In this document: positions 1-64,000 of the stretch, piece by piece
Layout of the letters: each line of letters begins with the position of its first letter
Position numbering within the stretch: the stretch's first letter is position 1
Position numbers and translations under genes: made by a program
Virus record (IMG/VR): IMGVR_UViG_2687453619_000001
Span: 1-64,000 of that record
Direction: 5' to 3' (one strand)
Length of the DNA stretch: 64,000 bases
DNA from: a virus
Taxonomy: Duplodnaviria > Caudoviricetes
The notes under the pieces: generated by a model
Database searches by the model: none
What the model was told of the DNA's origin: nothing
What the model saw: only the letters and a program-made list of their open reading frames with translations

Positions 1-897
1 ATGGAGTTTTCTAGTGTATTAAGTCAATGGCTAGGTGTTTTGGACCGTATCGGAATTAATGGAACTGTCATCGCGACAGTGGTGATTCCTAGCCTGTTAG
101 CGGTCGCCCTAATAATTTTTGTCTGTTACAGAACACAGTCGACACATTATTTTTTTGCTCGGCTATGGATTCTGGTTAATGGAAAACGTCAAACCAAGAA
201 CACAGAGATGAATGAGTTTTTTGAAAGACGTGGCGACCTGATGCAATTCAGATTTTTAACCGGTATTCCGGTAAGCACTTTTCCTGCCAGTCTTAGGTTA
301 ATGGAATGGGCAGACGCGCAAGAAATTGAAATCGGTAAAATTCATGCCTGCGGATATTATTTTGATACCGATGCGCTGGCTTTCAACAAGAAGTCTTTTC
401 CCTGGAAAGGGACGCCATGGATTTTAGGCATTTTGGCAATGCTCGGTGTATATGCCGTAATGCTGTTTTCTATCTTTGCGATTGCCAACCAAGTAGTCAT
501 GCGTTTTAAGGACAGTGATCACAGATGGTTTTTGTACGGACAAGGGGCTTCGGTAAAGGCGCTGAGCACCGATTTCCGATTTGGTATTGAGGATTGTAAT
601 AAAGATAGATCTTTGATTGCGAAGCGCACGGAATGGAGCAAAGAAAATGTAGATGCCGTTTGCAAAACGTTTGAGGATCCAAAAGAGAAGAGTTTTTTTG
701 ACGATGCAATAAGAGAGCAGCGCTGGACTGCGGGAGTATTGATTGTCGTATTCTTATGGGGAACGTTGGGGGCATTTTTTTCAGCTAGAAGAGCCGGATC
801 TGCGTTGTCTTTATCGAAGAAGCTGGCGACAAAAGAAAACAACGCTTCCGAAACAAAAAAAGGGCACAAACGCTCCAATGATGCCGAGACAAAATAA
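1..897 (+). CDS. hypothetical membrane protein (moron; possibly DUF6216-like)
   Basis: 298-aa AT-rich ORF with three hydrophobic segments, convergent on the phage late operon. Confidence 0.7.
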   Translation: MEFSSVLSQWLGVLDRIGINGTVIATVVIPSLLAVALIIFVCYRTQSTHYFFARLWILVNGKRQTKNTEMNEFFERRGDLMQFRFLTGIPVSTFPASLRLMEWADAQEIEIGKIHACGYYFDTDALAFNKKSFPWKGTPWILGILAMLGVYAVMLFSIFAIANQVVMRFKDSDHRWFLYGQGASVKALSTDFRFGIEDCNKDRSLIAKRTEWSKENVDAVCKTFEDPKEKSFFDDAIREQRWTAGVLIVVFLWGTLGAFFSARRAGSALSLSKKLATKENNASETKKGHKRSNDAETK

Positions 898-903
898 GAG
901 CAG

Positions 904-1116
904 TTATTTAGCTCCTGCACGGCGTAATGCCGCCTGCTCCTTGTCATAGTCGTCCCGGCAATCCACGCTGCAAAATAGCAGCGCGTGCGCGATGGCTTCA
1001 TCACAAAAATGGCAGCGGCCGTCACTTTCCAGCATAGGCTGTTTTCTGACATGTGCCATGGCGTTATGCACGTCCTTCTCAATACGCCAGATGGCGCGGT
1101 CTGCGATGTCGCTCAT
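904..1116 (-). CDS. small TraR/DksA-like C4 zinc-finger protein
   Basis: N-terminal MSDIADRA motif and CxxC...CxxxC; conserved second copy at 40733-40942. Confidence 0.7.
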   Translation of the reverse strand: MSDIADRAIWRIEKDVHNAMAHVRKQPMLESDGRCHFCDEAIAHALLFCSVDCRDDYDKEQAALRRAGAK

Positions 1117-2177
1117 TGCTTGTTTCCCTCTCCTGTCAGTAATTCGTATTTTTCAAATTTCACCACTTCGATGCCTAGCCAGTCGTTGAGCGCCATGAAC
1201 TGCGACTGCAGCGGCACCAGCTCGTTGCGGGCGAAGACCCGGGCAGCCGGTTCAATCGCGCCGAACCCGCCGGTATTGTTCGGCATGATCCCCATCAGCT
1301 GAGGCGGCACGCGATGGCCGGCCAGCACGTCGTCACGGGTGACGCCCTTGATGTTGAAAAATTCGTCCTTCGCTGCAACGTCAGACACCGGCAGGATCTG
1401 GATACCGTCTTTCTTCCCGTTCGGCGCGTACATGAACAGATTGCGGAAGTTGCCCGGCCCCTTGCTGTCGCGCATGGCCTGCCGCAAGTTGTCGACATCC
1501 TTCACGTTGGCGGCCGGGTCGGTCATGTAGAACACGAAGCCGGCGTGTGAGCCGTTCTTGTAATACTTGCGCCGGAAGAGGGTGGCTGCTTCATTCAGCC
1601 AGGCCGACTGCAGGGCGGAGAGGTATTGCGGCACGCCGTACACCTCCTGGTTCAGATCCGGATCCATCAAATGGAAAACGGATCCCTTGTCGAAGGCATA
1701 TTCCTGCTGCCATCCCGATACAAAATAGTAGGTATCGAGATCCTTGCCGCGCCGCATGTACTTCGCCAGGGAGTGCTTTAGCTGCAAGGGTTGCTGGCTA
1801 AGGCTGGTGCGCTTCTCCAGATAGCCATTACCGAAGGTCAGGAAATCCAGCACGAAGCGTTTAAACGTATCCCGCGACAGGTACTTGTGCGGGATGAATG
1901 TCGAGGTCAGGATGTTGGTTTTAAAATAAATGGCGCTGCTGTGGTGGACGCTGGCGTGAAACGATTTCGCGAGACCCACTAGGCTGATCGGCGGCTCGTA
2001 CCACTTCCCGTTGAGCCAGCACTCAAAACAGTCCAGCACCTCGCTGTGATCGAGGACCGGTGTCGGATCGCCAAAGCTAAACGCCTCCATGCCGCTGCCG
2101 GCGCCGGGAATGTCTGCCGGCGGCGCCGGCGGTGTCTCGGCGTACTGCGCGGCGCGCCGTTGCTGCTTTCTGGTCAT
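1113..2177 (-). CDS. phage portal protein (P2 gpQ family)
   Basis: EAFSFGDP, WYEPP, YYKNGSHAG and HRVPPQLMG motifs; ATG at 2177 overlaps the terminase stop. Confidence 0.95.
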   Translation of the reverse strand: MTRKQQRRAAQYAETPPAPPADIPGAGSGMEAFSFGDPTPVLDHSEVLDCFECWLNGKWYEPPISLVGLAKSFHASVHHSSAIYFKTNILTSTFIPHKYLSRDTFKRFVLDFLTFGNGYLEKRTSLSQQPLQLKHSLAKYMRRGKDLDTYYFVSGWQQEYAFDKGSVFHLMDPDLNQEVYGVPQYLSALQSAWLNEAATLFRRKYYKNGSHAGFVFYMTDPAANVKDVDNLRQAMRDSKGPGNFRNLFMYAPNGKKDGIQILPVSDVAAKDEFFNIKGVTRDDVLAGHRVPPQLMGIMPNNTGGFGAIEPAARVFARNELVPLQSQFMALNDWLGIEVVKFEKYELLTGEGNKQ

Positions 2178-3961
2178 GATGTGTACAACTCCATAAAGGA
2201 TTGGGTGTTCTCGTTGGCGCCCTCGAATGGTTCGTGATCGAGGGCATGCATGCAGGCCCACGCCAGGTCGGCGTGGCCGGTTTCATCGGTGCGGCCGGCG
2301 TCATAGGTCACTTGCCGGCCGCTGGTTGTGAGGGTTTTACGGATGGTCATGAAGGACTGCGCAATGTCGGTCCAGCCGGCATCGAATTCCAACCGCGCCT
2401 TGTTGACAATGTTTTGCGCCTTCAGCACCATCCGGGTTTTGACTTCCGGCGAGTAGTTGATCGCTGTCACCAGCGGGAAGAACTGTTTAACCAGGGGATA
2501 CACGCCGACGCCCATGCCGGTAGTGTCGATGCCGATATAGGCGACGTTGTAGCGGGTCGTCATCTCCTTGATCGCCTTGGCCTGCGCCTCGAAGTCGATG
2601 CCGCGCCACTGGAAGCGCTCCAGGATGCGGAATTTGCCGCCGGCGACCAGGGGCGGGGCGATCACCACGCAGCCAGCGCTGTCGCCGGTCAATGAGGGGT
2701 CGTAGCCGATCCAGACCGGCCGGTCGCCGAAGGGGCGGCTGGCGAACGGCTTGTAGTCGTCCCAGCTGACCCATGAATCGATCATGCAGCGCTGCAGGGC
2801 CATCAACGGGAACACGGATTGCGTGTCGTCGATGAAATTGCACATCAGCAGATTTTCAAACTGGTCCGGGCTGTACTCGAAATTGCGCAGCTCATCGATG
2901 TCGAACAGATTGCAGCCGCCGCGTTCGGCGTCCAGAATTGTGACGATCTGGCGCCACATCTTGTCCTCACCCGTAAAGCCGCTGGACAGCTTCAAATGGC
3001 TGATATCGATGTCGACCTGGTCAGCCTTCGCCCGGCGCTTGTTGAACAGCTCGCCGGTCCAGAATGGATAAGCCTGGTGTGTGATCGAGGAGGGTGTCGA
3101 AAAGTACGTCTTGCGCCACTGCTTGTGCAGTGCCATGCCGGACGCCACCTTGTTCAACTCCTGGAAGTTGTGGGTCCAGAAAAACTCGTCAAAGTAGAAA
3201 TTGCCGTGATAGCCCTGGGCGGTGCGCGCATTGGTCCCGAGGAAATACAGGTGGGCGCCATTCGGCAGCACAATCGGGTCGCCGGCCAGCTCGATACCGG
3301 CGGCTTCCTTGGCGAACTGGATGATGTACTGCTTAAAAACGTGTGCCTGGGCCTTGGATGCGGAGAGAAAAATCTGATTGCGGCCGGTCTGCATGGCGTC
3401 GGCCAGCGCCTCCCGGGCAAAGTACCAGGTAGCGCCAATCTGGCGCGATTTTAAGATCACCCGGGTTCTCTGGTCGCCGTTGCGATGCCATACCTTCTGG
3501 TAGTCGAACAGGGAGTCCCTGAACGCTTCCAGTAGCTTGTCTTTCTGTTCCTCGCTGAAATCGTTCCTGGTCGGCTTCTTCTTGGGTTCGGCGTTACGGT
3601 TCGCCAGCTTTGGGTTCAGGTCGACTTCATTGCCGCCCGGCGCCTCATAGCGGCGTACCCGGGCGGTCTGCACCACCTGTCGCATCAAGAGGTCGATTTC
3701 CTTGAAGTCGCCGCCGGTCTTGGCGTCCTTGGTGATCAGCTGCACCAGGCGCGATTCCAGCGTGGCTTCGATCTTCTCCAGCGGAGTGGCTTTGTCCCAT
3801 TCGTCGCGCTGTTTCCAACTCTCGATGGTCGTGCGCTTCTGCAGCAGGTGTTTGGCGATGGACGTAACGCGCCAGCCTTGCCAATACAGGTGCTTGGCAA
3901 CGCGGCGCGGATCCACTTCGGGTTCTAGTTCGGCAGGGTGTTCTTCGATCAATTCAGACAT
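2174..3961 (-). CDS. terminase ATPase subunit (P2 gpP)
   Basis: LYWQGW N-terminus, ILKSRQIGATWYFA Walker A region, YFDEFFW Walker B, GHADLAWA C-terminus; start set at MSELIE. Confidence 0.95.
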   Translation of the reverse strand: MSELIEEHPAELEPEVDPRRVAKHLYWQGWRVTSIAKHLLQKRTTIESWKQRDEWDKATPLEKIEATLESRLVQLITKDAKTGGDFKEIDLLMRQVVQTARVRRYEAPGGNEVDLNPKLANRNAEPKKKPTRNDFSEEQKDKLLEAFRDSLFDYQKVWHRNGDQRTRVILKSRQIGATWYFAREALADAMQTGRNQIFLSASKAQAHVFKQYIIQFAKEAAGIELAGDPIVLPNGAHLYFLGTNARTAQGYHGNFYFDEFFWTHNFQELNKVASGMALHKQWRKTYFSTPSSITHQAYPFWTGELFNKRRAKADQVDIDISHLKLSSGFTGEDKMWRQIVTILDAERGGCNLFDIDELRNFEYSPDQFENLLMCNFIDDTQSVFPLMALQRCMIDSWVSWDDYKPFASRPFGDRPVWIGYDPSLTGDSAGCVVIAPPLVAGGKFRILERFQWRGIDFEAQAKAIKEMTTRYNVAYIGIDTTGMGVGVYPLVKQFFPLVTAINYSPEVKTRMVLKAQNIVNKARLEFDAGWTDIAQSFMTIRKTLTTSGRQVTYDAGRTDETGHADLAWACMHALDHEPFEGANENTQSFMELYTS

Positions 3962-4000
3962 GCCGCAAGCGTATGCGTCGAGCGCGTGTAGCGGGGAAAG

Positions 4001-4033
4001 CAGAGGGTTGATATACGGCTTATCAACCCTCTG
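4001..4033. promoter_or_regulatory. dyad element between divergent late genes P and O (candidate late-activator site)
   Basis: CAGAGGGTTGATA-N7-TATCAACCCTCTG perfect 13-bp inverted repeat; related copies upstream of gene V and in prophage 2. Confidence 0.6.
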
Positions 4034-4102
4034 TTTGTTGTCGCATCCCGCGCCAAGGCCGACCATGGAGTCCTTATCCAGCACTCACACCGAGCCGACA
4101 CC

Positions 4103-4954
4103 ATGTCAACAGCCAAACCGACTGCATCAACCAAATCAAAATTCTTCCGTGTCGCCGTCGAAGGCGCCACCACTGACGGCCGCGTGATCGACCGCGCCTT
4201 TATTGCGCAGATGGCTGCCAATTTCGACCCGCAAGTCTATGGCGCCCGGATCTGGGTCGAACACCTGCGCAGCACCTGGGCCGATGGCGCCTTTAAAGCC
4301 TATGGCGATGTCACGGCGGTCAAGGCAGAGGAAATCACCATCGGCGGCGCCAAGAAATTGGCCCTGTTTGCCCAGATCTCGCCGACGCCGGAGCTGGTGG
4401 CGATGAATAAGGCCCGCCAGAAGATCTACACCAGCATCGAGATCAATCCGAAATTTGCCGATACCGGCGAAGCCTACCTGGTCGGCCTGGCCGTGACCGA
4501 CAGTCCGGCCAGCCTCGGCACTGAAATGCTGGCGTTCGCGGAACAGCATCCCGATGTCAACCCGCTCGCCAGCCGCAAGCAAGATCCCGACAACCTGTTC
4601 ACAGCGGCGGTCGAAACCGCACTGGAATTTGAAGACACCCCAACCGAACCCGAAGGAATCAAATTGTCCGACACCGTCAAAGCCATCCTGAAGCGCTTTA
4701 CCAATAAAACCACCAAAGACCAGCTCCAGTTCGCCGATATCACCGAGGCCGTGTCCGAGCTGGCAACGCATGTCAGTGAGAGCGCTGAGCAGTATGCCGC
4801 TGCGGTGACGCGTATCGAAACGCTGGAAACGGCGCTGAAGGAGTCAAACGACGCTTTTGCCGCCTTCAAGCAGCAGGTCGACGGTACCGACGGCAACCCG
4901 ACGCAGCGTCCGACAGCATCGGGCGGCGCCGGCGCGTTGCAAACCGATTTCTAA
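4103..4954 (+). CDS. capsid scaffolding protein (P2 gpO)
   Basis: KFFRVAVEGATTDGR and YLVGLAVTDSPASLGTE motifs. Confidence 0.95.
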   Translation: MSTAKPTASTKSKFFRVAVEGATTDGRVIDRAFIAQMAANFDPQVYGARIWVEHLRSTWADGAFKAYGDVTAVKAEEITIGGAKKLALFAQISPTPELVAMNKARQKIYTSIEINPKFADTGEAYLVGLAVTDSPASLGTEMLAFAEQHPDVNPLASRKQDPDNLFTAAVETALEFEDTPTEPEGIKLSDTVKAILKRFTNKTTKDQLQFADITEAVSELATHVSESAEQYAAAVTRIETLETALKESNDAFAAFKQQVDGTDGNPTQRPTASGGAGALQTDF

Positions 4955-5014
4955 GCGACGCAGCCGACCGCCACATTTCCACTTTGAACCCATACCCGAC
5001 AGGAGCATGACCAC

Positions 5015-6019
5015 ATGAGAAAAAATACCCGACTCGCCTATAACCAGTACGCGCAGCGCGTAGCGCAGCTCAATGACGCCGGCAACGTTGCCGAGACGTT
5101 TAGCGTCGATCCCAGCATTCAGCAGAAGCTGGAAACCCGCATGCAGGAGTCGAGCGAATTCCTGGGCAAGATCAATATCATAGGCGTGACCGAGCAAGAA
5201 GGCGAGAAGCTGGGTCTCGGTATTTCCGGCCCGATTGCCGGTCGCACCAATACCGACAAGGGCGACCGCAAGACCCGCGATCTGACGAACTTGGACGATC
5301 ATCGCTATCGCTGCGAAAAAACGAACTTCGATACGCATATCGGCTACGCCAAGCTCGATGCCTGGGCGAAATTTCCCGACTTCCAGCAGCGCATTGCGAA
5401 CGTCATTCTGCAGCGCCAGGCGCTGGACCGGATGATGATCGGTTTTAACGGCACCACCATTGCCGCCGACACCGACCTGGTGAAATATCCGATGCTGCAG
5501 GATGTCAACAAGGGCTGGCTGCAGCACTACCGCGAACAAGCGCCCCAGCGCGTGCTGCACGAAGGTAAGACCCCCGGCAAGGTGGTCGTCGGCGCCGGCG
5601 GCGACTATGCCAACCTGGACGCGGTGGTGTACGACGCCATCACCTTGCTGGATCCTTGGTATCAGCAAGATAGCGGCTTGGTCGCCATCGTCGGCCGTGG
5701 GCTGTTGCATGACAAGTATTTCCCTCTGGTGAACACCAAGCAGGCGCCCACCGAGACCCTGGCGGCCGACATCGTCATCAGTCAAAAGCGGATCGGCGGC
5801 CTGCAGGCGGCAACCGTGCCGTATTTCCCGGACCACGCCATCCTGATTACCCGTTTCGACAACCTGTCGATCTACTGGCAAGAGGGCGGCCGCCGGCGCC
5901 GTGTAGTCGATGAGGCCAAGCGGGACCGTATCGAAAACTACGAATCGTCCAACGATTCGTATGTGATCGAAGATCTCGGCTTGGGCGCTTTTGTCGAAAA
6001 CCTTGAGCTGGTGGCCTGA
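5015..6019 (+). CDS. major capsid protein (P2 gpN)
   Basis: QESSEFL, LDRMMIGFNG and LQDVNKGWLQ motifs. Confidence 0.95.
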   Translation: MRKNTRLAYNQYAQRVAQLNDAGNVAETFSVDPSIQQKLETRMQESSEFLGKINIIGVTEQEGEKLGLGISGPIAGRTNTDKGDRKTRDLTNLDDHRYRCEKTNFDTHIGYAKLDAWAKFPDFQQRIANVILQRQALDRMMIGFNGTTIAADTDLVKYPMLQDVNKGWLQHYREQAPQRVLHEGKTPGKVVVGAGGDYANLDAVVYDAITLLDPWYQQDSGLVAIVGRGLLHDKYFPLVNTKQAPTETLAADIVISQKRIGGLQAATVPYFPDHAILITRFDNLSIYWQEGGRRRRVVDEAKRDRIENYESSNDSYVIEDLGLGAFVENLELVA

Positions 6020-6020
6020 T

Positions 6021-6737
6021 ATGCGTGAACTGTCTCCCGCCCAGCGCCACCGGGTCCGCGTGCTGGCCGAGCGCGACGCCGCCAGCGCCGAACCCGGCGG
6101 CCCAACTTCCGGCTCTCAGTACGAGCTGCAGTTGTACCAGCTGGCCGAAGATCGCCGGCGCCTGAAAAATATTCAGTCGATCAAAAGCAAGATCGCGCTG
6201 AAGGCGCAGTTGCTGCCGAAGTATCAAATCTGGGTCGACGGTGTGCTGGCGGCGGGGAAGGGTGGCCAGGACGATGTGCTGACGACCATTCTGGTCTGGT
6301 CGATCGATGCCGGCGACTATGAGCGGGCTGTGCAGATTGCTAGTTATGCCGTGACGCACAAGATGACCTTGCCGGACCAGTACAACCGCGACATTCCGAC
6401 CGTACTGTTGGATGAATTCTCCGAAGCGTTCCTGCATGGGAAGCTGGCCGAGGATCCAGCGCTGGCGGTCAAGGTGCTGGCCCAGATCGAGGATCTGACC
6501 AAAGACAGCGACGTGCCGGACCAGGCCCGCGCCAAGCTGCACAAGGCGCTGGGCTATGCGTTGCTGGTACAGGCCAATGACGGCGACGATAAGCGAGATC
6601 TGGCCGGCCTGTCGCTGGAATACGCCCAGGCGGCCTATGGCAGCCTGACCCGCGCCCTGGAGTTGTTTCAAGGCGTGGGCGTCAAGAAAGATATTGAAAC
6701 CCTTGAACGTCGCTTGAAGAAAGCGGCACAAGGCTAA
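6021..6737 (+). CDS. terminase endonuclease subunit (P2 gpM)
   Basis: SPAQRH, QDDVL..W.IDAGDY, RAKLHKA and GVKKDI motifs. Confidence 0.92.
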   Translation: MRELSPAQRHRVRVLAERDAASAEPGGPTSGSQYELQLYQLAEDRRRLKNIQSIKSKIALKAQLLPKYQIWVDGVLAAGKGGQDDVLTTILVWSIDAGDYERAVQIASYAVTHKMTLPDQYNRDIPTVLLDEFSEAFLHGKLAEDPALAVKVLAQIEDLTKDSDVPDQARAKLHKALGYALLVQANDGDDKRDLAGLSLEYAQAAYGSLTRALELFQGVGVKKDIETLERRLKKAAQG

Positions 6738-6835
6738 ACGAGCACCCCCTGGCGCACGGCGGCGCGGGTCGATTACCGATGCCTAGCATGTAGGTATGAC
6801 GCCCGCCCACCGCCGTTTTTTGGAAGTTACCCCCT

Positions 6836-7330
6836 ATGAGCTTTCTTGCTGTCGAACCCTCGACACCCTCTACAACACCACCGCCGCCTGTTTCTCCGAT
6901 GGTGGAAAACGACGGCTTCTATGTGGATATTCACTTGCCGCAGATGCGCGACGCAGTGCGACTGGACGGCACTGTTACCGATGTACGTCTGCGGGAGGCC
7001 GTGATCGCTGCCATCTTGCACGTCAACTACGAGCTGCGGGACTGGAAGCTGCTACAGATTGCTGCCGGCTACGCGTCGCTGGCGGCCGTGCCGGCGGACC
7101 GCATCGACCGCGAGAGCGTGCTGATTTCCCTCTATCGCCGCGCTGTCTACTGCAGCGCCAAGGCCGATCTGATCGAGCGCTACCGTGATTACGACAGCAC
7201 GGCATCGTCGCTATCCGATAAAAAGATGATGGAAGCGCTGGACAACGCACCAGGCGACCAGCGGCGCAATGCCCATTGGGCCATTGCGGACATCATTGGC
7301 CGATCTCACTTGACCGTTGAGCTGATCTGA
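6836..7330 (+). CDS. head completion protein (P2 gpL)
   Basis: RLDGTVT..RLR, YRRAVY and ERYRDYD motifs; synteny. Confidence 0.9.
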   Translation: MSFLAVEPSTPSTTPPPPVSPMVENDGFYVDIHLPQMRDAVRLDGTVTDVRLREAVIAAILHVNYELRDWKLLQIAAGYASLAAVPADRIDRESVLISLYRRAVYCSAKADLIERYRDYDSTASSLSDKKMMEALDNAPGDQRRNAHWAIADIIGRSHLTVELI

Positions 7331-7539
7331 TGGAGGTACGCGCCCAACAACATGACACGCTGGATCTGCTGTGCTGGCGTCACCTGGGCGCGACCGCCAA
7401 TGTAGTCGAGGCAGCACTCGAACTGAATCCCGGCCTGGCCGACTACGGGCCGGTCCTGCCGCACGGCCTGCTGGTCACCTTGCCCGAACCAACAGCTACC
7501 CCCACTAAAACCGCCCAGGTCGTCAACCTCTGGGACTAA
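7330..7539 (+). CDS. tail protein X (LysM-like)
   Basis: DTLDLLCWRHLG and LELNPGLAD motifs; LWD end. Confidence 0.92.
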   Translation: MEVRAQQHDTLDLLCWRHLGATANVVEAALELNPGLADYGPVLPHGLLVTLPEPTATPTKTAQVVNLWD

Positions 7540-7555
7540 CCGCGAGATTCTCACT

Positions 7556-7912
7556 ATGGCAGAACCCAGCACCACCACTTTAGTCGTCACTGCCGCCGCC
7601 GGCGTCGGTCTGACAACGCTGTTCCCCGGGATCGATGGCAACGCGCTGATCGGCGCGTTCGCCGGCGCCACACTGGTGGCGATCTCCAGCAAGAACCTGC
7701 CAGTCCTGCAGCGCCTGGCGTATATGTTGATTTCCCTCGCCATCGGCTACCTGGCTGCACCCGAGGTCATCAACAACACGCCATTGAAGCAATCGGGTGT
7801 GGCCGCCTTTGTGGCGTCGGCCGCCGCCATTGCCCTGACGCTGCACGGCATCGACCTGATCAAGACCATCGCGCTACCGGCGTGGATCCGCAAGGGTGGT
7901 GACCATGACTAA
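7556..7912 (+). CDS. putative holin
   Basis: multi-TM protein with IGAFAGA motif at the start of the lysis cassette. Confidence 0.75.
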   Translation: MAEPSTTTLVVTAAAGVGLTTLFPGIDGNALIGAFAGATLVAISSKNLPVLQRLAYMLISLAIGYLAAPEVINNTPLKQSGVAAFVASAAAIALTLHGIDLIKTIALPAWIRKGGDHD

Positions 7913-8174
7913 GTATCTCACCGTCCTGGCGCTGCTCTGTTACGCCAGCACCTGCCTGCGGCTGCTGTGCTATCGGCGCGGCCTGGCGAATCATCGCTTG
8001 CATATCTCCGTGGTGGCCTGGCTGTTGATTGTTGCCACCGGCACCAGCACCCTGGAGATCCTCCTGGGCCACGGTCACCCCTCCTTCGGGCAGGCCGCCA
8101 TCGCTTTGACTTTATGTGTCCTGGTGCATCGCGCCCAGGGCAACGTCGCCAACATCATCAGAGGTATGCAATGA
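7905..8174 (+). CDS. putative holin / phage membrane protein
   Basis: three hydrophobic segments, GNVA C-terminal motif, directly upstream of the endolysin. Confidence 0.7.
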   Translation: MTKYLTVLALLCYASTCLRLLCYRRGLANHRLHISVVAWLLIVATGTSTLEILLGHGHPSFGQAAIALTLCVLVHRAQGNVANIIRGMQ

Positions 8175-8635
8175 CCACCACAACAGCATTGACAGAGCAT
8201 TTCACTCTGGAAGAGTTCACACGCAGCGACAAAGCGCGGGTTCTCTCCATCGACAACGCACCGGCGCCGGCCATTGTTGCCAACCTGCGGCGCCTGGCGA
8301 AGTTTAACGAGCTGGTGCGCCTGGAGCTGGGCGGCGCTGCCATGGTCATTTCCAGCGGCTACCGCTGCCTGGCACTGAACCGGGCGGTCGGCGGCGCCGG
8401 CAACAGCGCGCACTTGGAAGGCCTGGCCTGCGACTTTACGGCACCGGCGTTCGGCACGCCGATGGAGATCTGCCAGGCGCTGGACAAATCCTATCTGCAA
8501 TTCGACCAGCTGATTTATGAGCGCGTCGGCGGCGCGGTATGGGTTCACCTGGGCATTGCGGTCGAAGGCAAGGCACCGCGGCGCCAGGTGCTGACGATCG
8601 ACAGCCGCGGTACCCGGATCGGCCTATGGAGCTGA
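8171..8635 (+). CDS. endolysin, peptidase M15 family
   Basis: HFTLEEF, SSGYRC..LNRAVGG..NSAH..GLACDF and WVH zinc-peptidase motifs. Confidence 0.88.
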   Translation: MTTTTALTEHFTLEEFTRSDKARVLSIDNAPAPAIVANLRRLAKFNELVRLELGGAAMVISSGYRCLALNRAVGGAGNSAHLEGLACDFTAPAFGTPMEICQALDKSYLQFDQLIYERVGGAVWVHLGIAVEGKAPRRQVLTIDSRGTRIGLWS

Positions 8636-9048
8636 TCGTCAAAAGCCTGATATCGGCCCTGTTTGTCGGCGCGCTGGGCCTGGTCATCTATGTGCAGCAC
8701 AATGGCCTGAAAGCGGCGAAGGAGCGGGTTGAGCGTGCCGAACAGGACACACGCGACCGCGATGACACCATCAAGACCTTGACGGACGCGGCGGCCAAGG
8801 ACAAGAAGGCCGCTGCTAAGCTACAAACCGCCCATGACCGCATCGCCACCACCCTCGCCGAGCGAGAAAACCTGATTGAAAGCCTGCAACATGAAAATCC
8901 CACGATACGCAGCTGGGCCGATACTCCTTTGCCTGACGCTATTGCCGGCCTGCGGCAGCATCCAGCCGTCACCGGCGCCGGCGATTACCGTCAACGCCTG
9001 TCCAGCAGTCACCCGCTGCCAACTGCCGGCGACGGCGCCCAGGACTAA
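8626..9048 (+). CDS. lysB: i-spanin (LysB/Rz-like)
   Basis: N-terminal TM, coiled coil, WADTPLP motif. Confidence 0.85.
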   Translation: MELIVKSLISALFVGALGLVIYVQHNGLKAAKERVERAEQDTRDRDDTIKTLTDAAAKDKKAAAKLQTAHDRIATTLAERENLIESLQHENPTIRSWADTPLPDAIAGLRQHPAVTGAGDYRQRLSSSHPLPTAGDGAQD

Positions 9049-9169
9049 CGGCGCTATGTTGCACGATTTGGAGCGGGCAGAGGCGGCCTGGGGGATCTGT
9101 GCGGCCAAGGTAGACGCCATTGTTGATTGCCAGGAGGATGCCGAACGTGTACAAGCCAAAAAGCCTTAG
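8891..9169 (+). CDS. lysC: o-spanin lipoprotein (LysC/Rz1-like)
   Basis: lipobox LPAC, CP.VT.C.LP and W..CAAKVD..VDCQ motifs; overlaps lysB. Confidence 0.85.
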   Translation: MKIPRYAAGPILLCLTLLPACGSIQPSPAPAITVNACPAVTRCQLPATAPRTNGAMLHDLERAEAAWGICAAKVDAIVDCQEDAERVQAKKP

Positions 9170-9635
9170 GGCGCATCTCAAGGCCGCTATTGCGGATCTG
9201 ACCCAGAACCCCGACAAGCTGCTGATATTCGCCGACGCTGGCAATACGGTTGCGACCGGGACGAAATCCCTGTCGTTTGAGTATCGGTATCAGCTCAATA
9301 TCATTGTGACCGACTATCGCGGCGAACCCGACGCGATCATGGTGGCACTGCTGGCATGGGTAGGGGTTCACCAGCGGGATCTGCTGGAGCATCCGGAGCT
9401 GCGCAAGACCGGTATCGGCTTTGATGTGGATTTCAACAATCATGAAACCGTTGATCTATCGATCAAGCTGGCCCTGACTGAGCGCGTCGTTGTCGACCAG
9501 GCCGGCGCCGGCCGGCTGGAGGTGCGGCACCCTGGAGAACCCCAGATGACGCCTGCCTATGCGGATGCTTTCTGGCAGGCTTATGCGGGTGATTCTCTCC
9601 TGGCGGAATGGCATACCCCGGCGGATCCAACATGA
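9138..9635 (+). CDS. tail completion protein (P2 gpR)
   Basis: KPKSLR, NPDKL.IF.D.G and SLSFEYRY motifs. Confidence 0.9.
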   Translation: MPNVYKPKSLRAHLKAAIADLTQNPDKLLIFADAGNTVATGTKSLSFEYRYQLNIIVTDYRGEPDAIMVALLAWVGVHQRDLLEHPELRKTGIGFDVDFNNHETVDLSIKLALTERVVVDQAGAGRLEVRHPGEPQMTPAYADAFWQAYAGDSLLAEWHTPADPT

Positions 9636-10099
9636 GCGACAACTTACACGCACTTGAAGCCTGGGCCGGCGCGCTGCTGGTCCAGCTGCAACCTGGTCAG
9701 CGCCGGGTCGTCACGCGCAAAATTGCCCAGGACTTGCGCCGCAGCCAGGCGCAACGCATCGCCAGTCAACAGGCGCCGGACGGTGCGACCTATCCGGCGC
9801 GGAAGAAGCGCAAGGATCTGCGAGGTAAGAAGGGGAGAATCAAGCGCCAGAAGGCGGCAATGTTCGGAAAAATCCGCACGCAGCAATTCCTGAAAACTCA
9901 GCAGGACGAAAATCAGCTTTCGGTCGGTTTCTTTGGGCGTGTGGCGCGGATCGCCCGTGTGCACCAGGAGGGGTTAGCTGACAAGGTCTCGAAAAAAGGG
10001 CCGGAATACCGATATCCGGCCCGGCCCTTACTCGGCTTTAGCTCTACCGATCAAGCGTTGATTCGGGATTCGCTATTACGACATTTGCGGTTTATTTGA
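9632..10099 (+). CDS. virion morphogenesis protein (P2 gpS)
   Basis: QRIASQQAPDG, ARIARVHQ.G and YPARPLLG motifs. Confidence 0.9.
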   Translation: MSDNLHALEAWAGALLVQLQPGQRRVVTRKIAQDLRRSQAQRIASQQAPDGATYPARKKRKDLRGKKGRIKRQKAAMFGKIRTQQFLKTQQDENQLSVGFFGRVARIARVHQEGLADKVSKKGPEYRYPARPLLGFSSTDQALIRDSLLRHLRFI

Positions 10100-10585
10100 T
10101 ATCTCTATACTCTTCACAATTGTTTCAAATACCATTCCATCGTCAAGCACGAACTCCCAATGCGCGGTGTATCCAAGAATTCCCGGCGGCAGTTCGCTAC
10201 AGACTTCACCGATTCCTAAATTTACAAAAATCTCACTTTTGTCGTGCGGCAGTCTGAAGTAAATATCGTTTCCGTTGGTAGCCACATAGACGTTGCTAGA
10301 TGGCCTCTCATTGATGTGCCATTCTGCCGGTGTGACCGGAAGTCGAATAGTAAATTTTTTACCGAAAGATAACACTGACGCAAATTCTTCCTCGTCAATA
10401 AGTATCGGTCCCTCACAATTTTCAGGGAGCGTAGGTCCGAGGAGAAGTATCGATCTTTTACCTCCCAACTTTGGGTCGACTATTATGATGGCCGCATACG
10501 AAATTTTTTTCACATCAATAATAAATAGATCGCCGCGAGAAAGATTCTTGAGTTTAGCGGTGGTAATTGCTGGGCTAATATTCAT
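10076..10585 (-). CDS. hypothetical protein (moron, 169 aa)
   Basis: AT-rich ORF with AAGGAAAG upstream of ATG 10585; absent from prophage 2. Confidence 0.65.
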   Translation of the reverse strand: MNISPAITTAKLKNLSRGDLFIIDVKKISYAAIIIVDPKLGGKRSILLLGPTLPENCEGPILIDEEEFASVLSFGKKFTIRLPVTPAEWHINERPSSNVYVATNGNDIYFRLPHDKSEIFVNLGIGEVCSELPPGILGYTAHWEFVLDDGMVFETIVKSIEISNKPQMS

Positions 10586-10736
10586 ACTTTTCTTTCCTTG
10601 GAATTTTACTAAATTGTGTACAAGAGATCGGGATGTCGGATTTTGAGGTGTTGCCCATTCAGCATAGTGAGTATATTTGATTACACAATGCAATATTTCG
10701 GATTGCTGCAGGCCGCCGGTAGTGGCCGACGTCAAT

Positions 10737-11531
10737 TCAGAAAAGCTGATCGCAACTCGTCGCGTCCCAATTCGTAATCACCAGCTCTTTGCTTGTCGCC
10801 GGCTGGCCGTGCGTGCTGCCAATGCTGTATTTGATATCCAACCCCTGCATAGTAAAGCCATCGAATACCCGGCGAATGTCCGGGTGGTCGTTGATGCTGA
10901 CCATCACCTTACCCTTGCAGGTGCGCATGAATGCGGCCATCTGCTCATACTGCTCGATCCCGAAGTCCACGCCATAGCCTTCGGTCTGCCAGTAGGGTGG
11001 ATCAGCGTAGATGAACGTATGGGAGCGGTCATAGCGTTTCATGCAGTCGAGCCAGGGCAGGTTTTCGACGTAGGTTCCGGCCAGGCGAAGATGCGCCGCA
11101 CTCAGGTTTTCTTCGATCCGGCACAGGTTGATGGCTGGCCCCGTGGTAGCCGTACCGAAATGCTGGCCGGTTACCTTTCCGCTGAAGGCATGCTGCTGCA
11201 GGTAATAAAAGCGGGCGGCGCGCTGGATATCGGTCAGCGTTTCCGGCCGCACGGCCTGCTGCCACTTAAAAATCTGCCGGCTGGTGATGGCCCACTTGAA
11301 CTGCCGAACGAATTCTTCCATGTGATGCTGCACCACCCGATAAAGATTGACCAGGTCGCCGTTGATATCGTTGATGACTTCGGTGTGTGCCGGCACCGGG
11401 CGCAGGAAATAGAGCGCGGCGCCGCCGCAGAATGCCTCTACATAGCAGTCATGCGGCGGGAATAGCGGGATGAGCTTGTCAGCCAGGCGACGTTTGCCTC
11501 CCAGCCAGGGGATGATAGGGCTTGCTTCCAT
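10737..11531 (-). CDS. DNA adenine methyltransferase (Dam/D12 family)
   Basis: PWLGGKRRL, YVEAFCGGA, EVINDIN and YADPPY motifs. Confidence 0.92.
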   Translation of the reverse strand: MEASPIIPWLGGKRRLADKLIPLFPPHDCYVEAFCGGAALYFLRPVPAHTEVINDINGDLVNLYRVVQHHMEEFVRQFKWAITSRQIFKWQQAVRPETLTDIQRAARFYYLQQHAFSGKVTGQHFGTATTGPAINLCRIEENLSAAHLRLAGTYVENLPWLDCMKRYDRSHTFIYADPPYWQTEGYGVDFGIEQYEQMAAFMRTCKGKVMVSINDHPDIRRVFDGFTMQGLDIKYSIGSTHGQPATSKELVITNWDATSCDQLF

Positions 11532-11688
11532 GTGTTGCTCCAATGTCAGATGCTCGATGGCGTGCTGATATGGGGCGCATGGCTCTCAGGTGATTTAACG
11601 TGCCGCATCGCGGGCATTTGATGGAGAGGGTGATGTATTCACCCTCTCCGAGTTTGCGGGAACAGTTCCCGCAACGAATATCGTGCAT
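11479..11688 (-). CDS. com: Mu Com-family zinc-finger regulator
   Basis: IRCGNCSRKL...IKCPRCGTLN; overlaps the start of the methyltransferase. Confidence 0.85.
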   Translation of the reverse strand: MHDIRCGNCSRKLGEGEYITLSIKCPRCGTLNHLRAMRPISARHRASDIGATHGSKPYHPLAGRQTSPG

Positions 11689-11870
11689 CTAGGTATACCG
11701 CTATAAATATGCTAGCCTTCGGCCCACCTGTACAGGTAGCGCGGCCTTGGCCTTGCTGGCAGCCTCATCTGCTGGCACGGTGGCGTGGTCGGTGTTAGTC
11801 GCACTGACCGCGTCGCCGCGTCTTAAACCGTACTTTCTCACGCGCCCGTAGTGCGTGAAACATCGACAGA

Positions 11871-11891
11871 GTTGATAAGCCGCTTATCAAC
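11871..11891. promoter_or_regulatory. dyad element upstream of gene V
   Basis: GTTGATAAG-CCG-CTTATCAAC, same core as 4001-4033. Confidence 0.6.
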
Positions 11892-11928
11892 CCTCTGCCA
11901 GGTGCGCGCCGATCCGCAACACGGCAAC

Positions 11929-12609
11929 ATGCTCAGCATGACTGCCGACCTCCACGATTACTCCGAAAACGCACGACTGCTGCACAACCTGATTCGTTTG
12001 GGTACTGTTGCTCAGGTTGCGGGTGGCCGCGCCCGTGTGCGTCTGAGTCCCAAGCTGACAACAACCTGGTTGCGCTGGGTGACGCATCGTGCAGGCGACG
12101 CCCGCACCTGGTGGTCGCCATCGGTCGGGGAGCAGGTTGTTCTGTTGTCGCCTGGCGGCGATCTGACCGCCGGCGTCATTCTGCAGGCGGTCTATTCTGA
12201 TGCGTTCCCTGCGCCTTCCGACAATCCAGCCTTGCATTCGACGCATTACCCCGATGGTGCGGTTGTCCAATACGATTTTCAGGCGCACACCCTGAGCGCA
12301 ACGCTACCGGACGGCACCAGCGTGACCGTCGCGCCCGGTAAAGTCACGTCGAACGCCGAAGATACGGAATGCACCGGCAATCTGCTGGTGCAAAAGAATC
12401 TGGTCGTCAACCAGAATCTGACTGTCAACGGCATGTCAGCCTTGAATGCCGGCATGAACGTCCAGGCCGGCAAGGAAGGCGGCGCGGCGGCTGTGATTCA
12501 GGGAATCTTACGCGCCACAGTAGACGTATTTGCCGGCAGCATCAGCCTGCTAAAACACCCGCACGGTGGTGTCAAAAAAGGCGAAGAAGAGTCAGGCGGT
12601 CCGAAATGA
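11929..12609 (+). CDS. baseplate spike (P2 gpV)
   Basis: NLIRLGTV, PSVGEQV and C-terminal HPHGGV metal-binding motif. Confidence 0.92.
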   Translation: MLSMTADLHDYSENARLLHNLIRLGTVAQVAGGRARVRLSPKLTTTWLRWVTHRAGDARTWWSPSVGEQVVLLSPGGDLTAGVILQAVYSDAFPAPSDNPALHSTHYPDGAVVQYDFQAHTLSATLPDGTSVTVAPGKVTSNAEDTECTGNLLVQKNLVVNQNLTVNGMSALNAGMNVQAGKEGGAAAVIQGILRATVDVFAGSISLLKHPHGGVKKGEEESGGPK

Positions 12610-12944
12610 TGAACGCCCGCACAGGTCGCGCCATGTCCCGCCTCGCCCATATCCGCCAGTCGCTGGCCGATATCCTTACCACGCCCATCGGTTCCCGCGT
12701 CATGCGCCGCAACTATGGTTCCGAAGTACCGGAGCTGATCGACCAACCCTTGAACGGAGCCACGGTCCTACGCATCTATGCCGCCACCGCTTACGCTGTC
12801 CTGCACTGGGAGCGCCGCATTGCCTTGACCGGCGTGCAATTGCAACGCGGCGCTGATGGACAAGCCACGCTGCTTCTGGACGGAGTCACCAATGAACAGA
12901 GTGTGCAATTGGCCGTGCCTGTTGGTTCGGGAGCGACGCTATGA
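12606..12944 (+). CDS. baseplate protein (P2 gpW/gp25)
   Basis: HIRQS..DILTTPIGSRVMRR.YGS. Confidence 0.92.
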   Translation: MMNARTGRAMSRLAHIRQSLADILTTPIGSRVMRRNYGSEVPELIDQPLNGATVLRIYAATAYAVLHWERRIALTGVQLQRGADGQATLLLDGVTNEQSVQLAVPVGSGATL

Positions 12945-13831
12945 GCGCAGCTATCGACTTGTCGCAACTGCCGGCACCCAATGTCATCGAGCCGTTAGAT
13001 TTTGAGACGATCCTGGCTCAGAACCTGGCCGACCTGGGCGCACAAGGCGTCAATCTGGACGAACTCACGGAATCCGACCCCGCCATCAAGGTGATCCAGC
13101 TCAACGCCTATCGTGAGTTGAAATTGCGCCAGCGCATCAACGAAGCCGCCCGCGCCCTGATGCTGGCGTATGCGATGAAATCGGACCTGGACCAGATCGG
13201 TGCGAACATGGACGTCCCGCGCTTGCAGATCTGGCCGGCAGATCCCGACAAGGGGACTGCTGCCGTCATGGAGGCCGATGAGGATTACCGCCGGCGCATC
13301 CAGTTGGCGCCGCAAGGCATGTCCGTCGCAGGCCCGGAAGGGGCGTATGTGTTCCACGCCTTAAGCAGCGATGGTCGCGTGCGCAACGCGACGGCCACCA
13401 GCCCGACGCCAGGTCACGTGGTCGTGGCGATCTTGTCGCATGAGGGCGACGGTACGCCCTCGCAGGAACTGCTGGATATCGTCGCCACCCGTATGGCGGA
13501 CGATGGCGTGCGGCCCTTGACTGATTACGTCACAGTCGTTGCCGCGCAAATTGTCCGCTACCAGGTACACGCCAAACTGTACAGCTTCTCAGGCCCTGAT
13601 CCGACCGTTGTGCTGATTGAGGCGAACAAGCGCATGCAGAAGTATGCGAAGGAAGCGCACCAGCTGGGGCGCGTGCCGACCCATTCCGGCATCGACGCGG
13701 CGGTACACGTTGCCGGCGTCGAGCGCGTCATCCTGGTGTCGCCGACCACAGATCCAGAGATTTCCAAGTTGGTGGCCTACTACTGCGATGACATACAGAT
13801 CGAGTACGGCGGCATTTGGGGCAAGGTATGA
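12941..13831 (+). CDS. baseplate protein (P2 gpJ)
   Basis: IDLSQLPAP, SVAGP.GAY and VRPLTD motifs. Confidence 0.93.
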   Translation: MSAAIDLSQLPAPNVIEPLDFETILAQNLADLGAQGVNLDELTESDPAIKVIQLNAYRELKLRQRINEAARALMLAYAMKSDLDQIGANMDVPRLQIWPADPDKGTAAVMEADEDYRRRIQLAPQGMSVAGPEGAYVFHALSSDGRVRNATATSPTPGHVVVAILSHEGDGTPSQELLDIVATRMADDGVRPLTDYVTVVAAQIVRYQVHAKLYSFSGPDPTVVLIEANKRMQKYAKEAHQLGRVPTHSGIDAAVHVAGVERVILVSPTTDPEISKLVAYYCDDIQIEYGGIWGKV

Positions 13832-14385
13832 CCAAGAGAAAAATAAAATCCCTGTTGCCGCCCAAATCCACGCCGCTGGAGCGGGCGCTGGAAGCGGCCA
13901 CGGCCCGGACCTCCGATGTGCCGGTCCCACTGCGCACCTTGCACAACCCGGACACCATCGATATCGATCTGCTGCCCTGGTTAGCCTGGCACTGGTCGGT
14001 CGATAGCTGGAAGTCCTACTGGACGGAAGAGGTACGGCGCGCCCGCGTGCGCAACGCCATGAAGATCCACCGCCAGAAGGGAACGGCGAAGGCGGTCAAG
14101 GATGTGGTCGCGGCTTTCGGCGGCGCCATCCTGTTGCGCGAGTGGTGGCAAATGACGCCGATGGGCGAGCCGTACACGTTTGACCTGGTGATGACGCTCA
14201 CAGGCGCCGGCGGCCAGTCGGCCACGGCTGAATTTGTCGATGATGTGATCGCCGAGGTCCACCGCACGAAATCGATCCGTAGCCACTTTACGTTTACCCA
14301 GGGCATCGAGACGCAAGCCGCGATAGCTGTGGCAGCGACTGCCCGCCCTGTGATCTATGCCCGTTTAAATCTGACTGAAGCCTAA
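13828..14385 (+). CDS. baseplate/tail protein (P2 gpI)
   Basis: LLPP, LLPWLAW..SVD.W and HRQKGT motifs. Confidence 0.92.
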   Translation: MTKRKIKSLLPPKSTPLERALEAATARTSDVPVPLRTLHNPDTIDIDLLPWLAWHWSVDSWKSYWTEEVRRARVRNAMKIHRQKGTAKAVKDVVAAFGGAILLREWWQMTPMGEPYTFDLVMTLTGAGGQSATAEFVDDVIAEVHRTKSIRSHFTFTQGIETQAAIAVAATARPVIYARLNLTEA

Positions 14386-14389
14386 CCCA

Positions 14390-16498
14390 ATGCCTGGACT
14401 CCAAATCATCATCACCAACGCCGGCCGCGCCGCCCTGGTCAATGCCGAACACAACGGCACGGCGCCGCTCAAGATTACTGAGATCGGTATCACTGCCGCT
14501 GTCTTCACGGCGGGCAAAGAGACGACCGCCTTGCCGGGTGAAATCAAGCGCTTGTCAACCATTTCCGGCGAAGTCGTGGCGCCCGATACGCTCCACGTCA
14601 CCATCCGCGACGATGGCGCCGACACCTATGCGGTGCGCGGCATTGGCTATTGGCTCAGCAATGGCGTCTTGCTGGGTGTCTACAGCCAGCCCGAACCGAT
14701 CTTGCAAAAGTCCACGCAGTCGATGATGCTGCTGGCCGCTGATGTGGTTTTTTCGGATATCAAGGCCACCTCTCTGACATTTGGTGACGCCAATTTTACT
14801 AACCCGCCGGCCACTACCGAGCGCCAGGGTGTGGTCGAGCTGGCGACCGGCGATGAGGCCGTCGCCGGCACGGACGGCACCCGCGCCGTGACGCCTGCCG
14901 GCCTGACGCCGGCCTTGGCGCAAGCCATCGCCAAACACCTGGCCGCCGCCGATCCGCATCAGCAATACCTGACCCAAGAACGCGGGAATGTGTTGTATTT
15001 CCGCAAGCTGCCGGCCTATACCAGCAGCGATACCGACTGCGACACCTTGCTGGACACTGGCGTGCGCGACGTGTCGGTTGCTAATGACCGGGGCGTCATC
15101 GCCGCCACCAGGCTGCCCATGGGCGCCGATGGCTACGGCACGCTGACCACCGAGAACGGCGGCCAGTTCGTACACCAGGTCTATACGGAAGCATCGATTA
15201 GACACCGTACCTGGCAGCGATCCGGCTACCTGGGCGCCACGCAGCCATTTAAGGGCAGTGACTGGAAGCTGTTGTGGGACTCCGTGACGTTCGATCCTGC
15301 GTCCAAGCAAGACAAGCTTCCCTTTACACCAGTCCAGCAAGGCACCGGCATCGGGCAGAAATCTAATGTCGTCAAAATCGGCTGGGTTGGCGACGTTCTG
15401 AAAGTCACGGTCGATGATCTCGATCTAGGCGCCGTGATATTTCAGGCGAATCTGGAAGCAGCGCTTAAAAATTATCTGCCGCTGGCCGGCGGCAGTGTTA
15501 CTGGTCTCTTGCAAGTCTCCGGGTCCACCGGCGCCATTGGCAGCCTCGGCCCCGGCCGGCCATGCATTGAGGTGGCGTCAAGCGGCAAGTCCGATGATGC
15601 TTACATGACATTTCACAAGCCAGGTGCATACGCAACACACCTCGGACTAGACGCCAATAATGACCTATCCGTTGGCGGCTACTCAATGGGCGCGGTTTCC
15701 TACAAGCTGTGGCATGCCGGTAATTTCGACCCGGCGGCCAAGCAAAACAAACTTGGCTATACGCCCGTCCAGGAAGGCACCGGCGTCGGTCAGCTCCCTA
15801 ACCGGGTAAAAATTGGCTGGGCCGCCGGCGATGGCCTGAAGGCCACCGTCGACGTCACCGACCAAGGCTATTTTGTATTTGCTAATCAGACTTTGCGCAT
15901 GCGCTGGGTGGGGCAATCTGGTCAGCCGCCGTGGTTGTTGGGTGGCAGTAGCGCGGGCGATATATGCGTCTACAACCCGTCTGAATTCAGCGTCAAATAT
16001 GCCACCGATAGCGCACGTTCGCAGAATGCCGAAAACATCAGCAACGGCAACAGCTATATGCGATTGCAGTGGTCCGACCCCGGCGGCCAGACCCTTTACG
16101 TATGGGGTAGCGACGGGCCGACCACAGCGCGCCTGTCGGTCGTCGGCAATCTCAGCGTCGGCAATGCGCGTACCTGGAGCGGTTTTCCGTTGCGCTTCGC
16201 AGAAAATCCCGGCGTCCAGCCCTATTACGTGCTGGGTATCGAGGCCGGTCACAGCGAGTTTTCTATCTACAACCGCACCTCGATGTCGGTCGGCTCCTGC
16301 GTCTCCGCGATGTTTGCAAACCAGCTATCCGGCGCAGGACTGCAAAACCAAAGCATCGGCAGTTATATGTTGAACAAGAACTACACCTCTCCCGAGGTCG
16401 CCGGTGCCTGGGAGCCGCGCGGCTATGCCTACGACTTCGGGTCGGGCGGCGACGGTGGTGTCGGTTCACGAGCAGCTTTATGGCAAAGGGTGGGGTAA
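14390..16498 (+). CDS. tail fibre protein (P2 gpH-like)
   Basis: IITNAG N-terminus, DPH.QY motif, two FDP..KQ.KL..TPVQ.GTG.GQ..N.VKIGW repeats. Confidence 0.88.
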   Translation: MPGLQIIITNAGRAALVNAEHNGTAPLKITEIGITAAVFTAGKETTALPGEIKRLSTISGEVVAPDTLHVTIRDDGADTYAVRGIGYWLSNGVLLGVYSQPEPILQKSTQSMMLLAADVVFSDIKATSLTFGDANFTNPPATTERQGVVELATGDEAVAGTDGTRAVTPAGLTPALAQAIAKHLAAADPHQQYLTQERGNVLYFRKLPAYTSSDTDCDTLLDTGVRDVSVANDRGVIAATRLPMGADGYGTLTTENGGQFVHQVYTEASIRHRTWQRSGYLGATQPFKGSDWKLLWDSVTFDPASKQDKLPFTPVQQGTGIGQKSNVVKIGWVGDVLKVTVDDLDLGAVIFQANLEAALKNYLPLAGGSVTGLLQVSGSTGAIGSLGPGRPCIEVASSGKSDDAYMTFHKPGAYATHLGLDANNDLSVGGYSMGAVSYKLWHAGNFDPAAKQNKLGYTPVQEGTGVGQLPNRVKIGWAAGDGLKATVDVTDQGYFVFANQTLRMRWVGQSGQPPWLLGGSSAGDICVYNPSEFSVKYATDSARSQNAENISNGNSYMRLQWSDPGGQTLYVWGSDGPTTARLSVVGNLSVGNARTWSGFPLRFAENPGVQPYYVLGIEAGHSEFSIYNRTSMSVGSCVSAMFANQLSGAGLQNQSIGSYMLNKNYTSPEVAGAWEPRGYAYDFGSGGDGGVGSRAALWQRVG

Positions 16499-17094
16499 TG
16501 GCAAAAGTAAAAGCAAAACAAGCAATTGAGCAAGTAACAGACATTCCAGCGGAATCCGGCGAAATCGCCCAGGAGCTGCCGCCTATCGCAGAGCAAGCAC
16601 CGCTTCCACCGGCGCGACCTCTTCTGTTCCCGGAATTGCAGCCTGCGGAGCCGCCAAAGCCGGTCGACCCGTTCGCTTATTCCGACATCAAGGACATTGT
16701 TCGGGTGGCGGCGGGCTATCAGTGCGCAGTGAAATTTCTTCATCGTGACGACTATCTTGCCTACCTGGCCTGTCCGGACGATGTGGAAGCGCATGGCCGC
16801 GCCATCCATGCGGAATGCGAAGCCCGCGCAGCAGACGGCGTACCAGACTACTTTCCGAGCGACGACGAGTTCCTGACCGTGGCGCAAGAACGCATGTCCG
16901 GCGAACTGCGCCGCGCCAATAGCGAAGTGACCAAGTATCAGGACCGCGTCGACGTGGACGACGCCAGCGACGCCGATATCGGCTTGCTGCTGGCCTGGAA
17001 GAAATACCGTGTTGCCTTGAACCGCATCCCGGACCAGGCCGGCTATCCGCACGTCATTACCTGGCCGGTTACACCGGACCCAGCCACCGTTTAA
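16498..17094 (+). CDS. tail fibre assembly chaperone
   Basis: C-terminal LLAWKKYRVALNRI...ITWP motif. Confidence 0.85.
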   Translation: MAKVKAKQAIEQVTDIPAESGEIAQELPPIAEQAPLPPARPLLFPELQPAEPPKPVDPFAYSDIKDIVRVAAGYQCAVKFLHRDDYLAYLACPDDVEAHGRAIHAECEARAADGVPDYFPSDDEFLTVAQERMSGELRRANSEVTKYQDRVDVDDASDADIGLLLAWKKYRVALNRIPDQAGYPHVITWPVTPDPATV

Positions 17095-17121
17095 TTATTT
17101 ACCTCATTCACAGGAGAAGAT

Positions 17122-18294
17122 ATGCCTACTGATTACCACCATGGCGTGCGCGTCATCGAAAAGAACGACGGCACCCGTCCAATCCGCACCATCAGCACCG
17201 CCGTTGTCGGCCTGGTCGCCACTGCCGAAGATGCCGACCCGGCCGTTTTCCCGCTCGACACGCCAGTCCTGCTGACCAACGTTCTTGCCGCCTTAGGTAA
17301 GGCCGGCACCAAGGGGACGCTGCGCCGCGCCCTGGACGCCATCGGCCTGCAGACAAAGCCTTTCACGGTGGTGGTGCGCGTGGCCGAAGGTAAGGATGAA
17401 GCCGAAACCACCTCTAATGTGATCGGCACCACAACCGCGGCCGGCAAATACACCGGCGTCAAGGCGCTGCTGGCGGCCCAGAGCAAGCTTGGGGTAAAAC
17501 CGCGCATCCTGGGAGCACCAGGTCTGGACACCAAGGCCGTGACCAATGCCCTGGTAGCCGTCGCCCAGAAGCTGCGCGGTTTTACCTATGCGGCAGCGCA
17601 TGGCTGTTTGACTAAGGAAGACGCCGTGCTGTATCGGAAAGACTTCGGCCAGCGCGAGCTGATGCTGATCTGGCCCGATTTCGTGAGCTGGGATACCGCC
17701 ACCAATGCGGACGCGAATATCTCGGCAGTAGCCTATGCCCTGGGCCTGCGCGCCAAACTGGACGAAGAGATCGGCTGGCACAAAACGCTGTCGAACATGG
17801 TCGTCAACGGCCCGACCGGCATTTCGGCGGATGTGTTCTGGGATCTGCAAGATCCTGCCACCGATGCCGGCTTCCTGAATAGCAAGGAAGTCACCACCCT
17901 GATCAACAGCGGCGGCTTCCGCTTCTGGGGTTCGCGCACTTGCGAAACGCCGGAATTCTTCTATTTTGAGAACTACACCCGCACCGCCCAGGTGCTGGCC
18001 GACACCATTGCAGAAGCGCATATGACCTATGCCGACAAGCCCTTGCATCCGTCCCTGGCGAAAGACCTGGTCGAGAGCATCAACGCGAAATTCCGCGATC
18101 TGATCAAGCAAGGCTATCTGATCGGCGGCAGCGCCTGGTGCGATGAACAGTTCAATAGCAAGGAAAATTTGAAGGATGGCCGGCTGACGATCGATTACGA
18201 CTATACGCCCGTGCCGCCGCTGGAAAACCTGATGTTCCAGCAGCGCATCACTGACCGCTACCTGGCCGACTTCGCCGCCGCAGTCAACGCTTAA
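17122..18294 (+). CDS. tail sheath protein (P2 gpFI)
   Basis: YHHGVRV, KPRILGAPG, GFRFWGSRT and DYDYTPVPPLENL motifs. Confidence 0.95.
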   Translation: MPTDYHHGVRVIEKNDGTRPIRTISTAVVGLVATAEDADPAVFPLDTPVLLTNVLAALGKAGTKGTLRRALDAIGLQTKPFTVVVRVAEGKDEAETTSNVIGTTTAAGKYTGVKALLAAQSKLGVKPRILGAPGLDTKAVTNALVAVAQKLRGFTYAAAHGCLTKEDAVLYRKDFGQRELMLIWPDFVSWDTATNADANISAVAYALGLRAKLDEEIGWHKTLSNMVVNGPTGISADVFWDLQDPATDAGFLNSKEVTTLINSGGFRFWGSRTCETPEFFYFENYTRTAQVLADTIAEAHMTYADKPLHPSLAKDLVESINAKFRDLIKQGYLIGGSAWCDEQFNSKENLKDGRLTIDYDYTPVPPLENLMFQQRITDRYLADFAAAVNA

Positions 18295-18321
18295 CCAATT
18301 ACAGAAAGGGAGCATCACACC

Positions 18322-18831
18322 ATGGGTATGCCAAAGAAACTCAAGGCTTTTAACTTGTTCGACAACGGCAATTCCTATCACGGTGAGGTGGAGGAAATCA
18401 CCTTGCCAAAACTCTCCCGCAAGATGGAAGAGTACCGCGCCGGCGGCATGACCGGCCCGATATCGGTGGATTTCGGTAACGAAGCCATCACGCTGGAATG
18501 GACCGCCGGCGGCATCATCCTGGAAGCCCTGCTGCAGTACGGCGCCCGCAGCCACAACGCCACTCAGCTGCGCTTCGCTGGTGCGTATGAGGATGACGAC
18601 AGCGGCACCGTGTCTGCCGTGGAAATTGTCGTGCGTGGCCGCCACAAAGAAATCGACATGGGCAACGCCAAGGCCGCCGAAGACACCAAGCAGAAATATA
18701 CGACCGCCTGCAGCTACTACAAGCTGACCATCGATAACCGGACCATTTACGAATTCGACTTCATCAACGGCGTCGAAAAAATCGGCGGCGAGGATCGCAA
18801 CGCCAATATTCGTCGGGCCATCGGACTTTAA
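18322..18831 (+). CDS. tail tube protein (P2 gpFII)
   Basis: MPKKLK.FNLF and LPKLSRK.EEYRAGGM motifs. Confidence 0.95.
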   Translation: MGMPKKLKAFNLFDNGNSYHGEVEEITLPKLSRKMEEYRAGGMTGPISVDFGNEAITLEWTAGGIILEALLQYGARSHNATQLRFAGAYEDDDSGTVSAVEIVVRGRHKEIDMGNAKAAEDTKQKYTTACSYYKLTIDNRTIYEFDFINGVEKIGGEDRNANIRRAIGL

Positions 18832-18929
18832 TTTTCCCAAACCAAAAAAGCAACTATTGTAAAGATCGAGCTCATCATCAGTATCACAATGAAGATCAAG
18901 ATCCACACCAACCAATTTCCTTTTCCCAC
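18828..18929 (-). CDS. putative small single-TM peptide (33 aa, below the ORF-track cutoff)
   Basis: GTG..TAA reads (M)GKGNWLVWILIFIVILMMSSIFTIVAFLVWEN; AAGG 8 nt upstream; absent from prophage 2. Confidence 0.45.
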   Translation of the reverse strand: MGKGNWLVWILIFIVILMMSSIFTIVAFLVWEN

Positions 18930-18956
18930 CTGTAAAACCTTTATTTAAAAGATTCT

Positions 18957-19307
18957 ATGAAAAACTCTACCACGAACGTACAAGAAAATATCGCCTCCGA
19001 CATCGCCGCTTCCGGCGTGTATAAAACCGTCACCCTGGAAGAGCCGCTGACTCGTGGCGACACCTTGATCACCAGCGTCCAGATCCGCAAGCCCGTAGCA
19101 GGTGAGCTACGCGGCGTCTCGCTGATGGATCTGGGTAATCTGGATGTCGTTTCCCTGCAGCGCGTCCTGCCGCGTATCACTCTGCCGACCTTGGCGCCGC
19201 ATGACGTGGCGAAGCTGGATCTCGCGGACCTGATGGCGCTGGGCTCCGAGGTGGCCGTTTTTTTGCTGAAGAAAGCAGATCGTCCGGTGGTCTACCCGAA
19301 TTCGTAG
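18957..19307 (+). CDS. tail assembly chaperone (P2 gpE)
   Basis: IRKP..GELRGVSL and LPRIT.P.L motifs. Confidence 0.9.
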   Translation: MKNSTTNVQENIASDIAASGVYKTVTLEEPLTRGDTLITSVQIRKPVAGELRGVSLMDLGNLDVVSLQRVLPRITLPTLAPHDVAKLDLADLMALGSEVAVFLLKKADRPVVYPNS

Positions 19308-19432
19308 AAGATGCCATGGCCGATATTGCGACGGTGTTTCACTGGCCGCCGCAGGCCATGAATGAACTGGATATTACGGACTTGATGGCCTGGCGTGAAC
19401 GCGCCAGGTTGCGCAGTGGTGCGGAAGAATAG
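19258..19432 (+). other. -1 programmed frameshift site and gpE' extension
   Basis: TTTTTTTG slippery run at 19258-19265; the -1 frame is open through MADIATVFHWPP...WRERA to TAG 19432, as in P2 E+E'. Confidence 0.85.
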
Positions 19433-19444
19433 AGAGCCAATAGG

Positions 19445-22177
19445 ATGAATGACAAGCAACTACGGTTACAGGTGGTCTTTGCGGCGCTGGACAAGCTGAC
19501 CGCGCCGCTAAAGAAGATCATGGGCGAATCCAACGCTTTGGGCCGCGCCATCAAGGCCAATAGTGACCGATTGAAGGAATTGAACGCCCAGCAGAGGGAT
19601 GTTGGGCGTTTCCGCGAATTGAGCGCCGGCGTGCAAGCCAGTTCGGGCAAATTGCGCGAGCTGCAGCAGCACGTCGGCGGCCTGGCGCAGAAGATGCGAG
19701 AGACGGAGCAGCCCACGCGCGCCATGACGCGGGAATTTAACGCCGCAGTGAAATCTGCCGGTGCGCTCAAGCGTGCCGGCCAGCAGCAGAGCGAACAGTT
19801 ACAGGTACTGCGTGACCGCCTGTCCGGCGCCGGTATCGGCACCGACCGGCTATCGAAACATGAGCGCAGCCTACGGAGCGACATTGCGGCCGCTAATGTC
19901 CAGCTGGCTGAACAGCAGAAGCGGCTAGCGGCGATTGCCGGCCATCAGCAGAAAGTCGCTGCAGCGGGTCAGTATGCCGGCAAGATGCGCACGGCTGCCG
20001 GAAATCTCGCCACTGCCGGAGTCGGTGCGACTGTCGCCGGCGGCGCTGTCGGTGTGCCGCTGGTGGCTGGCCTGCAGGAGGCGAAACAGTATCAGCAAGA
20101 GGTATCGCAATTCCGCAGTCTTGGCATTGGCGATGCAAAATTAAGAGAGGCTATCGGCTTTTCTAAAAAAATGAATATCAAGGGAAGCAGCGAACAAGAC
20201 AATTTGAAAATGCTCAAGGAGGCCTATTCCATTACTCGCGATATGCATCATGCAGAAGAGATCACCCCGTTGCTGGCAAAAATGAAATTCGGCATTGAAT
20301 CCGTGATGATGAAGGGCGGGCATGGTGGCGGACACGGAGAGATGGCCGAAAACATGTTCATCGATTTGATCAAAACGGCCGAACTGCGCGGATCCTTGAA
20401 GGACATGGAGTCCTTTAAAAATGCCGTCAATATGGCGACGCAGACTTACGTTGCCTCTGGTGGATTGGTCAAACCGGAGGAATTGCTCAATACGATTAAA
20501 ACAGGTGGCATTGCAGCAAAACAGCTAAATGACAAGAGTTTCTACTTTGGCTTACTGCATTCGATACAGGAAACTGGTGGATTTCGCTCTGGTACTGGGT
20601 TAATGAGCGCCTATACCAACTGGGCGCAAGGCCGGACGACGCAGCAATCGGCCGAAGAACTGGTCGGCCTGGGGATCATGAAAAAAGAATCGGTCCTATA
20701 CGGGAAGGCAGGCCACGTCAAAAAAATCATGCCCAATGCCATGAAGCAAGCGGAGAAATACAAGACGGATCCATTCGCATTTTTGTTGGAAGACATTGTT
20801 CCAAAAATTCAGGCAGAGGGAAAACACACCGATAGCGAAATAGTGAGTCGCATCGGGGAATTATTTTCATCGCGTAAGGGCGGCGACTTGTTCGCTTCGA
20901 TGTACCTGGAGCGCGAAAACATCAAGAAGCACATGGGCGCCGCGCCAAATGCATTCAATGTCGAGAAACTTTACAACGAAGCGGGTAACAACGTTACAGG
21001 TCAAGAAAACGACGCCACCGCAAAGCTGGCCAACCTGAAGCTGGCAATGGGCGAGAAGATCCTGCCGTTGTATTCCAGTGCTATCGAGATCTTGATCAAA
21101 GCGCTGGAGGGATTGAACGGTTTTATGGAGCACAACCCGGCCACGGCCAAGGCGATGATTGTGGGCTTCGGCACACTGGCCGCCATCCTGGTGGTGCTGG
21201 GACCGCTGATGCTGGGCCTGGCTGCCTTGATCGGTCCCTATGCGATGTTGCACGTGCTGTTCGCCAAGATGGGCATTGCCGGCGGTGTGCTGACACCGAT
21301 CCTGCGCGGCATCGGATCGGCCTTCCTCTGGCTGGGCCGCATGCTCCTGTTCGTCGGTCGGGCCTTTCTCATGAATCCGATAGGGCTGGCAGTGACCGCT
21401 ATTGCCTTGGCTGCTTACCTGATTTATCAGTATTGGGAACCGATCAAGGGATTTTTTACGACCCTATGGGATGGCGTGGGCAACGTTTTTAACCGTTCCT
21501 GGGAAGCTATCAAAGGATTCGCCGGCGGCTTGTGGGCGGACGTGCAGCAGGCGTTCGCCGGCGGTATCGGCGGCGTCAATACCCTGTTGTTGAACTGGTC
21601 CCCGCTCGGCTTGTTCTACCAGGTGTTCGCCGGCGTGTTGAGCTGGTTTGGCATCGAGCTGCCGGCCAAGTTTAGCGATTTCGGTCTGAACATCATGCAG
21701 GGGCTGGCCAATGGGATCACCGGCGCGCTGGGGTTCGTCAAATCGGCAATATCTGGCGCCAGCGACAGCGTTGTCGGCTGGTTCAAGGAAAAGCTGGGCA
21801 TCCATAGCCCTAGCCGGGTATTCGCTGAGCTGGGCGATTTCACCATGCAAGGGCTGGCGTTCGGGTTACAGCGCAGCCAGGACAGTCCGCTTGACCAGGT
21901 CGGCGGCCTTGCCAAACGGTTGACCCAGCTCGGCGCCGGCATCGCCATCGGCGCGACAGCCATGCCGGCGCTGTCCTTCGATACACGCCCGCCCATGGCG
22001 CCGCGTGCCGCCGGCGCCGGCACGGTGATTCAGGGCGACACGATCACGATCTCCATTACCGCTGCGCCAGGTATGGATGAGCAGGCTATTGCCCGCGCCG
22101 TGATGCTGGCGATGGAGCAGCGAGACAGACAGAAGGCGGCGCGGCGTCGCTCCAGCCTGTCCGATTACGATAACTGA
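19445..22177 (+). CDS. tail tape measure protein (P2 gpT)
   Basis: 910 aa, Ala/Gly-rich, LGIHSPSRVF motif, synteny. Confidence 0.92.
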   Translation: MNDKQLRLQVVFAALDKLTAPLKKIMGESNALGRAIKANSDRLKELNAQQRDVGRFRELSAGVQASSGKLRELQQHVGGLAQKMRETEQPTRAMTREFNAAVKSAGALKRAGQQQSEQLQVLRDRLSGAGIGTDRLSKHERSLRSDIAAANVQLAEQQKRLAAIAGHQQKVAAAGQYAGKMRTAAGNLATAGVGATVAGGAVGVPLVAGLQEAKQYQQEVSQFRSLGIGDAKLREAIGFSKKMNIKGSSEQDNLKMLKEAYSITRDMHHAEEITPLLAKMKFGIESVMMKGGHGGGHGEMAENMFIDLIKTAELRGSLKDMESFKNAVNMATQTYVASGGLVKPEELLNTIKTGGIAAKQLNDKSFYFGLLHSIQETGGFRSGTGLMSAYTNWAQGRTTQQSAEELVGLGIMKKESVLYGKAGHVKKIMPNAMKQAEKYKTDPFAFLLEDIVPKIQAEGKHTDSEIVSRIGELFSSRKGGDLFASMYLERENIKKHMGAAPNAFNVEKLYNEAGNNVTGQENDATAKLANLKLAMGEKILPLYSSAIEILIKALEGLNGFMEHNPATAKAMIVGFGTLAAILVVLGPLMLGLAALIGPYAMLHVLFAKMGIAGGVLTPILRGIGSAFLWLGRMLLFVGRAFLMNPIGLAVTAIALAAYLIYQYWEPIKGFFTTLWDGVGNVFNRSWEAIKGFAGGLWADVQQAFAGGIGGVNTLLLNWSPLGLFYQVFAGVLSWFGIELPAKFSDFGLNIMQGLANGITGALGFVKSAISGASDSVVGWFKEKLGIHSPSRVFAELGDFTMQGLAFGLQRSQDSPLDQVGGLAKRLTQLGAGIAIGATAMPALSFDTRPPMAPRAAGAGTVIQGDTITISITAAPGMDEQAIARAVMLAMEQRDRQKAARRRSSLSDYDN

Positions 22178-22190
22178 AGGGAATAATACG

Positions 22191-22718
22191 ATGATGATGG
22201 CCCTGGGCATGTTTGTCTTCAGCCTGCCGACTCTGGCCTACCAGGAGCTGCAGCGCAAAACCGACTGGAAGCACCCGAGCACCTCCCGGGTCGGCGCCCG
22301 CAATGCTCGCCAGTTCACCGGCAAGGGCGACGACACGATCACGTTGTCCGGCTGGATTGCGCCGGAGCTGACTGGCAGCGTCTATTCGCTCGATGCCTTG
22401 CGCCTGATGGGGGACACGGGTAAATCGTGGATCCTCATTGCCGGCACCGGGCGGATTCTGGGATCCTACGTCATCACCGGCATGACCGAGGGCCGCACGG
22501 TGCTGGCGCAGGATGGCGACGCCGGCAAGATTGAATTCTCGATCACCCTGGAGCGCACTGACGAGTCGGTGCTGGGCCTGCTCAATACCCTGGGCGACTT
22601 GGGCAGCATCAAGAATATGCTGAGCCTGGAGGGCATCAGCAACACCGCCAGCAATGCCATCAATACCGGCGTATCGACGTTTAACAATGTCGCGGGTAGT
22701 GTGGGGAGCCTGTTCTGA
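22191..22718 (+). CDS. tail protein (P2 gpU)
   Basis: MMMALGMFVF and QFTG.G.DTITLSG motifs. Confidence 0.92.
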   Translation: MMMALGMFVFSLPTLAYQELQRKTDWKHPSTSRVGARNARQFTGKGDDTITLSGWIAPELTGSVYSLDALRLMGDTGKSWILIAGTGRILGSYVITGMTEGRTVLAQDGDAGKIEFSITLERTDESVLGLLNTLGDLGSIKNMLSLEGISNTASNAINTGVSTFNNVAGSVGSLF

Positions 22719-23944
22719 TGGACTACCCGATCCCTGCTTTTAAGATCACGCTGGATGGCTTGGATATTACCGCCAAGTTCGCGCCGCGCCTGGTCAGTCT
22801 CGACCTGACCGAATGCCGTAGCGACAGCGCCGATGAGCTGAATATCACCCTGTCGGATACGGACGGCCAGCTTGCGCTGCCGTCCAAGGGCGCCAGAATC
22901 AACGTACAGATAGGCTGGCAAGCGTCCGGCCTGGTCGACAAGGGCGTCTTTACCGTCGATGAGATCGAGCATAGCGGCACGCCGGACGTGCTGACCTTGC
23001 GCGCCAGGACGGCCAGCTTGATCGATACTTTCCGCCAGCCGGTCGAGCGCAGCTTCCACGACACGACCTTGGGCGCAGTGATTGAGGTGATCGCGTTCCA
23101 GCAGGAGCTGAAAGCCGGTATTGCTGAGGCGCTGCGAGGTGTGAAGATTGCACATCTGGACCAGACCAGGGAGAGCGACGCGGCATTCCTGCGCCGGCTG
23201 GGTAAGAAGTACGACGCAGCCGCGACGGTCAAAAATGACACACTGCTATTCATGCCGGCTGGCCGCAGCAAGACGGCGTCGGGCCGCGACTTGCCGGTAA
23301 TCCAGATCACGCGCAACCTGGGCGATCGGCACCGCTACCATAGCGCGGAGCGCGACAGCTACAGCGGCGTGCGCGTGTTCTGGCACGATGATCGGCACGG
23401 CCTGCGCCGCAGTGTCGTGGCCGGCGCACCAGGTAACAGCAAGCGGCTGCGCACGACCTATGCCAACGAGGCCGACGCCCGCACGGCGGCCGTCGCCGAA
23501 TGGCAGCGGATCCAGCGCGGCGCCGCCACCCTGGAATTGTCGCTTGCAATTGGCGATCCGGCGCTGATACCGCAATCGCCTGTGGAAGTCGTGGGGTTCA
23601 AAACCGATATTGACAATCAGGACTGGCTAACGGCCAAGGTCAGACACAGTCTTAGCGACGCCGGCTTGACCACCAGCATCGAGCTGGAGACTCGCACGGA
23701 GGAAGCTGAAGTCGAACGGGAGGATCAAGCCGATCCAGATCCTGGCATCACTGGCGTAGTCGCCAAATGGCGCGACAAGGTCAGCAAGAAGCAAGGGGAA
23801 CAGCTTGCAGGATCTCGAAGCCATCCAAAAACACTACCGCATATTTATACAAGTAAGCAATCGGCTGTGCGCTCAGCAAAACTTGAGTGGGTAAAGATTC
23901 AGGAACGGCGGGAAATAATCGCGGAAAACCGCGAGGGGGAATGA
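22718..23944 (+). CDS. baseplate hub / late control protein (P2 gpD)
   Basis: DKGVFTVDEIEHSG.PD and DQT.ESD..FL.RL motifs. Confidence 0.92.
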   Translation: MDYPIPAFKITLDGLDITAKFAPRLVSLDLTECRSDSADELNITLSDTDGQLALPSKGARINVQIGWQASGLVDKGVFTVDEIEHSGTPDVLTLRARTASLIDTFRQPVERSFHDTTLGAVIEVIAFQQELKAGIAEALRGVKIAHLDQTRESDAAFLRRLGKKYDAAATVKNDTLLFMPAGRSKTASGRDLPVIQITRNLGDRHRYHSAERDSYSGVRVFWHDDRHGLRRSVVAGAPGNSKRLRTTYANEADARTAAVAEWQRIQRGAATLELSLAIGDPALIPQSPVEVVGFKTDIDNQDWLTAKVRHSLSDAGLTTSIELETRTEEAEVEREDQADPDPGITGVVAKWRDKVSKKQGEQLAGSRSHPKTLPHIYTSKQSAVRSAKLEWVKIQERREIIAENREGE

Positions 23945-24075
23945 CTTTCTGAGGGGCAATCTGTATGATCTCGCCTCTTGTCGTTTTGTTAGCATTTCCC
24001 CTGCAAAACGATTTCTTGCGCTGATCAAATGAAACGCTGAATGAGAAGGTCAGGCGGAGCAGACTGTGCCTGACT

Positions 24076-24540
24076 TTAAGGAGCGTCCTTTTTTTTACGT
24101 CCCAATTGGATAGTGGTTTTACCCGTCATATTGTTGCCTTGAATGACTTGTGCTCTTTTCCCCGTGATTTTTCCGGCAGCTGCAGTAGTGTTGACCAACT
24201 GTGCTTGTTTCTCGCGCACAGCGGCTGATGGATCCGTTCCAAGACCGTCAATCATTCCGAGAACACTAACCTTGCCACGAATATCGAGGCAGCGATAACC
24301 ACGTAGCAACTCATCTTCATCTGCTGCAAGTTCAGCAGAGGACACCTGGCCAGTCAGCACGTACTGCACATCCACCCCTGCAGCCGCAATAAGAGCCAGA
24401 TAGTCCCAATCCGGGCTTCTCTTCCCAGCTTCGTAATTAATTTGCGATAGACGTTGAACCCCACCAGCCAACGCCATTGCGTCCTGGCTGAGCTCCAATC
24501 TCTTTCTTTCTTCCCGTAGCCTAATACCAAATGCATTCAT
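24076..24540 (-). CDS. XRE-family immunity repressor
   Basis: GIRLREERKRL.LSQ...QINYEAGKRSPD..YL...GVDVQYVLTG helix-turn-helix. Confidence 0.88.
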   Translation of the reverse strand: MNAFGIRLREERKRLELSQDAMALAGGVQRLSQINYEAGKRSPDWDYLALIAAAGVDVQYVLTGQVSSAELAADEDELLRGYRCLDIRGKVSVLGMIDGLGTDPSAAVREKQAQLVNTTAAAGKITGKRAQVIQGNNMTGKTTIQLGRKKKDAP

Positions 24541-24563
24541 TTATTTTCATTTAATGTTTACAT

Positions 24564-24579
24564 GTATGCGAGTGCATAC
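24564..24579. promoter_or_regulatory. candidate operator in the divergent lysis/lysogeny promoter region
   Basis: GTATGC-GAGT-GCATAC inverted repeat between the repressor and the early operon. Confidence 0.35.
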
Positions 24580-24619
24580 TAAAATTGCGTCATTCGTAAC
24601 GACTACAAATCATACCATT

Positions 24620-24820
24620 ATGAAAAAACCAGGCGTAATTCGACGCGCTCCTAAGTATGTTCTTGCTGATGCCATTGCCGTCCGTTTGGCTCCAGAGGAG
24701 CAGGCCATTGTGGAGGAGTGTGCCTATGAAGGGGCGGAATCCCGTGCCGCATTTCTCCGTCGCATGATCATGCTTGGTGTGAAGCAGCACAAGCGCAATC
24801 TCTCCAAAACAAAATCTTAA
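24620..24820 (+). CDS. small DNA-binding protein (ribbon-helix-helix-like, Cox/Cro position)
   Basis: IAVRL.PEE...ESRAAFLRRMI..G pattern; divergent from the repressor. Confidence 0.55.
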   Translation: MKKPGVIRRAPKYVLADAIAVRLAPEEQAIVEECAYEGAESRAAFLRRMIMLGVKQHKRNLSKTKS

Positions 24821-24899
24821 CCAGCAAGGACATCGCCATGGACCAATTACAGTCTACGTTTGTTGCTTCCCATCAGCACACAGTTCTGATTGCGGGGCA

Positions 24900-25184
24900 A
24901 TGATGAAGCGTCCAATGCAAATTGAACAAGCCTTGCGCAGTGCGCTGACTGGCCCCGGCCGCCAGGACGTACAGCACAAGGTCGGCTGGGATGATTCCCA
25001 GGTCAGCCGCTTTCTCAATGGCGGGCAGGGCATTGTCATCGACAAGATCGACCTGCTGGTGGCCGCAGTGGGCTTTGTCATGGTCACTTGCAAATATCTC
25101 GACGCTGTCTCTACTTTAGGCGAGGTCGGCATGCATTGCGAGTGCGCCCGACAGGGCCAGGGCGAGTGCTCCCGCCGTATCTAA
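24900..25184 (+). CDS. CII-like transcriptional regulator
   Basis: VGWDDSQVSRFL helix-turn-helix-like motif; early-operon position. Confidence 0.6.
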   Translation: MMKRPMQIEQALRSALTGPGRQDVQHKVGWDDSQVSRFLNGGQGIVIDKIDLLVAAVGFVMVTCKYLDAVSTLGEVGMHCECARQGQGECSRRI

Positions 25185-25261
25185 TCGCACTACCGTTGTT
25201 TGCAGTTGTTTTAAACCGGCGTCAGGGGCCGATTGATGTATCAGGTAAAGAGATTGTCGAA

Positions 25262-25522
25262 ATGAGAAATATTGGACTGTGCTGTCCCTATTGTTCTACT
25301 ACACCACGCGCCGTTAAAAGCCGTGTGCTGTCAACTTTGATGAAGGAGATCACCTATATGTGCCAGAACTCGGAATGCGGTTACGCCTTTGTCGCCAGGC
25401 TGGAAGTCGCAAGAACCTTGTCTCTCTCTTCCTTCGTCAAGCCCGAGATCAAGGTTCCTCTATCCCAGCATATCAACTGGTCGGCTCTGCAGCAGATGAG
25501 CCTGAATTTATCGCCTGCCTGA
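25262..25522 (+). CDS. ogr: Ogr/Delta-family late transcription activator
   Basis: CPYC...Y.CQN.ECG..F zinc finger. Confidence 0.85.
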   Translation: MRNIGLCCPYCSTTPRAVKSRVLSTLMKEITYMCQNSECGYAFVARLEVARTLSLSSFVKPEIKVPLSQHINWSALQQMSLNLSPA

Positions 25523-25654
25523 GACATGCCGATGACCCACCGCCGCATCCTGGCGCCGCCGTAATCCTGGCCTAAGTCGCTTTCTCCCTGTTGTCTTTTG
25601 TCATGCCTGTAACCAGGCGTGCCGGATTCGCTCATTCTGAAATAAGGAAAACAC

Positions 25655-25849
25655 ATGAAACCCTACGTCGCTAAACAGATGGTGTATTCATTCCCGCGCT
25701 TGCCATGCCAGCGCTTGACGCGCATGCAGCGACTGCGGCGCTATGCCGCCATCAAGAAGGTCTGGGAGATATTCAGCTCCGGCCTGCTTTGCGGCTTCGT
25801 CCTGGCCGCTCCATCGCTGGCCGTGGCGCTCTCCTGGGTAAAGGACTGA
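25655..25849 (+). CDS. hypothetical small membrane protein
   Basis: TAAGGA RBS; hydrophobic C-terminus. Confidence 0.5.
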   Translation: MKPYVAKQMVYSFPRLPCQRLTRMQRLRRYAAIKKVWEIFSSGLLCGFVLAAPSLAVALSWVKD

Positions 25850-25998
25850 ACCATGCCATTCGTTATCAAATTCATCGTCCGGCGAGAGTTGATTGCCAAG
25901 CTGACAGACGACTGGTTTCGCGCTAATTGCCCGACTTTCTTCGCATTGGTGTGTGCTGAATGTATCCAGGCCATGGGTGGCATGGCGGGGGAGTGGTG

Positions 25999-26292
25999 AT
26001 GGCGGCGTCGAATGTCAGTTTAGAGCAACTGCAGCGCGTCCACCACGCCTTGCGCATCACCATCCCGCTGCATGAAGTGTCGCCGCTGATGCTGACGACG
26101 CTGACCACCATTGCGCATTGCTGGCGCGACCGGATCCCGGCGCATCTGTGGTGGAATCCCGCCGAAGAGGCGCGGGGCAGCATGAGCGAAGGGGAGTTCC
26201 AGCGGCTTTATACCTGCACCTTTGCCGCTGCACCCGATACCAAGCACCAACCGATTGACCTTAAACGCCGCGCCGCGGCTGATTACGAATAA
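25999..26292 (+). CDS. hypothetical phage protein
   Basis: ends IDLKRRAAADYE, a motif typical of the gene before P2-like primases. Confidence 0.55.
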   Translation: MAASNVSLEQLQRVHHALRITIPLHEVSPLMLTTLTTIAHCWRDRIPAHLWWNPAEEARGSMSEGEFQRLYTCTFAAAPDTKHQPIDLKRRAAADYE

Positions 26293-26296
26293 CACG

Positions 26297-28975
26297 ATGA
26301 ACCCATCTTTACACGCCGACATCCTGAACCGCCTGTCCGAATTCAATTTCAAACAAGAGAAAGAGGGCTATCTGCGCGGCGGCACCTGCCCAGGGTGCCA
26401 GAAAAAGGAACTGTATACCCACGCCAATAATCCGTGGGTGGTGCGATGCGGTCGCCTGAACAAATGCGGATACGAGGGCCACGTCAAGGAACTGTACCCG
26501 GATCTGTTCGATGACTGGAGCAAGCGCTACCAGACGCCGGAAGCAACCAACCCGCAAGCCGCTGCCGACGCCTACCTGCAGCACGGGCGCGGCTTTACGC
26601 TATCCCGCGTACAGGGGTTGTACAAGCAGGAAAGCTATTTCGACAAGGATCTCAATATCGGTAGCGCCACGGTGCGTTTTGCGGTCGCTGACGGCTATTG
26701 GGAGCGCCTGATCGACAAGCCGCACCGCTTCGGCAAGAAGAAGGCGCGGTTTAGCTTCGGATCGCACTATCAAGGCAAATTCTGGTCGCATCCGGCACAC
26801 AGCCTGCAGGCGGTCGAGGAGATCTGGATCGTGGAAGGCATTTTTGATGCCATCGCCCTGGAGCATCACGGCATCGCGGCCGTATCGATCATGAGCTGCA
26901 ACAATTACCCGCTGCAGTCGCTGCAGGATCTGCGCGACGCCCGTGGCAATCAGGATTGCCGCCTGGTGTGGGCGCTGGATGGCGATCACGCCGGCCGCAG
27001 CTTTACGCACAAGCACATCGAGCGGGCCAGGGCGGCCGGCTGGGAGTGCGCCGCCGCGCAGATCCCGCAGAACGGTAAGCTCAAACTGGACTGGAACGAT
27101 CTGCACCAGCGCGACAAGCTGACCGAGGCCGATATCGAGAACTACCGCTATCACGGCTCCATCCTGATCGCCGAGCGGGCCAGCGACAAGGCGCTGCTGA
27201 TCTACGGCAAGGAAGGCAAGACCGAATTCGACTTCGCTTTCCGTAACCGGCTGTACTGGTTCAATCTTGACCTGGTCGCCTATAACAAGGAAATGGACCA
27301 GCTCGACAGCGACGGCTCGACTTCCATCCTGTCGGAAGCCGGCAAGCGGGAAAAGGCGCTCAATGCCTCCCATACGATACGCCCGATTGCCAACTGCAAC
27401 CCGGTGGCGCTGTACTACCAGAAAAACGACATGACGGACGAAGCCTGGTATTACTTCCGGGTGGATTTTCCGCATGACGGCGCCTCGATCAAGAACACCT
27501 TCACCAGCTCGCAGATCTCCAGTTCGGCCGAATTCAAGAAGCGCCTGCTGGGTATCGCTCCTGGTGCAATGTTCAGTGGCACCAGCGCCATGCTGGACCG
27601 CATCATGGAGCGCGACCTGTTCCATATCAAACGGGTCGAAACCATCGACTTTATCGGTTACAGCAAGGAATACGGCTGCTATGTCCTGGACAACGTCGCC
27701 ATCAAGGACGGGACGCTGCATGATGTCAACGGCGAGGATTTTTACGACCTGGGGCAACTTGCCGTGAAATCGCTGAACCGGTCGGTGTCGCTAACCATCA
27801 ACCGGGATCCGGACGGCTACACTACCGAGTGGGTCAATCTGCTGTGGAAAGCCTTTGGCCCGAAGGGCATGGTCGCTCTGACATTCTGGTTCGGATCCCT
27901 GTTCGCAGAGCAGATCCGGGCTGCACAAAGCTCCTATCCGTTCCTGGAGGTGGTCGGCAAGGCCGGCGCCGGCAAGTCCACGTTGATCGAGTTTCTGTGG
28001 AAGTTGTTCGGCCGCGCCGGCTACGAGGGTTTCGATCCGAGTAAATCCAGCCTGGCGGCCCGCGCCCGTAATTTCTCCCAGGTATCCGGCTTGCCGGTGG
28101 TACTGATCGAGTCCGACCGGGAGCGTATGGACGGCGACAAGAGCCACGTGAAGTCATTCGATTGGGATGAGCTGAAAACTGCCTACAACGGCCGCTCAAC
28201 CCGTGCACGGGGCATGAATACCGGCGGCAATGAAACCTATGAGCCGCCATTCCGTGGCGCCATCGTGATTTCGCAGAATAACCCGGTCAACGCCTCCGAG
28301 GCGATTCTGTCACGGATCGTCCACCTGTACTTCGACTTGACGACGCAGACGCCGGATTCCGGCGAGGCCGCTGACGCCCTGAAGTTCATGCCGGCCGAGA
28401 AAGTATCCGGCTTTATCCTGGCCGCGACCAAGCGCGAGAAGAAGATCATGGAAACCGTGGCTGAGCGCACGGCGATCTATCTGAAAGAGCTGCGCATGCG
28501 GCCGGAAATCAAGATGCCGCGCCTGGTGGAAACCCATGCGCAGATGCTTGCGCTGACAGACGCCCTGGGCCTGGTCATCAAGCTGACGCCTGAGCAGCAG
28601 AAAGCCATGCGTGAACAGATCATCACCATGGCCGGCGAACGCCAGCAGGTCATCAATGACGATCACACCCTGGTGCAGGAATTCTGGGAAGCCTTCGACT
28701 ACCTGGACAGCAACGACATGCACCGCCTGAACCATTCCCGCGACCCGCAGCTGATCGCGGTCAACCTGAACCACTTTGTGCAGATCGCCGCCGAGCGCCG
28801 TCAGCAGATCCCGGTGATCGGTGACCTCAAGAAGGTGCTACGCACCAGCCGCCGGCGGAAGTTCATGGAAGTGCGCGTGGTCAACAGCCAAATCCGCGCC
28901 CGGGACAACCCTCTCGGCAGTAAATCAATGATGTGTTGGGTATTTCAAAACGATAAACAGGGGAACCAAGTATGA
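26297..28975 (+). CDS. primase-helicase replication protein (Zn finger + TOPRIM + P-loop)
   Basis: CPGC...CGRLNKC zinc finger, WIVEGIFDA and ALDGD TOPRIM motifs, GKAGAGKST Walker A. Confidence 0.9.
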   Translation: MNPSLHADILNRLSEFNFKQEKEGYLRGGTCPGCQKKELYTHANNPWVVRCGRLNKCGYEGHVKELYPDLFDDWSKRYQTPEATNPQAAADAYLQHGRGFTLSRVQGLYKQESYFDKDLNIGSATVRFAVADGYWERLIDKPHRFGKKKARFSFGSHYQGKFWSHPAHSLQAVEEIWIVEGIFDAIALEHHGIAAVSIMSCNNYPLQSLQDLRDARGNQDCRLVWALDGDHAGRSFTHKHIERARAAGWECAAAQIPQNGKLKLDWNDLHQRDKLTEADIENYRYHGSILIAERASDKALLIYGKEGKTEFDFAFRNRLYWFNLDLVAYNKEMDQLDSDGSTSILSEAGKREKALNASHTIRPIANCNPVALYYQKNDMTDEAWYYFRVDFPHDGASIKNTFTSSQISSSAEFKKRLLGIAPGAMFSGTSAMLDRIMERDLFHIKRVETIDFIGYSKEYGCYVLDNVAIKDGTLHDVNGEDFYDLGQLAVKSLNRSVSLTINRDPDGYTTEWVNLLWKAFGPKGMVALTFWFGSLFAEQIRAAQSSYPFLEVVGKAGAGKSTLIEFLWKLFGRAGYEGFDPSKSSLAARARNFSQVSGLPVVLIESDRERMDGDKSHVKSFDWDELKTAYNGRSTRARGMNTGGNETYEPPFRGAIVISQNNPVNASEAILSRIVHLYFDLTTQTPDSGEAADALKFMPAEKVSGFILAATKREKKIMETVAERTAIYLKELRMRPEIKMPRLVETHAQMLALTDALGLVIKLTPEQQKAMREQIITMAGERQQVINDDHTLVQEFWEAFDYLDSNDMHRLNHSRDPQLIAVNLNHFVQIAAERRQQIPVIGDLKKVLRTSRRRKFMEVRVVNSQIRARDNPLGSKSMMCWVFQNDKQGNQV

Positions 28976-29190
28976 GTCTAATTACTCAAGCATTCATCGT
29001 TGAGCGGTTCGGCTTGCGGCTCAATGTTGAACAACTTGCCGGGCTGTTGGGTATAACAAAAGGAGCTCTTTATAATCAGTTGAGTGCAGGAACGTGTCCG
29101 GTCAAAACCTATATAGACGGTGGAAAGCGGTGGGCCGATTATCGAGACGTTGCTGAACATCTTGACGAGTGTCGGACATTAGCGGGATGA
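28972..29190 (+). CDS. excisionase-like HTH protein
   Basis: LNVEQLAGLLGIT.GALYNQLS winged-HTH pattern; lies near the integrase. Confidence 0.65.
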   Translation: MSLITQAFIVERFGLRLNVEQLAGLLGITKGALYNQLSAGTCPVKTYIDGGKRWADYRDVAEHLDECRTLAG

Positions 29191-29252
29191 ACGATTGGAA
29201 AAAGAAGGCAAATGACGGGATGTTTGGACTAGCATGTGCTCTTTACATCGTT

Positions 29253-30509
29253 TCAATGGTGCTCATATGGATATTTTTGAATATACATTTCGATGACAAG
29301 TTCTGCTCGCGTTGTATTTGGATTTTCTGCAAGCTTTTTACGTTTTTCAAAAGGGATCTTTGCGGCAAGTAGTTCGAATTCGAAGAACGTAAACTTGTGG
29401 TCGGTGTCGTCAAAAAAGAGGTGGGCAATTACCTCGTCCGCCGTTTTTCCATAGTTGTTTCCGCCTTCGAAAAAAACCTTCAGTAGATTTTCGTCAAGAC
29501 TGAAAGTAGTACCAGCGGGTAGGGCAATTGACGTTCTCGGAACAAGTTTTTGAGATGGAATTTCCCTAGCATCGGGACGGTCGCCGACCGCAGCAATCGC
29601 CTGAAAATCAGCTAGCGCTTTTTGTGATTTGCGACCTAAGTATGGATTTATGACCCCATAGCTTGAGAAGCGTGTCGTTGTCGTTAGGGGATGTATCACT
29701 AGAGATGGAATGTGGATTTGCAGCCAACACAGAAGCACATTGCGACAATCGGTAAGAATTGGGGTTGTTATCGTGGGCTTGGCGATTTCAATCAATTTTT
29801 TTTGGACTACATCTCTAGCATGATCACTAGTCTGCCCGATTGTAAGCCCATTATGAGGAAACGCCGCCTTAGTAACGTCTGCAGCAATTATTCCATACGC
29901 TGCTTTCTTACCATGCTGGCTTGGCATCCGTGCCATTAGTTGTTTCTTCGCCTTTTTTAGATTTTGTTCCAAAGCGTTAGAGCCTGCAATTCTCTTGCAC
30001 TCTAAATAGAATATGTGTTCAGGGGAGACTGCAACAACGTCGGTATCAGTCGAAAGGTCTACCTCACATCCCATCTGGCAGAAGTAGCTAGCTATTCGAA
30101 GCTCGAACTGGGTGTTACGTGACACTGTGTCGGTGTCCATTGCAGCAAAATCGCTTCCACTGACAATCATTCGAAGCTTATTGTCAATACCCGCTGGGAT
30201 ATGTGCTTTGAGGCCCTTAAGAATCCACATAAGTTCGTGTATTTCTCGTAGGACGTACATCTCCCAATCAATTTCACGTTCAAAGCGTGCATCGGATATA
30301 TTTTTGAATATCTTGACAGCACTGACAGAATTCGCGGATTCGACGTGCTCAAGGTATTTTATGTAGCGCTCAATTCTCGTGTTACGGGTATCAATTCCGC
30401 GAGATTCTAGAAGTTCTTGTACGTTCACAATATCCGCTAGGTGGTCGGAGAATCGCAACCCAGGAATGGAGTGGGTTGGCAGTGGGTAAGAATTTATGTC
30501 TTCAGTCAT
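29253..30509 (-). CDS. hypothetical protein with PD-(D/E)XK-like nuclease motif (moron)
   Basis: FELRIASYF...TDVVA...YLECKRI; AT-rich; lies between xis and int. Confidence 0.65.
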   Translation of the reverse strand: MTEDINSYPLPTHSIPGLRFSDHLADIVNVQELLESRGIDTRNTRIERYIKYLEHVESANSVSAVKIFKNISDARFEREIDWEMYVLREIHELMWILKGLKAHIPAGIDNKLRMIVSGSDFAAMDTDTVSRNTQFELRIASYFCQMGCEVDLSTDTDVVAVSPEHIFYLECKRIAGSNALEQNLKKAKKQLMARMPSQHGKKAAYGIIAADVTKAAFPHNGLTIGQTSDHARDVVQKKLIEIAKPTITTPILTDCRNVLLCWLQIHIPSLVIHPLTTTTRFSSYGVINPYLGRKSQKALADFQAIAAVGDRPDAREIPSQKLVPRTSIALPAGTTFSLDENLLKVFFEGGNNYGKTADEVIAHLFFDDTDHKFTFFEFELLAAKIPFEKRKKLAENPNTTRAELVIEMYIQKYPYEHH

Positions 30510-30672
30510 CTAGTCGACGTAATTTGTCTCATAGGATTTACGGAGTGCTCTTACTGCTCTCAAGCAAACGAGTGAAACACAACCAGATATTTAATGATCA
30601 TACTGGCAAATTGGCACGAGGTTATCTTCTGCGTCGCTTTTGTTCGATGTAAGATCTCCTGGAGGAGGCTGA

Positions 30673-31680
30673 CTATTCAGCTGTCTTCTTTTCCCGATGG
30701 AGATCCTCGGGCTTTAGATTGGTATACCGTCGTAAATGACGCCAATCTTTATGACCAGTTACCAGCGACACCTGCTGTATTTCGTAACCTTCTTCAAATA
30801 GCCGTGATGTACCTTCATGCCGCAGGTCATGGAAGTGTAGATCTGGAATGCCGAGCTCGTCGCAAGCTTCTTTGAAGTATTTTGATACGGTCTGTTCATG
30901 TACAGGAAATATGCGATCGTTATCCTGGGACTGCCGTTGCACAATGTCCCATGCGTCACCGAGCAGCGGTACCCACTGATCGTTCCCTTGCTTCTTTCGT
31001 GGATCTTTCCGATCACGCACCAGGACCAATTTTTTTTCTGAGTCTAAATCTGTCCAGCACAACTTGACAATTTCACCTCGCCGCATCGCAGTAGCGATCG
31101 CAAATCTGACCAGATCGCTATATGGCTGTTTAAGTTGATTTAGCAGACCGGCTATTTCATCCTCTGTTGGTCGGCGTTCCCGCTTGCCGCCCCCGCCAAT
31201 GAGCCCTAGGTGATTCAAAAGGGGGCGGGCCTGGCCCGTGACGTCGGGAAGCGCTATTTTGAGGAACGACCCGGTATAGCGCATTACAGTCCCAAGTTTG
31301 CTTAATTCCATATTGATGGTGTACGGACCGGCACCTTCTTCCTTCCTCATTTGGCAATATGAAACGAGATCCTGAGTCGAAAGCGCTCCTGCGCGCTTGT
31401 CCCCCAGTCCATCAGACAGGCGTCGAAGCATGTAATGTTCGTTGGCGGTATCGGCAATAGGGCGGGACTGATCTCGGAGCTCGCGATACGCTTGTATCAC
31501 TTCATTAACACGAAGTACCCCCGGCTCTGCTACAATTTCGCCGCGGTCGATCTCGGCTTCGCGTTGTCGTGCCCATGCTTCGGCCTGGGCTTTGGTCTGG
31601 AATGTCTTGCACAATCCTTTATGGCCTTTACGACGTATAAGCGCACGCCAAGAAACGCCGATTTTTACTATGCTTGCCAT
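30673..31680 (-). CDS. int: tyrosine recombinase / integrase
   Basis: TAMRRGEI, HFHDLRH and TGHKDW..L.RY catalytic motifs. Confidence 0.95.
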   Translation of the reverse strand: MASIVKIGVSWRALIRRKGHKGLCKTFQTKAQAEAWARQREAEIDRGEIVAEPGVLRVNEVIQAYRELRDQSRPIADTANEHYMLRRLSDGLGDKRAGALSTQDLVSYCQMRKEEGAGPYTINMELSKLGTVMRYTGSFLKIALPDVTGQARPLLNHLGLIGGGGKRERRPTEDEIAGLLNQLKQPYSDLVRFAIATAMRRGEIVKLCWTDLDSEKKLVLVRDRKDPRKKQGNDQWVPLLGDAWDIVQRQSQDNDRIFPVHEQTVSKYFKEACDELGIPDLHFHDLRHEGTSRLFEEGYEIQQVSLVTGHKDWRHLRRYTNLKPEDLHREKKTAE

Positions 31681-31681
31681 G

Positions 31682-31710
31682 TATCACTCTCTATATCACT
31701 TTGTATCACT
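31682..31710. repeat. three TATCACT direct repeats (candidate integrase arm sites)
   Basis: copies at 31682, 31694 and 31704, between the int start and the tRNA. Confidence 0.5.
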
Positions 31711-31788
31711 GACAGTCTGATACACGATTATATCGAATGAGTGCCTCATAGGAGGAATAGCTAAAATATCAATGGAAATATATCCAAT

Positions 31789-31863
31789 CTCGCCATAGTT
31801 CAATGGATAGAACGAGTGCCTCCTAAGCGCTAGATACAGGTCCGATTCCTGTTGGCGGGACCA
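31789..31863 (+). tRNA. tRNA-Arg(CCT), probable att site
   Basis: acceptor stem CTCGCCA/TGGCGGG, anticodon stem AGTGC/GCGCT with loop CTCCTAA, T-stem ACAGG/CCTGT, encoded CCA. Confidence 0.92.
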
Positions 31864-31898
31864 GACAGCCCTTATTTCATGCGCCTTGCAGGGGATAT

Positions 31899-31918
31899 TG
31901 GCGTAATTCTGGCGTAAT
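31899..31918. repeat. two TGGCGTAAT direct repeats (candidate integrase arm sites)
   Basis: copies at 31899 and 31910, 11 bp apart, just downstream of the tRNA. Confidence 0.45.
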
Positions 31919-32030
31919 CATAATAATTTGCCGCAGTCTGCTGGCCAGCGCGGAAAGTGTGGCGCTGAAGTGGCTGTTTCTCTCCCCCCAGACAAGCAAG
32001 TGCCGAAAATAAGGTACGCCTCGGGAAAAC

Positions 32031-32305
32031 GGTAACATTAGTAACCTTTTTTGAAAATCGGCCGCAAAGCATTGTCGCATAAGGCTTTGTCGGTTTCGAT
32101 AAAAGGTAACTTCGGGGTAACCTAGGGGTAACATGGTTACCATAGTAGAAGGTAATATAGCTAAAAAATAATAGTTATATATATCAATAATTTAGATGCA
32201 AGTTACCTTTTGGGTTACCAAAGATTACCTTTCAAAGGTAACTACCTAATTCTATATAAATCAGGCACTTACAAAGGGAAAAACCGACAGGTTACCAAGG
32301 TTACC
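32031..32305. repeat. GGTAAC/GTTACC iteron array, candidate phage replication origin
   Basis: GGTAAC at 32031, 32105, 32116, 32127, 32237; GTTACC at 32136, 32202, 32214, 32291, 32300; AT-rich core ~32157-32200. Confidence 0.7.
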
Positions 32306-32488
32306 TTTCCCCCGCGGTCAAACCTGAAATCGGCTTTTCTTTGCTTCCGTCCGTCCCTCGTTTTTACGCCTCCGCCTGCGTCGTTTTGCGTCACTTTTTT
32401 GCGACGTATTTGTGCCCTTCGCCGGCAGGTTTCTCCTATGTGCGTCACCTCTGGAAATTTGAGTCGAAAGCGACCAATTTAGCGGGCA

Positions 32489-32507
32489 GGCGTGGCGGGG
32501 GGATGAC
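32489..32507 (+). other. cos-like cohesive-end site 1
   Basis: GGCGTGGCGGGGGGATGAC followed by TGCGCGC; resembles P2/186 cos GGCG(A/T)GGCGGGGAAAGCAC-TGCGCGC. Confidence 0.75.
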
Positions 32508-32629
32508 TGCGCGCGCCGACTCATAATGCCGGTTCTAGCCCTGCGTACCTTACTCGCAACAGTTGAAATTACTTGCAATATAATTAATCTTCTGTAAAGA
32601 TAGCCTCGAAGCAATTTTAGGGACTGGCT

Positions 32630-33247
32630 ATGGCAATGCGGAAGATTGTCGTTGTAGGCGACAAGACAACTACAAACGGTGTGATCCTGCCGAATGCAAA
32701 TTCAACTTTCTCTCTTGGCGACGCCGGACACAAGGCGGCGCTAATCGGTGGGCCGGTGCAATGTCTTGCCTGTAAGAGCGAGGGAGTCATTGCTAAGGCC
32801 GGAGGACCGCGCCGGATGCAATTTATGGGCGAGGTCGCACTGGAAGACGATATCGTCATTTGCGGCTGTCCTGTCCATCCGAAGCTCGTAGCGAGTCTCC
32901 ATCAAACAATGACCTACGATGACGGCATAGAGTCATCAGGGCCCGTATCACCTCCTACAGGGGCCGGTGCAGCGTCTGCTGCCGTTGCAGCGGCTACAGC
33001 AGCTGCCTCTTCTGGCGGTACTCAAGATACCCAAGAAAAGCAAGGCAAGCGTTTCCTATTCCAAGATAGCGAAACTGGGAAGCCATTGGCGAACCGTGCA
33101 TATCTTGCCAAAGTTGGCGGCGCTCAGCAGAGCGGCGTGACTGATGGTGATGGATACGCCAATGTTGATGCAGCGCCTGGAGAGGCGATTCAATTACATT
33201 TGATATTCCAAGCGCCAACAGGCGCATTGAAGCACGGAGAGGCTTGA
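32630..33247 (+). CDS. PAAR-domain protein with C-terminal extension
   Basis: GDKTTTNGVI, CLAC and VALEDD...CGC..HP motifs; Ala linker; C-terminal GKPLANRAY...GVTDGDG (transthyretin-like). Confidence 0.85.
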   Translation: MAMRKIVVVGDKTTTNGVILPNANSTFSLGDAGHKAALIGGPVQCLACKSEGVIAKAGGPRRMQFMGEVALEDDIVICGCPVHPKLVASLHQTMTYDDGIESSGPVSPPTGAGAASAAVAAATAAASSGGTQDTQEKQGKRFLFQDSETGKPLANRAYLAKVGGAQQSGVTDGDGYANVDAAPGEAIQLHLIFQAPTGALKHGEA

Positions 33248-33248
33248 G

Positions 33249-33974
33249 ATGGGAACAGACGCGCATTACACGCCGACGCAGTGGGCAACTGCTTTTACAG
33301 AGTCAGACTACATATGCAAGCCGTTCAAGCTGGTTACTGTCAATGACAGAGCAGCTACCCGGGAAGCAATCATTACTCGTGTTCGACAGCAAGGCATGGA
33401 GTTCGTAGAGCGATCCAGCTGGGCCGCGCATAAGAACCGCTCAGAAAAAATGAAGGACGACTGGAATTACACCAAGATCGCCATCCATCATGCCGGACGT
33501 AGCTTCTCCTGCGGGCCTGCCGCACTACAGTTGCAGGAAATCCAAGGCGAACAAATGCAACGTATCTCAGCGGACGATATTGGTTATCACTATGCCCTTG
33601 ATTGTTTCGGAAACGTCTTTGAGGGCCGAGATATCCGGTTCAAGGGAGAGCATGTGCATAACTACAATACCGGCGTTATTGGCATCGTCCTGCTGGAAAA
33701 TTTGGCCGAACCGGAAGAAGGCGGCGATACCGTATCTGCCGTGAGAAAATTTTTTAGTGCAATGGGTGCAAATGAACAGCCTGCAGTACCGACAGCACAA
33801 AGCGAATCAGCTACAAAATTCATCGCCATATTGCGCGAATTCTTCGCCATTACTACCCTGGGTGGGCATAGAGAATTCCCTGGGCAGACTCGGGAAGGGA
33901 AGATTTGCCCCGGTAACGTAGGTCTATCTTTTGTGAAAAAAGCTCGTGCTGCCAGCGGACTTGCAGCGCCATAA
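33249..33974 (+). CDS. N-acetylmuramoyl-L-alanine amidase (Amidase_2/PGRP-like), putative T6SS effector
   Basis: IAIHHAG, DIGYHY, FEGR, GEH...N and GHRE...CPG zinc-amidase motifs; no signal peptide; 1 nt after PAAR. Confidence 0.82.
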   Translation: MGTDAHYTPTQWATAFTESDYICKPFKLVTVNDRAATREAIITRVRQQGMEFVERSSWAAHKNRSEKMKDDWNYTKIAIHHAGRSFSCGPAALQLQEIQGEQMQRISADDIGYHYALDCFGNVFEGRDIRFKGEHVHNYNTGVIGIVLLENLAEPEEGGDTVSAVRKFFSAMGANEQPAVPTAQSESATKFIAILREFFAITTLGGHREFPGQTREGKICPGNVGLSFVKKARAASGLAAP

Positions 33975-33991
33975 CGGAACAACCAAATTCA

Positions 33992-34318
33992 ATGCAAAAA
34001 CCATTCAATAGAAAAATCATTTACGTAGCGACTTTGGTCTTCGTACTGCTGATTGCTTGGCTGTTCACAGGATACGTGCGCTCGTATCTGGATGACGAAC
34101 AGCAAACCTCATTTTTCATCAAGAAATTTCCTACCTTTCAATTGGAGTTTGTCGATCCTTTTGCTAATGAGGGCGATAGTCCTGCCATCGCTGACCTTTC
34201 CACCGTGGATAGAAAATCGCTTGTTGACTACTGCAAATATCGCTTTGGCGTAACGTCAGGCAGCGATGAAGCGCTGGATGACTGCGCTAAGAATATTCCC
34301 GGTTACTTGAAACAGTGA
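33992..34318 (+). CDS. putative periplasmic immunity protein
   Basis: N-terminal TM anchor and two Cys; directly downstream of the amidase. Confidence 0.6.
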   Translation: MQKPFNRKIIYVATLVFVLLIAWLFTGYVRSYLDDEQQTSFFIKKFPTFQLEFVDPFANEGDSPAIADLSTVDRKSLVDYCKYRFGVTSGSDEALDDCAKNIPGYLKQ

Positions 34319-34403
34319 TAGTGATAGTGCCAAGTCTCTAACCAAGCGGCATCATGAGGAAAGTGCATTTGACAAGGCCGGCAGGATTACTACACGCACT
34401 GGC

Positions 34404-34691
34404 TTAGTCAACGTTCCCGCGAATCAGTTTCTTAACGGCTTCGTACGTGTCTTCAACTTGCAGAGTCCGCACGGACCGAAACACAGTTCCATCTCCGTTA
34501 AGCTCGGGGTCAACTTGGTCATCAGGTTCAAGTAGCGTGATTATGGTCTTGGCACCGAATTCCCCGTAATACTCGTGCATGTCTACAAAGGTAGTAATCT
34601 GATCGACTCGGATACTGCCTTTTCGCGTTGGAGCGCCTACCGATTCTTTGGAATCGCTGCGAATGGTTACTTCAATGAAGTGTGTGTTCAT
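34404..34691 (-). CDS. hypothetical protein
   Basis: ORF from MNTHFIEV with AAGGTG RBS, downstream of SRAP. Confidence 0.55.
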   Translation of the reverse strand: MNTHFIEVTIRSDSKESVGAPTRKGSIRVDQITTFVDMHEYYGEFGAKTIITLLEPDDQVDPELNGDGTVFRSVRTLQVEDTYEAVKKLIRGNVD

Positions 34692-34713
34692 GGTTTCACC
34701 TTTTCTTTGAAAA

Positions 34714-35397
34714 TTAGAACAATGTGCCGTTTGATTCGACACGTTTCGTCGTTGATTTTCTCGGGGGTGCTGGTGCCGGCGCAGCTTTCATCAGCGCGGG
34801 CGGGTATAGCTGGAGATATGCTCTAGCGCGTTCAGGATCAGTGCATTCTAACCAGTCGCTGTAGTCGGATTCCGGCACGATCACCAATGACCGTTTTTCA
34901 TCGTCTGGCTTGTGGAATCGCTTCATCAGTGGATGGTCGTCGGCATTGACTGTAATTTGCGTGAATGAGTGTGTTGTTGATCCATCAGGCTCATGCCATA
35001 CACGCCACATGCCGGCGACTGCAAACGACGCCTGATCAGCCATTCCAATGCTCCACCGAACGGCCGAGCCAGTCTCGTAACAAGGCTCATAGAACGATTC
35101 CATCGGGATTAGACAAAGCTGCGCCGCACGCCAGTACTTTGCAAAGCTCGGCTTTTGTCCTATCGTCTCGGCCCGCGCATTCATGGTTGAGAATTTTTTG
35201 ATACCTGGCGGAATATGTCGCTTTGGCACCATCGCATAGCTGGCTAGGATCACTTCGTTGCCGCCGGCACCGCGGCGAATTATCGGGGCATCGTAGTCAT
35301 TGTAAATTTCGTTCGGCCAGTCTAAGCCATTGGGCATCATGGCCTTGAAAATCGGCGGCAAACGGTCACGCGGCGTTGCATTGTAATTTGTACACAT
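34714..35397 (-). CDS. SOS response-associated peptidase (SRAP/YedK/HMCES family)
   Basis: Met-Cys N-terminus (MCTNY), NARAET, CLIP...FYE and SFT.IT.NA motifs. Confidence 0.88.
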   Translation of the reverse strand: MCTNYNATPRDRLPPIFKAMMPNGLDWPNEIYNDYDAPIIRRGAGGNEVILASYAMVPKRHIPPGIKKFSTMNARAETIGQKPSFAKYWRAAQLCLIPMESFYEPCYETGSAVRWSIGMADQASFAVAGMWRVWHEPDGSTTHSFTQITVNADDHPLMKRFHKPDDEKRSLVIVPESDYSDWLECTDPERARAYLQLYPPALMKAAPAPAPPRKSTTKRVESNGTLF

Positions 35398-35426
35398 AGT
35401 TCGACTCTCCATACAGCAGATGCGAT

Positions 35427-35768
35427 CTAGTCTATCAACACCGCCGCTTTTTGTTGCGTCGTCATTTCCAAAATTTTAATCCGCCAACTCTGCGCGAAGG
35501 TTTGCCCTGTGACCTCATCCTTCTGAAGACCACTTAAAAGCATGTGATCCTTGTAGATGCCAAGCACGGCCACATCCTGCAAGGGTGGCAGCGAATCAAA
35601 TTCGCCATTCAGAAGACGCGCAACGTGATAAGTCCGCTCCGCCAAGTATTCACTCTTTTGGCGCTCAATGCGAAGTTCTCCGCACAGACAATTCATTTTG
35701 CGCTTGTCCAGCGCTTTCTGGTCAAGGGTGCGCCCCTCATCCCAAAGGCTCTCCACTCTGACAAACAT
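35427..35768 (-). CDS. hypothetical protein
   Basis: 113-aa ORF with GGAG RBS, co-oriented with SRAP. Confidence 0.6.
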   Translation of the reverse strand: MFVRVESLWDEGRTLDQKALDKRKMNCLCGELRIERQKSEYLAERTYHVARLLNGEFDSLPPLQDVAVLGIYKDHMLLSGLQKDEVTGQTFAQSWRIKILEMTTQQKAAVLID

Positions 35769-35856
35769 TTTTCACTCCAAATATTTGATTTATAGAAACA
35801 TGGAAAATTGACCCCGCAACAGCTAGCAGTACAGCGCCGGCAATGCGATAAGCGAA

Positions 35857-36168
35857 TCAATGAACCCTGTGAAATGCGTCGTAGATCATTGAAAACGCGC
35901 AGGCAATCGCACTTGATTCGCCAAAGTCGACCAGGTCATCATTCAGCGGATAGTTGAAAACCCCGGAGTGCCTAATCAAGTTGATGTAGGCTGGCTGGAG
36001 GTCGTCGGCGCGGTTCAATTCGGCCAGCACTTCGCCTTCAATCGAATGGATTAACCGCCAGGTAAGCGGCTGCCCCTCGGTGCGGTGGCGGGTGACTATT
36101 ATCGCAATAATTGGTTCTGCTCGAGCAATTACTGCATCAAATTCGTTCATGTTGGTAAGGCGCATCAT
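35857..36168 (-). CDS. DUF2471-like protein
   Basis: IVTRHR...LTWRLIHSIE.EVL...YP..D..VDF pattern recalled from betaproteobacterial proteins. Confidence 0.6.
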   Translation of the reverse strand: MMRLTNMNEFDAVIARAEPIIAIIVTRHRTEGQPLTWRLIHSIEGEVLAELNRADDLQPAYINLIRHSGVFNYPLNDDLVDFGESSAIACAFSMIYDAFHRVH

Positions 36169-36187
36169 TTTCTCCAAAGCACAAATA

Positions 36188-36205
36188 TACTGTATATATA
36201 CAGTA
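36188..36205. promoter_or_regulatory. SOS-box-like palindrome with short spacer
   Basis: TACTGTATATATACAGTA = CTGT-N6-ACAG (canonical spacer is N8). Confidence 0.4.
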
Positions 36206-36358
36206 TAAACGCTTATCGAGCTTTTGCAAAAATTCCGCGCAAAGTGCGTTATTTTGCGCCAAGCCGTTGCAGGTGGTTTCCCGGCGCACCCAGCACAGCT
36301 CGGGGGCTTGGCGTTTTTGCGAACTGCGTTAGAAGAAGTGCATTAAACGAAGCCGGCA

Positions 36359-36378
36359 GGCGCGGCGGGGGGGATGAC
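36359..36378 (+). other. cos-like site 2
   Basis: GGCGCGGCGGGGGGGATGAC-GGCGCGC, preceded by GTGCATTAAA as upstream of P2 cos. Confidence 0.6.
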
Positions 36379-36408
36379 GGCGCGCCGACCGTCAAATGCT
36401 CCTATATA

Positions 36409-36424
36409 CTGTGTATGAACACAG
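36409..36424. promoter_or_regulatory. LexA (SOS) box
   Basis: CTGT-GTATGAAC-ACAG, canonical CTGT-N8-ACAG. Confidence 0.7.
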
Positions 36425-36645
36425 TGTATTGCTAAAAATGCATTGGTAAATCATCTGTCCTAAATCTATGTCCCGAAAGAGGGGCCGCACGATGCTTTAT
36501 AATTCAGCGGATTTGCCCGCCAGTGGGTTGGCGGCCAGGCAGAATGGCGTTACGCGTGATGGTAAATTTGGAATTTAAGGGGTAGCAAGGAAAAATCTTT
36601 ATTCAACAATCAGTCGCCCTTGGGCACTCTGCCGTGAGAACAGGG

Positions 36646-37710
36646 ATGAAAAATCTAAAATATTGTGTGTTCGGAGATGTTGATCTTGCAGATAAATTTT
36701 TCGATTCTTTAAAAGAAGACTATGCTGAGTTCAGTGATTGGTTCGAACGCAAAGCTGCAAGTCAGGAAATGGCCTACGTGTTCTATCGAGCGCGTGAAGA
36801 AATTGATGGTTTTTTGTACCTAAAGACTGAGGTTGGAGTTGTTGCAGACATCGTCCCACCATTAGCATATGGTCGCCATCTAAAAGTCGGCACACTGAAG
36901 ATTAATGCTCATGGAACAAAGCTCGGCGAACGATTCATAAAAAAGATACTCGATCATGCGGTGCTTGACGGTGTTGATGATGTGTACGTAACCGTGTTCG
37001 AAAAACATGAGAATTTGATTGATCTCATTACCAGATATGGTTTTGAGAGACATGCAGAAAAGCAAGGGAGAAATGGCGTCGAACTAGTGTTTCTCCGAAA
37101 AATGAAAGAGGCGCAAGGTGATGTTCTCAAAGACTATCCCTATATCTTGCCCGATCATGGAAACGCCTTTTTGCTTGGAATCTACCCCCAATACCATACT
37201 CGATTTCTTCCCGATTCAAAATTGCACAATGAATCGTTTGACATACTAAAAGACGTTTCACACACCAATAGCATTCACAAGATTTTCATTTCTGGAGTTG
37301 CCGCGACAGGCAAGCTAAGTGCTGGTGATATCTTGGTCATGTATCGCACAAATGATGGGAAGGGAGGGGGTAAGGCCTACTATCGTTCCGTTGCCACATC
37401 AATATGCGTCGTTGAGGAAGCAAGAAAAATAAAAAGCTTCGATACGAAAGGTGAGTTTATGCGCTATGTTAAGCCGTACAGTGTTTTTGATAGTGCCGAA
37501 TTGGAAGACTATTTTCATAATAAAAAGCGCCGCACAATAATTAAATTTACGTATAACGCAGCTTTGACTAAACGAATTATCCGTGGCAATTTGATCCAAG
37601 AAATTGGTATCTCCTCTAAGAGTCGCTGGGATTTTTTGAAGTTAACCAAAGAACAGCTGTATCAAATAATACAAGTTGGAGAATTAAATGAGAATTTTAT
37701 TATCAATTAA
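36646..37710 (+). CDS. GNAT acetyltransferase fused to a PUA/EVE-like domain
   Basis: GFLYLK...LKVGTLKI..HGTKLGERF...VYVTVF...YGF GNAT core; C-terminal I.P.YH..., GDILVMYR and SVATSICVV PUA-like part. Confidence 0.78.
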   Translation: MKNLKYCVFGDVDLADKFFDSLKEDYAEFSDWFERKAASQEMAYVFYRAREEIDGFLYLKTEVGVVADIVPPLAYGRHLKVGTLKINAHGTKLGERFIKKILDHAVLDGVDDVYVTVFEKHENLIDLITRYGFERHAEKQGRNGVELVFLRKMKEAQGDVLKDYPYILPDHGNAFLLGIYPQYHTRFLPDSKLHNESFDILKDVSHTNSIHKIFISGVAATGKLSAGDILVMYRTNDGKGGGKAYYRSVATSICVVEEARKIKSFDTKGEFMRYVKPYSVFDSAELEDYFHNKKRRTIIKFTYNAALTKRIIRGNLIQEIGISSKSRWDFLKLTKEQLYQIIQVGELNENFIIN

Positions 37711-38101
37711 GCCGGAATTTGCTGCAAAAATTTTAGCCGGCGACAAGCGGTTCGAATTCCGTAAGTCGGCATTTGCAAACGTGTCAGCTAGTTGCATCGT
37801 GATTTATGCAACTAAGCCCGTAGGAAAATTGGTAGGTGAATTTGATGTTGAAAAAGTCTATGTAGATGCACCTGAGAAGATATGGGATCGCACTAAAAAA
37901 TTTGCCGGAATTGCGAAAGAGCGTTACGACGAGTATTACAGTGGTCGAAGTAAGGCCGTTGCTATTGCTGTTGGTGAAGTTAGGAAATACAAAGTTCCGC
38001 TGGATTTGGCGTCGATTGGGGAGCGAATTGTTCCCCCGCAATCATTCAGATATTTACCATCAGATGATTTGAGCGCCGAAAAGCAGCTCGTGCTGGTATG
38101 A
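37688..38101 (+). CDS. ASCH domain protein
   Basis: LLSIKPEFA.KI..GDKRFEFRK (GxKxxExR signature) and PPQSF.Y. Confidence 0.88.
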   Translation: MRILLSIKPEFAAKILAGDKRFEFRKSAFANVSASCIVIYATKPVGKLVGEFDVEKVYVDAPEKIWDRTKKFAGIAKERYDEYYSGRSKAVAIAVGEVRKYKVPLDLASIGERIVPPQSFRYLPSDDLSAEKQLVLV

Positions 38102-38119
38102 AAATTCAAAATTCTTGAG

Positions 38120-38653
38120 GTGGCCGTGAAAACGACTATTTTGAATAGGGAATACCTTTGGAGGAATCCTGAAGAAAGCCTATTGCTTCTTTCGGATACC
38201 AGAAAAATGTTGACTCGAATGTCAGATTTGTACCCGGATTTTAAAAAATGGTTCGATACTAAAGTTCGGGCGGGTGTCGACAATGGGAGTAGATCAATTA
38301 TTCTCGCCCATGCAAACGGTGTTTTAGCAGGTGTAGCAATTGTTAAGGATACAAAATTTGAGCAAAAACTCTGCTGCCTAAGGGTTGTAGAGGATTTTAA
38401 TGGGTCTGGCCTCGGACTCAAGCTATTTGAGAAAGCTTTCGATGTATTGAAAAACGAAAACCCGTTGCTTTCCGTATCGGAGGAGCATTATGAGACTTTT
38501 GCGAAAATATTTCGTCACTATGGCTTCGAATTTGGTAAGGCCTACGACGAATTGTATCGGCCTAAGAAAATTGAACTTAGTTTTAATGGTCTCTTGGTTC
38601 CCGAAAATACATTACTTGAGAAGGCCACTGAGACAATTGATTGTTCGCTTTAA
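38120..38653 (+). CDS. GNAT acetyltransferase
   Basis: KLCCLRV..DFNGSGLG..L acetyl-CoA motif and YGF; N-terminal LYPDFKKWF..K resembles the upstream GNAT. Confidence 0.8.
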   Translation: MAVKTTILNREYLWRNPEESLLLLSDTRKMLTRMSDLYPDFKKWFDTKVRAGVDNGSRSIILAHANGVLAGVAIVKDTKFEQKLCCLRVVEDFNGSGLGLKLFEKAFDVLKNENPLLSVSEEHYETFAKIFRHYGFEFGKAYDELYRPKKIELSFNGLLVPENTLLEKATETIDCSL

Positions 38654-39868
38654 AAGTGTTTGAAAGAGCGCTTTTTTGCGAAACCAATCAAAAATATTTC
38701 CCGAAAAAATCAACAAAATAGCGATCAAGAGAATCAACAAAATAAGAAAAACGTTGTTAGTGTCGTCTCCACCCCAAGATCCAAAGAAATGTCCGCTTTT
38801 GAATTTTATGATTTCCCAGGCGCCGTTGCCAGCCATCCCAAAAACGAGACCTAGTCCAATAAATCGAAATATTTGTGAAGTGCTTGAGCTTGTACGAGAA
38901 AATCGTCCAAGCGCAACTAAATCCTTTACATGTCCTGCTTCGTTCCCGCCGCCTTTTATGGCTTTAGTCCACTGATAACCTAAGTAATTTCTAACTGAGC
39001 CATCAGTTGTTATTGGTGCGTTTACATTGCTTCTTACGTATTCATTCCACACATCTTCATCCATTAGTGAGCGGCAGCCGACAAAATTTTGCCCCTCGAA
39101 TATGCACTCTTGGGAGCGATTTATGGTCAGAAAAAAATGGATTTTCTTAAACTTTGGAAAATGTGTATTCGAATCCCCCGCAAGAAGCTCGTCGGGAATA
39201 CCTCTTCGCACGTTGATCCGGAAGTCGATGATTCGAGTCTCAATGAATGAACTTAATATATTTCTATCTGGCTGACAAAATGTCGCTTGATAGATGGCAT
39301 GTGGGACGTTTTTTATCCGAAACCGTAGGTAAATTTTGGAGGATATTGATGCATATCCAGACAGCGCTGTGTCAGATAAATTTATTCGTAAAATTGTCAT
39401 CTCTCCCTCCCCGGTGAGTCTCGGAAAAACGGAGAAATGAGTAGAGTTTAAACGGAGCAATACGAATTCTGTTTTTTGTTCGGTCGAACTTTTCTTCGTC
39501 TGCTGATCATTGTCTTTTAGAAATGAGACGCTTGCAAAAGGTTCGTCGGCGCTTCCATCGTACCTGACAGCTTCATTAAATATTGCGGCGATACTTTTTT
39601 CGCTGTTGAGCCGTGTGCCAAGATCCATTATCGCTTCAGCGCCTAATTTCCATGGGAGTACGACCTCGATGGCATTGACCTCGGCGCGGTTCGAAATCAA
39701 GATGCCTATGTCAATAAATGGCCGGCTCCCGACTTCCCATAAATTTACGTGAAGCTCATCAGCAGCAGCGTCAACGGGAGTTGACGTTGAAACGTCGCCT
39801 TCGTTCGTCTGTCTTGCAACATATCTGACGATTATTCCGGAAAAAGGATGCACCGCGTACCCCCCCAC
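38612..39868 (-). CDS. hypothetical protein with C-terminal transmembrane helices
   Basis: 418-aa ORF; soluble, probably beta-rich N-terminal part, then IFRFIGLGLVFGMAG and VFLILLILLIAILLIF. Confidence 0.75.
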   Translation of the reverse strand: MGGYAVHPFSGIIVRYVARQTNEGDVSTSTPVDAAADELHVNLWEVGSRPFIDIGILISNRAEVNAIEVVLPWKLGAEAIMDLGTRLNSEKSIAAIFNEAVRYDGSADEPFASVSFLKDNDQQTKKSSTEQKTEFVLLRLNSTHFSVFPRLTGEGEMTILRINLSDTALSGYASISSKIYLRFRIKNVPHAIYQATFCQPDRNILSSFIETRIIDFRINVRRGIPDELLAGDSNTHFPKFKKIHFFLTINRSQECIFEGQNFVGCRSLMDEDVWNEYVRSNVNAPITTDGSVRNYLGYQWTKAIKGGGNEAGHVKDLVALGRFSRTSSSTSQIFRFIGLGLVFGMAGNGAWEIIKFKSGHFFGSWGGDDTNNVFLILLILLIAILLIFSGNIFDWFRKKALFQTLLKRTINCLSGLLK

Positions 39869-39970
39869 TTAGTTATTGATTTTCAGCAAGCATAACACTT
39901 GAGGTAACTAAATTAGTGCTGAGTAATGATTTTCAATGTTTAGAGAGTAGCAATGAAAAGATGGGAGGCT

Positions 39971-40504
39971 TTAATTTGGTAACTCGTCAAAAAAACTGTC
40001 CATGACCTTTGTGAACGAAATTTCAGTGGGCGCAAAAAGCACTTCAAGACGAATGTTTAAAGCTCTGCAGACTAATTCGGCTTGTTTTTTTTCTGCCGCG
40101 CTAAATGTGGCGATATTTTCTACCAAAAAATTTGCATCACGGTCCCCCAATCTCTTCTGCACGATCTCCGGACTATCTTCCAATAAGACAATTCCATTAA
40201 GATTCAGCGCGGAAAAAATTTCAGGATCAATTGGCTGCAGCTTCCCCTCAAAATCTTTGAGGACAAAGTGGCCATCAAGTAGAAGTTCTCTTCCAGACGC
40301 ATGAATTTTTTCTACGGCCTTGATTAATGCGGTCTGATTTTTATCTATGTCTCCTACCAATTTGTTTTTGGTCCAATTTGCAACAAGAAGCTCCTCGCGG
40401 ATGAGTGTACTTGCAGTTGCATGAATGATATTTTTGCCTGCAACGTATTTATCGCTGAGGTATGTTTTACCGACACCATGAACACCCGCAACAAATATGA
40501 CCAT
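39971..40504 (-). CDS. P-loop nucleotide kinase (AAA_17 / archaeal adenylate-kinase-like)
   Basis: IFVAGVHGVGKT Walker A, LLLDGHF, and lid arginines RL..RD. Confidence 0.85.
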   Translation of the reverse strand: MVIFVAGVHGVGKTYLSDKYVAGKNIIHATASTLIREELLVANWTKNKLVGDIDKNQTALIKAVEKIHASGRELLLDGHFVLKDFEGKLQPIDPEIFSALNLNGIVLLEDSPEIVQKRLGDRDANFLVENIATFSAAEKKQAELVCRALNIRLEVLFAPTEISFTKVMDSFFDELPN

Positions 40505-40732
40505 TTTATTTTTTCCTTGTTAGAAAGCCGCATTTCAAGAAAGGTAATGACGAAATTTTTCACCTGTTGCAAGTATTTTACACAGATATCAATTGCGGCA
40601 TTTTTACCGTATTTGCTTTTAAAGTGTGGCTTCATTTCGCGCAACAGCGATGATCCGACCCCCGTAGTGCGCGCCTCACAACCTGATGTATGGTGCGCAG
40701 TTCGATCGGTTTGAGCGCAATCGCGGTAAAAA

Positions 40733-40942
40733 TTAGCGCCCAGCACGGCGAAGCGCTGCTTTTTCCTTGTCGTAGTCATCGCGGCAATCCATATTGCAAA
40801 ACAGAAGCGCCGGCGCGATCTGCTCGTCGCAAAAATGGCAGCGACCGTCACTTTCCAACATTTGCTGCTTTCTGACATGTGCCATGGCGTTATGCACGTC
40901 TTTCTCAATGCGCCAGATGGCGCGGTCTGCGATGTCGCTCAT
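40733..40942 (-). CDS. small TraR/DksA-like C4 zinc-finger protein (copy 2)
   Basis: near-identical to 904-1116. Confidence 0.7.
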   Translation of the reverse strand: MSDIADRAIWRIEKDVHNAMAHVRKQQMLESDGRCHFCDEQIAPALLFCNMDCRDDYDKEKAALRRAGR

Positions 40943-42003
40943 TGCTTGTTTCCCTCTCCTGTCAATAATTCGTATTTTTCAAATTTCACGACCTCGATGC
41001 CTAGCCAATCGTTGAGCGCCATGAACTGAGATTGCAGCGGCACCAGCTCGTTGCGGGCAAATACCCGGGCGGCCGGTTCAATCGCGCCGAACCCGCCGGT
41101 ATTGTTCGGCATGATTCCCATCAGCTGAGGCGGCACGCGATGGCCGGCCAGCACGTCGTCGCGGGTGACTCCCTTGATGTTGAAAAACTCATCCTTCGCC
41201 GCCACGTCTGATACCGGCAGGATCTGGATCCCGTCTTTCTTCCCGTTCGGCGCGTACATGAACAGATTGCGGAAATTGCCCGGCCCTTTGCTGTCGCGCA
41301 TGGCCTGCCGCAAGTTGTCGACGTCTTTCACGTTGGCGGCCGGATCGGTCATGTAGAACACGAAGCCGGCGTGTGAGCCGTTCTTGTAATACTTGCGCCG
41401 GAACAGGGTGGCTGCCTCATTCAACCAGGCCGATTGCAGGGCGGAGAGGTATTGCGGCACGCCGTACACCTCCTGGTTCAGATCCGGATCCATCAAATGA
41501 AAAACGGATCCCTTGTCGAAGGTATATTCCTGCTGCCATCCCGCCACAAAATAGTAGGTATCCAGATCCTTGCCGCGCCGCATGTACTTCGCCAGGGAGT
41601 GCTTTAGCTGTAGGGGTTGGCGGCTAAGGCTGGCGCGCTTCTCCAGATAGCCATTGCCGAAGGTCAGGAAATCCAGCACGAAGCGTTTAAACGTATCCCG
41701 CGACAGGTACTTGTGCGGGATGAATGTCGAGGTCAGGATGTTGGTTTTAAAATAAATGGCGCTGCTGTGGTGGACGCTGGCGTGAAACGATTTCGCGAGA
41801 CCCGCCAGGCTGACCGGCGGCTCGTACCACTTGCCGTTGAGCCAGCACTCAAAACAGTCCAGCACCTCGCTGTGATCGAGAACCGGTGTCGGGTCGCCAA
41901 AGCTAAACGCCTCCATACCGCCGCCGGCGCGGGGTACGTCTGCCAGCGGCGCCGGCGGTGTCTCGGCATGCTGCGCGGCGCGCCGATGCTGCTTTCTGCT
42001 CAT
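40939..42003 (-). CDS. portal protein gpQ (copy 2)
   Basis: near-identical to 1113-2177. Confidence 0.95.
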   Translation of the reverse strand: MSRKQHRRAAQHAETPPAPLADVPRAGGGMEAFSFGDPTPVLDHSEVLDCFECWLNGKWYEPPVSLAGLAKSFHASVHHSSAIYFKTNILTSTFIPHKYLSRDTFKRFVLDFLTFGNGYLEKRASLSRQPLQLKHSLAKYMRRGKDLDTYYFVAGWQQEYTFDKGSVFHLMDPDLNQEVYGVPQYLSALQSAWLNEAATLFRRKYYKNGSHAGFVFYMTDPAANVKDVDNLRQAMRDSKGPGNFRNLFMYAPNGKKDGIQILPVSDVAAKDEFFNIKGVTRDDVLAGHRVPPQLMGIMPNNTGGFGAIEPAARVFARNELVPLQSQFMALNDWLGIEVVKFEKYELLTGEGNKQ

Positions 42004-43787
42004 GATGTATATAGCTCCATAAAGGATTGGGTGTTCTCGTTGGCGCCCTCGAATGGTTCGTGATCGAGTGCGTGCATGCAGGCCCACGCCAGGTCGGCAT
42101 GGCCGGTTTCATCGGTACGGCCGGCGTCATAGGTGACTTGCCGCCCGCTCGTGGTGAGGGTTTTGCGGATGGTCATGAAGGACTGCGCAATGTCGGTCCA
42201 GCCGGCGTCGAATTCCAGCCGCGCCTTGTTGACGATGTTTTGCGCCTTCAGCACCATCCGGGTTTTGACTTCCGGCGAGTAGTTGATCGCCGTCGCCAGC
42301 GGGAAGAACTGTTTCACCAGGGGGTACACGCCGACGCCCATGCCGGTGGTGTCGATGCCGATATAGGCGACGTTGTAGCGGGTCGTCATCTCCTTGATCG
42401 CCTTGGCCTGCGCCTCGAAGTCGATGCCGCGCCACTGGAAGCGCTCCAGGATGCGGAATTTGCCGCCGGCGACCAGGGGCGGGGCGATCACCACGCAGCC
42501 AGCGCTGTCGCCGGTCAATGAGGGGTCGTAGCCGATCCAGACCGGCCGGTCACCGAAGGGGCGGCTGGCGAACGGCTTATAGTCGTCCCAACTGACCCAG
42601 GAATCGATCATGCAGCGCTGCAAGGCCATCAACGGGAACACGGATTGCGTGTCGTCGATGAAGTTGCACATCAGCAGATTTTCAAACTGGTCCGGGCTGT
42701 ACTCGAAATTGCGCAGCTCATCGATGTCGAACAGATTGCAACCGCCGCGCTCGGCGTCGAGGATGGTGACGATCTGGCGCCACATCTTGTCCTCACCTGT
42801 AAAGCCGCTGGACAGCTTCAAATGGCTGATATCGATGTCGACCTGGTCAGCCTTCGCCCGGCGCTTGTTGAACAGTTCGCCGGTCCAGAACGGATACGCC
42901 TGGTGCGTGATCGAGGAGGGCGTCGAAAAGTAGGTCTTGCGCCACTGCTTATGCAGCGCCATGCCTGACGCGACCTTGTTAAGCTCCTGGAAGTTGTGGG
43001 TCCAGAAAAACTCGTCAAAGTAGAAATTGCCGTGATAGCCCTGGGCGGTGCGCGCATTGGTCCCAAGGAAATACAAGTGGGCGCCGTTCGGCAGCACAAT
43101 CGGGTCGCCGGCCAGCTCGATGCCGGCGGCCTCCTTGGCGAACTGGATGATGTACTGCTTAAAAACGTGTGCTTGCGCCTTGGACGCTGACAGGAAGATC
43201 TGATTGCGGCCGGTTTGCATCGCGTCGGCCAGCGCCTCCCGGGCAAAGTACCAGGTCGCACCGATCTGGCGCGATTTTAAGATCACCCGGGTTCTTTGGT
43301 CGCCGTTGCGATGCCATACCTTCTGGTAATCGAACAGGGAGTCCCTGAATGCCTCCAGTAGCTTGTCTTTCTGCTCCTCGCTGAAATCGTTCCTTGTCGG
43401 CTTCTTCTTTGGTTCGGCGTTACGGTTCGCCAGCTTCGGGTTCAGGTCGACTTCGTTGCCACCCGGCGCCTCATAGCGGCGCACCCGGGCAGTCTGCACC
43501 ACCTGGCGCATCAAGAGGTCTATTTCCTTGAAATCGCCGCCGGTCTTGGCGTCCTTGGTGATCAGCTGCACCAGGCGCGATTCCAGCGTGGCTTCGATCT
43601 TCTCCAGCGGAGTGGCTTTGTCCCATTCGTCGCGCTGTTTCCAGCTCTCGATGGTCGTGCGCTTCTGCAGCAGGTGTTTGGCAATGGAGGTGACGCGCCA
43701 GCCTTGCCAGTACAGGTGCTTGGCAATGCGGCGCGGATCCACTTCGGGTTCTATTTCGGCAGGGTGTTCTTCGATCAATTCAGACAT
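42000..43787 (-). CDS. terminase ATPase gpP (copy 2)
   Basis: near-identical to 2174-3961. Confidence 0.95.
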   Translation of the reverse strand: MSELIEEHPAEIEPEVDPRRIAKHLYWQGWRVTSIAKHLLQKRTTIESWKQRDEWDKATPLEKIEATLESRLVQLITKDAKTGGDFKEIDLLMRQVVQTARVRRYEAPGGNEVDLNPKLANRNAEPKKKPTRNDFSEEQKDKLLEAFRDSLFDYQKVWHRNGDQRTRVILKSRQIGATWYFAREALADAMQTGRNQIFLSASKAQAHVFKQYIIQFAKEAAGIELAGDPIVLPNGAHLYFLGTNARTAQGYHGNFYFDEFFWTHNFQELNKVASGMALHKQWRKTYFSTPSSITHQAYPFWTGELFNKRRAKADQVDIDISHLKLSSGFTGEDKMWRQIVTILDAERGGCNLFDIDELRNFEYSPDQFENLLMCNFIDDTQSVFPLMALQRCMIDSWVSWDDYKPFASRPFGDRPVWIGYDPSLTGDSAGCVVIAPPLVAGGKFRILERFQWRGIDFEAQAKAIKEMTTRYNVAYIGIDTTGMGVGVYPLVKQFFPLATAINYSPEVKTRMVLKAQNIVNKARLEFDAGWTDIAQSFMTIRKTLTTSGRQVTYDAGRTDETGHADLAWACMHALDHEPFEGANENTQSFMELYTS

Positions 43788-43826
43788 GCCGCAAGCGTAT
43801 GCGTCGCGCGCGTGTAGCGGGGAAAG

Positions 43827-43859
43827 CAGAGGGTTGATATACGGCTTATCAACCCTCTG
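43827..43859. promoter_or_regulatory. P/O late-promoter dyad (copy 2)
   Basis: identical to 4001-4033. Confidence 0.6.
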
Positions 43860-43928
43860 TTTGTTGTCGCATCCCGCGCCAAGGCCGACCATGGAGTCCT
43901 TATCCAGCACTCACACCGAGCCGACACC

Positions 43929-44780
43929 ATGTCAACAGCCAAACCGACTGCATCAACCAAATCAAAATTCTTCCGTGTCGCCGTCGAAGGCGCCACGACT
44001 GACGGCCGCGTGATCGACCGCTCTTTCATTGAGCAGATGGCCGCGACCTTCAATCAGCAACTCTACGGCGCCCGCGTCTGGTTGGAGCATCTGCGCAGCA
44101 CCTTGCCGGATGGCCCCTTTAAAGCCTATGGCGATGTGCTGGCGGTGAAAGCGGAAGAGGTCATTCTCAACGGCGTCAAGAAGCTGGCCCTGTTTGCACA
44201 GATCTCGCCGACACCGGAGCTGGTGGCGATGAACAAGGCCCGCCAGAAGATCTACACCAGCATCGAGATCAATCCTAAATTTGCTGATACCGGCGAAGCC
44301 TACCTGGTCGGCCTGGCCGTGACCGACAGCCCGGCCAGCCTCGGCACCGAAATGCTGGCGTTCGCGGCACAGCATCCCGATGTCAACCCACTCGCCAGCC
44401 GCAAGCAAGATCCCGACAACCTGTTCACAGCGGCGGTGGAAACCGCACTGGAATTTGAAGACACCCCAACCGAACCCGAAGGAATCAAATTGTCCGACAC
44501 CGTCAAAGCCATCCTGAAGCGCTTTACCAATAAAACCGCCAAAGACCAGCTCCAGTTCGCCGATATCACCGAGGCCGTGTCCGAGCTGGCAACGCATGTC
44601 AGTGAGAGCGCTGAGCAGTATGCCGCTGCAGTGACGCGCATCGAAACGCTGGAAACGGCGCTGAAAGAGTCCAACGACGCTTTTGCCGCCTTCAAGCAGC
44701 AGGTTGACGGCACTGACGCCAACCCGACGCAGCGTCCGACAGCATCGGGCGGCGCCGGCGCGTTGCAAACCGATTTCTAA
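43929..44780 (+). CDS. capsid scaffold gpO (copy 2)
   Basis: paralog of 4103-4954. Confidence 0.95.
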   Translation: MSTAKPTASTKSKFFRVAVEGATTDGRVIDRSFIEQMAATFNQQLYGARVWLEHLRSTLPDGPFKAYGDVLAVKAEEVILNGVKKLALFAQISPTPELVAMNKARQKIYTSIEINPKFADTGEAYLVGLAVTDSPASLGTEMLAFAAQHPDVNPLASRKQDPDNLFTAAVETALEFEDTPTEPEGIKLSDTVKAILKRFTNKTAKDQLQFADITEAVSELATHVSESAEQYAAAVTRIETLETALKESNDAFAAFKQQVDGTDANPTQRPTASGGAGALQTDF

Positions 44781-44840
44781 GCGACGCAGCCGGCCGCCAT
44801 ATTCCAACTTTGAACCCATACCCGACAGGAGCATGACCAC

Positions 44841-45845
44841 ATGAGAAAAAACACCCGAATCGCCTATAACCAGTACGCGCAGCGCGTAGCGCAACTGAAT
44901 GACGCCAGCAACGTTGTCGAGACGTTCAGTGTGGATCCCAGCATTCAGCAGAAGCTGGAAACCCGCATGCAGGAGTCCAGCGAATTCCTGGGCAAGATCA
45001 ATATCATAGGCGTGACCGAGCAAGAAGGCGAGAAGCTGGGTCTCGGCATTTCCGGCCCGACTGCCAGCCGCACCAATACCGACAAAGGCGACCGAAAGAC
45101 CCGCGACCTGTCCACCCTGGATAACCAGCGCTACCGCTGCGAAAAAACGAACTTCGATACGCATATCGGCTACGCCAAGCTCGATGCCTGGGCGAAATTT
45201 CCCGACTTCCAGCAACGCATTGCCAACAACATCCTGCAGCGCCAGGCGCTGGACCGGATGATGATCGGTTTTAACGGCACCACCATTGCCGCCGACACCG
45301 ACCTGGTGAAATATCCGATGCTGCAGGATGTCAATAAGGGCTGGCTGCAGCACTACCGCGAACAAGCGCCCCAGCGCGTGCTGCACGAAGGTAAGACCCC
45401 CGGCAAGGTGGTCGTCGGCGCCGGCGGCGACTATGCCAACCTGGACGCCGTGGTGTACGACGCCATCACCTTGCTGGATCCTTGGTATCAACAAGACAGC
45501 GGCTTGGTCGCCATCGTCGGCCGTGGCCTGTTGCATGACAAGTATTTCCCCCTGGTGAACACCAAGCAGGCGCCGACCGAAACCCTGGCAGCCGACATCG
45601 TCATCAGCCAGAAGAGAATCGGCGGCCTGCAGGCGGCCACCGTACCGTATTTCCCGGAACACGCCATCCTGATTACCCGCTTCGACAACCTGTCGATCTA
45701 CTGGCAAGAGGGCGGCCGCAGGCGCCGGGTGGAAGATGTTCCCAAGCGTGACCGTATCGAAAACTACGAATCGTCCAATGATTCCTATGTGATCGAAGAT
45801 CTCGGCCTGGGCGCTTTTGTCGAAAATCTTGAGCTGGTGGCCTGA
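44841..45845 (+). CDS. major capsid gpN (copy 2)
   Basis: paralog of 5015-6019. Confidence 0.95.
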   Translation: MRKNTRIAYNQYAQRVAQLNDASNVVETFSVDPSIQQKLETRMQESSEFLGKINIIGVTEQEGEKLGLGISGPTASRTNTDKGDRKTRDLSTLDNQRYRCEKTNFDTHIGYAKLDAWAKFPDFQQRIANNILQRQALDRMMIGFNGTTIAADTDLVKYPMLQDVNKGWLQHYREQAPQRVLHEGKTPGKVVVGAGGDYANLDAVVYDAITLLDPWYQQDSGLVAIVGRGLLHDKYFPLVNTKQAPTETLAADIVISQKRIGGLQAATVPYFPEHAILITRFDNLSIYWQEGGRRRRVEDVPKRDRIENYESSNDSYVIEDLGLGAFVENLELVA

Positions 45846-45846
45846 G

Positions 45847-46563
45847 ATGCGTGAACTGTCTCCCGCCCAGCGGCACCGGGTTCGCGTACTGGCCGAGCGC
45901 GATGCCGCCAGCGCCGAACCCGGCGGCCCAACTTCCGGCTCTCAGTACGAGCTGCAGTTGTACCAGTTGGCCGAGGACCGGCGCCGCCTGAAAAACATCC
46001 AGTCGATCAAGAGCAAGATCGCACTGAAGGCGCAGTTGCTGCCGAAGTATCAGATCTGGGTCGACGGCGTGCTGGCGGCGGGGAAGGGCGGCCAGGACGA
46101 TGTACTGACGACCATCCTGGTCTGGTCTATCGATGCCGGCGACTATGAGCGTGCCGTGCAGATCGCCAGCTATGCCGTGACGCACAAGATGACATTGCCG
46201 GATCAGTACAACCGCGACATTCCGACCGTGCTGCTGGACGAGTTCTCTGAGGCGTTCCTGCACGGGAAGCTGGCCGAGGATCCGGCACTGGCGGTCAGGG
46301 TGCTGGCCCAGATCGAGCATCTGACTAAAGACAGCGACGTGCCGGACCAGGCCCGCGCCAAGCTGCACAAGGCGCTGGGCTATGCGTTGCTGGTACAGGC
46401 CAATGACGGCGACGATAAGCGAGATCTGGCCGGTCTGTCTCTGGAATACGCCCAGGCAGCCTATGGCAGCCTGACCCGCGCCTTGGAGTTGTTTCAAGGC
46501 GTGGGCGTCAAGAAAGATATTGAAACCCTTGAACGTCGCTTGAAGAAAGCGACACAAGGCTAA
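45847..46563 (+). CDS. terminase endonuclease gpM (copy 2)
   Basis: paralog of 6021-6737. Confidence 0.92.
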   Translation: MRELSPAQRHRVRVLAERDAASAEPGGPTSGSQYELQLYQLAEDRRRLKNIQSIKSKIALKAQLLPKYQIWVDGVLAAGKGGQDDVLTTILVWSIDAGDYERAVQIASYAVTHKMTLPDQYNRDIPTVLLDEFSEAFLHGKLAEDPALAVRVLAQIEHLTKDSDVPDQARAKLHKALGYALLVQANDGDDKRDLAGLSLEYAQAAYGSLTRALELFQGVGVKKDIETLERRLKKATQG

Positions 46564-46661
46564 ACGAGCACCCCCTGGCGCACGGCGGCGCGGGTCGATT
46601 ACCGATGCCTGGCATGTAGGTATGACGCCCGCCCACCGCCGTTTTTTTGGAAGTTACCCCT

Positions 46662-47156
46662 ATGAGCTTTCTTGCTGTCGAGCCTTCGACACCCTCAACA
46701 CCACCACCGCCGCCTGCTTCTCCCATTGTCGAAAACGATGGCTTCTATGTGGATATCCACTTGCCGCAGATGCGCGACGCGGTGCGCCTGGACGGCACCG
46801 TCACCGACGTGCGCCTGCGGGAGGCCGTGATCGCAGCCATCTTGCACGTCAATGACGAGCTGCGGGACTGGAAGCTGCTGCAGATTGCTGCCGGCTACGC
46901 GTCGCTGGCGGCCGTGCCGGCGGACCGCATCGACCGCGAGAGCGTGCTAATTTCCCTCTATCGCCGCGCCGTCTACTGCAGCGCCAAAGCCGATCTGATC
47001 GAGCGCTACCGCGATTACGACAGCACGGCATCGTCGCTGTCCGATAAAAAGATGATGGAGGCGCTGGACAACGCACCAGGCGACCAGCGGCGCAATGCCC
47101 ATTGGGCCATTGCGGACATCATTGGCCGCTCTCACTTGACCGTTGAGCTGATCTGA
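46662..47156 (+). CDS. head completion gpL (copy 2)
   Basis: paralog of 6836-7330. Confidence 0.9.
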   Translation: MSFLAVEPSTPSTPPPPPASPIVENDGFYVDIHLPQMRDAVRLDGTVTDVRLREAVIAAILHVNDELRDWKLLQIAAGYASLAAVPADRIDRESVLISLYRRAVYCSAKADLIERYRDYDSTASSLSDKKMMEALDNAPGDQRRNAHWAIADIIGRSHLTVELI

Positions 47157-47365
47157 TGGAGGTACGTGCTCAACAACATGACACGTTGGATCTGCTGTGC
47201 TGGCGTCACCTGGGCGCGACCGCCAATGTAGTCGAGGCAGCACTAGAACTGAATCCCGGCTTGGCCGACTACGGGCCGATCCTGCCGCACGGCCTCCTGG
47301 TCACCTTGCCCGAACCAACAGCTACCCCCACTAAAACCGCCCAGGTCGTCAACCTCTGGGACTAA
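47156..47365 (+). CDS. tail protein X (copy 2)
   Basis: paralog of 7330-7539. Confidence 0.92.
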   Translation: MEVRAQQHDTLDLLCWRHLGATANVVEAALELNPGLADYGPILPHGLLVTLPEPTATPTKTAQVVNLWD

Positions 47366-47381
47366 CCGCGAGATTCTCACT

Positions 47382-47738
47382 ATGGCAGAACCCAGCACCA
47401 CCACCCTGGTCGTCACCAGTGCCGCCGGCATCGGCCTGTCAACGCTGTTCCCTGGCATTGACGGTAATGCGCTGATCGGCGCGTTCGCCGGCGCCACGCT
47501 GGTGGCGATCTCCAGCAAGAACCTGCCGGCCCTGCAACGCCTGGCGTATATGGTCATTTCCCTTGCCATCGGCTACCTGGCCGCGCCCGAGGCCATCAAC
47601 AATACGCCGTTGAAGCAATCGGGTGTCGCCGCCTTCTTCGCGTCGGCGGCGGCCATTGCCCTGACGCTGCACGGCATCGATCTGATTAAAACCATTGAGC
47701 TGCCGGCCTGGCTGCGCAAGGGCGGTGACCATGACTAA
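47382..47738 (+). CDS. putative holin (copy 2)
   Basis: paralog of 7556-7912. Confidence 0.75.
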   Translation: MAEPSTTTLVVTSAAGIGLSTLFPGIDGNALIGAFAGATLVAISSKNLPALQRLAYMVISLAIGYLAAPEAINNTPLKQSGVAAFFASAAAIALTLHGIDLIKTIELPAWLRKGGDHD

Positions 47739-47997
47739 ATATCTGACCGTCCTGGCGTTGCTCTGTTACGCCAGCACCTGCCTGCGACTGCTGTGCTATC
47801 GGCGCGGCCTGGCGAATCACCGCTTGCATATCTCCCTGGTGGCCTGGTTTCTGATTGTCGCCACCGGCACTTCCGCCCTGGAGATCCTGCTGGGCCACGG
47901 TCATCCCTCTTTCGGGCAGGCCGCCATCGCTTTGACTTTATGTGTCCTGGTGCATCGCGCCCAGGGTAACGTCGCCAACATCATCAGAGGTATGTAA
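47731..47997 (+). CDS. putative holin / membrane protein (copy 2)
   Basis: paralog of 7905-8174. Confidence 0.7.
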   Translation: MTKYLTVLALLCYASTCLRLLCYRRGLANHRLHISLVAWFLIVATGTSALEILLGHGHPSFGQAAIALTLCVLVHRAQGNVANIIRGM

Positions 47998-48461
47998 TGA
48001 CCACCACAACAGCATTGACAGAGCATTTCACCCTGGAAGAATTCACGCGCAGCGACAAAGCGCGCTCCCTCTCTATCGATAACGCGCCGGCGCCGGCCAT
48101 CGTTGCCAACCTGCGGCGCTTGGCGAAGTTTAACGAGCTGGTGCGCCTGGAGCTGGGCGGCGCTGCCATGGTCATTTCCAGCGGCTACCGCTGCCTGGCA
48201 CTGAACCGAGCGGTCGGCGGCGCCGGCAACAGCGCGCACCTGGACGGCCTGGCCTGCGACTTTACGGCGCCGGCATTCGGCACACCGATGGCGATCTGCC
48301 AGGCGCTGGATAAGTCATACCTGCAATTCGATCAGCTGATCTATGAGCGGGTCGGCGGCGCGGTATGGGTTCACCTGGGTATCGCGGTCGAAGGTAAAGC
48401 GCCGCGGCGCCAGGTGCTGACGATCGACAACCGCGGTACCCGGATCGGTCTATGGAGCTGA
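47997..48461 (+). CDS. endolysin, peptidase M15 (copy 2)
   Basis: paralog of 8171-8635. Confidence 0.88.
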   Translation: MTTTTALTEHFTLEEFTRSDKARSLSIDNAPAPAIVANLRRLAKFNELVRLELGGAAMVISSGYRCLALNRAVGGAGNSAHLDGLACDFTAPAFGTPMAICQALDKSYLQFDQLIYERVGGAVWVHLGIAVEGKAPRRQVLTIDNRGTRIGLWS

Positions 48462-48874
48462 TCGTCAAAAGTCTGATATCGGCCCTGTTTGTCGGTGCGC
48501 TGGGCCTGGTCATCTATGTGCAGCACAACGGCCTGAAAGCGGCGAAAGAGCGGGCAGAGCGTGCCGAACAGATCGCACGCGACCGCGACGACACCATCAA
48601 GACCTTGACGGACGCGGCGGCCAGGGACAAGAAGGCCGCCGCGAAGCTACAAACCGCCCATGACCGGATCGCTACCACCCTCGCCGAGCGAGAAAACCTG
48701 ATTGAAAGCCTGCAACATGAGAATCCCACGATACGCAGCTGGGCCGATACTCCTCTGCCTGACGCTATTGCCGGCCTGCGGCAGCATCCAGCCGCCACCG
48801 GCGCCGACGATTACCGTCAACGCCTGTCCAACAGTGACCCGCTGCCAACTGCCGGCGGCAGCGCCCAGGACTAA
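48452..48874 (+). CDS. lysB: i-spanin (copy 2)
   Basis: paralog of 8626-9048. Confidence 0.85.
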   Translation: MELIVKSLISALFVGALGLVIYVQHNGLKAAKERAERAEQIARDRDDTIKTLTDAAARDKKAAAKLQTAHDRIATTLAERENLIESLQHENPTIRSWADTPLPDAIAGLRQHPAATGADDYRQRLSNSDPLPTAGGSAQD

Positions 48875-48995
48875 CGGCGCTATGTTGCTCGACCTGGAGC
48901 GCGCAGAGGCGGCCTGGGGGATCTGTGCGGCCAAGGTGGACGCTATTGTCGATTGCCAGGAGGATGCCGAGCGTGTACAAGCCAAAAAGCCTTAG
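48717..48995 (+). CDS. lysC: o-spanin (copy 2)
   Basis: paralog of 8891-9169. Confidence 0.85.
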   Translation: MRIPRYAAGPILLCLTLLPACGSIQPPPAPTITVNACPTVTRCQLPAAAPRTNGAMLLDLERAEAAWGICAAKVDAIVDCQEDAERVQAKKP

Positions 48996-49461
48996 GGCGC
49001 ATCTCAAGGCCGCTATTGCGGATCTGACCCAGAACCCCGACAAGCTGCTGATATTCGCCGATGCCGGCAATACGGTTGCGACCGGGACGAAATCCCTGTC
49101 GTTTGAGTATAGGTATCAGCTCAACATCATTGTGACCGACTATAGCGGCGAACCCGACGCGATCATGGTGGCACTGCTGGCATGGGTAGGGGTTCACCAG
49201 CGGGATCTGCTGGAGCATCCGGAGCTGCGCAAGACCGGTATCGGCTTTGATGTGGATTTCCACAATCATGAAACCGTTGATCTGTCGATCAAGCTGGCAT
49301 TGACTGAGAGTGTAGTCGTCAAAGATGCCGGCGCTGGCCGGCTGGAGGTGCGACACCCTGGAGAACCTCAGTTGACGCCAGCCTATGCGAATGCTTTCTG
49401 GCAGGCTTATGCGGGTGATTCTCTCCTGGCGGAATGGCATACGCCGGCGGATCCGGTATGA
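48964..49461 (+). CDS. tail completion gpR (copy 2)
   Basis: paralog of 9138-9635. Confidence 0.9.
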   Translation: MPSVYKPKSLRAHLKAAIADLTQNPDKLLIFADAGNTVATGTKSLSFEYRYQLNIIVTDYSGEPDAIMVALLAWVGVHQRDLLEHPELRKTGIGFDVDFHNHETVDLSIKLALTESVVVKDAGAGRLEVRHPGEPQLTPAYANAFWQAYAGDSLLAEWHTPADPV

Positions 49462-49922
49462 GCGGCAACTTACACGCCCTGGAGGCCTGGGCCAGCGCGC
49501 TGCTGGCCCAGCTCCAACCTGGTCAACGCCGGGTCGTCACGCGCAAAATCGCCCTGGACTTGCGCCGCAGCCAGGCGCAACGCATCGCCAGCCAGCAGGC
49601 ACCGGATGGTGCGACTTATCCGGCGCGGAAGAAGCGCAAGGATCTGCGAGGAAAAAAGGGAAGAATTAAGCGCCAGAAGACGGCAATGTTCGGGAAAATC
49701 CGCACGCAGCAATTCCTGAAAACCCAGCAGGACGAAAACCAGCTGGCGGTCGGATTCTTTGGGCGCGTGGCGCGAATCGCTCGTGTGCATCAGGACGGGC
49801 TGACGGACAAGATTGCAAAAAAAGGGCCGGAATATCATTATCCGGCCCGGCCATTACTTGGTTTTAGCGCGATTGACCAAGTATTGATTCGAGATTCCCT
49901 GCTGCGTCATCTAGTGAAATAG
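49458..49922 (+). CDS. gpS (copy 2)
   Basis: paralog of 9632-10099. Confidence 0.9.
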   Translation: MSGNLHALEAWASALLAQLQPGQRRVVTRKIALDLRRSQAQRIASQQAPDGATYPARKKRKDLRGKKGRIKRQKTAMFGKIRTQQFLKTQQDENQLAVGFFGRVARIARVHQDGLTDKIAKKGPEYHYPARPLLGFSAIDQVLIRDSLLRHLVK

Positions 49923-50017
49923 GCGCAGTATTCAATGGTGAAACACTTAACTTGAATGTGGAGTTCGGATCGGAGAAGACTATAATCTTTCAAAATGTCA
50001 ACTAATCGGGGGAAAGC

Positions 50018-50944
50018 ATGTCAGCGCTGGTTCTAGAACTGCAACGTGAGGCTTTGAACGCAACTGGTAGTGTGTCTAATCTACTTCGCATGGCCTACAC
50101 GGTAGCTCGTAAGCTTGATATTGCGGACTTTGAAGAGTGGATTGACTCTGAGCTAAATGGCTACAAGAGTGCTACCGCTATTCCTCCCTATCGCATGTTA
50201 CGCGGGTCGCTAAGAGCACGGAATCCGTACAATGGCTGGATTCCCCTGTATGTTCAAAGTACAAAGGACGCTGAGCTTTTTTCAAAACGCTCTACTGGTC
50301 AATCTATTGGTGAGCTGGAAAGCCTGTTGTCAGGTGATAAAGGAAATTCCGGCGAGCTCATCGTGTATTTTTCGGCAGAAATGGAAAAAATGCTGATGGC
50401 GGGAATGTCAGGCCCAAGTATGCAACCGGCTCTCATGGTTATGAAGTCGCAAGTTAAAGGAATCATTGAAATTGTACGTAATACTGTTTTGGAATGGTCG
50501 TTGAAACTGGAAAAAGCCGGGGTCTTGGGACAGGATATGACATTTTCTAGCGACGAAAAAGCGCGAGCTACTGCAGCTCCCATTTCATATCAGGTTCAGA
50601 ATCAGACCGTGATTCACAGCATGAATCAGTCACAGTTTCAACAGGGAACGACAGATTCCGTGCAGGCAATTGTGCAACAGCCGCTAGACGTGTCGGCAAT
50701 CGCCGATATAGTTAAAGAGCTTCGAACTCATCTAGATTCATTCAACCTGGACAAAGCGACACACGAAGAGGTCCTAGCGGATATTGCTACCATTGAAGCT
50801 CAACAAGGTTCCCCAAAGCCCCGAGCTGGGATTATTAAAGAAACGCTACGAAGCGTTCGCACAGTATTGGAAAGTACGATTAGCAATGCAGCAGGAACTG
50901 CATTGCCTGGTATTTTAGAGAAAATTGGGGGACTACTTTCATAA
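50018..50944 (+). CDS. AbiTii-domain protein (moron)
   Basis: LVLELQREAL....VSNLLRMAY.VARKL....FEEWI.SELNGY....IP.YR signature. Confidence 0.8.
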   Translation: MSALVLELQREALNATGSVSNLLRMAYTVARKLDIADFEEWIDSELNGYKSATAIPPYRMLRGSLRARNPYNGWIPLYVQSTKDAELFSKRSTGQSIGELESLLSGDKGNSGELIVYFSAEMEKMLMAGMSGPSMQPALMVMKSQVKGIIEIVRNTVLEWSLKLEKAGVLGQDMTFSSDEKARATAAPISYQVQNQTVIHSMNQSQFQQGTTDSVQAIVQQPLDVSAIADIVKELRTHLDSFNLDKATHEEVLADIATIEAQQGSPKPRAGIIKETLRSVRTVLESTISNAAGTALPGILEKIGGLLS

Positions 50945-51037
50945 TCTGTCTCACTAACGATACTGTTTGGTCGAAATGATTGAAAGCTGAGCTGCATTTT
51001 CTATCGTTAGGATGGCCTTTACCAACAGGGGGAAGCT

Positions 51038-51775
51038 ATGTATTTTCATATCACGGGCACAAATGTGCGGTTGCTTGGTTCTGTGCATGTGTTTCCCCAA
51101 GCTAGACCGGATTTACCAACTTGGGTATCAGATGCATATGAATGGTCTGAATCTCTTGTCTTTGAATCAGACCCACCGACATTGCTACCCTTCTTTAAAG
51201 CGCAAGATGGCGTCGCGCTATCACAGAAGGTGCCCGCAAATATCTATGCTGAACTGGAAAAATTTTGGCCGCCTGAAGGTCCGCTTTCGCCTCTTAACGA
51301 ATTGCAACCTTGGGCTGCAATGTTGGTCGCGTCAATGTTTCACATGCAAATGGCTGAGGGGGTAGATACCCGTTTTTTTCGATCGGCGACCGAACAATCA
51401 AAGGCAATTCATTTTTTGGAAACGGCGCAGGATGTGGCGCTAGCATTTGGCTCGATTCCTTTAGTCGAGATACACGCAGGCCTTAAGGAGCTCGTTTCTG
51501 ATTTATCTGAACCTCAACGCGTGTTTACGAACATGCACAATGCTTGGCTTACGCGTGATGTAGAAGCACTTTGGCTCGTTGCAAGTAAATTACCCATAAT
51601 GAAATCTCAGGGAGCCCGGAACGCGGTGTTCGACTTTCGGAATCAAGCATGGGCACCTGTGATTCAACAGATGCTCGGAACTACTAAACGGACTCTTGTC
51701 GTTGTGGGGGCGCTCCATCTATGTGGCCCTGGTAATCTTATCGACAGGCTTGGGCATAATGTTGAACAGGTTTAA
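51038..51775 (+). CDS. TraB/GumN-family protein
   Basis: LLGSVH, LVFE, GVD, LET, RN..W and VVVGALHL.G motifs. Confidence 0.82.
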   Translation: MYFHITGTNVRLLGSVHVFPQARPDLPTWVSDAYEWSESLVFESDPPTLLPFFKAQDGVALSQKVPANIYAELEKFWPPEGPLSPLNELQPWAAMLVASMFHMQMAEGVDTRFFRSATEQSKAIHFLETAQDVALAFGSIPLVEIHAGLKELVSDLSEPQRVFTNMHNAWLTRDVEALWLVASKLPIMKSQGARNAVFDFRNQAWAPVIQQMLGTTKRTLVVVGALHLCGPGNLIDRLGHNVEQV

Positions 51776-51809
51776 CCATTTGGATGACCTCCTTGTAAGG
51801 AGCTAAAAA

Positions 51810-51833
51810 AAGGGACGCCAGTCGGCGTCCCTT
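51810..51833. terminator. terminator hairpin, left copy of the IS target duplication
   Basis: AAGGGACGCC-AGTC-GGCGTCCCTT preceded by an A-tract. Confidence 0.75.
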
Positions 51834-53399
51834 CAGGTTGCTGACGAACCCACCATTTTTGGTGGGTTTTATTTTTTGTGGTGTGAGTTACTCTGCGAGA
51901 CTAAAAAACAGGCGATCGGCAGAGGAAGGCGTCATGCAAGAGGAAATGGCGCATCAAGGTGTATATGCGGTCGAACTGGACGTTTAAAGAAGCTAAAAGC
52001 CGCGCCAGCAGCAGCGCGATCTTCTTCATATTCTGGCAAGCAGCTCCCAACAGGCACTGCTCCATGACTTTGCGTAGTCCGCGCATGCGGGCGTAACGAT
52101 GGCAATGCAATTGCTTGGCGTCGGCAAAGCTGCGCTCTACCGTTTCCTTGCGCCGAGCATAAATACGCTTGCCCCATTCGGTAAGGCGCCTGGCGTTGAC
52201 CGCTTCCTTGGCGCGCTCCCATACGTGCCGCACCACGACCTTCACGCCATTGGCGCTGTTGGTGCATTGTGTGCGCACAGGGCATCGCTGGCAGACGGCC
52301 GCGTTCGATTTGTATTCGCGATAACCGATCCGGTTAGTCGTATTGTAGGGCAGCGCCTGACCTTGCGGACAGATGTACTCGTTGCGATACGCGTCATACT
52401 GGTATTGGCGTTTGTAGAAGGTCCCCGGTTTATGGTTGGGCGTGCGATACCCCATGATCCCGGCAATGCCGCGTTGTTCCAGTCCTTGGCATACCGCCGG
52501 CGTGAAGTAACCAGCATCCAGGCCCACCGCACTGACGGGAAAGCCAAAGTGGTGGCGTTGTCGGTCCAGTCGCCCCAGATACGGCACGCTGTCGTGTACC
52601 GACGCTGGCGTCGCATAGGTATCGGTGATGATGGCGTGCTTGGCGTCCACCGTACGGTGATCCAGGTAAAAGAACCCTTTCGGCTTGTCGTCACGCACCA
52701 TGTAGCCGCTCTCAGGATCGGTGCGGCTGATCTTGATTTCCTTGGTCGGCGGCGTATCGTCGTCATCCCGCTTGAGCTGCTTCTTGCCATGCGCGGCACG
52801 GTCGGTATCCACAGCCGCATCGAGCTCGGCCAAATAGGTCGAGGGCGTTTGCTGCACTGTCACCACATCAAACTTACCCTTGTTGGCATTGGCCTTCAGG
52901 TGGGTGCTGTCGGTGTACAACACGCGGCCATCGACCATGCCTCGGCCCATCGCCTGGCGTACGATCTCATCGAAGATGGCCTGATACACTGTGGTGTCGG
53001 TGAAGCGCCGACGCCGGTTCTGCGAGAACGTCGAGGCGTCCGGTACCTTGTCGGTGAGGCGGAAACCGGCAAACCAACGATAAGCCACGTTCACTTGTAC
53101 TTCGCGCATCAACTGCCGCTCGCTGCGTACGCCAAACAGATAGCCAATGAACAACAGCTTGAATAGCACTACCGGATCGAGCGCCGGGCGGCCGTTATCG
53201 GCGCAGTACAGGTGCGCTACCTTCGCACGGATAAACTCAAAGTCGACCGCGGCAGCGATCTTGCGTAACAGATGATCACTGGGTACCAGACTCTCCAGTG
53301 TCACCATCTCCAGCTCGTGCTGGTACGGGGCAGGGATTTTTAGCATGCTCCCATTATAGAAAAAGCCTTCCAACTTCGGAAGGCTTTGTCAGCAACCTG
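51834..53399 (-). mobile_element. IS1182-family insertion sequence
   Basis: terminal inverted repeats CAGGTTGCTGAC / GTCAGCAACCTG; 24-bp flanking direct repeat; single transposase. Confidence 0.9.
51901..53346 (-). CDS. IS1182-family DDE transposase
   Basis: LVP.DH.LRKI, GRPA.DP, SER.L, DSTHLKANA, LDAGY and VERSFADAK motifs. Confidence 0.92.
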   Translation of the reverse strand: MLKIPAPYQHELEMVTLESLVPSDHLLRKIAAAVDFEFIRAKVAHLYCADNGRPALDPVVLFKLLFIGYLFGVRSERQLMREVQVNVAYRWFAGFRLTDKVPDASTFSQNRRRRFTDTTVYQAIFDEIVRQAMGRGMVDGRVLYTDSTHLKANANKGKFDVVTVQQTPSTYLAELDAAVDTDRAAHGKKQLKRDDDDTPPTKEIKISRTDPESGYMVRDDKPKGFFYLDHRTVDAKHAIITDTYATPASVHDSVPYLGRLDRQRHHFGFPVSAVGLDAGYFTPAVCQGLEQRGIAGIMGYRTPNHKPGTFYKRQYQYDAYRNEYICPQGQALPYNTTNRIGYREYKSNAAVCQRCPVRTQCTNSANGVKVVVRHVWERAKEAVNARRLTEWGKRIYARRKETVERSFADAKQLHCHRYARMRGLRKVMEQCLLGAACQNMKKIALLLARLLASLNVQFDRIYTLMRHFLLHDAFLCRSPVF

Positions 53400-53428
53400 A
53401 AGGGACGCCAGTCGGCGTCCCTTTTTTT
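53400..53428. terminator. terminator hairpin, right copy
   Basis: AAGGGACGCC-AGTC-GGCGTCCC followed by T7. Confidence 0.75.
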
Positions 53429-53446
53429 AGATTGATGCGGCGTACT

Positions 53447-54289
53447 CTACATTGATCTGATCAGGTGTTCAGCGATCCACTGCGCGACTTGCGGCACAAC
53501 GGCGTTTCCGGCAGCATGAGTTTCTGCAAAGTTGGCCGCATCCAGTCCGCTGCAAAGCCCATGATCGTCAATCGTTCGCTGCCTGTGAGCCATCTGATCC
53601 CAGCCGTCGGCGGCAGCGATGAGGCCCGTACCGCTGATATTGATCTGCGCTGATGAACTCCCTGATAGAAGGGTAGGATATGCCCATGCGGCGATTTCGA
53701 CGGGGTATTCTGCCGGGCGCGGCGGGCCTGAAAAAGTTCCCACTGGAGCGGCGTCAGCCAGCAGCTCAAAGGGAGGGTGTCTGCCAAGACCTGCGACCAA
53801 GAAAATTCTGCGGCGACGCGTGGGGACTCCGAAATATTGAGCATTAAGCACTCGCCAGCATCCCAGATACCCGCATTCGGCAAGGGCAGCGATGACTGTC
53901 TGGAAGTCTTCGCCATTGTTGCTATTGAGGAGCCCCGTGACGTTCTCAAGCACCAGCCATTGGGGCCGAAGCTCGTTGATGATGCGGATGACCTCGAAGA
54001 AGAGGCCGGTGCGGCTACCGGCGAGTCCGCGGCGCTTACCCATGGCGCTGACGTCCTGGCAGGGGAATCCCCCGGTGATGACATCGACCGGGCTGAGATT
54101 GGCCGCGCCGCAGAGCCGGACGTCGTTGTATTGCGTGGCTTGTGGAAAGCGGTCCCGGAGGACCGCCCTGCAGGTGGGGTCGATTTCGACTTGCCATGAG
54201 GTGGTAAAGCCTGCTTGTTCAAATCCGAGATCGAATCCGCCGATGCCGGCGAACAGACTACCGATGGTTGGTTTTTGCTTGACATACAT
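53447..54289 (-). CDS. DNA cytosine-5 methyltransferase, alpha polypeptide (motifs I-VIII and X)
   Basis: SLFAGIGG, GGFPCQD, LENV, RRRRIF and GNAVVP present; no motif IX in this frame. Confidence 0.9.
   Translation of the reverse strand: MYVKQKPTIGSLFAGIGGFDLGFEQAGFTTSWQVEIDPTCRAVLRDRFPQATQYNDVRLCGAANLSPVDVITGGFPCQDVSAMGKRRGLAGSRTGLFFEVIRIINELRPQWLVLENVTGLLNSNNGEDFQTVIAALAECGYLGCWRVLNAQYFGVPTRRRRIFLVAGLGRHPPFELLADAAPVGTFSGPPRPAEYPVEIAAWAYPTLLSGSSSAQINISGTGLIAAADGWDQMAHRQRTIDDHGLCSGLDAANFAETHAAGNAVVPQVAQWIAEHLIRSM
53461..54285 (-). CDS. nested alternative-frame beta polypeptide of the C5 methyltransferase (motif IX); exact start uncertain
   Basis: 274-codon same-strand ORF inside the alpha gene containing IRWLTGSERLTIMGFAADW. 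Confidence 0.75.
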   Translation of the reverse strand: MSSKNQPSVVCSPASADSISDLNKQALPPHGKSKSTPPAGRSSGTAFHKPRNTTTSGSAARPISARSMSSPGDSPARTSAPWVSAADSPVAAPASSSRSSASSTSFGPNGWCLRTSRGSSIATMAKTSRQSSLPLPNAGIWDAGECLMLNISESPRVAAEFSWSQVLADTLPLSCWLTPLQWELFQARRARQNTPSKSPHGHILPFYQGVHQRRSISAVRASSLPPTAGIRWLTGSERLTIMGFAADWMRPTLQKLMLPETPLCRKSRSGSLNT

Positions 54290-54446
54290 GAGAGCCCAAT
54301 TGGTCAGATGCTCGATGGCATACTGGTGCGGGGCGCATGGCCCTCAAGTGATTTAGTGTGCCGCAACGTGGGCATTTGATGGAGAGGGCGATGTATTCAC
54401 CCTCGCCGAGCTTACGAGAACAATTACCACAACGAATATCTTGCAT
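54258..54446 (-). CDS. com: Com-family zinc-finger regulator (copy 2)
   Basis: IRCGNCSRKL...IKCPRCGTLN; overlaps the methyltransferase starts. Confidence 0.85.
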   Translation of the reverse strand: MQDIRCGNCSRKLGEGEYIALSIKCPRCGTLNHLRAMRPAPVCHRASDQLGSHVCQAKTNHR

Positions 54447-54628
54447 CTAGGTATACCTGCATAAATATGCTAGGCTTCGGGCCGCCTGTGCACAGGTGGC
54501 GCGGCCCTGGGCCTTGCTTGCAGCCTCATCTGCAGGTACGGTGGTGTGGTCGGTGTTAGTAGCACTGACCGCGTCGCCGCGTCTTAACTCGTACTTTCTC
54601 ACGCGCACGCGGCCTGCGAAACTGCGAC

Positions 54629-54655
54629 AGGGTTGATAAGCCGCTTATCAACCCT
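54629..54655. promoter_or_regulatory. dyad upstream of gene V (copy 2)
   Basis: AGGGTTGATAAG-CCG-CTTATCAACCCT. Confidence 0.6.
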
Positions 54656-54689
54656 CTGCCAGGTGCGCACAGATCTTCAACACGGCAAC

Positions 54690-55370
54690 ATGCTCAGCAT
54701 GACTGCCGAACTCCCCGACTACTCCGAAAACGCACGACTGCTGCACAACCTGATTCGTTTGGGTACTGTTGCTCAGGTTGCGGGTGGCCGCGCCCGTGTG
54801 CGTCTGAGTCCCAAGCTGACAACAACCTGGTTGCGCTGGGTGACGCAACGTGCAGGCGACGCCCGCACCTGGTGGTCCCCATCGGTCGGGGAGCAGGTTG
54901 TTCTGTTGTCGCCTGGCGGCGATCTGACCGCCGGCGTCATTCTGCAGGCGGTCTATTCTGATGCGTTCCCTGCGCCTTCCGACAATCCGGCCTTGCATTC
55001 GACGCATTACCCCGATGGTGCGGTTGTCCAATACGATTTTCAGGCGCACACCCTGAGCGCAACGCTACCGGACGGCACCAGCGTGACCGTCGCGCCCGGT
55101 AAAGTCACCTCGAACGCCGAAGATACGGAATGCACCGGCAACCTGCTGGTGCAAAAAAATCTGGTCGTCAATCAGAACCTGACCGTCAACGGCATGTCGG
55201 CCTTGAATGCCGGCATGAACGTCCAGGCCGGCAGCAAAGGCGGTGCGGCGGCTGTGATCCAGGGGATCTTGCGCGCTACTGAAGACGTTATCGCCGGCGC
55301 CATCAGCCTAGTTAAACACCCGCACGGTGGCGTCAAAAAGGGCGAAGACGAATCAGGTGGTCCAAAATGA
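54690..55370 (+). CDS. baseplate spike gpV (copy 2)
   Basis: paralog of 11929-12609. Confidence 0.92.
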   Translation: MLSMTAELPDYSENARLLHNLIRLGTVAQVAGGRARVRLSPKLTTTWLRWVTQRAGDARTWWSPSVGEQVVLLSPGGDLTAGVILQAVYSDAFPAPSDNPALHSTHYPDGAVVQYDFQAHTLSATLPDGTSVTVAPGKVTSNAEDTECTGNLLVQKNLVVNQNLTVNGMSALNAGMNVQAGSKGGAAAVIQGILRATEDVIAGAISLVKHPHGGVKKGEDESGGPK

Positions 55371-55705
55371 TGAACGCCCGTACCGGCCGCGCCATGTCGC
55401 GCCTGGCCCATATCCGCCAGTCCCTGGCCGACATTCTCACCACCCCTATCGGTTCCCGCGTCATGCGCCGCACCTACGGCTCCGAAGTACCGGAGCTGAT
55501 CGATCAGCCGCTGAACGGCGCCACGGTCCTGCGCATCTATGCCGCCACGGCTTATGCCGTGCTGCGCTGGGAGCAACGCATTGCCTTGATCGGCGTGCAA
55601 TTGCAACGCGGCGCTGATGGACAAGCCACGCTGCTTCTGGACGGCGTCACCAATGAACAGAGTGTGCAATTGGCCGTGCCTGTTGGTTCGGGAGCGACGC
55701 TATGA
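55367..55705 (+). CDS. baseplate gpW (copy 2)
   Basis: paralog of 12606-12944. Confidence 0.92.
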   Translation: MMNARTGRAMSRLAHIRQSLADILTTPIGSRVMRRTYGSEVPELIDQPLNGATVLRIYAATAYAVLRWEQRIALIGVQLQRGADGQATLLLDGVTNEQSVQLAVPVGSGATL

Positions 55706-56592
55706 GCGCAGCTATCGACCTGTCGCAACTGCCGGCGCCCAATGTCATCGAGCCGTTAGATTTTGAGATGATCCTGGCTCAGAACCTGGCCGACCTGGAA
55801 GCACAAGGCGTCAATCTGAACGAACTCACGGAATCCGACCCCGCCATCAAGGTGATCCAGCTTAACGCCTATCGTGAATTGAAATTGCGCCAGCGCATCA
55901 ACGAAGCCGCCCGCGCCCTGATGCTGGCCTATGCAATGAAATCGGACCTAGACCAGATCGGCGCGAACATGGACGTGCCGCGCTTGCAGATCTGGCCGGC
56001 AGATCCCGACAAGGGGATTGCTGCCGTCATGGAAGCGGATGACGACTACCGCCGCCGTATCCAGTTGGCGCCGCAAGGCATGTCCGTGGCAGGACCGGAA
56101 GGCGCCTATGTGTTCCATGCCCTGAGCGCGGACGGACGCGTGCGCAACGCGACGGCCACCAGCCCATCGCCCGGTCACGTGGTAGTAGCGATCTTGTCGC
56201 ACGAAGGCGACGGCACGCCTTCCCAGGAGCTGCTGGACATAGTCGCCACCCGTATGGCGGACGATGGCGTACGGCCCTTGACTGATTACGTCACAGTCGT
56301 TGCCGCGCAAATTGTCCGCTACCAGGTACACGCCAAGCTGTACAGCTTCTCTGGCCCTGATCCGACCGTTGTGCTGATTGAGGCGAACAAGCGCATGCAG
56401 AAGTATGCGAAGGAAGCGCACCAGCTGGGGCGCGTGCCGACCCATTCCGGCATCGACGCGGCGGTACACGTTGCCGGCGTCGAGCGCGTCATCCTGGTTT
56501 CGCCGACCGCAGATCCAGAAATATCGAAGCTGGTGGCGTATTACTGCGACGACATACAGATCGAGTACGGCGGCATTTGGGGCAAGGTATGA
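55702..56592 (+). CDS. baseplate gpJ (copy 2)
   Basis: paralog of 12941-13831. Confidence 0.93.
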   Translation: MSAAIDLSQLPAPNVIEPLDFEMILAQNLADLEAQGVNLNELTESDPAIKVIQLNAYRELKLRQRINEAARALMLAYAMKSDLDQIGANMDVPRLQIWPADPDKGIAAVMEADDDYRRRIQLAPQGMSVAGPEGAYVFHALSADGRVRNATATSPSPGHVVVAILSHEGDGTPSQELLDIVATRMADDGVRPLTDYVTVVAAQIVRYQVHAKLYSFSGPDPTVVLIEANKRMQKYAKEAHQLGRVPTHSGIDAAVHVAGVERVILVSPTADPEISKLVAYYCDDIQIEYGGIWGKV

Positions 56593-57149
56593 CCAAGAGA
56601 AAAATAAAATCCCTGTTGCCGCCCAATTCCACGCCGCTGGAGCGAGCGCTGGAAGCGGCCACGGCCCGGACCTCCGATGTGCCGGTCCCACTGCGCACCT
56701 TGCACAACCCGGACACTATCGATATCGATCTGCTGCCCTGGTTAGCCTGGCACTGGTCGGTCGATAGCTGGAAATCCTACTGGACGGAAGAGGTGCGGCG
56801 CGCCCGCGTGCGCAACGCCATGAAGATCCACCGCCAGAAGGGAACGGCCAAAGCAGTCAAGGACGTGGTGGCCGCCTTTGGCGGGTCCATCCTGCTGCGC
56901 GAGTGGTGGCAAAAAACGCCGATGGGTGAGCCGTACACCTTCGACCTGGTCATGACGCTATCCGGCGCCGGCGGCCAGTCGGCCACGGCTGAATTTGTGG
57001 ACGACGTGATCGCCGAGGTGAACCGTACCAAGTCCATCAGAAGCCATTTTACGTTTACCCAGGGTATCGAGACGCAAGCCGCGATTGCGGTGGTGGCGAC
57101 TGCCCGGCCTGTGATCTATGCCCGTTTAAATCTGACTGAAGCAAAGTAA
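56589..57149 (+). CDS. gpI (copy 2)
   Basis: paralog of 13828-14385. Confidence 0.92.
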   Translation: MTKRKIKSLLPPNSTPLERALEAATARTSDVPVPLRTLHNPDTIDIDLLPWLAWHWSVDSWKSYWTEEVRRARVRNAMKIHRQKGTAKAVKDVVAAFGGSILLREWWQKTPMGEPYTFDLVMTLSGAGGQSATAEFVDDVIAEVNRTKSIRSHFTFTQGIETQAAIAVVATARPVIYARLNLTEAK

Positions 57150-57154
57150 AACCT

Positions 57155-59263
57155 ATGCCTGGACTCCAAATCATCATCACCAATGCTGGCCGCGCCGCCT
57201 TAGTCAATGCCGAGCACAACGGCACGGCGCCGCTCAAGATTACCGAAATCGGTATCACTGCCGCTGTCTTCACGGCAGGTAAAGAGACGACCGCCTTGCC
57301 GGATGAAATCAAGCGCTTGTCAACCATTTCCGGCGAAGTCGTGGCGCCCGATACGCTCCACGTCACCATCCGCGACGATGGCGCCGACACCTATACGGTG
57401 CGCGGCATTGGCTATTGGCTCTCCAATGGCGTCTTGCTGGGTGTCTACAGCCAGCCCGAACCGATCTTGCAAAAGTCCACGCAGTCGATGCTGCTGCTGG
57501 CCGCTGATGTGGTTTTTACCGATATCAAAGCCACCTCGCTGACCTTCGGCGATGCCAATTTCACGAACCCGCCGGCGACTGTCGAGCGCCAGGGCGTGGT
57601 CGAGCTGGCGACCCCAACTGAGACCGTCGCTGGCACAGACGGCACCCGCGCCGTCACGCCGGAAGGGCTGACGCCGGCCTTGGCGCAGGCCATCGCCAAA
57701 CACCTGGTCGCAGTTGATCCGCATCAGCAATACCTGACCTCAGAACGCGGCAACACGTTGTATTTCCATAAGCTACCAGCCGTTACCGATAGTGATACCC
57801 ATTGCGATACCTTACTGGACACCGGCGTGCGCGATGTGTCGGTCGCCAATGATCGCGGCGTCATTGCCGCCACCGGCCTACCTATGGGCGCCGATGGCTA
57901 TGGCACCCTGACCACCGAGAACGGCGGCCAGTTCGTGCACCAGGTCTATACCGAAGGCACCACCGCACGCAGAACCTGGCAGCGCACCGGCTACCTGGGC
58001 GCACCGCTGCCATTCATTGGGCGCGACTGGAAGTTGCTCTGGGATTCCGTGACGTTCGACCCCGCTTCCAAACAAGACAAGCTGCCCTTTACACCGGTCC
58101 AGCAAGGCACCGGCATCGGGCAGAAATCCAATGTCGTAAAAATTGGCTGGTCGGGCGGAAACCTGAAAGTCACCGTCGACGATACCGACATGGGCGCCGT
58201 GATATTCCAGGCGAATCTGGAAGCAGCGCTTAAAAATTATCTACCGCTGACTGGCGGCAGTGTTACTGGCCTCTTGCAAGTTTCCGGGTCCACTGGCGCC
58301 ATTGGCAGCCTCGGCCCCGGCCGGCCATGCATCGAGGTGGCGTCAAGCGGCAAGTCCGATGATGCTTACATGACCTTTCACAAGCCAGGTGCGTACGCAA
58401 CACACCTCGGGCTAGACGCCAATAATGACCTATCCGTTGGCGGCTACTCAATGGGCGCGGTTTCCTACAAGCTGTGGCACGCCGGTAATTTCGATCCAGC
58501 GGCCAAGCAAAACAAACTTGGCTATACGCCCGTCCAGGAAGGCACCGGCGTCGGTCAGCTCCCTAACCGGGTAAAAATTGGCTGGGCAGCCGGCGATGGC
58601 CTGAAGGCCACCGTCGACGCCACCGACCAGGGCTATTTTGTATTTGCTAATCAGACTTTGCGCATGCGCTGGGTGGGGCAATCTGGTCAGCCGCCGTGGT
58701 TGTTGGGTGGTAGTAGCGCGGGCGATATATGCGTCTACAACCCGTCTGAATTCAGCGTCAAATATGCCACCGATAGCGCACGTTCGCAGAATTCCGAAAA
58801 CATCAGCAACGGCAACAGCTATATGCGGCTCCAGTGGTCTGATCCCGGCGGCCAGACCCTTTACGTATGGGGTAGCGACGGGCCGACCACAGCGCGCCTG
58901 TCGGTCGTCGGTAATCTCAGCGTCGGTAATGCGCGTACCTGGAGCGGCTTCCCGTTGCGCTTTGCAGAAAATCCCGGCGCCCAGCCCTATTACGTGCTGG
59001 GTATCGAGGCCGGTCACAGCGAGTTTTCTATCTACAACCGAACATCGATGGCGGTCGGCTCCTGCGTCTCAGCAATGTATGCAAACCAGCTGTCTGGCGC
59101 AGGACTGCAAAGCCAAGGTATCGGCGGTTACATCATGAACAAGAACTACACCTCTCCCGAGGTCGCCGGCGCCTGGGAGTTGCGCGGCTATGCCTACGAC
59201 TTCGGGTCGGGCGGCGACGGTGGTGTCGGTTCACGAGCAGCTTTATGGCAAAGGGTGGGGTAA
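57155..59263 (+). CDS. tail fibre (copy 2)
   Basis: 702-aa paralog of 14390-16498. Confidence 0.88.
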   Translation: MPGLQIIITNAGRAALVNAEHNGTAPLKITEIGITAAVFTAGKETTALPDEIKRLSTISGEVVAPDTLHVTIRDDGADTYTVRGIGYWLSNGVLLGVYSQPEPILQKSTQSMLLLAADVVFTDIKATSLTFGDANFTNPPATVERQGVVELATPTETVAGTDGTRAVTPEGLTPALAQAIAKHLVAVDPHQQYLTSERGNTLYFHKLPAVTDSDTHCDTLLDTGVRDVSVANDRGVIAATGLPMGADGYGTLTTENGGQFVHQVYTEGTTARRTWQRTGYLGAPLPFIGRDWKLLWDSVTFDPASKQDKLPFTPVQQGTGIGQKSNVVKIGWSGGNLKVTVDDTDMGAVIFQANLEAALKNYLPLTGGSVTGLLQVSGSTGAIGSLGPGRPCIEVASSGKSDDAYMTFHKPGAYATHLGLDANNDLSVGGYSMGAVSYKLWHAGNFDPAAKQNKLGYTPVQEGTGVGQLPNRVKIGWAAGDGLKATVDATDQGYFVFANQTLRMRWVGQSGQPPWLLGGSSAGDICVYNPSEFSVKYATDSARSQNSENISNGNSYMRLQWSDPGGQTLYVWGSDGPTTARLSVVGNLSVGNARTWSGFPLRFAENPGAQPYYVLGIEAGHSEFSIYNRTSMAVGSCVSAMYANQLSGAGLQSQGIGGYIMNKNYTSPEVAGAWELRGYAYDFGSGGDGGVGSRAALWQRVG

Positions 59264-59862
59264 TGGCAAAAGTAAAAACAAAACAAGCAATCGAGCAAGT
59301 GACCGCAATTCCAGCAGCAGCACCAGGAGACATTGTCCAGGAGCTGCCGCCTATCGCAGAGCAAGCACCGCTTCCGCCGGCGCGGCCTCTTATGTTTCCG
59401 GAATTGCAGCCTGCGGAGCCGCCAAAGCCGGCCGACCCGTTCGCTTATTCCGACATCAAGGACATTGTCCGGGTGGCGGCGGGCTATCAGTGCGCAGTGA
59501 AATTTCTTCATCGTGACGACTATCTTGCCTACCTGGCCTGTCCGGATGATGTGGAAGCGCATGGCCGCGCCATCCATGCGGAATGCGAAGCCCGCGCAGC
59601 AGACGGCGTACCAGACTACTTTCCGAGCGACGACGAGTTCCTGACCGTGGCGCAAGAACGCATGTCCGGCGAACTGCGCCGCGCCAATAGCGAAGTGACC
59701 AAGTATCAGGACCGCGTCGACGTGGACGACGCCAGCGACGCCGATATCGGCTTGCTGCTGGCCTGGAAGAAATACCGCGTTGCCTTGAACCGCATCCCGG
59801 ACCAGGCCGGCTATCCGCACGTCATTACCTGGCCGGTTACACCGGACCCAGCCACCGTTTAA
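59263..59862 (+). CDS. tail fibre assembly chaperone (copy 2)
   Basis: paralog of 16498-17094. Confidence 0.85.
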   Translation: MAKVKTKQAIEQVTAIPAAAPGDIVQELPPIAEQAPLPPARPLMFPELQPAEPPKPADPFAYSDIKDIVRVAAGYQCAVKFLHRDDYLAYLACPDDVEAHGRAIHAECEARAADGVPDYFPSDDEFLTVAQERMSGELRRANSEVTKYQDRVDVDDASDADIGLLLAWKKYRVALNRIPDQAGYPHVITWPVTPDPATV

Positions 59863-59889
59863 TTATTTACCTCATTCACAGGAGAAGAT

Positions 59890-61062
59890 ATGCCTACTGA
59901 TTACCACCATGGCGTGCGCGTCATCGAAAAGAACGACGGCACCCGCCCGATCCGCACCATCAGCACCGCCGTCATCGGCCTGGTCGCCACCGCCGAAGAT
60001 GCCGACCCGGCTGTTTTCCCGCTCGATACGCCGGTCCTGCTGACCAACGTTCTTGCCGCCATAGGTAAGGCCGGCACCAAGGGGACGCTGCGGCGCGCCC
60101 TGGACGCCATCGGCCTGCAGACTAAACCGTTTACGGTGGTGGTGCGTGTCGCCGAAGGCAAGGACGAAGCCGAAACCACCTCTAATGTGATCGGCACCAC
60201 AACCGCGGCCGGCAAGTACACCGGCGTCAAGGCGCTGCTGGCGGCGCAGGCCAAGCTGGGCGTCAAGCCGCGCATCCTGGGCGCGCCAGGGCTGGATACC
60301 AAGGCCGTGACGAACGCCCTGGTCGCCGTTGCCCAGAAGCTGCGCGCTTTTACCTATGCGGCCGCGCATGGCTGTTTGACCAAGGAAGACGCCGTGTTGT
60401 ACCGGAAAGACTTCGGCCAGCGCGAACTGATGCTGATCTGGCCCGATTTCGTGAGCTGGGATACCGCCACCAATGCGGACGCCAATATTTCCGCAGTGGC
60501 TTACGCTCTGGGCCTGCGCGCCAAGATTGACGAGGAGGTAGGCTGGCACAAGTCCCTCTCCAATATTGTCGTCAACGGGCCGACCGGTATCTCTGCGGAC
60601 GTGTTCTGGGATCTGCAGGATCCTGCCACCGATGCCGGCTTCCTGAACAGCAAGGAAGTCACCACCCTGATTAACAGCGGCGGCTTCCGCTTCTGGGGTT
60701 CGCGCACTTGCGAAATGCCGGAATTCTTCTATTTTGAGAACTACACCCGTACCGCCCAGGTGCTGGCCGACACCATTGCAGAAGCGCATATGACCTATGC
60801 CGACAAGCCCTTGCATCCGTCCTTGGCAAAAGACCTGGTCGAGAGCATCAACGCCAAATTCCGCGACCTGATCAAGCAAGGCTATCTGATCGGCGGCAGC
60901 GCCTGGTGCGACGAACAGTTCAACAGCAAAGAGAATTTGAAGGATGGCCGGTTGACGATCGATTACGACTACACGCCGGTTCCGCCTCTGGAAAACCTGA
61001 TGTTCCAGCAGCGCATCACCGACCGCTACCTGGCCGACTTCGCCGCCGCCGTCAACGCCTAA
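59890..61062 (+). CDS. tail sheath gpFI (copy 2)
   Basis: paralog of 17122-18294. Confidence 0.95.
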   Translation: MPTDYHHGVRVIEKNDGTRPIRTISTAVIGLVATAEDADPAVFPLDTPVLLTNVLAAIGKAGTKGTLRRALDAIGLQTKPFTVVVRVAEGKDEAETTSNVIGTTTAAGKYTGVKALLAAQAKLGVKPRILGAPGLDTKAVTNALVAVAQKLRAFTYAAAHGCLTKEDAVLYRKDFGQRELMLIWPDFVSWDTATNADANISAVAYALGLRAKIDEEVGWHKSLSNIVVNGPTGISADVFWDLQDPATDAGFLNSKEVTTLINSGGFRFWGSRTCEMPEFFYFENYTRTAQVLADTIAEAHMTYADKPLHPSLAKDLVESINAKFRDLIKQGYLIGGSAWCDEQFNSKENLKDGRLTIDYDYTPVPPLENLMFQQRITDRYLADFAAAVNA

Positions 61063-61089
61063 CCAATTACAGAAAGGGAGCATCACACC

Positions 61090-61599
61090 ATGGGTATGCC
61101 AAAGAAACTCAAGGCTTTTAACTTGTTCGACAACGGCAATTCCTATCACGGCGAGGTGGAGGAAATCACCTTGCCGAAACTCTCCCGCAAGATGGAGGAG
61201 TACCGCGCCGGCGGCATGACCGGTCCGATTTCGGTGGATTTCGGTAATGAAGCCATCACCCTGGAATGGACCGCCGGCGGCATCATCCTAGAAGCCCTGC
61301 TGCAGTACGGCGCCCGCAGCCACAATGCCACCCAGCTGCGCTTCGCCGGCGCCTATGAAAACGAAGATGACGGCACCGTGTCCGCCGTGGAAATCGTCGT
61401 GCGCGGCCGCCACAAGGAAATCGACATGGGCAACGCCAAGGCCGCCGAAGACACCAAGCAGAAATATACGACCGCCTGCAGCTACTACAAGCTAACCATC
61501 GATAACCGAGTCATTTACGAGTTCGACTTCATCAATGGCGTTGAAAAAATCGGCGGCGAGGATCGTAACGCCTCTATTCGCCGCGCCATCGGCCTGTAA
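61090..61599 (+). CDS. tail tube gpFII (copy 2)
   Basis: paralog of 18322-18831. Confidence 0.95.
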   Translation: MGMPKKLKAFNLFDNGNSYHGEVEEITLPKLSRKMEEYRAGGMTGPISVDFGNEAITLEWTAGGIILEALLQYGARSHNATQLRFAGAYENEDDGTVSAVEIVVRGRHKEIDMGNAKAAEDTKQKYTTACSYYKLTIDNRVIYEFDFINGVEKIGGEDRNASIRRAIGL

Positions 61600-61665
61600 G
61601 CCAGGTCAAGAACAACCCCAACCCCTTTTTATTTTTTACTTATAAAACCTTTACTTCAATCTCTT

Positions 61666-62016
61666 ATGAAAAACGCCACCATGAATACGCAAGAAAATAT
61701 CGCCTCCGACATCACCGCTTCCGGCGTGTATAAAACCGTCACCCTGGAAGAGCCGCTGACCCGTGGCGACACCCTGATCACCAGCGTCCAGATCCGCAAG
61801 CCCGTGGCGGGAGAGCTGCGCGGCGTCTCGCTGATGGATCTGGGTAATCTGGATGTCGTTTCCCTGCAGCGCGTCCTGCCGCGCATCACTGTGCCGACCT
61901 TGGCGCCGCATGACGTGGCGAAGCTGGATCTCGCGGACCTGATGGCGCTGGGTTCCGAGGTGGCCGTTTTTTTGCTGAAGAAAGCAGATCGTCCGGTGGT
62001 CTACCCGAATTCGTAG
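61666..62016 (+). CDS. tail assembly chaperone gpE (copy 2)
   Basis: paralog of 18957-19307. Confidence 0.9.
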   Translation: MKNATMNTQENIASDITASGVYKTVTLEEPLTRGDTLITSVQIRKPVAGELRGVSLMDLGNLDVVSLQRVLPRITVPTLAPHDVAKLDLADLMALGSEVAVFLLKKADRPVVYPNS

Positions 62017-62141
62017 AAGATGCGATGGCCGATATTGCGACGGTGTTTCACTGGCCGCCGCAGGCCATGGAGGAACTAGGTATTACGGACTTGATGGCCT
62101 GGCGCGAACGCGCCAGGGTGCGCAGTGGTGCGGAAGAATAG
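61967..62141 (+). other. -1 frameshift site and gpE' extension (copy 2)
   Basis: TTTTTTTG at 61967-61974; -1 frame reads MADIATVFHWPP to TAG 62141. Confidence 0.85.
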
Positions 62142-62153
62142 AGAGTCAAAAGG

Positions 62154-64000
62154 ATGAATGACAAGCAACTGCGGTTACAGGTGGTCTTTGCGGCGCTGGA
62201 CAAGCTGACCGCGCCGTTAAAGAAGATCATGGGCGAATCGAACGCCCTGGGCAAAGCCATCAAGGCCAATAGTGACCGATTGAAGGAATTGAACGCCCAG
62301 CAGCGGGATGTTGGGCGGTTCCGCGAATTGAGCGCCGGCGTGCAAGCCAGTTCGGGCAAATTGCGCGAGCTGCAGCAGCACATCGGCGGCCTGGCCCAAA
62401 AGATGCGAGAGACGGCGCAGCCCACGCGCGCCATGACACGGGAATTTGACGCAGCAGTGAAATCTGCCGGCGCGCTCAAGCGTGCAGGCCTGCAGCAGAG
62501 TGAACAATTGCAGGTTCTGCGTGACCGCCTATCCGGCGCCGGCATTGGCACCGACCGGCTATCGAAATATGAGCGCAACTTGCGGAGCGATATTGCTGGC
62601 GCGAATGTCCAGCTGGCCGAGCAGCAGAAGCGGTTAGCGGCGATTGCCGGCCATCAGCAGAAAGTCGTCGCAGCGGGTCAGTATGCCGGCAAGCTGCGCA
62701 CGACTGCCGGCAATGTCGCCACTGCCGGCGTCGGTGCGACCGTCGCCGGCGGTGCTGTCGGTGCGCCGCTGGTGGCTGGTCTGCAGGAGGCGAAGCAGTA
62801 CCAGCAAGAGGTATCCCAATTTCGCAGTCTTGGCATTGGCGATGCAAAATTAAAAGAGGCCATTAATTTTTCTAAAAAAATGAATATCAAGGGAAGCAGT
62901 GAACAAGACAATTTGAAAATGCTCAAGGAGGCCTATTCCATTACCCGCGATATGCATCATGCAGAAGAGATCACCCCGTTGCTGGCAAAAATGAAATTCG
63001 GCATTGAATCCGTGATGATGAAGGGCGGGCATGGTGGCGGACACGGAGAGATGGCCGAAAACATGTTCATCGATTTGATCAAAACGGCCGAACTGCGCGG
63101 ATCCTTGAAGGACATGGAGTCCTTTAAAAATGCCGTCAATATGGCGACGCAGACTTACGTTGCCTCTGGTGGATTGGTCAAACCGGAGGAATTGCTCAAT
63201 ACGATTAAAACAGGTGGCATTGCAGCAAAACAGCTAAATGACAAGAGTTTCTACTTTGGCTTGCTGCATTCGATACAGGAAACTGGTGGATTTCGCTCTG
63301 GTACTGGGTTAATGAGCGCCTATACCAACTGGGCGCAAGGCCGGACGACGCAGCAATCGGCCGAAGAACTGGTCGGCCTTGGGATCATGAAAAAAGAATC
63401 GGTCCTATACGGGAAGGCAGGCCACGTCAAAAAAATCATGCCCAATGCCATGAAGCAAGCGGAGAAATACAAGACGGATCCATTCGCATTTTTGTTGGAA
63501 GACATTGTTCCAAAAATTCAGGCAGAGGGAAAACACACCGATAGCGAAATAGTGAGTCGCATCGGGGAATTATTCTCGTCACGCAAGGGCGGGGACTTGT
63601 TCGCTTCGATGTACCTGGAGCGCGAAAATATCAAGAAGCACATGGGCGCCGCGCCAAATGCATTCAATGTCGAGAAACTTTATAACGAAGCGGGCAACAA
63701 CGTTACAGGTCAAGAAAACGACGCCACCGCAAAACTGGCTAACTTGAAGCTGGCAATGGGCGAGAAGATCCTGCCGTTGTATTCCAGCGCCATCGAGATC
63801 GTGACCAAAGCGCTGGAAGGTTTAAATGGTTTCATGGACCGTAACCCGGTCACGGCCAAGGCGATGATTGTGGGCTTCGGCGTACTTGCCGGCATCCTGG
63901 TGGTGCTGGGGCCGCTGATGCTGGGCCTGGCTGCCTTAATCGGTCCCTATGCGATGTTGCACATGCTGTTCGCCAAGATGGGCATTGCCGGTGGTGTGCT
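62154..64000 (+). CDS. tape measure protein gpT (copy 2, truncated by the window edge)
   Basis: starts MNDKQLRLQVV; collinear with 19445 onward. Confidence 0.92.
   Translation, partial: MNDKQLRLQVVFAALDKLTAPLKKIMGESNALGKAIKANSDRLKELNAQQRDVGRFRELSAGVQASSGKLRELQQHIGGLAQKMRETAQPTRAMTREFDAAVKSAGALKRAGLQQSEQLQVLRDRLSGAGIGTDRLSKYERNLRSDIAGANVQLAEQQKRLAAIAGHQQKVVAAGQYAGKLRTTAGNVATAGVGATVAGGAVGAPLVAGLQEAKQYQQEVSQFRSLGIGDAKLKEAINFSKKMNIKGSSEQDNLKMLKEAYSITRDMHHAEEITPLLAKMKFGIESVMMKGGHGGGHGEMAENMFIDLIKTAELRGSLKDMESFKNAVNMATQTYVASGGLVKPEELLNTIKTGGIAAKQLNDKSFYFGLLHSIQETGGFRSGTGLMSAYTNWAQGRTTQQSAEELVGLGIMKKESVLYGKAGHVKKIMPNAMKQAEKYKTDPFAFLLEDIVPKIQAEGKHTDSEIVSRIGELFSSRKGGDLFASMYLERENIKKHMGAAPNAFNVEKLYNEAGNNVTGQENDATAKLANLKLAMGEKILPLYSSAIEIVTKALEGLNGFMDRNPVTAKAMIVGFGVLAGILVVLGPLMLGLAALIGPYAMLHMLFAKMGIAGGV

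Follow-up and report, generated by a model that had tools for sequence, protein, structure and literature searches.

The closest described relative of the locus analysed here is the operon (PIN)-GNAT-EVE / ASCH / AAA_17, which Bell, Wolf and Koonin (2020, PMC7641849) predicted to be a toxin-antitoxin or conflict module. Its PIN-less form occurs in prophages of beta- and gamma-proteobacteria (PMC7641849). The PIN-bearing form lies inside host RM, BREX and DISARM loci, and it is on such loci that the PDC list is founded (PMC7641849; 10.1101/2024.01.29.577857). Bell et al. regarded none of these modules as characterised (PMC7641849), and Payne et al. present the PDC systems as untested candidates (10.1101/2024.01.29.577857). 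Aminoacyl-tRNA was suggested by Bell et al. as a target of GNAT-EVE, as was a role of the prophage protein in shielding phage from host restriction; their article also cites a proposal of DNA base acetylation by Iyer et al. (2013) and describes EVE domains as readers of modified DNA bases (PMC7641849). In E. coli phage PhiR47_2 (GenBank PV340567.1), a homologous pair located after cI is annotated as GevT toxin and GevA antitoxin. Our literature search found no paper on GevT/GevA, the names being GenBank annotation, and no protection, toxicity or other experimental data on any member of the module.

Several characterised systems share parts of this organisation. The GNAT toxins of TacAT, AtaRT and KacAT are single-domain proteins of ~160-180 residues encoded with an RHH/DUF1778 antitoxin. 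In the phage defence system DarT/DarG, the toxin marks nucleic acid covalently, and the antitoxin is an enzyme by which this mark is erased. TmcA and NAT10, the writers of N4-acetylcytidine (ac4C), fuse a helicase-type P-loop module, a GNAT_acetyltr_2 domain and a tRNA-binding domain. Lambda RexAB and P2 Old and Tin are prophage exclusion cargo.

ASCH proteins, including YqfB, hydrolyse ac4C (PMC6972931). A Lys and a Glu of the ASCH domain have been reported to form the catalytic dyad for removal of ac4C from tRNA, and all 19 ASCH proteins assayed in that study deacetylated tRNA in vitro (10.64898/2026.02.27.708502).

The locus and its surroundings

The window (the whole 64,000-nt stretch of viral DNA that was analysed) contains all five ORFs as first described, here called genes A to E (Table 1). 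They form two convergent operons whose 3' ends, those of C and D, have 42 nt in common (38612-38653); genes A and B share 23 nt. The start of gene D is probably the internal one given in Table 1, because it corresponds to the database gene call. The GC content is 0.38-0.45 over 36500-40500, compared to 0.58-0.62 from position 41000 onward. Two sister prophages lie in tandem and are 93.6% identical from 914/40740 on; in the position of the cassette, prophage 1 has a DUF6216 gene (1-897). The convergent layout, the AT-rich block and the unrelated gene in prophage 1 are all as the initial annotation had reported them.

Table 1. Features of the five-gene locus, in window coordinates
Feature	Position	Strand	Remarks
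Gene A	36634/36646-37710	+	ATG at 36646 agrees with homolog starts
Gene B	37688-38101	+	carries GDKRFEFR
Gene C	38120-38653	+	carries FNGSGLG
Gene D	38612-39868	-	418 aa; probable start at 39853 gives 413 aa
Gene E	39971-40504	-	carries GVHGVGKT and LLDGH
Intergenic, upstream of A-B-C operon	36178..36645	none	repeats and SOS-box-like site
Intergenic, upstream of E-D	40505..40739	none	right edge of variable region at 40740

The cassette adjoins the portal gene of a P2-like prophage. In SopEPhi, which is also P2-like, an A/B pair is situated between gpA and the portal gene gpQ. This placement, the drop in GC content and the DUF6216 gene of the sister prophage identify the site as a P2-type cargo hotspot, in line with the cos-portal location first proposed. 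The A/B pair occupies the same genomic slots as RexAB and Old/Tin (after cI in PhiR47_2, which we take to be the rexAB position of lambda; between gpA and gpQ in SopEPhi; next to the portal gene in the window), but has no sequence or domain relation to them. The same prophage has another variable region, in which an AbiTii-like gene and a cytosine methylase are found.

The GNAT-EVE/ASCH core

Protein A (354-358 residues) consists of a GNAT domain (~1-165) and an EVE/PUA-like domain (~170-358). It matches the PADLOC profile PDC-M11A over its full length (1.7e-141) and phrog_6345 (7.8e-146); the Pfam GNAT match is weak (2.4e-4, under the gathering score). Pfam does not detect the EVE/PUA half of the proposed GNAT-PUA/EVE fusion in the window's own protein. 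An EVE domain was found in 10 of 21 members of the A family (best 1.3e-4) and is described in the literature, which gives A, at family level, the N-terminal GNAT and C-terminal EVE of the known module. The C-terminal half of A also shows weak co-linearity to ASCH in hhalign (31% probability, E 5e-4). The CoA loop is atypical (HGTKLG, with Lys at the expected central Gly), as the description of a degenerate loop had implied, and this position is basic in every row of the homolog alignment that we inspected by eye. The solved GNATs that come nearest to A, PaiA and Naa50, are not nucleic-acid enzymes. The atypical loop and these structural neighbours cast doubt on A as a writer of nucleic-acid marks.

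Protein B, which overlaps A in the manner of the adjacent ASCH gene of the module, was recognised as an ASCH protein by Pfam (7.2e-6, over the gathering score) and PADLOC (PDC-M11B, 5.3e-47), which places the pair in a listed defence candidate. All 15 of the aligned B homologs retain residues G18, K20, E23 and R25. Since GDKRFEFR has Glu where the YqfB type has Thr or Ser, B falls into the GxKxxExR (GKER) subgroup with ZmASCH, EOLA1 and TRIP4. A YqfB-type amidohydrolase, defined by the octapeptide GK[T/S]R, was rejected on the same grounds. Judged by its sequence, B has the Lys/Glu dyad of the GKER-type tRNA ac4C deacetylases. Among solved structures, that of Zymomonas ZmASCH comes closest (5GUQ/5GUS, E 5.6e-13). 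ZmASCH was originally reported as a weak ssRNA RNase; it has been described as inactive on free ac4C and as not lowering tRNA ac4C in vivo. Because this closest solved relative is weak or inactive in some assays, the assignment of B as an eraser is subject to some doubt.

Protein E matches Pfam AAA_17 (2.1e-14), consistent with the P-loop kinase motifs originally picked out, and is distantly similar to archaeal adenylate kinases (weak match, E about 2e-3). AAA_17 proteins are frequent but not obligatory partners in the module, and most A/B loci are without E. The A/B/E core is already known bioinformatically, given the PADLOC PDC-M11 profiles, the operon of Bell et al. and the GevT/GevA record: A, B and E agree by profile, A and B are adjacent and overlapping, and the window has the PIN-less form found in beta- and gamma-proteobacterial prophages. 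The PDC-M11 listing supports the proposal of a candidate anti-phage set, but its GNAT-EVE/ASCH/AAA_17 part had been described before (Bell et al. 2020, PADLOC, PV340567.1).

The second GNAT and the membrane protein

The window adds to this core a second GNAT (C) and a membrane-anchored protein of 413-418 residues (D). Protein C (Pfam GNAT, 8.7e-6) is a stand-alone GNAT with the canonical GxGxG CoA loop that had been noted as clean. It can be aligned with the GNAT domain of A over 108 columns (hhalign probability 97.5%, E 5.6e-12). The N-terminal motif that the two GNATs had been seen to share thus reflects true homology, and this alignment identifies C as a paralog of A's GNAT domain. In the loci surveyed, gene C is found only where gene D is found.

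Protein D and its family have no match in Pfam, PADLOC or the PDB, and neither a fold nor a motif could be recognised in D. It consists of a large conserved N-terminal domain followed by a membrane-associated C-terminal part. Of the two hydrophobic helices originally described at its end, one is a strong TM segment (~372-392); the other is weaker and glycine-rich (~333-354). The D family comprises 983 cluster representatives. PADLOC has no model matching D, and Bell et al. do not use the word 'transmembrane' in their main text (PMC7641849). The additions of C and D to the GNAT-EVE/ASCH core appear to be undescribed.

Co-occurrence and gene order

Our main set comprised 23 D-seeded loci in which each flank extends for 2.5 kb or more. 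C and B were present in 23/23, A in 22/23 and E in 19/23. The two operons therefore do occur together in other genomes, the point on which the initial annotation had staked its reading. Among all 59 D-seeded loci, many of them on cut contigs, C was found in 51, B in 50, A in 45 and E in 32. Seeding with A gave a different picture: 80 viral loci contained B, adjacent to A, in 79 cases, E in nine, and C and D in one each, and the six A-positive genomes of a 400-genome sample had B in 6/6, E in 4/6 and C/D in 0/6. A and B are the universal core of the module and E is a frequent accessory; C and D form a strict pair that is added to the core and is accompanied by an ASCH partner.

The D-seeded loci show at least six gene orders. 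E and D are convergent with A, B and C in the window and in L002, D alone is convergent with E, A, B and C in L003-L007, and single-strand arrangements run E-A-B-C-D (L117, L148) or A-B-D-C (L012, L013, L142 and others). A D relative of only 22% identity is still accompanied by A, B, C and E. All five genes are inherited together as a single unit, in varying order. Two loci (L008, L132) have an ASCH-like gene, D and C, without A or E, and in another (L155) a distant D relative is found beside MazG and PIN genes instead. Neighbours in other loci include integrases, an RM methylase, ParE, HipA, TIR and a type I S subunit. Together with the PADLOC matches, the positions in PhiR47_2 and SopEPhi and the prediction of Bell et al., they speak for a setting of defence or toxin-antitoxin genes.

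A possible mechanism

The cassette is probably a lysogen-expressed toxin-antitoxin or abortive-infection defence system. We infer, with about an even chance of being right, that this mobile set of five genes is an elaborated GNAT-EVE/ASCH module with a writer/eraser mechanism of toxin-antitoxin or defence. Protein A would be an acetyltransferase directed to nucleic acid by its EVE domain, and would most likely acetylate cytidine at N4 in tRNA or another RNA, and possibly in DNA. B would be the enzymatic antidote that strips the mark, in a pair like DarT/DarG; E would provide an ATP-dependent step, like the P-loop module of TmcA/NAT10; and C with membrane-anchored D would constitute a second arm, a 'GNAT plus targeting/sensing partner' served by the same eraser. 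With the cassette expressed by the lysogen, infection by another phage would unbalance writer and eraser and so bring translation or replication to a halt, in abortive infection or exclusion. The writer/eraser idea in the initial annotation fits the new biochemistry of tRNA ac4C removal by ASCH proteins (10.64898/2026.02.27.708502). For its 'nucleotide-activating kinase', 'membrane effector' and 'acylated nucleotide signal', we found nothing beyond domain family.

The likeness to DarT/DarG lies in the proposed logic only, a writer toxin and an eraser antitoxin side by side on mobile elements: the mark is ADP-ribosyl there and would be acetyl here, the folds are ART/macrodomain and GNAT/ASCH, respectively, and there is no sequence relation. 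With the ac4C machinery the cassette shares a set of activities (GNAT, P-loop NTPase, RNA-binding module, and ASCH with a K/E dyad); the resemblance to TmcA/NAT10 is confined to this set, and the modules are separate genes in the window. Among the hits listed for A, C and E (E values up to 0.01), neither Pfam nor NCBIfam showed a TmcA/NAT10 family, and membership was rejected. As in the GNAT toxin systems, a GNAT annotated as toxin neighbours a small antidote gene, but here the antidote is an ASCH protein, the toxin carries an EVE domain, and a kinase, a second GNAT and a membrane protein are added. Membership of the type II TA systems with GNAT toxins (TacAT/AtaRT) was likewise rejected (no RHH/DUF1778 partner by Pfam; A has two domains).

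A bolder version, which we think rather unlikely, is a nucleic-acid acetylation immune system with two writers (A and C) and one eraser (B). Both GNATs would mark RNA or DNA with acetyl groups (as ac4C, for instance) with the assistance of the P-loop enzyme, B would restrain the mark until infection, and D, as a sensor of phage entry or of envelope stress, would target or activate C. If true, this would be the first defence system to use reversible nucleic-acid acetylation, and the large D family would be a GNAT adaptor.

Alternative explanations

Modification of a phage's own DNA has a precedent in the GNAT-fold protein Mom of phage Mu. By analogy, A (with E) would acetylate or in some other way acylate bases of the phage that carries it, for DNA modification or anti-restriction, and B would trim or edit the mark. 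The restriction shield suggested by Bell et al., the base acetylation proposed by Iyer et al. (2013) and the reading of modified bases by EVE domains (all from PMC7641849) point this way, as does the abundance of A/B in prophages (219 relatives on viral contigs). We nevertheless regard this explanation as unlikely, given that the cassette is also found in non-phage islands beside integrases, a relaxase and TA genes, that host RM/BREX/DISARM loci contain the PIN-bearing form, that the lambdoid-phage pair follows cI, where lysogen-expressed genes lie, and that a membrane-anchored partner such as D is hard to accommodate.

A could instead be a classical GNAT toxin of the TacT/AtaT kind acting on aminoacyl-tRNA, with EVE picking the tRNAs through a modified base and B neutralising A by binding or regulation, without erasing a mark. 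Such a toxin would agree with the target suggested by Bell et al. (PMC7641849), with the A/B overlap, which resembles that of type II TA pairs, and with the labels in PV340567.1. It is improbable in view of the ASCH catalytic motif, whole in all 15 B homologs and needless for a mere binder, the lack of an RHH or DUF1778 antitoxin domain in a Pfam search of all five proteins, and the fact that the closest solved GNATs to A are not tRNA-acetylating toxins.

There is a slim chance that two independent systems share one hotspot, A-B(-E) and a functionally unrelated C-D. The absence of C/D from 79 of the 80 viral A/B loci, the opposite strands in the window and the distribution of D-linked rows on the A tree, which requires at least two changes, would be explained. 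However, C/D were never apart from an ASCH gene in the 23 full-flank loci, the single-strand orders include one with D between B and C, C is paralogous to A's own GNAT domain, and the link persists at 22% D identity.

A housekeeping role in nucleoside salvage or RNA-modification turnover (YqfB-like ac4C catabolism), although ASCH proteins do hydrolyse ac4C (PMC6972931), is highly improbable for a rare and patchy family (A in 7 of 400 sampled Gammaproteobacteria, D in 0-1 of 400 from other Pseudomonadota) that was always on mobile elements in the loci surveyed and whose ASCH protein is of the GKER, not the YqfB, type.

To return to the writer/eraser toxin-antitoxin reading, the removal of ac4C from tRNA by ASCH proteins makes it directly testable. 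The GNAT-EVE/ASCH module is widespread in prophages, with 1859 protein clusters besides the 219 viral-contig relatives, and was on candidate lists from 2013 to 2024, with no mechanism found in the literature searched. Its five-gene form links the core to two more genes independently of their order and offers natural minimal variants (ASCH, D and C without A). Through this association, the function of D, which represents a large uncharacterised membrane-anchored family, becomes approachable. Were the mechanism true, nucleic-acid acetylation would join the chemistries of bacterial immunity.

Finally, two related 30-nt repeats with palindromes lie upstream of gene A (36173-36202 and 36392-36421), the second of which includes an SOS-box-like sequence, CTGT-N8-ACAG (36409-36424). 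As this site is absent from the 12 related loci examined, it may serve the regulation of the prophage itself.

The cassette and its prophage setting

The window comes from a provirus record of 75,483 bases and holds two related P2-like prophages in tandem (prophage 1, 1-36000; prophage 2, 36000-64000); the nearest named phages are P2-like Burkholderia phages (terminase identity 65-67%). Homology begins exactly at 40740 and extends over several blocks: 914-10074 of prophage 1 matches 40740-49900 of prophage 2 at 93.6%, 11540-18831 matches 54296-61599 at 92.4%, and 18893-21291 matches 61603-64000 at 94.1%. The portal-proximal slot differs in its cargo, with a DUF6216 gene (1-897) in prophage 1 and the cassette of five genes, A to E (36646-40504), in prophage 2, which bears out the initial annotation's remark that prophage 1 has an unrelated gene at this position. 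All five open reading frames described there are present (see the table), and the block is indeed AT-rich, with a GC content of 0.38-0.45 over 36500-40500 vs 0.58-0.62 in the phage structural genes to its right. The A and B reading frames share 23 nt; C and D are convergent and, as had been noted, overlap at their 3' ends, by 42 nt. The stored gene call for D is 413 aa, so its start is probably at 39853. No near-identical DNA for the locus was found in the E. coli genomes or phage records searched. Between the prophage 1 integrase and the cassette, the genes at 32630-34318 resemble an effector/immunity set of T6SS type.

A second non-homologous variable region (49900-54296 in prophage 2, 10074-11540 in prophage 1) is probably a second defence hotspot.

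Features of the cassette, its flanks and the second variable region
Feature	Position	Strand	Remark
PAAR-motif protein	32630-33247		between prophage 1 integrase and cassette
Amidase_2 protein	33249-33974		between prophage 1 integrase and cassette
Small ORF	33992-34318		between prophage 1 integrase and cassette
SRAP (SOS-response-associated peptidase) gene	34714-35412		directly left of cassette
DUF2471 gene	35857-36177		directly left of cassette
A (GNAT + EVE/PUA-like)	36634-37710	+	ATG at 36646 agrees with starts of homologues
B (ASCH)	37688-38101	+
C (second GNAT)	38120-38653	+
D (membrane-anchored protein)	38612-39868	-
E (P-loop kinase-like)	39971-40504	-
Portal gene	40939-42087		right of cassette
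Large terminase gene	42000-43910		right of cassette
AbiTii-like gene	50018-50944		prophage 2; PADLOC 6e-50
245-aa ORF			prophage 2, second variable region
490-aa ORF			prophage 2, second variable region; no match
Cytosine methylase match	53447-54289		prophage 2; truncated-looking
Type II methylase	10737-11543		prophage 1; 2.9e-98
219-aa ORF			prophage 1, second variable region

Domain assignments

A search of PADLOC for an already named system, suggested by the initial annotation, matched A over its full length to the candidate profile PDC-M11A (1.7e-141) and B to PDC-M11B (5e-47). A also matches phrog_6345 (7.8e-146) and, weakly, the Pfam GNAT family (2.4e-4). The PUA/EVE domain attributed to A can be recognised in its family, as Pfam EVE matches 10 of 21 aligned members (best 1.3e-4), but not in the window's own protein, whose C-terminal half alone has no Pfam match. 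In hhalign, a profile of this C-terminal domain aligns weakly and co-linearly with that of ASCH (E 5e-4, probability 31%); it matched nothing in the PDB at E up to 10.

B matches Pfam ASCH (7e-6); among solved structures, ZmASCH from Zymomonas mobilis (5GUQ/5GUS) comes closest to it (E 5.6e-13). Every fixed position of the ASCH octapeptide G-x-K-x-x-E-x-R is retained in all 15 B homologues (15/15), including the divergent protein of locus L008. In NCBIfam, B is similar (6e-16) to the C-terminal 'unknown domain' of the ribosomal protein L22 fusion PRK12279. Some organisms thus have an ASCH domain of B's type joined to a ribosomal protein, which hints at an RNA or ribosome link for such domains.

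C is a GNAT (8.7e-6) and a paralogue of the GNAT domain of A (hhalign 97.5%, E 5.6e-12, 108 columns). The N-terminal motif noticed earlier in both, Y-x-x-F-x-x-W-F, therefore reflects true paralogy. Their acetyl-CoA loops were also read correctly as clean in C and degenerate in A: C has the canonical NGSGLG and A has HGTKLG, the central glycine position being basic in all those rows of a 29-row alignment that were inspected by eye. E matches AAA_17 (2e-14) and bears a distant likeness to archaeal adenylate kinases (E about 2e-3).

D has no match in Pfam, NCBIfam, PHROG or PADLOC, and its profile found nothing meaningful in the PDB (best E 0.7). Its neighbours in the ESM Atlas are all hypothetical clusters, with a weak VIT-like match (TM 0.39-0.41), and hhalign detected no relation to the EVE-like and ASCH profiles. 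Some 330 residues in the N-terminal part of D form a conserved domain in which many polar positions are invariant. Of the two hydrophobic helices originally proposed at the end of the protein, one is a strong TM helix and the other only a weakly hydrophobic segment. The wider family comprises 983 cluster representatives at E up to 1e-3; none of 29 distant relatives matches Pfam or PADLOC. The close D profile matched 0/400 other Pseudomonadota and the distant profile 1/400; 50,697 phage records contained no match, and a single distant D used as metagenome query found nothing. A very distant family member of 333 aa (L155:2347-3704) overlaps the stop of a MazG-like gene near a PIN gene, on a 3.8 kb contig with no GNAT or ASCH gene, and the D family may also occur in other nucleotide-related conflict modules.

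Linkage of the five genes

The five genes form one system. In 12 genome loci collected around D, C and a B-like gene lie beside D in every case (12/12), A in 11/12 and E in 9/12; 44 metagenome loci and two viral loci agree on this linkage. A D relative detected by the distant profile only (22% identity) is again accompanied by A, B, C and E. The full set of 59 loci seeded with D, not dereplicated and with many cut contigs, gives A 45, B 50, C 51 and E 32. When the count is restricted to the 23 loci in which D has 2.5 kb or more of sequence to either side, the figures are A 22, B 23, C 23 and E 19, and the co-occurrence proposed in the initial annotation as a check is thus observed. Gene order is shuffled yet the genes are retained, which is the behaviour of a functional unit: E and D converge with A-B-C in the window, L002, L114 and L116; D converges with E-A-B-C in L003-L007 and many others; D and C converge with A-B-E in L111; and all genes lie on a single strand as E-A-B-C-D in L117 and L148 or as A-B-D-C in L012, L013, L142, L144, L146, L147, L149 and L152.

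Variants exist. L008 and L132 contain an ASCH-like gene, D and C, without A or E; in L124, D and a divergent GNAT adjoin an A that bears a PIN domain, and B and E are present as well. A 570-aa 5'-nucleotidase/metallophosphatase gene (L008:4341-6053) lies 283 nt upstream of the A-less variant on the same strand. Frameshifts split several cassette genes (A, C and D) in L009, L010 and L011 (Janthinobacterium lividum, two loci; Morganella psychrotolerans), a sign that the system is decaying there or that the draft assemblies contain errors.

A known core with a C-D extension

The core of the cassette (A, B and E) is a known, named candidate. Bell, Wolf and Koonin 2020 (PMC7641849) describe (PIN)-GNAT-EVE operons in which an ASCH gene is nearly always present and an AAA_17 ATPase gene frequently so; in the sections of that paper available to us, a toxin-antitoxin function is predicted, none of the modules is characterised, and Iyer et al. 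2013 are credited with the first description and with a proposal of DNA-base acetylation. 'Transmembrane' occurs 0 times in its main text, which does not cover C and D; nor does PADLOC, where no model matches D. The PDC systems in PADLOC are those of Payne et al. (10.1101/2024.01.29.577857), who took them from genes lying inside BREX, DISARM and type I RM loci and declare them untested; another publication has PDC-M11 as a bare inventory entry. We found no experimental characterisation of the core in the literature searched. The C-D extension and its strict linkage to the core appear to be new.

Sixteen records of the phage collection contain homologues of A. In the P2-like Salmonella phage SopEPhi the A-B pair lies between gpA and portal gpQ, and in E. 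coli phage PhiR47_2 it directly follows cI and is annotated as 'GevT toxin' and 'GevA antitoxin'. We take this post-cI position to be that of rexAB in lambda. No publication on GevT/GevA (PV340567.1) was found in the literature searched; one may exist elsewhere.

Scans of genomes and viral contigs for A gave no matches with a single-protein query and matches with an alignment-based query. Relatives of A are encoded by 219 of 345 candidate viral stretches; the 80 A-seeded viral loci kept include B in 79 (the remaining one is cut), E in 9 and C and D in 1. Among sampled Gammaproteobacteria, A occurs in 7/400 at E up to 1e-10, a count that includes the centre genome and leaves out one further, unscored genome. 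The six A-positive genomes besides the centre genome have B in 6/6, E in 4/6 and C or D in 0/6, and distant A members among them carry an N-terminal PIN-like extension. After 95% dereplication, E is found with 9/10 D-linked A genes vs 11/39 other A genes. A tree of A, built by quick maximum likelihood, groups eight of the ten D-linked rows in one clade (SH-aLRT 95); L012 and L111 sit elsewhere on long branches, and at least two changes are forced. Given this scatter, C-D is either an ancient pair with frequent losses or one that was acquired at least twice.

Proposed mechanism and alternatives

The gene linkage, the domain families and the retention of catalytic-type residues are observed; all activities given here are inferred. 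A, guided by its EVE domain, would acetylate a base in nucleic acid, most likely cytidine at N4; B would remove this mark, and E would supply an ATP-dependent step. The ac4C writers TmcA and NAT10 likewise combine a P-loop module with a GNAT. C and D would form a second 'GNAT plus partner' arm, and the loci that have just an ASCH-like gene with D and C are consistent with C-D being able to substitute for A.

According to the available part of a preprint (10.64898/2026.02.27.708502), 19/19 ASCH proteins assayed in vitro cleared N4-acetylcytidine from tRNA, with the Lys and Glu of the octapeptide essential; ZmASCH, of the same GKER subgroup as B, showed no activity on the free nucleoside and left ac4C levels in vivo unreduced. 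The strictly conserved active site of B, encoded next to a GNAT, speaks for an eraser working with a writer, not for a binder, and thus favours the acetylation model. The cassette positions, together with the AbiTii-like and cytosine methylase genes of the second variable region, argue for a lysogen-expressed exclusion or abortive-infection function. One main rival, a TacT-like toxin acting on aminoacyl-tRNA, would pair the GNAT with a non-enzymatic antidote. A second main rival is a DNA modification that serves the phage. Two unrelated modules sharing one slot, the third, is of the main rivals the least compatible with the linkage data.

Regulatory sequence

Promoter and terminator scans of the locus gave no signal exceeding shuffles, and Rfam returned a single, chance-level match over 35800-41000. 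Among the sequencing runs listed as containing the sequence, none is of RNA, and the DNA runs hold small shares of it. A 30-nt repeat occurs in two copies (36173-36202 and 36392-36421; 73% alike), each with a palindrome. The second copy bears a canonical SOS-box-like CTGT-N8-ACAG at 36409-36424 and the first CTGT-N6-ACAG; the stricter TACTGT-N8-ACAG has a single match in the window and at least one in 3 of 100 shuffles. We rejected SOS regulation as a general feature of the cassette, since the box at 36409 has no counterpart in the 12 related loci examined. The repeats, which are not conserved in the related loci examined, may be operators of prophage 2 itself.

Follow-up and report, generated by a model that had tools for sequence, protein, structure and literature searches.

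Dual coding in a com-linked prophage C5 methyltransferase gene: a probable two-subunit enzyme of the M.EcoHK31I type

The C5 DNA methyltransferase gene described here is coded in two frames of the same strand. Its main polypeptide (alpha, frame A) lacks motif IX, which is carried instead by a second frame (+1, frame B) that lies inside alpha and is maintained by selection. Comparison with relatives largely supports an arrangement of the M.EcoHK31I type, in an orphan prophage-borne form with com upstream. The explanation that best fits the data, to which we assign a probability of about 0.6, is an orphan prophage C5 methyltransferase under the control of Com, composed of two polypeptides, the second of which (beta) would be initiated mainly at an AUG at the 5' end of the gene. 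One part of this reading can be held more firmly, as it is very probable that a separately translated product of frame B is needed for activity.

The window, the whole stretch of DNA that was analysed, comprises 64,000 nucleotides of the virus record IMGVR_UViG_2687453619_000001 in IMG/VR. According to the ORF list, the dual-frame gene is located on the minus strand, a point that was absent from the preliminary description of this DNA. The features of the locus are listed in Table 1. The start region, read as the reverse complement, is CTCATGTATGTCAAGC and therefore contains two ATGs 4 nt apart, each within the 3' end of com. The overlap of com with alpha covers the first 32 nt of alpha, and com, frame A and frame B share positions 54258-54285, where three frames overlap. 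The tandem starts inside com, the triple overlap and the second frame of 274 codons with a typical motif IX had all been claimed in the preliminary description, and the ORF list and the sequence agree with it on each.

Table 1. Features of the methyltransferase locus (positions in the window)
Feature	Position	Strand	Basis
Alpha subunit ORF, frame A, 280 aa, ATG start	53447..54289	-	ORF list and profile matches
Frame B (+1) ORF, 274 codons, ATG start, candidate long beta	53461..54285	-	ORF list and relatives
Conserved beta core, frame B residues ~110-260	53506..53958	-	Comparative conservation
Motif IX in frame B, IRWLTGSERLTIMGFAADW	53542..53598	-	Comparison with relatives
Tandem starts ATGTATG, alpha AUG followed by frame-B AUG 4 nt on	54283..54289	-	
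Internal frame-B ATG, B residue 124, would yield 151-aa beta; weak SD	53914..53916	-	
Internal frame-B ATG, B residue 148, would yield 127-aa beta; in 25/33 clade members	53842..53844	-	
com, 62-aa zinc-ribbon translational regulator, frame C	54258..54446	-	PF10122 E 1.2e-17, phrog_6417
Candidate Com-binding hairpin AUGC-CAUCGA-GCAU with CC(N)3GAG	54308..54321	-	Motif and covariation in relatives

Frame A is matched above the curated cut-offs by Pfam DNA_methylase PF00145 (E 1.2e-57) and by TIGR00675 (E 1e-51), with the same partial extent in both cases: residues 9-167 lie on positions 3-161 of the 324 positions of the PF00145 profile. Its translation possesses motifs I (FAGIGG), IV (GFPCQ), VI (ENV), VIII (QYFGVPTRRRR) and X (GNAV), named by standard C5-MTase nomenclature, and a short TRD of about 60 residues with PTLL. 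The canonical motif IX (R-x-L-T-x-x-E...Q/M-G-F-P) was not found in the frame A polypeptide by profile and hhalign comparison and occurs in the +1 frame only. When alpha is aligned with canonical relatives by hhalign, an 11-column gap falls at the position of LQGFPDxWT. The earlier account of a 280-aa frame with motifs I-VIII and X but without motif IX is thus upheld, the PF00145 match ending at about half of the profile.

Frame B itself has no match in Pfam, NCBIfam or PHROG, and the beta profile met only chance Fab matches among PDB sequences (E 0.18). Against the canonical profile, however, hhalign aligns the motif IX of the beta profile over 28 columns (E 0.0013). Canonical relatives align with frame A as far as nt ~666, with frame B at nt 680-757 (motif IX) and with frame A again at motif X. 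Motif IX is present in frame B of the window gene and of all 23 full-length genome homologues (57-68% identity), and of 33/33 clade genes when viral contigs are included. In the window gene the motif IX Trp codon TGG overlies Leu-Asp of frame A (CTGGAT).

Taken alone, frame B of the window gives a weak signal: the terminal stop is its only one, whereas synonymous codon shuffling predicts 3.7 +/- 1.4 (P = 0.05). Comparison with relatives decisively rules out a chance open frame. Across A codons 113-262 no internal frame-B stop occurs in 24 genes, where 61 are expected (minimum 41 over 1000 shuffles), and A codons 14-112 contain 12 where shuffling predicts 58, each of them the same TAG inside motif I of Pseudomonas-type genes. 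From motif I to motif VI frame B is stop-free in 33/33 clade genes, so that the interruption of the beta frame in close homologues, named in the preliminary description as evidence that would count against it, is not seen; the in-frame relatives carry a mean of 2.05 +1 stops over the same stretch and are stop-free in only 5/38 cases. The 24-33 genes in these comparisons are related rather than independent and represent roughly 6 lineages. The shuffling null is calibrated, as canonical relatives carry about the expected number of +1 stops, and frame C contains 7-21 stops per gene.

Codon usage in alpha follows the same division. Among eight pairs of genes, the identity of synonymous codons at positions with the same amino acid is 0.58 for A codons 14-112, 0.77 for 116-195, 0.60 for 196-220, 0.90 for 221-255 and 0.56 for 258-280, and it is higher at codons 221-255 than at 14-112 in every pair. 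Frame-B identity also exceeds frame-A identity across codons 221-255 in 8/8 pairs. The stretches of frame A in which synonymous change is suppressed are exactly those with a conserved frame B. The alternative frame is therefore maintained by selection, being open, conserved and limiting to synonymous change in alpha. This constraint starts at about A codon 110-116. The first ~110 residues of frame B are of low complexity (72% S/P/A/T/G/R), and their codons show no sequence constraint, with frame-B identity close to that of frame C, while the frame is still open. Such a segment would fit a free leader, and would equally fit the absence of translation if the depletion of stops had another cause.

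The arrangement extends well beyond the clade of the window gene. Motif IX is in the +1 frame in 66 of 109 related methyltransferase genes, never in +2 and always in the same register, the motif IX Trp codon lying over [LVM]-D of alpha; frame arrangement and register are common to 66 of 68 +1-type genes from unrelated assemblies. Four divergent clades, the most distant with 33-38% alpha identity, retain the canonical pattern R-x-L-x-x-x-E-x-L-x-x-M/Q-G-F-x-x-x-W in +1. An AU test of one origin against several for the +1 type did not reject a single clade (p 0.10). A Ralstonia phage record of the Peduoviridae shows the same layout. In Pseudomonas-centred sampling the beta core was found in at least 5 of 401 genomes, a lower bound since 9 candidates were scored per genome, and four of the five are full length, their open frames measuring 265-304 aa. 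At the DNA level the window gene finds no match in E. coli genomes, and its link to E. coli came via locus L037. Database proteins that resemble alpha number more than 6000, those that resemble beta 58, and beta was not annotated by NCBI PGAP in the two E. coli records inspected, so that a required subunit of a common phage enzyme would be invisible to standard annotation; the earlier remark that gene callers normally miss beta is well founded. A few database proteins (P0176-P0178) are frame-mixed chimeras. Five long proteins with weak matches to the beta profile (P0253, P0257, P0237, P0245 and P0235) were considered as a separate beta-like domain and rejected; they are +1 readings fused to the C-terminal part of the methyltransferase and are taken as frame-mixed calls.

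M.EcoHK31I (YGGCCR) is said to have been described by Lee, Kam and Shaw in 1995 as an alpha/beta C5 methyltransferase of E. coli HK31. Its alpha is reported to carry motifs I-VIII, X and the TRD and its beta, encoded in the other frame inside alpha, motif IX, both being needed (PMC2836561, PMC3404938); the account of the heterodimer in the preliminary description agrees with the two papers. An E. coli locus beside a NotI-family endonuclease encodes an alpha of 309 aa, and the first ATG of its +1 frame gives a product of 176 aa with ATG at 1, 17 and 26. These lengths and Met positions fit EcoHK31I, a name that the locus does not bear. Both frames of the window gene align with this locus: alpha with 50% identity over 173 aa (motifs I-VIII, E 5e-60), and frame B, from its residue 109 on, with 36% identity over 110 aa (E 7e-12). 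Residues 11-112 of the E. coli EcoHK31I-type beta correspond by homology to the beta core, which motif IX follows. Part of the similarity in beta follows from that in alpha, because the same DNA encodes both.

A sequencing artefact, a relic frame and double frameshifting were each weighed as explanations and rejected, given the common register in 66/68 genes, selection in two frames and the conserved segment upstream of motif IX. Two compensating indels, or errors of sequencing, in a canonical gene could claim the few chimeric database entries in their favour, but this reading is contradicted by the shared arrangement and register in unrelated assemblies and by purifying selection in both frames, and its probability is negligible. 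Read as A - B - A, the gene is colinear with canonical enzymes, as expected if ribosomes shifted +1 into frame B before motif IX and then back to A, giving one polypeptide with all ten motifs. Two programmed shifts would be required, however, no shift site was conspicuous in the sequences inspected, the conserved frame-B segment of ~100 residues upstream of motif IX and the open 5' frame would go unexplained, and EcoHK31I is reported to work from two separately expressed genes (PMC2836561); such shifting is scarcely credible. Frame B might also be untranslated, a degenerate stretch of alpha (residues 233-250) replacing motif IX and the frame-B pattern being either a relic or the secondary effect of constraint acting on alpha or the nucleic acid. 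Frame A does keep M233, R236, G244, G248 and D250 across the motif IX overlap in the relatives compared, and in hhalign canonical enzymes align with alpha over its full length. Yet across A codons 221-255, where synonymous identity is 0.90, frame B is the better conserved of the two frames in all eight pairs, the canonical motif is kept in +1 in clades as distant as 33-38% alpha identity, a relic would decay and gain stops, and the alpha of the prototype is reported to be inactive in vivo when beta is missing (PMC2836561). An active alpha alone is thus very improbable.

The position at which beta starts is less firmly indicated. ATGNATG is found in 13/33 clade genes, and GGAGG or GGGGG with a frame-B ATG inside motif I in 17/33; one gene has both arrangements, and at least one of the two is present in 29/33. 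Two further genes have an ATG 7 nt after that of alpha, bringing those with a 5' frame-B ATG (within the first ~20 codons) to 31/33. In Pseudomonas-type genes the 5' start has an SD duplex energy between -9.5 and -11.1 kcal/mol, where the gene-wide mean is near -2.5, and the 5' SD of the window itself is weak (-2.4 kcal/mol). Three internal frame-B ATG positions occur in 11/33, 28/33 and 25/33 clade genes, with ordinary SDs (most no stronger than -4.6, the 5th percentile of the background lying near -6.5). Candidate starts of beta differ between clades, which have tandem AUGs, an SD made from rare codons in motif I just past the com stop, or an internal GTG or ATG.

A two-subunit enzyme whose beta (127-151 aa) is made only from ATG 124, ATG 148 or the equivalent of position 140, the 5' part being untranslated, is a less likely alternative. 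It agrees with the onset of frame-B constraint at A codon ~110-116, with the presence of at least one of the three internal ATGs in all 33 clade genes, and with the alignment of the EcoHK31I-type beta from window B residue 109 on. The EcoHK31I beta is reported to have Met 17 and Met 26 usable as internal starts and a first stretch of 42 residues that is dispensable in vitro (PMC2836561). Left unexplained by an internal start are the absence of stops between motifs I and VI (33/33, against 2.05 per in-frame relative and a total of ~58 in shuffles), the 5' frame-B ATG in 31/33 genes and the very strong SD of the Pseudomonas type, and the SDs of the internal ATGs are ordinary. The prototype also speaks for a 5' start, as its beta is initiated at the earliest ATG that the open +1 frame offers. 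On balance these features favour the 5' AUG as the main start of beta, with somewhat better than even odds.

The setting is a P2-like prophage, with an IS transposase gene downstream of alpha/beta and com followed by gpV upstream. No restriction enzyme or nuclease gene adjoins the methyltransferase among the locus neighbours inspected, in agreement with its earlier designation as an orphan with no cognate restriction enzyme. A promoter and terminator scan of 53300-54750 gave nothing above shuffle levels. Among sequencing runs, none of RNA was listed for this stretch, and the highest share in a DNA run was 0.21. Among the closest loci com is directly upstream in 20/28. The CC(N)3GAG hairpin is the single match in the window, where 0.10 are expected, and ends 19 nt upstream of the alpha AUG. 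In the alignment of relatives 91% of the cells are paired, covariation beats 500/500 shuffles, and three of the four pairs of the 4-bp stem show compensatory changes. CC(N)2-3GAG, reported as the recognition motif of Mu Com (PMC6483171), is present in 16/17 sequences. The MFE fold of the window pairs the start region, but scores no higher than shuffled sequences (z -0.83). In 5/17 sequences the tandem start complements the 3' arm of the hairpin, and RNA pairing may account in part for the conservation of the second ATG in ATGNATGC. It is plausible that Com controls the shared initiation region. For the earlier proposal that one Com-controlled region launches both subunits, the linkage of com, the hairpin motif and the frequent 5' frame-B ATG speak in favour, while the part that has beta start at the 5' ATG stands as an inference.

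In the Com-controlled two-subunit reading with a 5' start, alpha (280 aa) would contribute motifs I-VIII for AdoMet binding and catalysis, together with the target-recognition region and motif X. Beta would contribute motif IX, placed after a segment of ~100 residues whose EcoHK31I counterpart mediates the association with alpha. Assembly of the two would give the active enzyme, which would methylate phage DNA late in infection and so protect it from host restriction. Beta, initiated at the AUG 4 nt past that of alpha, would be 274 aa long, its first ~100 residues forming an unconstrained and probably disordered leader. One ribosome-loading region would launch both subunits, and Com would gate it by binding the CC(N)2-3GAG hairpin just upstream.

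The wider meaning is put forward tentatively, at slightly less than even odds. One Com-gated loading site with AUGs 4 nt apart would yield two proteins from 274 overlapping codons, and one ancestral rearrangement (TGG-over-NTGGAY) would have given rise to a large superclade in which most small phage and R-M C5 methyltransferases are obligate heterodimers, the second subunit being missing from essentially all annotations. If true, this would rank with the longest cases of conserved dual coding on one strand known from phage or bacterial genes, and the two-frame design would not be a curiosity of one E. coli enzyme. A literature search, REBASE being outside it, returned no paper on the arrangement as family-wide or Com-linked. 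There is also a practical side, since codon-optimised synthetic genes are often used in methylome-guided cloning and transformation, and a recoded alpha would destroy beta and give an inactive enzyme. The gene offers a natural same-strand overlap that is deeply conserved and whose biochemical rationale is known. Constraint on it is graded: the leader is only kept open, the core codes in two frames and the linker is free. It would make a tractable system for the origin of overprinted genes and for two frames that share one initiation region. Com-type translational control, known from Mom and adenine methylases, would then also cover a two-subunit cytosine methyltransferase.

Known systems resemble the window gene in different parts. 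The alignment with M.HhaI covers motifs I-VIII (E 7.7e-33, HhaI residues 16-171) and, weakly, motif X; in M.HhaI and M.HaeIII (PDB 1MHT family and 1DCT), which are monomeric, motif IX is not removed from the main polypeptide as it is here, and the TRD here is short. M.AquI is likewise a naturally split C5 methyltransferase that requires two polypeptides, its genes being adjacent and not overlapping, whereas here the genes overlap fully. M.AquI (CYCGRG) is reported to be split in the variable region, with motifs IX and X in the small subunit (PMC3404938); here motif IX alone is separate.

M.EcoHK31I shares with the window gene a motif IX in the alternative frame inside alpha, with the same +1 offset and register, and a homologous beta segment upstream of it. 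It differs in belonging to an R-M pair, the window gene being an orphan on a P2-like prophage with com upstream. At the E. coli locus beta runs for 176 aa from alpha codon 104, with +1 stops upstream, whereas the +1 frame of the window is open over 274 of 280 codons and has an ATG 4 nt after that of alpha. The TRDs are unrelated, as no alignment extends beyond residue 173 with the enzyme of the E. coli locus, and motif IX here reads RWL(S/T)GxERLxxMGFxxDW against RRMLPSEYERLQGFPENW. For the upstream region the closest counterparts are com-mom of Mu and the Burkholderia P2-like phage KS5, in which Com is reported with an N4/N6 methylase (gp21/gp20; PMC3091744). In all of these the 3' end of a gene for a Com zinc ribbon (PF10122) overlaps the start of a DNA-modification gene, the pair occupying an accessory slot that a P2-like or Mu-like phage expresses late, and a short CC(N)2-3GAG hairpin lies just upstream of the regulated start in Mu as it does here. 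In the window, an inhibitory structure burying the start codon, of the kind that Com opens in the com-mom system, is at shuffle level, and the gene that would be regulated is a two-frame C5 methyltransferase in place of Mom or an N6/N4 methylase.

Two overlapping reading frames span the methyltransferase region of the window, frame A (alpha) and frame B (beta), and the ORF listing together with the start-region sequence (CTCATGTATGTCAAGC) places their ATG codons 4 nt apart, both within the end of com, as in the preliminary description. This overlapping-frame observation is real. The frame A product belongs to the C5 DNA methyltransferases: in the profile search its residues 9-167 match positions 3-161 of the 324 of PF00145 (E 1.2e-57), and M.HhaI aligns at residues 16-171 and weakly at motif X. 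Profile matches, including that of TIGR00675, cover only the first half of frame A. Frame B, for which no family match was found in Pfam, NCBIfam or PHROG profile searches, contains IRWLTGSERLTIMGFAADW, spaced as motif IX by the usual motif definitions; the assignment of motif IX to frame B instead of A had been made previously and agrees with these results. The com product matches Zn_ribbon_Com (E 1.2e-17) and a PHROG of translational regulators.

Features of the methyltransferase region and its surroundings (window positions)
Feature	Position	Strand	Description
Frame A (alpha)	53447-54289	minus	280 aa; ORF listing
Frame B (beta)	53461-54285	minus	274 aa, +1 relative to A; ORF listing
com	54258-54446	minus	62 aa, third frame; ORF listing, PF10122
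Candidate hairpin AUGCCAUCGAGCAU	54308-54321		19-32 nt upstream of alpha AUG
Frame B residues 174-187, SCWLTPLQWELFQ	about 53725-53766	minus	resembles LTPxE part of motif IX
IS element	51803-53430		49-nt inverted repeats 51803-51851 and 53382-53430, 88% complementary
Low-GC island	50018-51775		GC 0.44-0.48 vs about 0.60 around
AbiTii abortive-infection gene	50018-50944		PF18864 E 2.8e-45; PADLOC AbiTii
245-aa ORF	51038-51775		no match in PHROG or PADLOC

When canonical relatives, which carry motif IX inside the alpha frame, are aligned to the window gene, the match follows frame A to about nt 507-666, passes to frame B at motif IX (e.g. PEGRVRRLTPLETERLQGFPEDWTMP against nt 680-757), and returns to frame A at motif X (nt 739-840). 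The beta profile aligns with the canonical profile at motif IX (28 columns, E 0.0013), and the alpha profile aligns with it end to end, with a gap at the LQGFPDxWT position. The segment SCWLTPLQWELFQ of frame B is 60% identical to canonical LTPLECERLQ over 10 residues, which alone is not significant, and is near-invariant as (S)CWLTPxQW in the window's clade (33 genes examined).

Frame B of the window has its terminal stop only, against 3.7 +/- 1.4 stops by synonymous-codon shuffles (P 0.05); taken alone, this openness is barely beyond chance. The comparative evidence is decisive. More than 6000 database relatives of alpha are known, the best 120 all having 272-299 aa and 60-100% identity, and DNA of relatives was taken from genome and viral contigs. 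Frame B reads G[IV]RWLSGxExLxxMGFxxDWMRPT in the window and in 23 of 23 full-length genome homologues (57-68% identity) from Pseudomonas, Neisseria, Kingella, Chromobacterium, Burkholderiaceae, Variovorax, and Verrucomicrobia and Kiritimatiellaeota MAGs. Across these 24 genes the open stretch of frame B is 252-284 codons long, and frame C, the third frame, has 7-21 stops. Over A codons 113-262 they contain no frame-B stop against 61 by shuffles (minimum 41); over codons 14-112 they contain 12 against 58, all being one identical TAG inside motif I of Pseudomonas-type genes. The shuffle null is sound: where canonical relatives keep motif IX in frame, +1 stops are about as numerous as expected. 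Between motifs I and VI, +1 stops number zero in all 33 clade genes and average 2.05 in 38 in-frame relatives, five of which have none; the interruption in close homologues that had been named as evidence against beta is not seen in this region.

At positions where the alpha residue is identical, codon identity was compared in 8 sequence pairs, which represent about 6 independent lineages; two pairs share close relatives. It amounts to 0.58 over A codons 14-112, 0.77 over 116-195, 0.60 over 196-220, 0.90 over 221-255 and 0.56 over 258-280, and is higher in codons 221-255 than in 14-112 in every pair. Over codons 221-255 amino-acid identity is also greater in frame B (mean 0.75) than in frame A (0.59) in 8/8 pairs, and a sliding-window scan of the 24 genes yields the same pattern. 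The pattern of codon identity indicates that frame B consists of a constrained core (B about 110-195 and 220-260), a linker free of such constraint, and a 5' stretch that varies freely in sequence but is kept open; S, P, A, T, G and R make up 72% of this 5' stretch.

Beta may be initiated mainly at the frame-B ATG near the alpha ATG, which is somewhat better than an even bet, or at internal ATGs. Stop-free frame B extends back to the 5' end, and called frame-B proteins mostly correspond to the long ORF (at least 255 aa in 23 of the 36 best representatives). ATGNATG occurs in 13/33 clade genes, the window included, and GGAGG or GGGGG with a frame-B ATG inside motif I in 17/33; one gene has both arrangements, 29/33 at least one, two further genes have a frame-B ATG 7 nt after the alpha ATG, and two have neither. 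In the Pseudomonas type, com lies in the frame of beta and ends at the motif-I TAG, which is built from rare codons (GGC ATA GGA GGC TTT GAT G); the resulting AGGAGG stands five nt before the beta ATG (L005-L013, L015, L017, L025, L081-L083), with Shine-Dalgarno (SD) duplex energies of -9.5 to -11.1 kcal/mol, where the mean over the whole gene is near -2.5. Some of these loci also possess an ATG 4 nt upstream of the alpha ATG that opens a 17-codon third-frame ORF ending in TGATG on the beta start.

Against a 5' start, on the other hand, stand the weak 5' SD of the window (-2.4), the wide retention of internal ATGs (B124 in 11/33, the B140 equivalent in 28/33 and B148 in 25/33), and the tolerance of EcoHK31I for internal starts. 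The 5' start is supported in turn by an E. coli locus resembling the prototype, where beta begins with whichever ATG comes first in the open +1 frame.

A com-like ORF was found by tblastn directly upstream in 21 of 80 genome loci (20 of the 28 closest, and L033) and, within these 80, upstream of no locus of other +1 clades. The candidate hairpin motif matches once in the window against 0.10 expected. Across 17 loci it has a 4-bp stem and a 6-nt loop, with 91% of cells paired, compensatory changes in 3 of 4 pairs and covariation above 500/500 shuffles, for a short stem in related sequences; as it lies within the com coding region, part of its conservation could stem from coding for Com. The loop contains CC(N)2-3GAG in 16/17, the same motif that, in the passages of PMC6483171 on Mu Com, is recognised in a hexaloop hairpin adjoining the fold by which the mom start is hidden. 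In 5 of 17 relatives the 3' arm of the hairpin could pair with the tandem start AUGGAUGCUC, to which it is complementary; this suggests a switch and offers a second reason for conservation of the second AUG. The com linkage and Com-motif hairpin make the Com-controlled initiation proposed earlier plausible; a start-burying fold is not demonstrable in the window (z -0.83).

The window belongs to a 75-kb provirus record, and its methyltransferase is surrounded by P2-type late genes (capsid, small terminase, head completion, endolysin, Rz, tail completion R/S, gpV, W, J, I, fibre, sheath and tube); encoded opposite to them, it occupies the accessory slot that separates S from V. The slot also holds the AbiTii gene, the 245-aa ORF and the IS element, and no nuclease gene adjoins the methyltransferase, in keeping with its description as orphan and prophage-borne. 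The IS transposase (490 aa, DDE; DDE_Tnp_1_6, DUF772) lies on the minus strand between the inverted repeats, and since 17 nt separate the alpha stop from the right end of the element, which lies downstream, the methyltransferase is uninterrupted. The low-GC island between S and the IS looks like a prophage defence cargo slot. The same com gene, the hairpin, ATGTATG and a frame B without stops recur in a Peduoviridae Ralstonia phage record.

Of 109 full-length methyltransferase ORFs, comprising all retrieved loci and the window and biased toward relatives of the window protein, 66 carry motif IX in the +1 frame and 38 carry it in frame; none has it in the +2 frame, and it is undetected in 5. 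A quick tree contains at least four well-supported +1 clades, namely the window's clade, a RRMLPSECERLQGFP clade including a relative of the E. coli locus, a cyanobacterial/Terriglobia RNLTWTEWERLMGFP clade and an actinobacterial WVEWLMGFP clade; between these clades fall in-frame genes, and deep nodes are weak. A single +1 clade is not rejected by the AU test (p 0.10). The motif IX Trp codon lies over alpha [LVM]-Asp (NTGGAY) in 66/68 +1-type genes, 6-11 residues ahead of motif X, compared with 14-33 residues in in-frame relatives. This common register favours the view that the +1 type may have arisen by one ancestral rearrangement.

Actinobacterial-type loci (L039, L053, L061, L065, L072, L136-L151) form a clade of their own, in which the +1 frame reads (L)NPTWVEWLMGFPLGWT and com is absent. 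Almost the entire gene is free of +1 stops there (e.g. L053, codons 2-370, and L065, with GAAGGAGGGG ahead of the ATG), which is less telling because of high GC content. In the RRMLPSECERLQGFP clade (L035-L064) the +1 ORF begins near alpha codon 77-112, often with GTG behind an SD (AAAGGAGG or TGGAGGGA) formed by the alpha K-R-K-G-L-E-G codons between motifs IV and V. Five long database proteins (P0253, P0257, P0237, P0245, P0235) have a beta-core-like N-terminal part, a +1 reading of motifs VI-VIII, and a C-terminal part that matches PF00145 at its motif IX-X end only; gene calls that mix frames may explain them, or they may represent another type of split methyltransferase.

The passages of PMC2836561 and PMC3404938 on EcoHK31I describe an alpha subunit with motifs I-VIII, motif X and the target-recognition region, inactive alone in vivo after removal of the beta start and Met 17/26, and a beta subunit with motif IX, encoded within alpha in another frame and associating through its N-terminal part. 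Among 5426 complete E. coli genomes, 81 contain a copy, at 95-99% identity, of L037, one of the relatives compared here. One chromosomal copy (L162 3042-3971) has a 309-aa alpha CDS convergent with a NotI-family restriction endonuclease and, from its first ATG, a 176-aa +1 ORF with ATG at positions 1, 17 and 26 that contains RRMLPSEYERLQGFPENWT; it bears no EcoHK31I label but fits the published description. Copies of IS1 and IS3 and fragments of integrase genes flank this restriction-modification locus. Alignment to it gave 50% identity for alpha over the first 173 residues, beyond which alpha is unalignable, and 36% (E 7e-12) for window frame B 109-216 against E. coli beta 11-112, part of which arises because the same DNA is shared with alpha. 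PGAP annotates no beta in the two E. coli records inspected, and the window locus belongs to a large group whose second subunit is left unannotated. The reading of its predicted products as a two-subunit methyltransferase is supported: it shares with M.EcoHK31I the principle of motif IX in an alternative frame and, unlike M.EcoHK31I, is fully overlapping, Com-linked, orphan and phage-borne.
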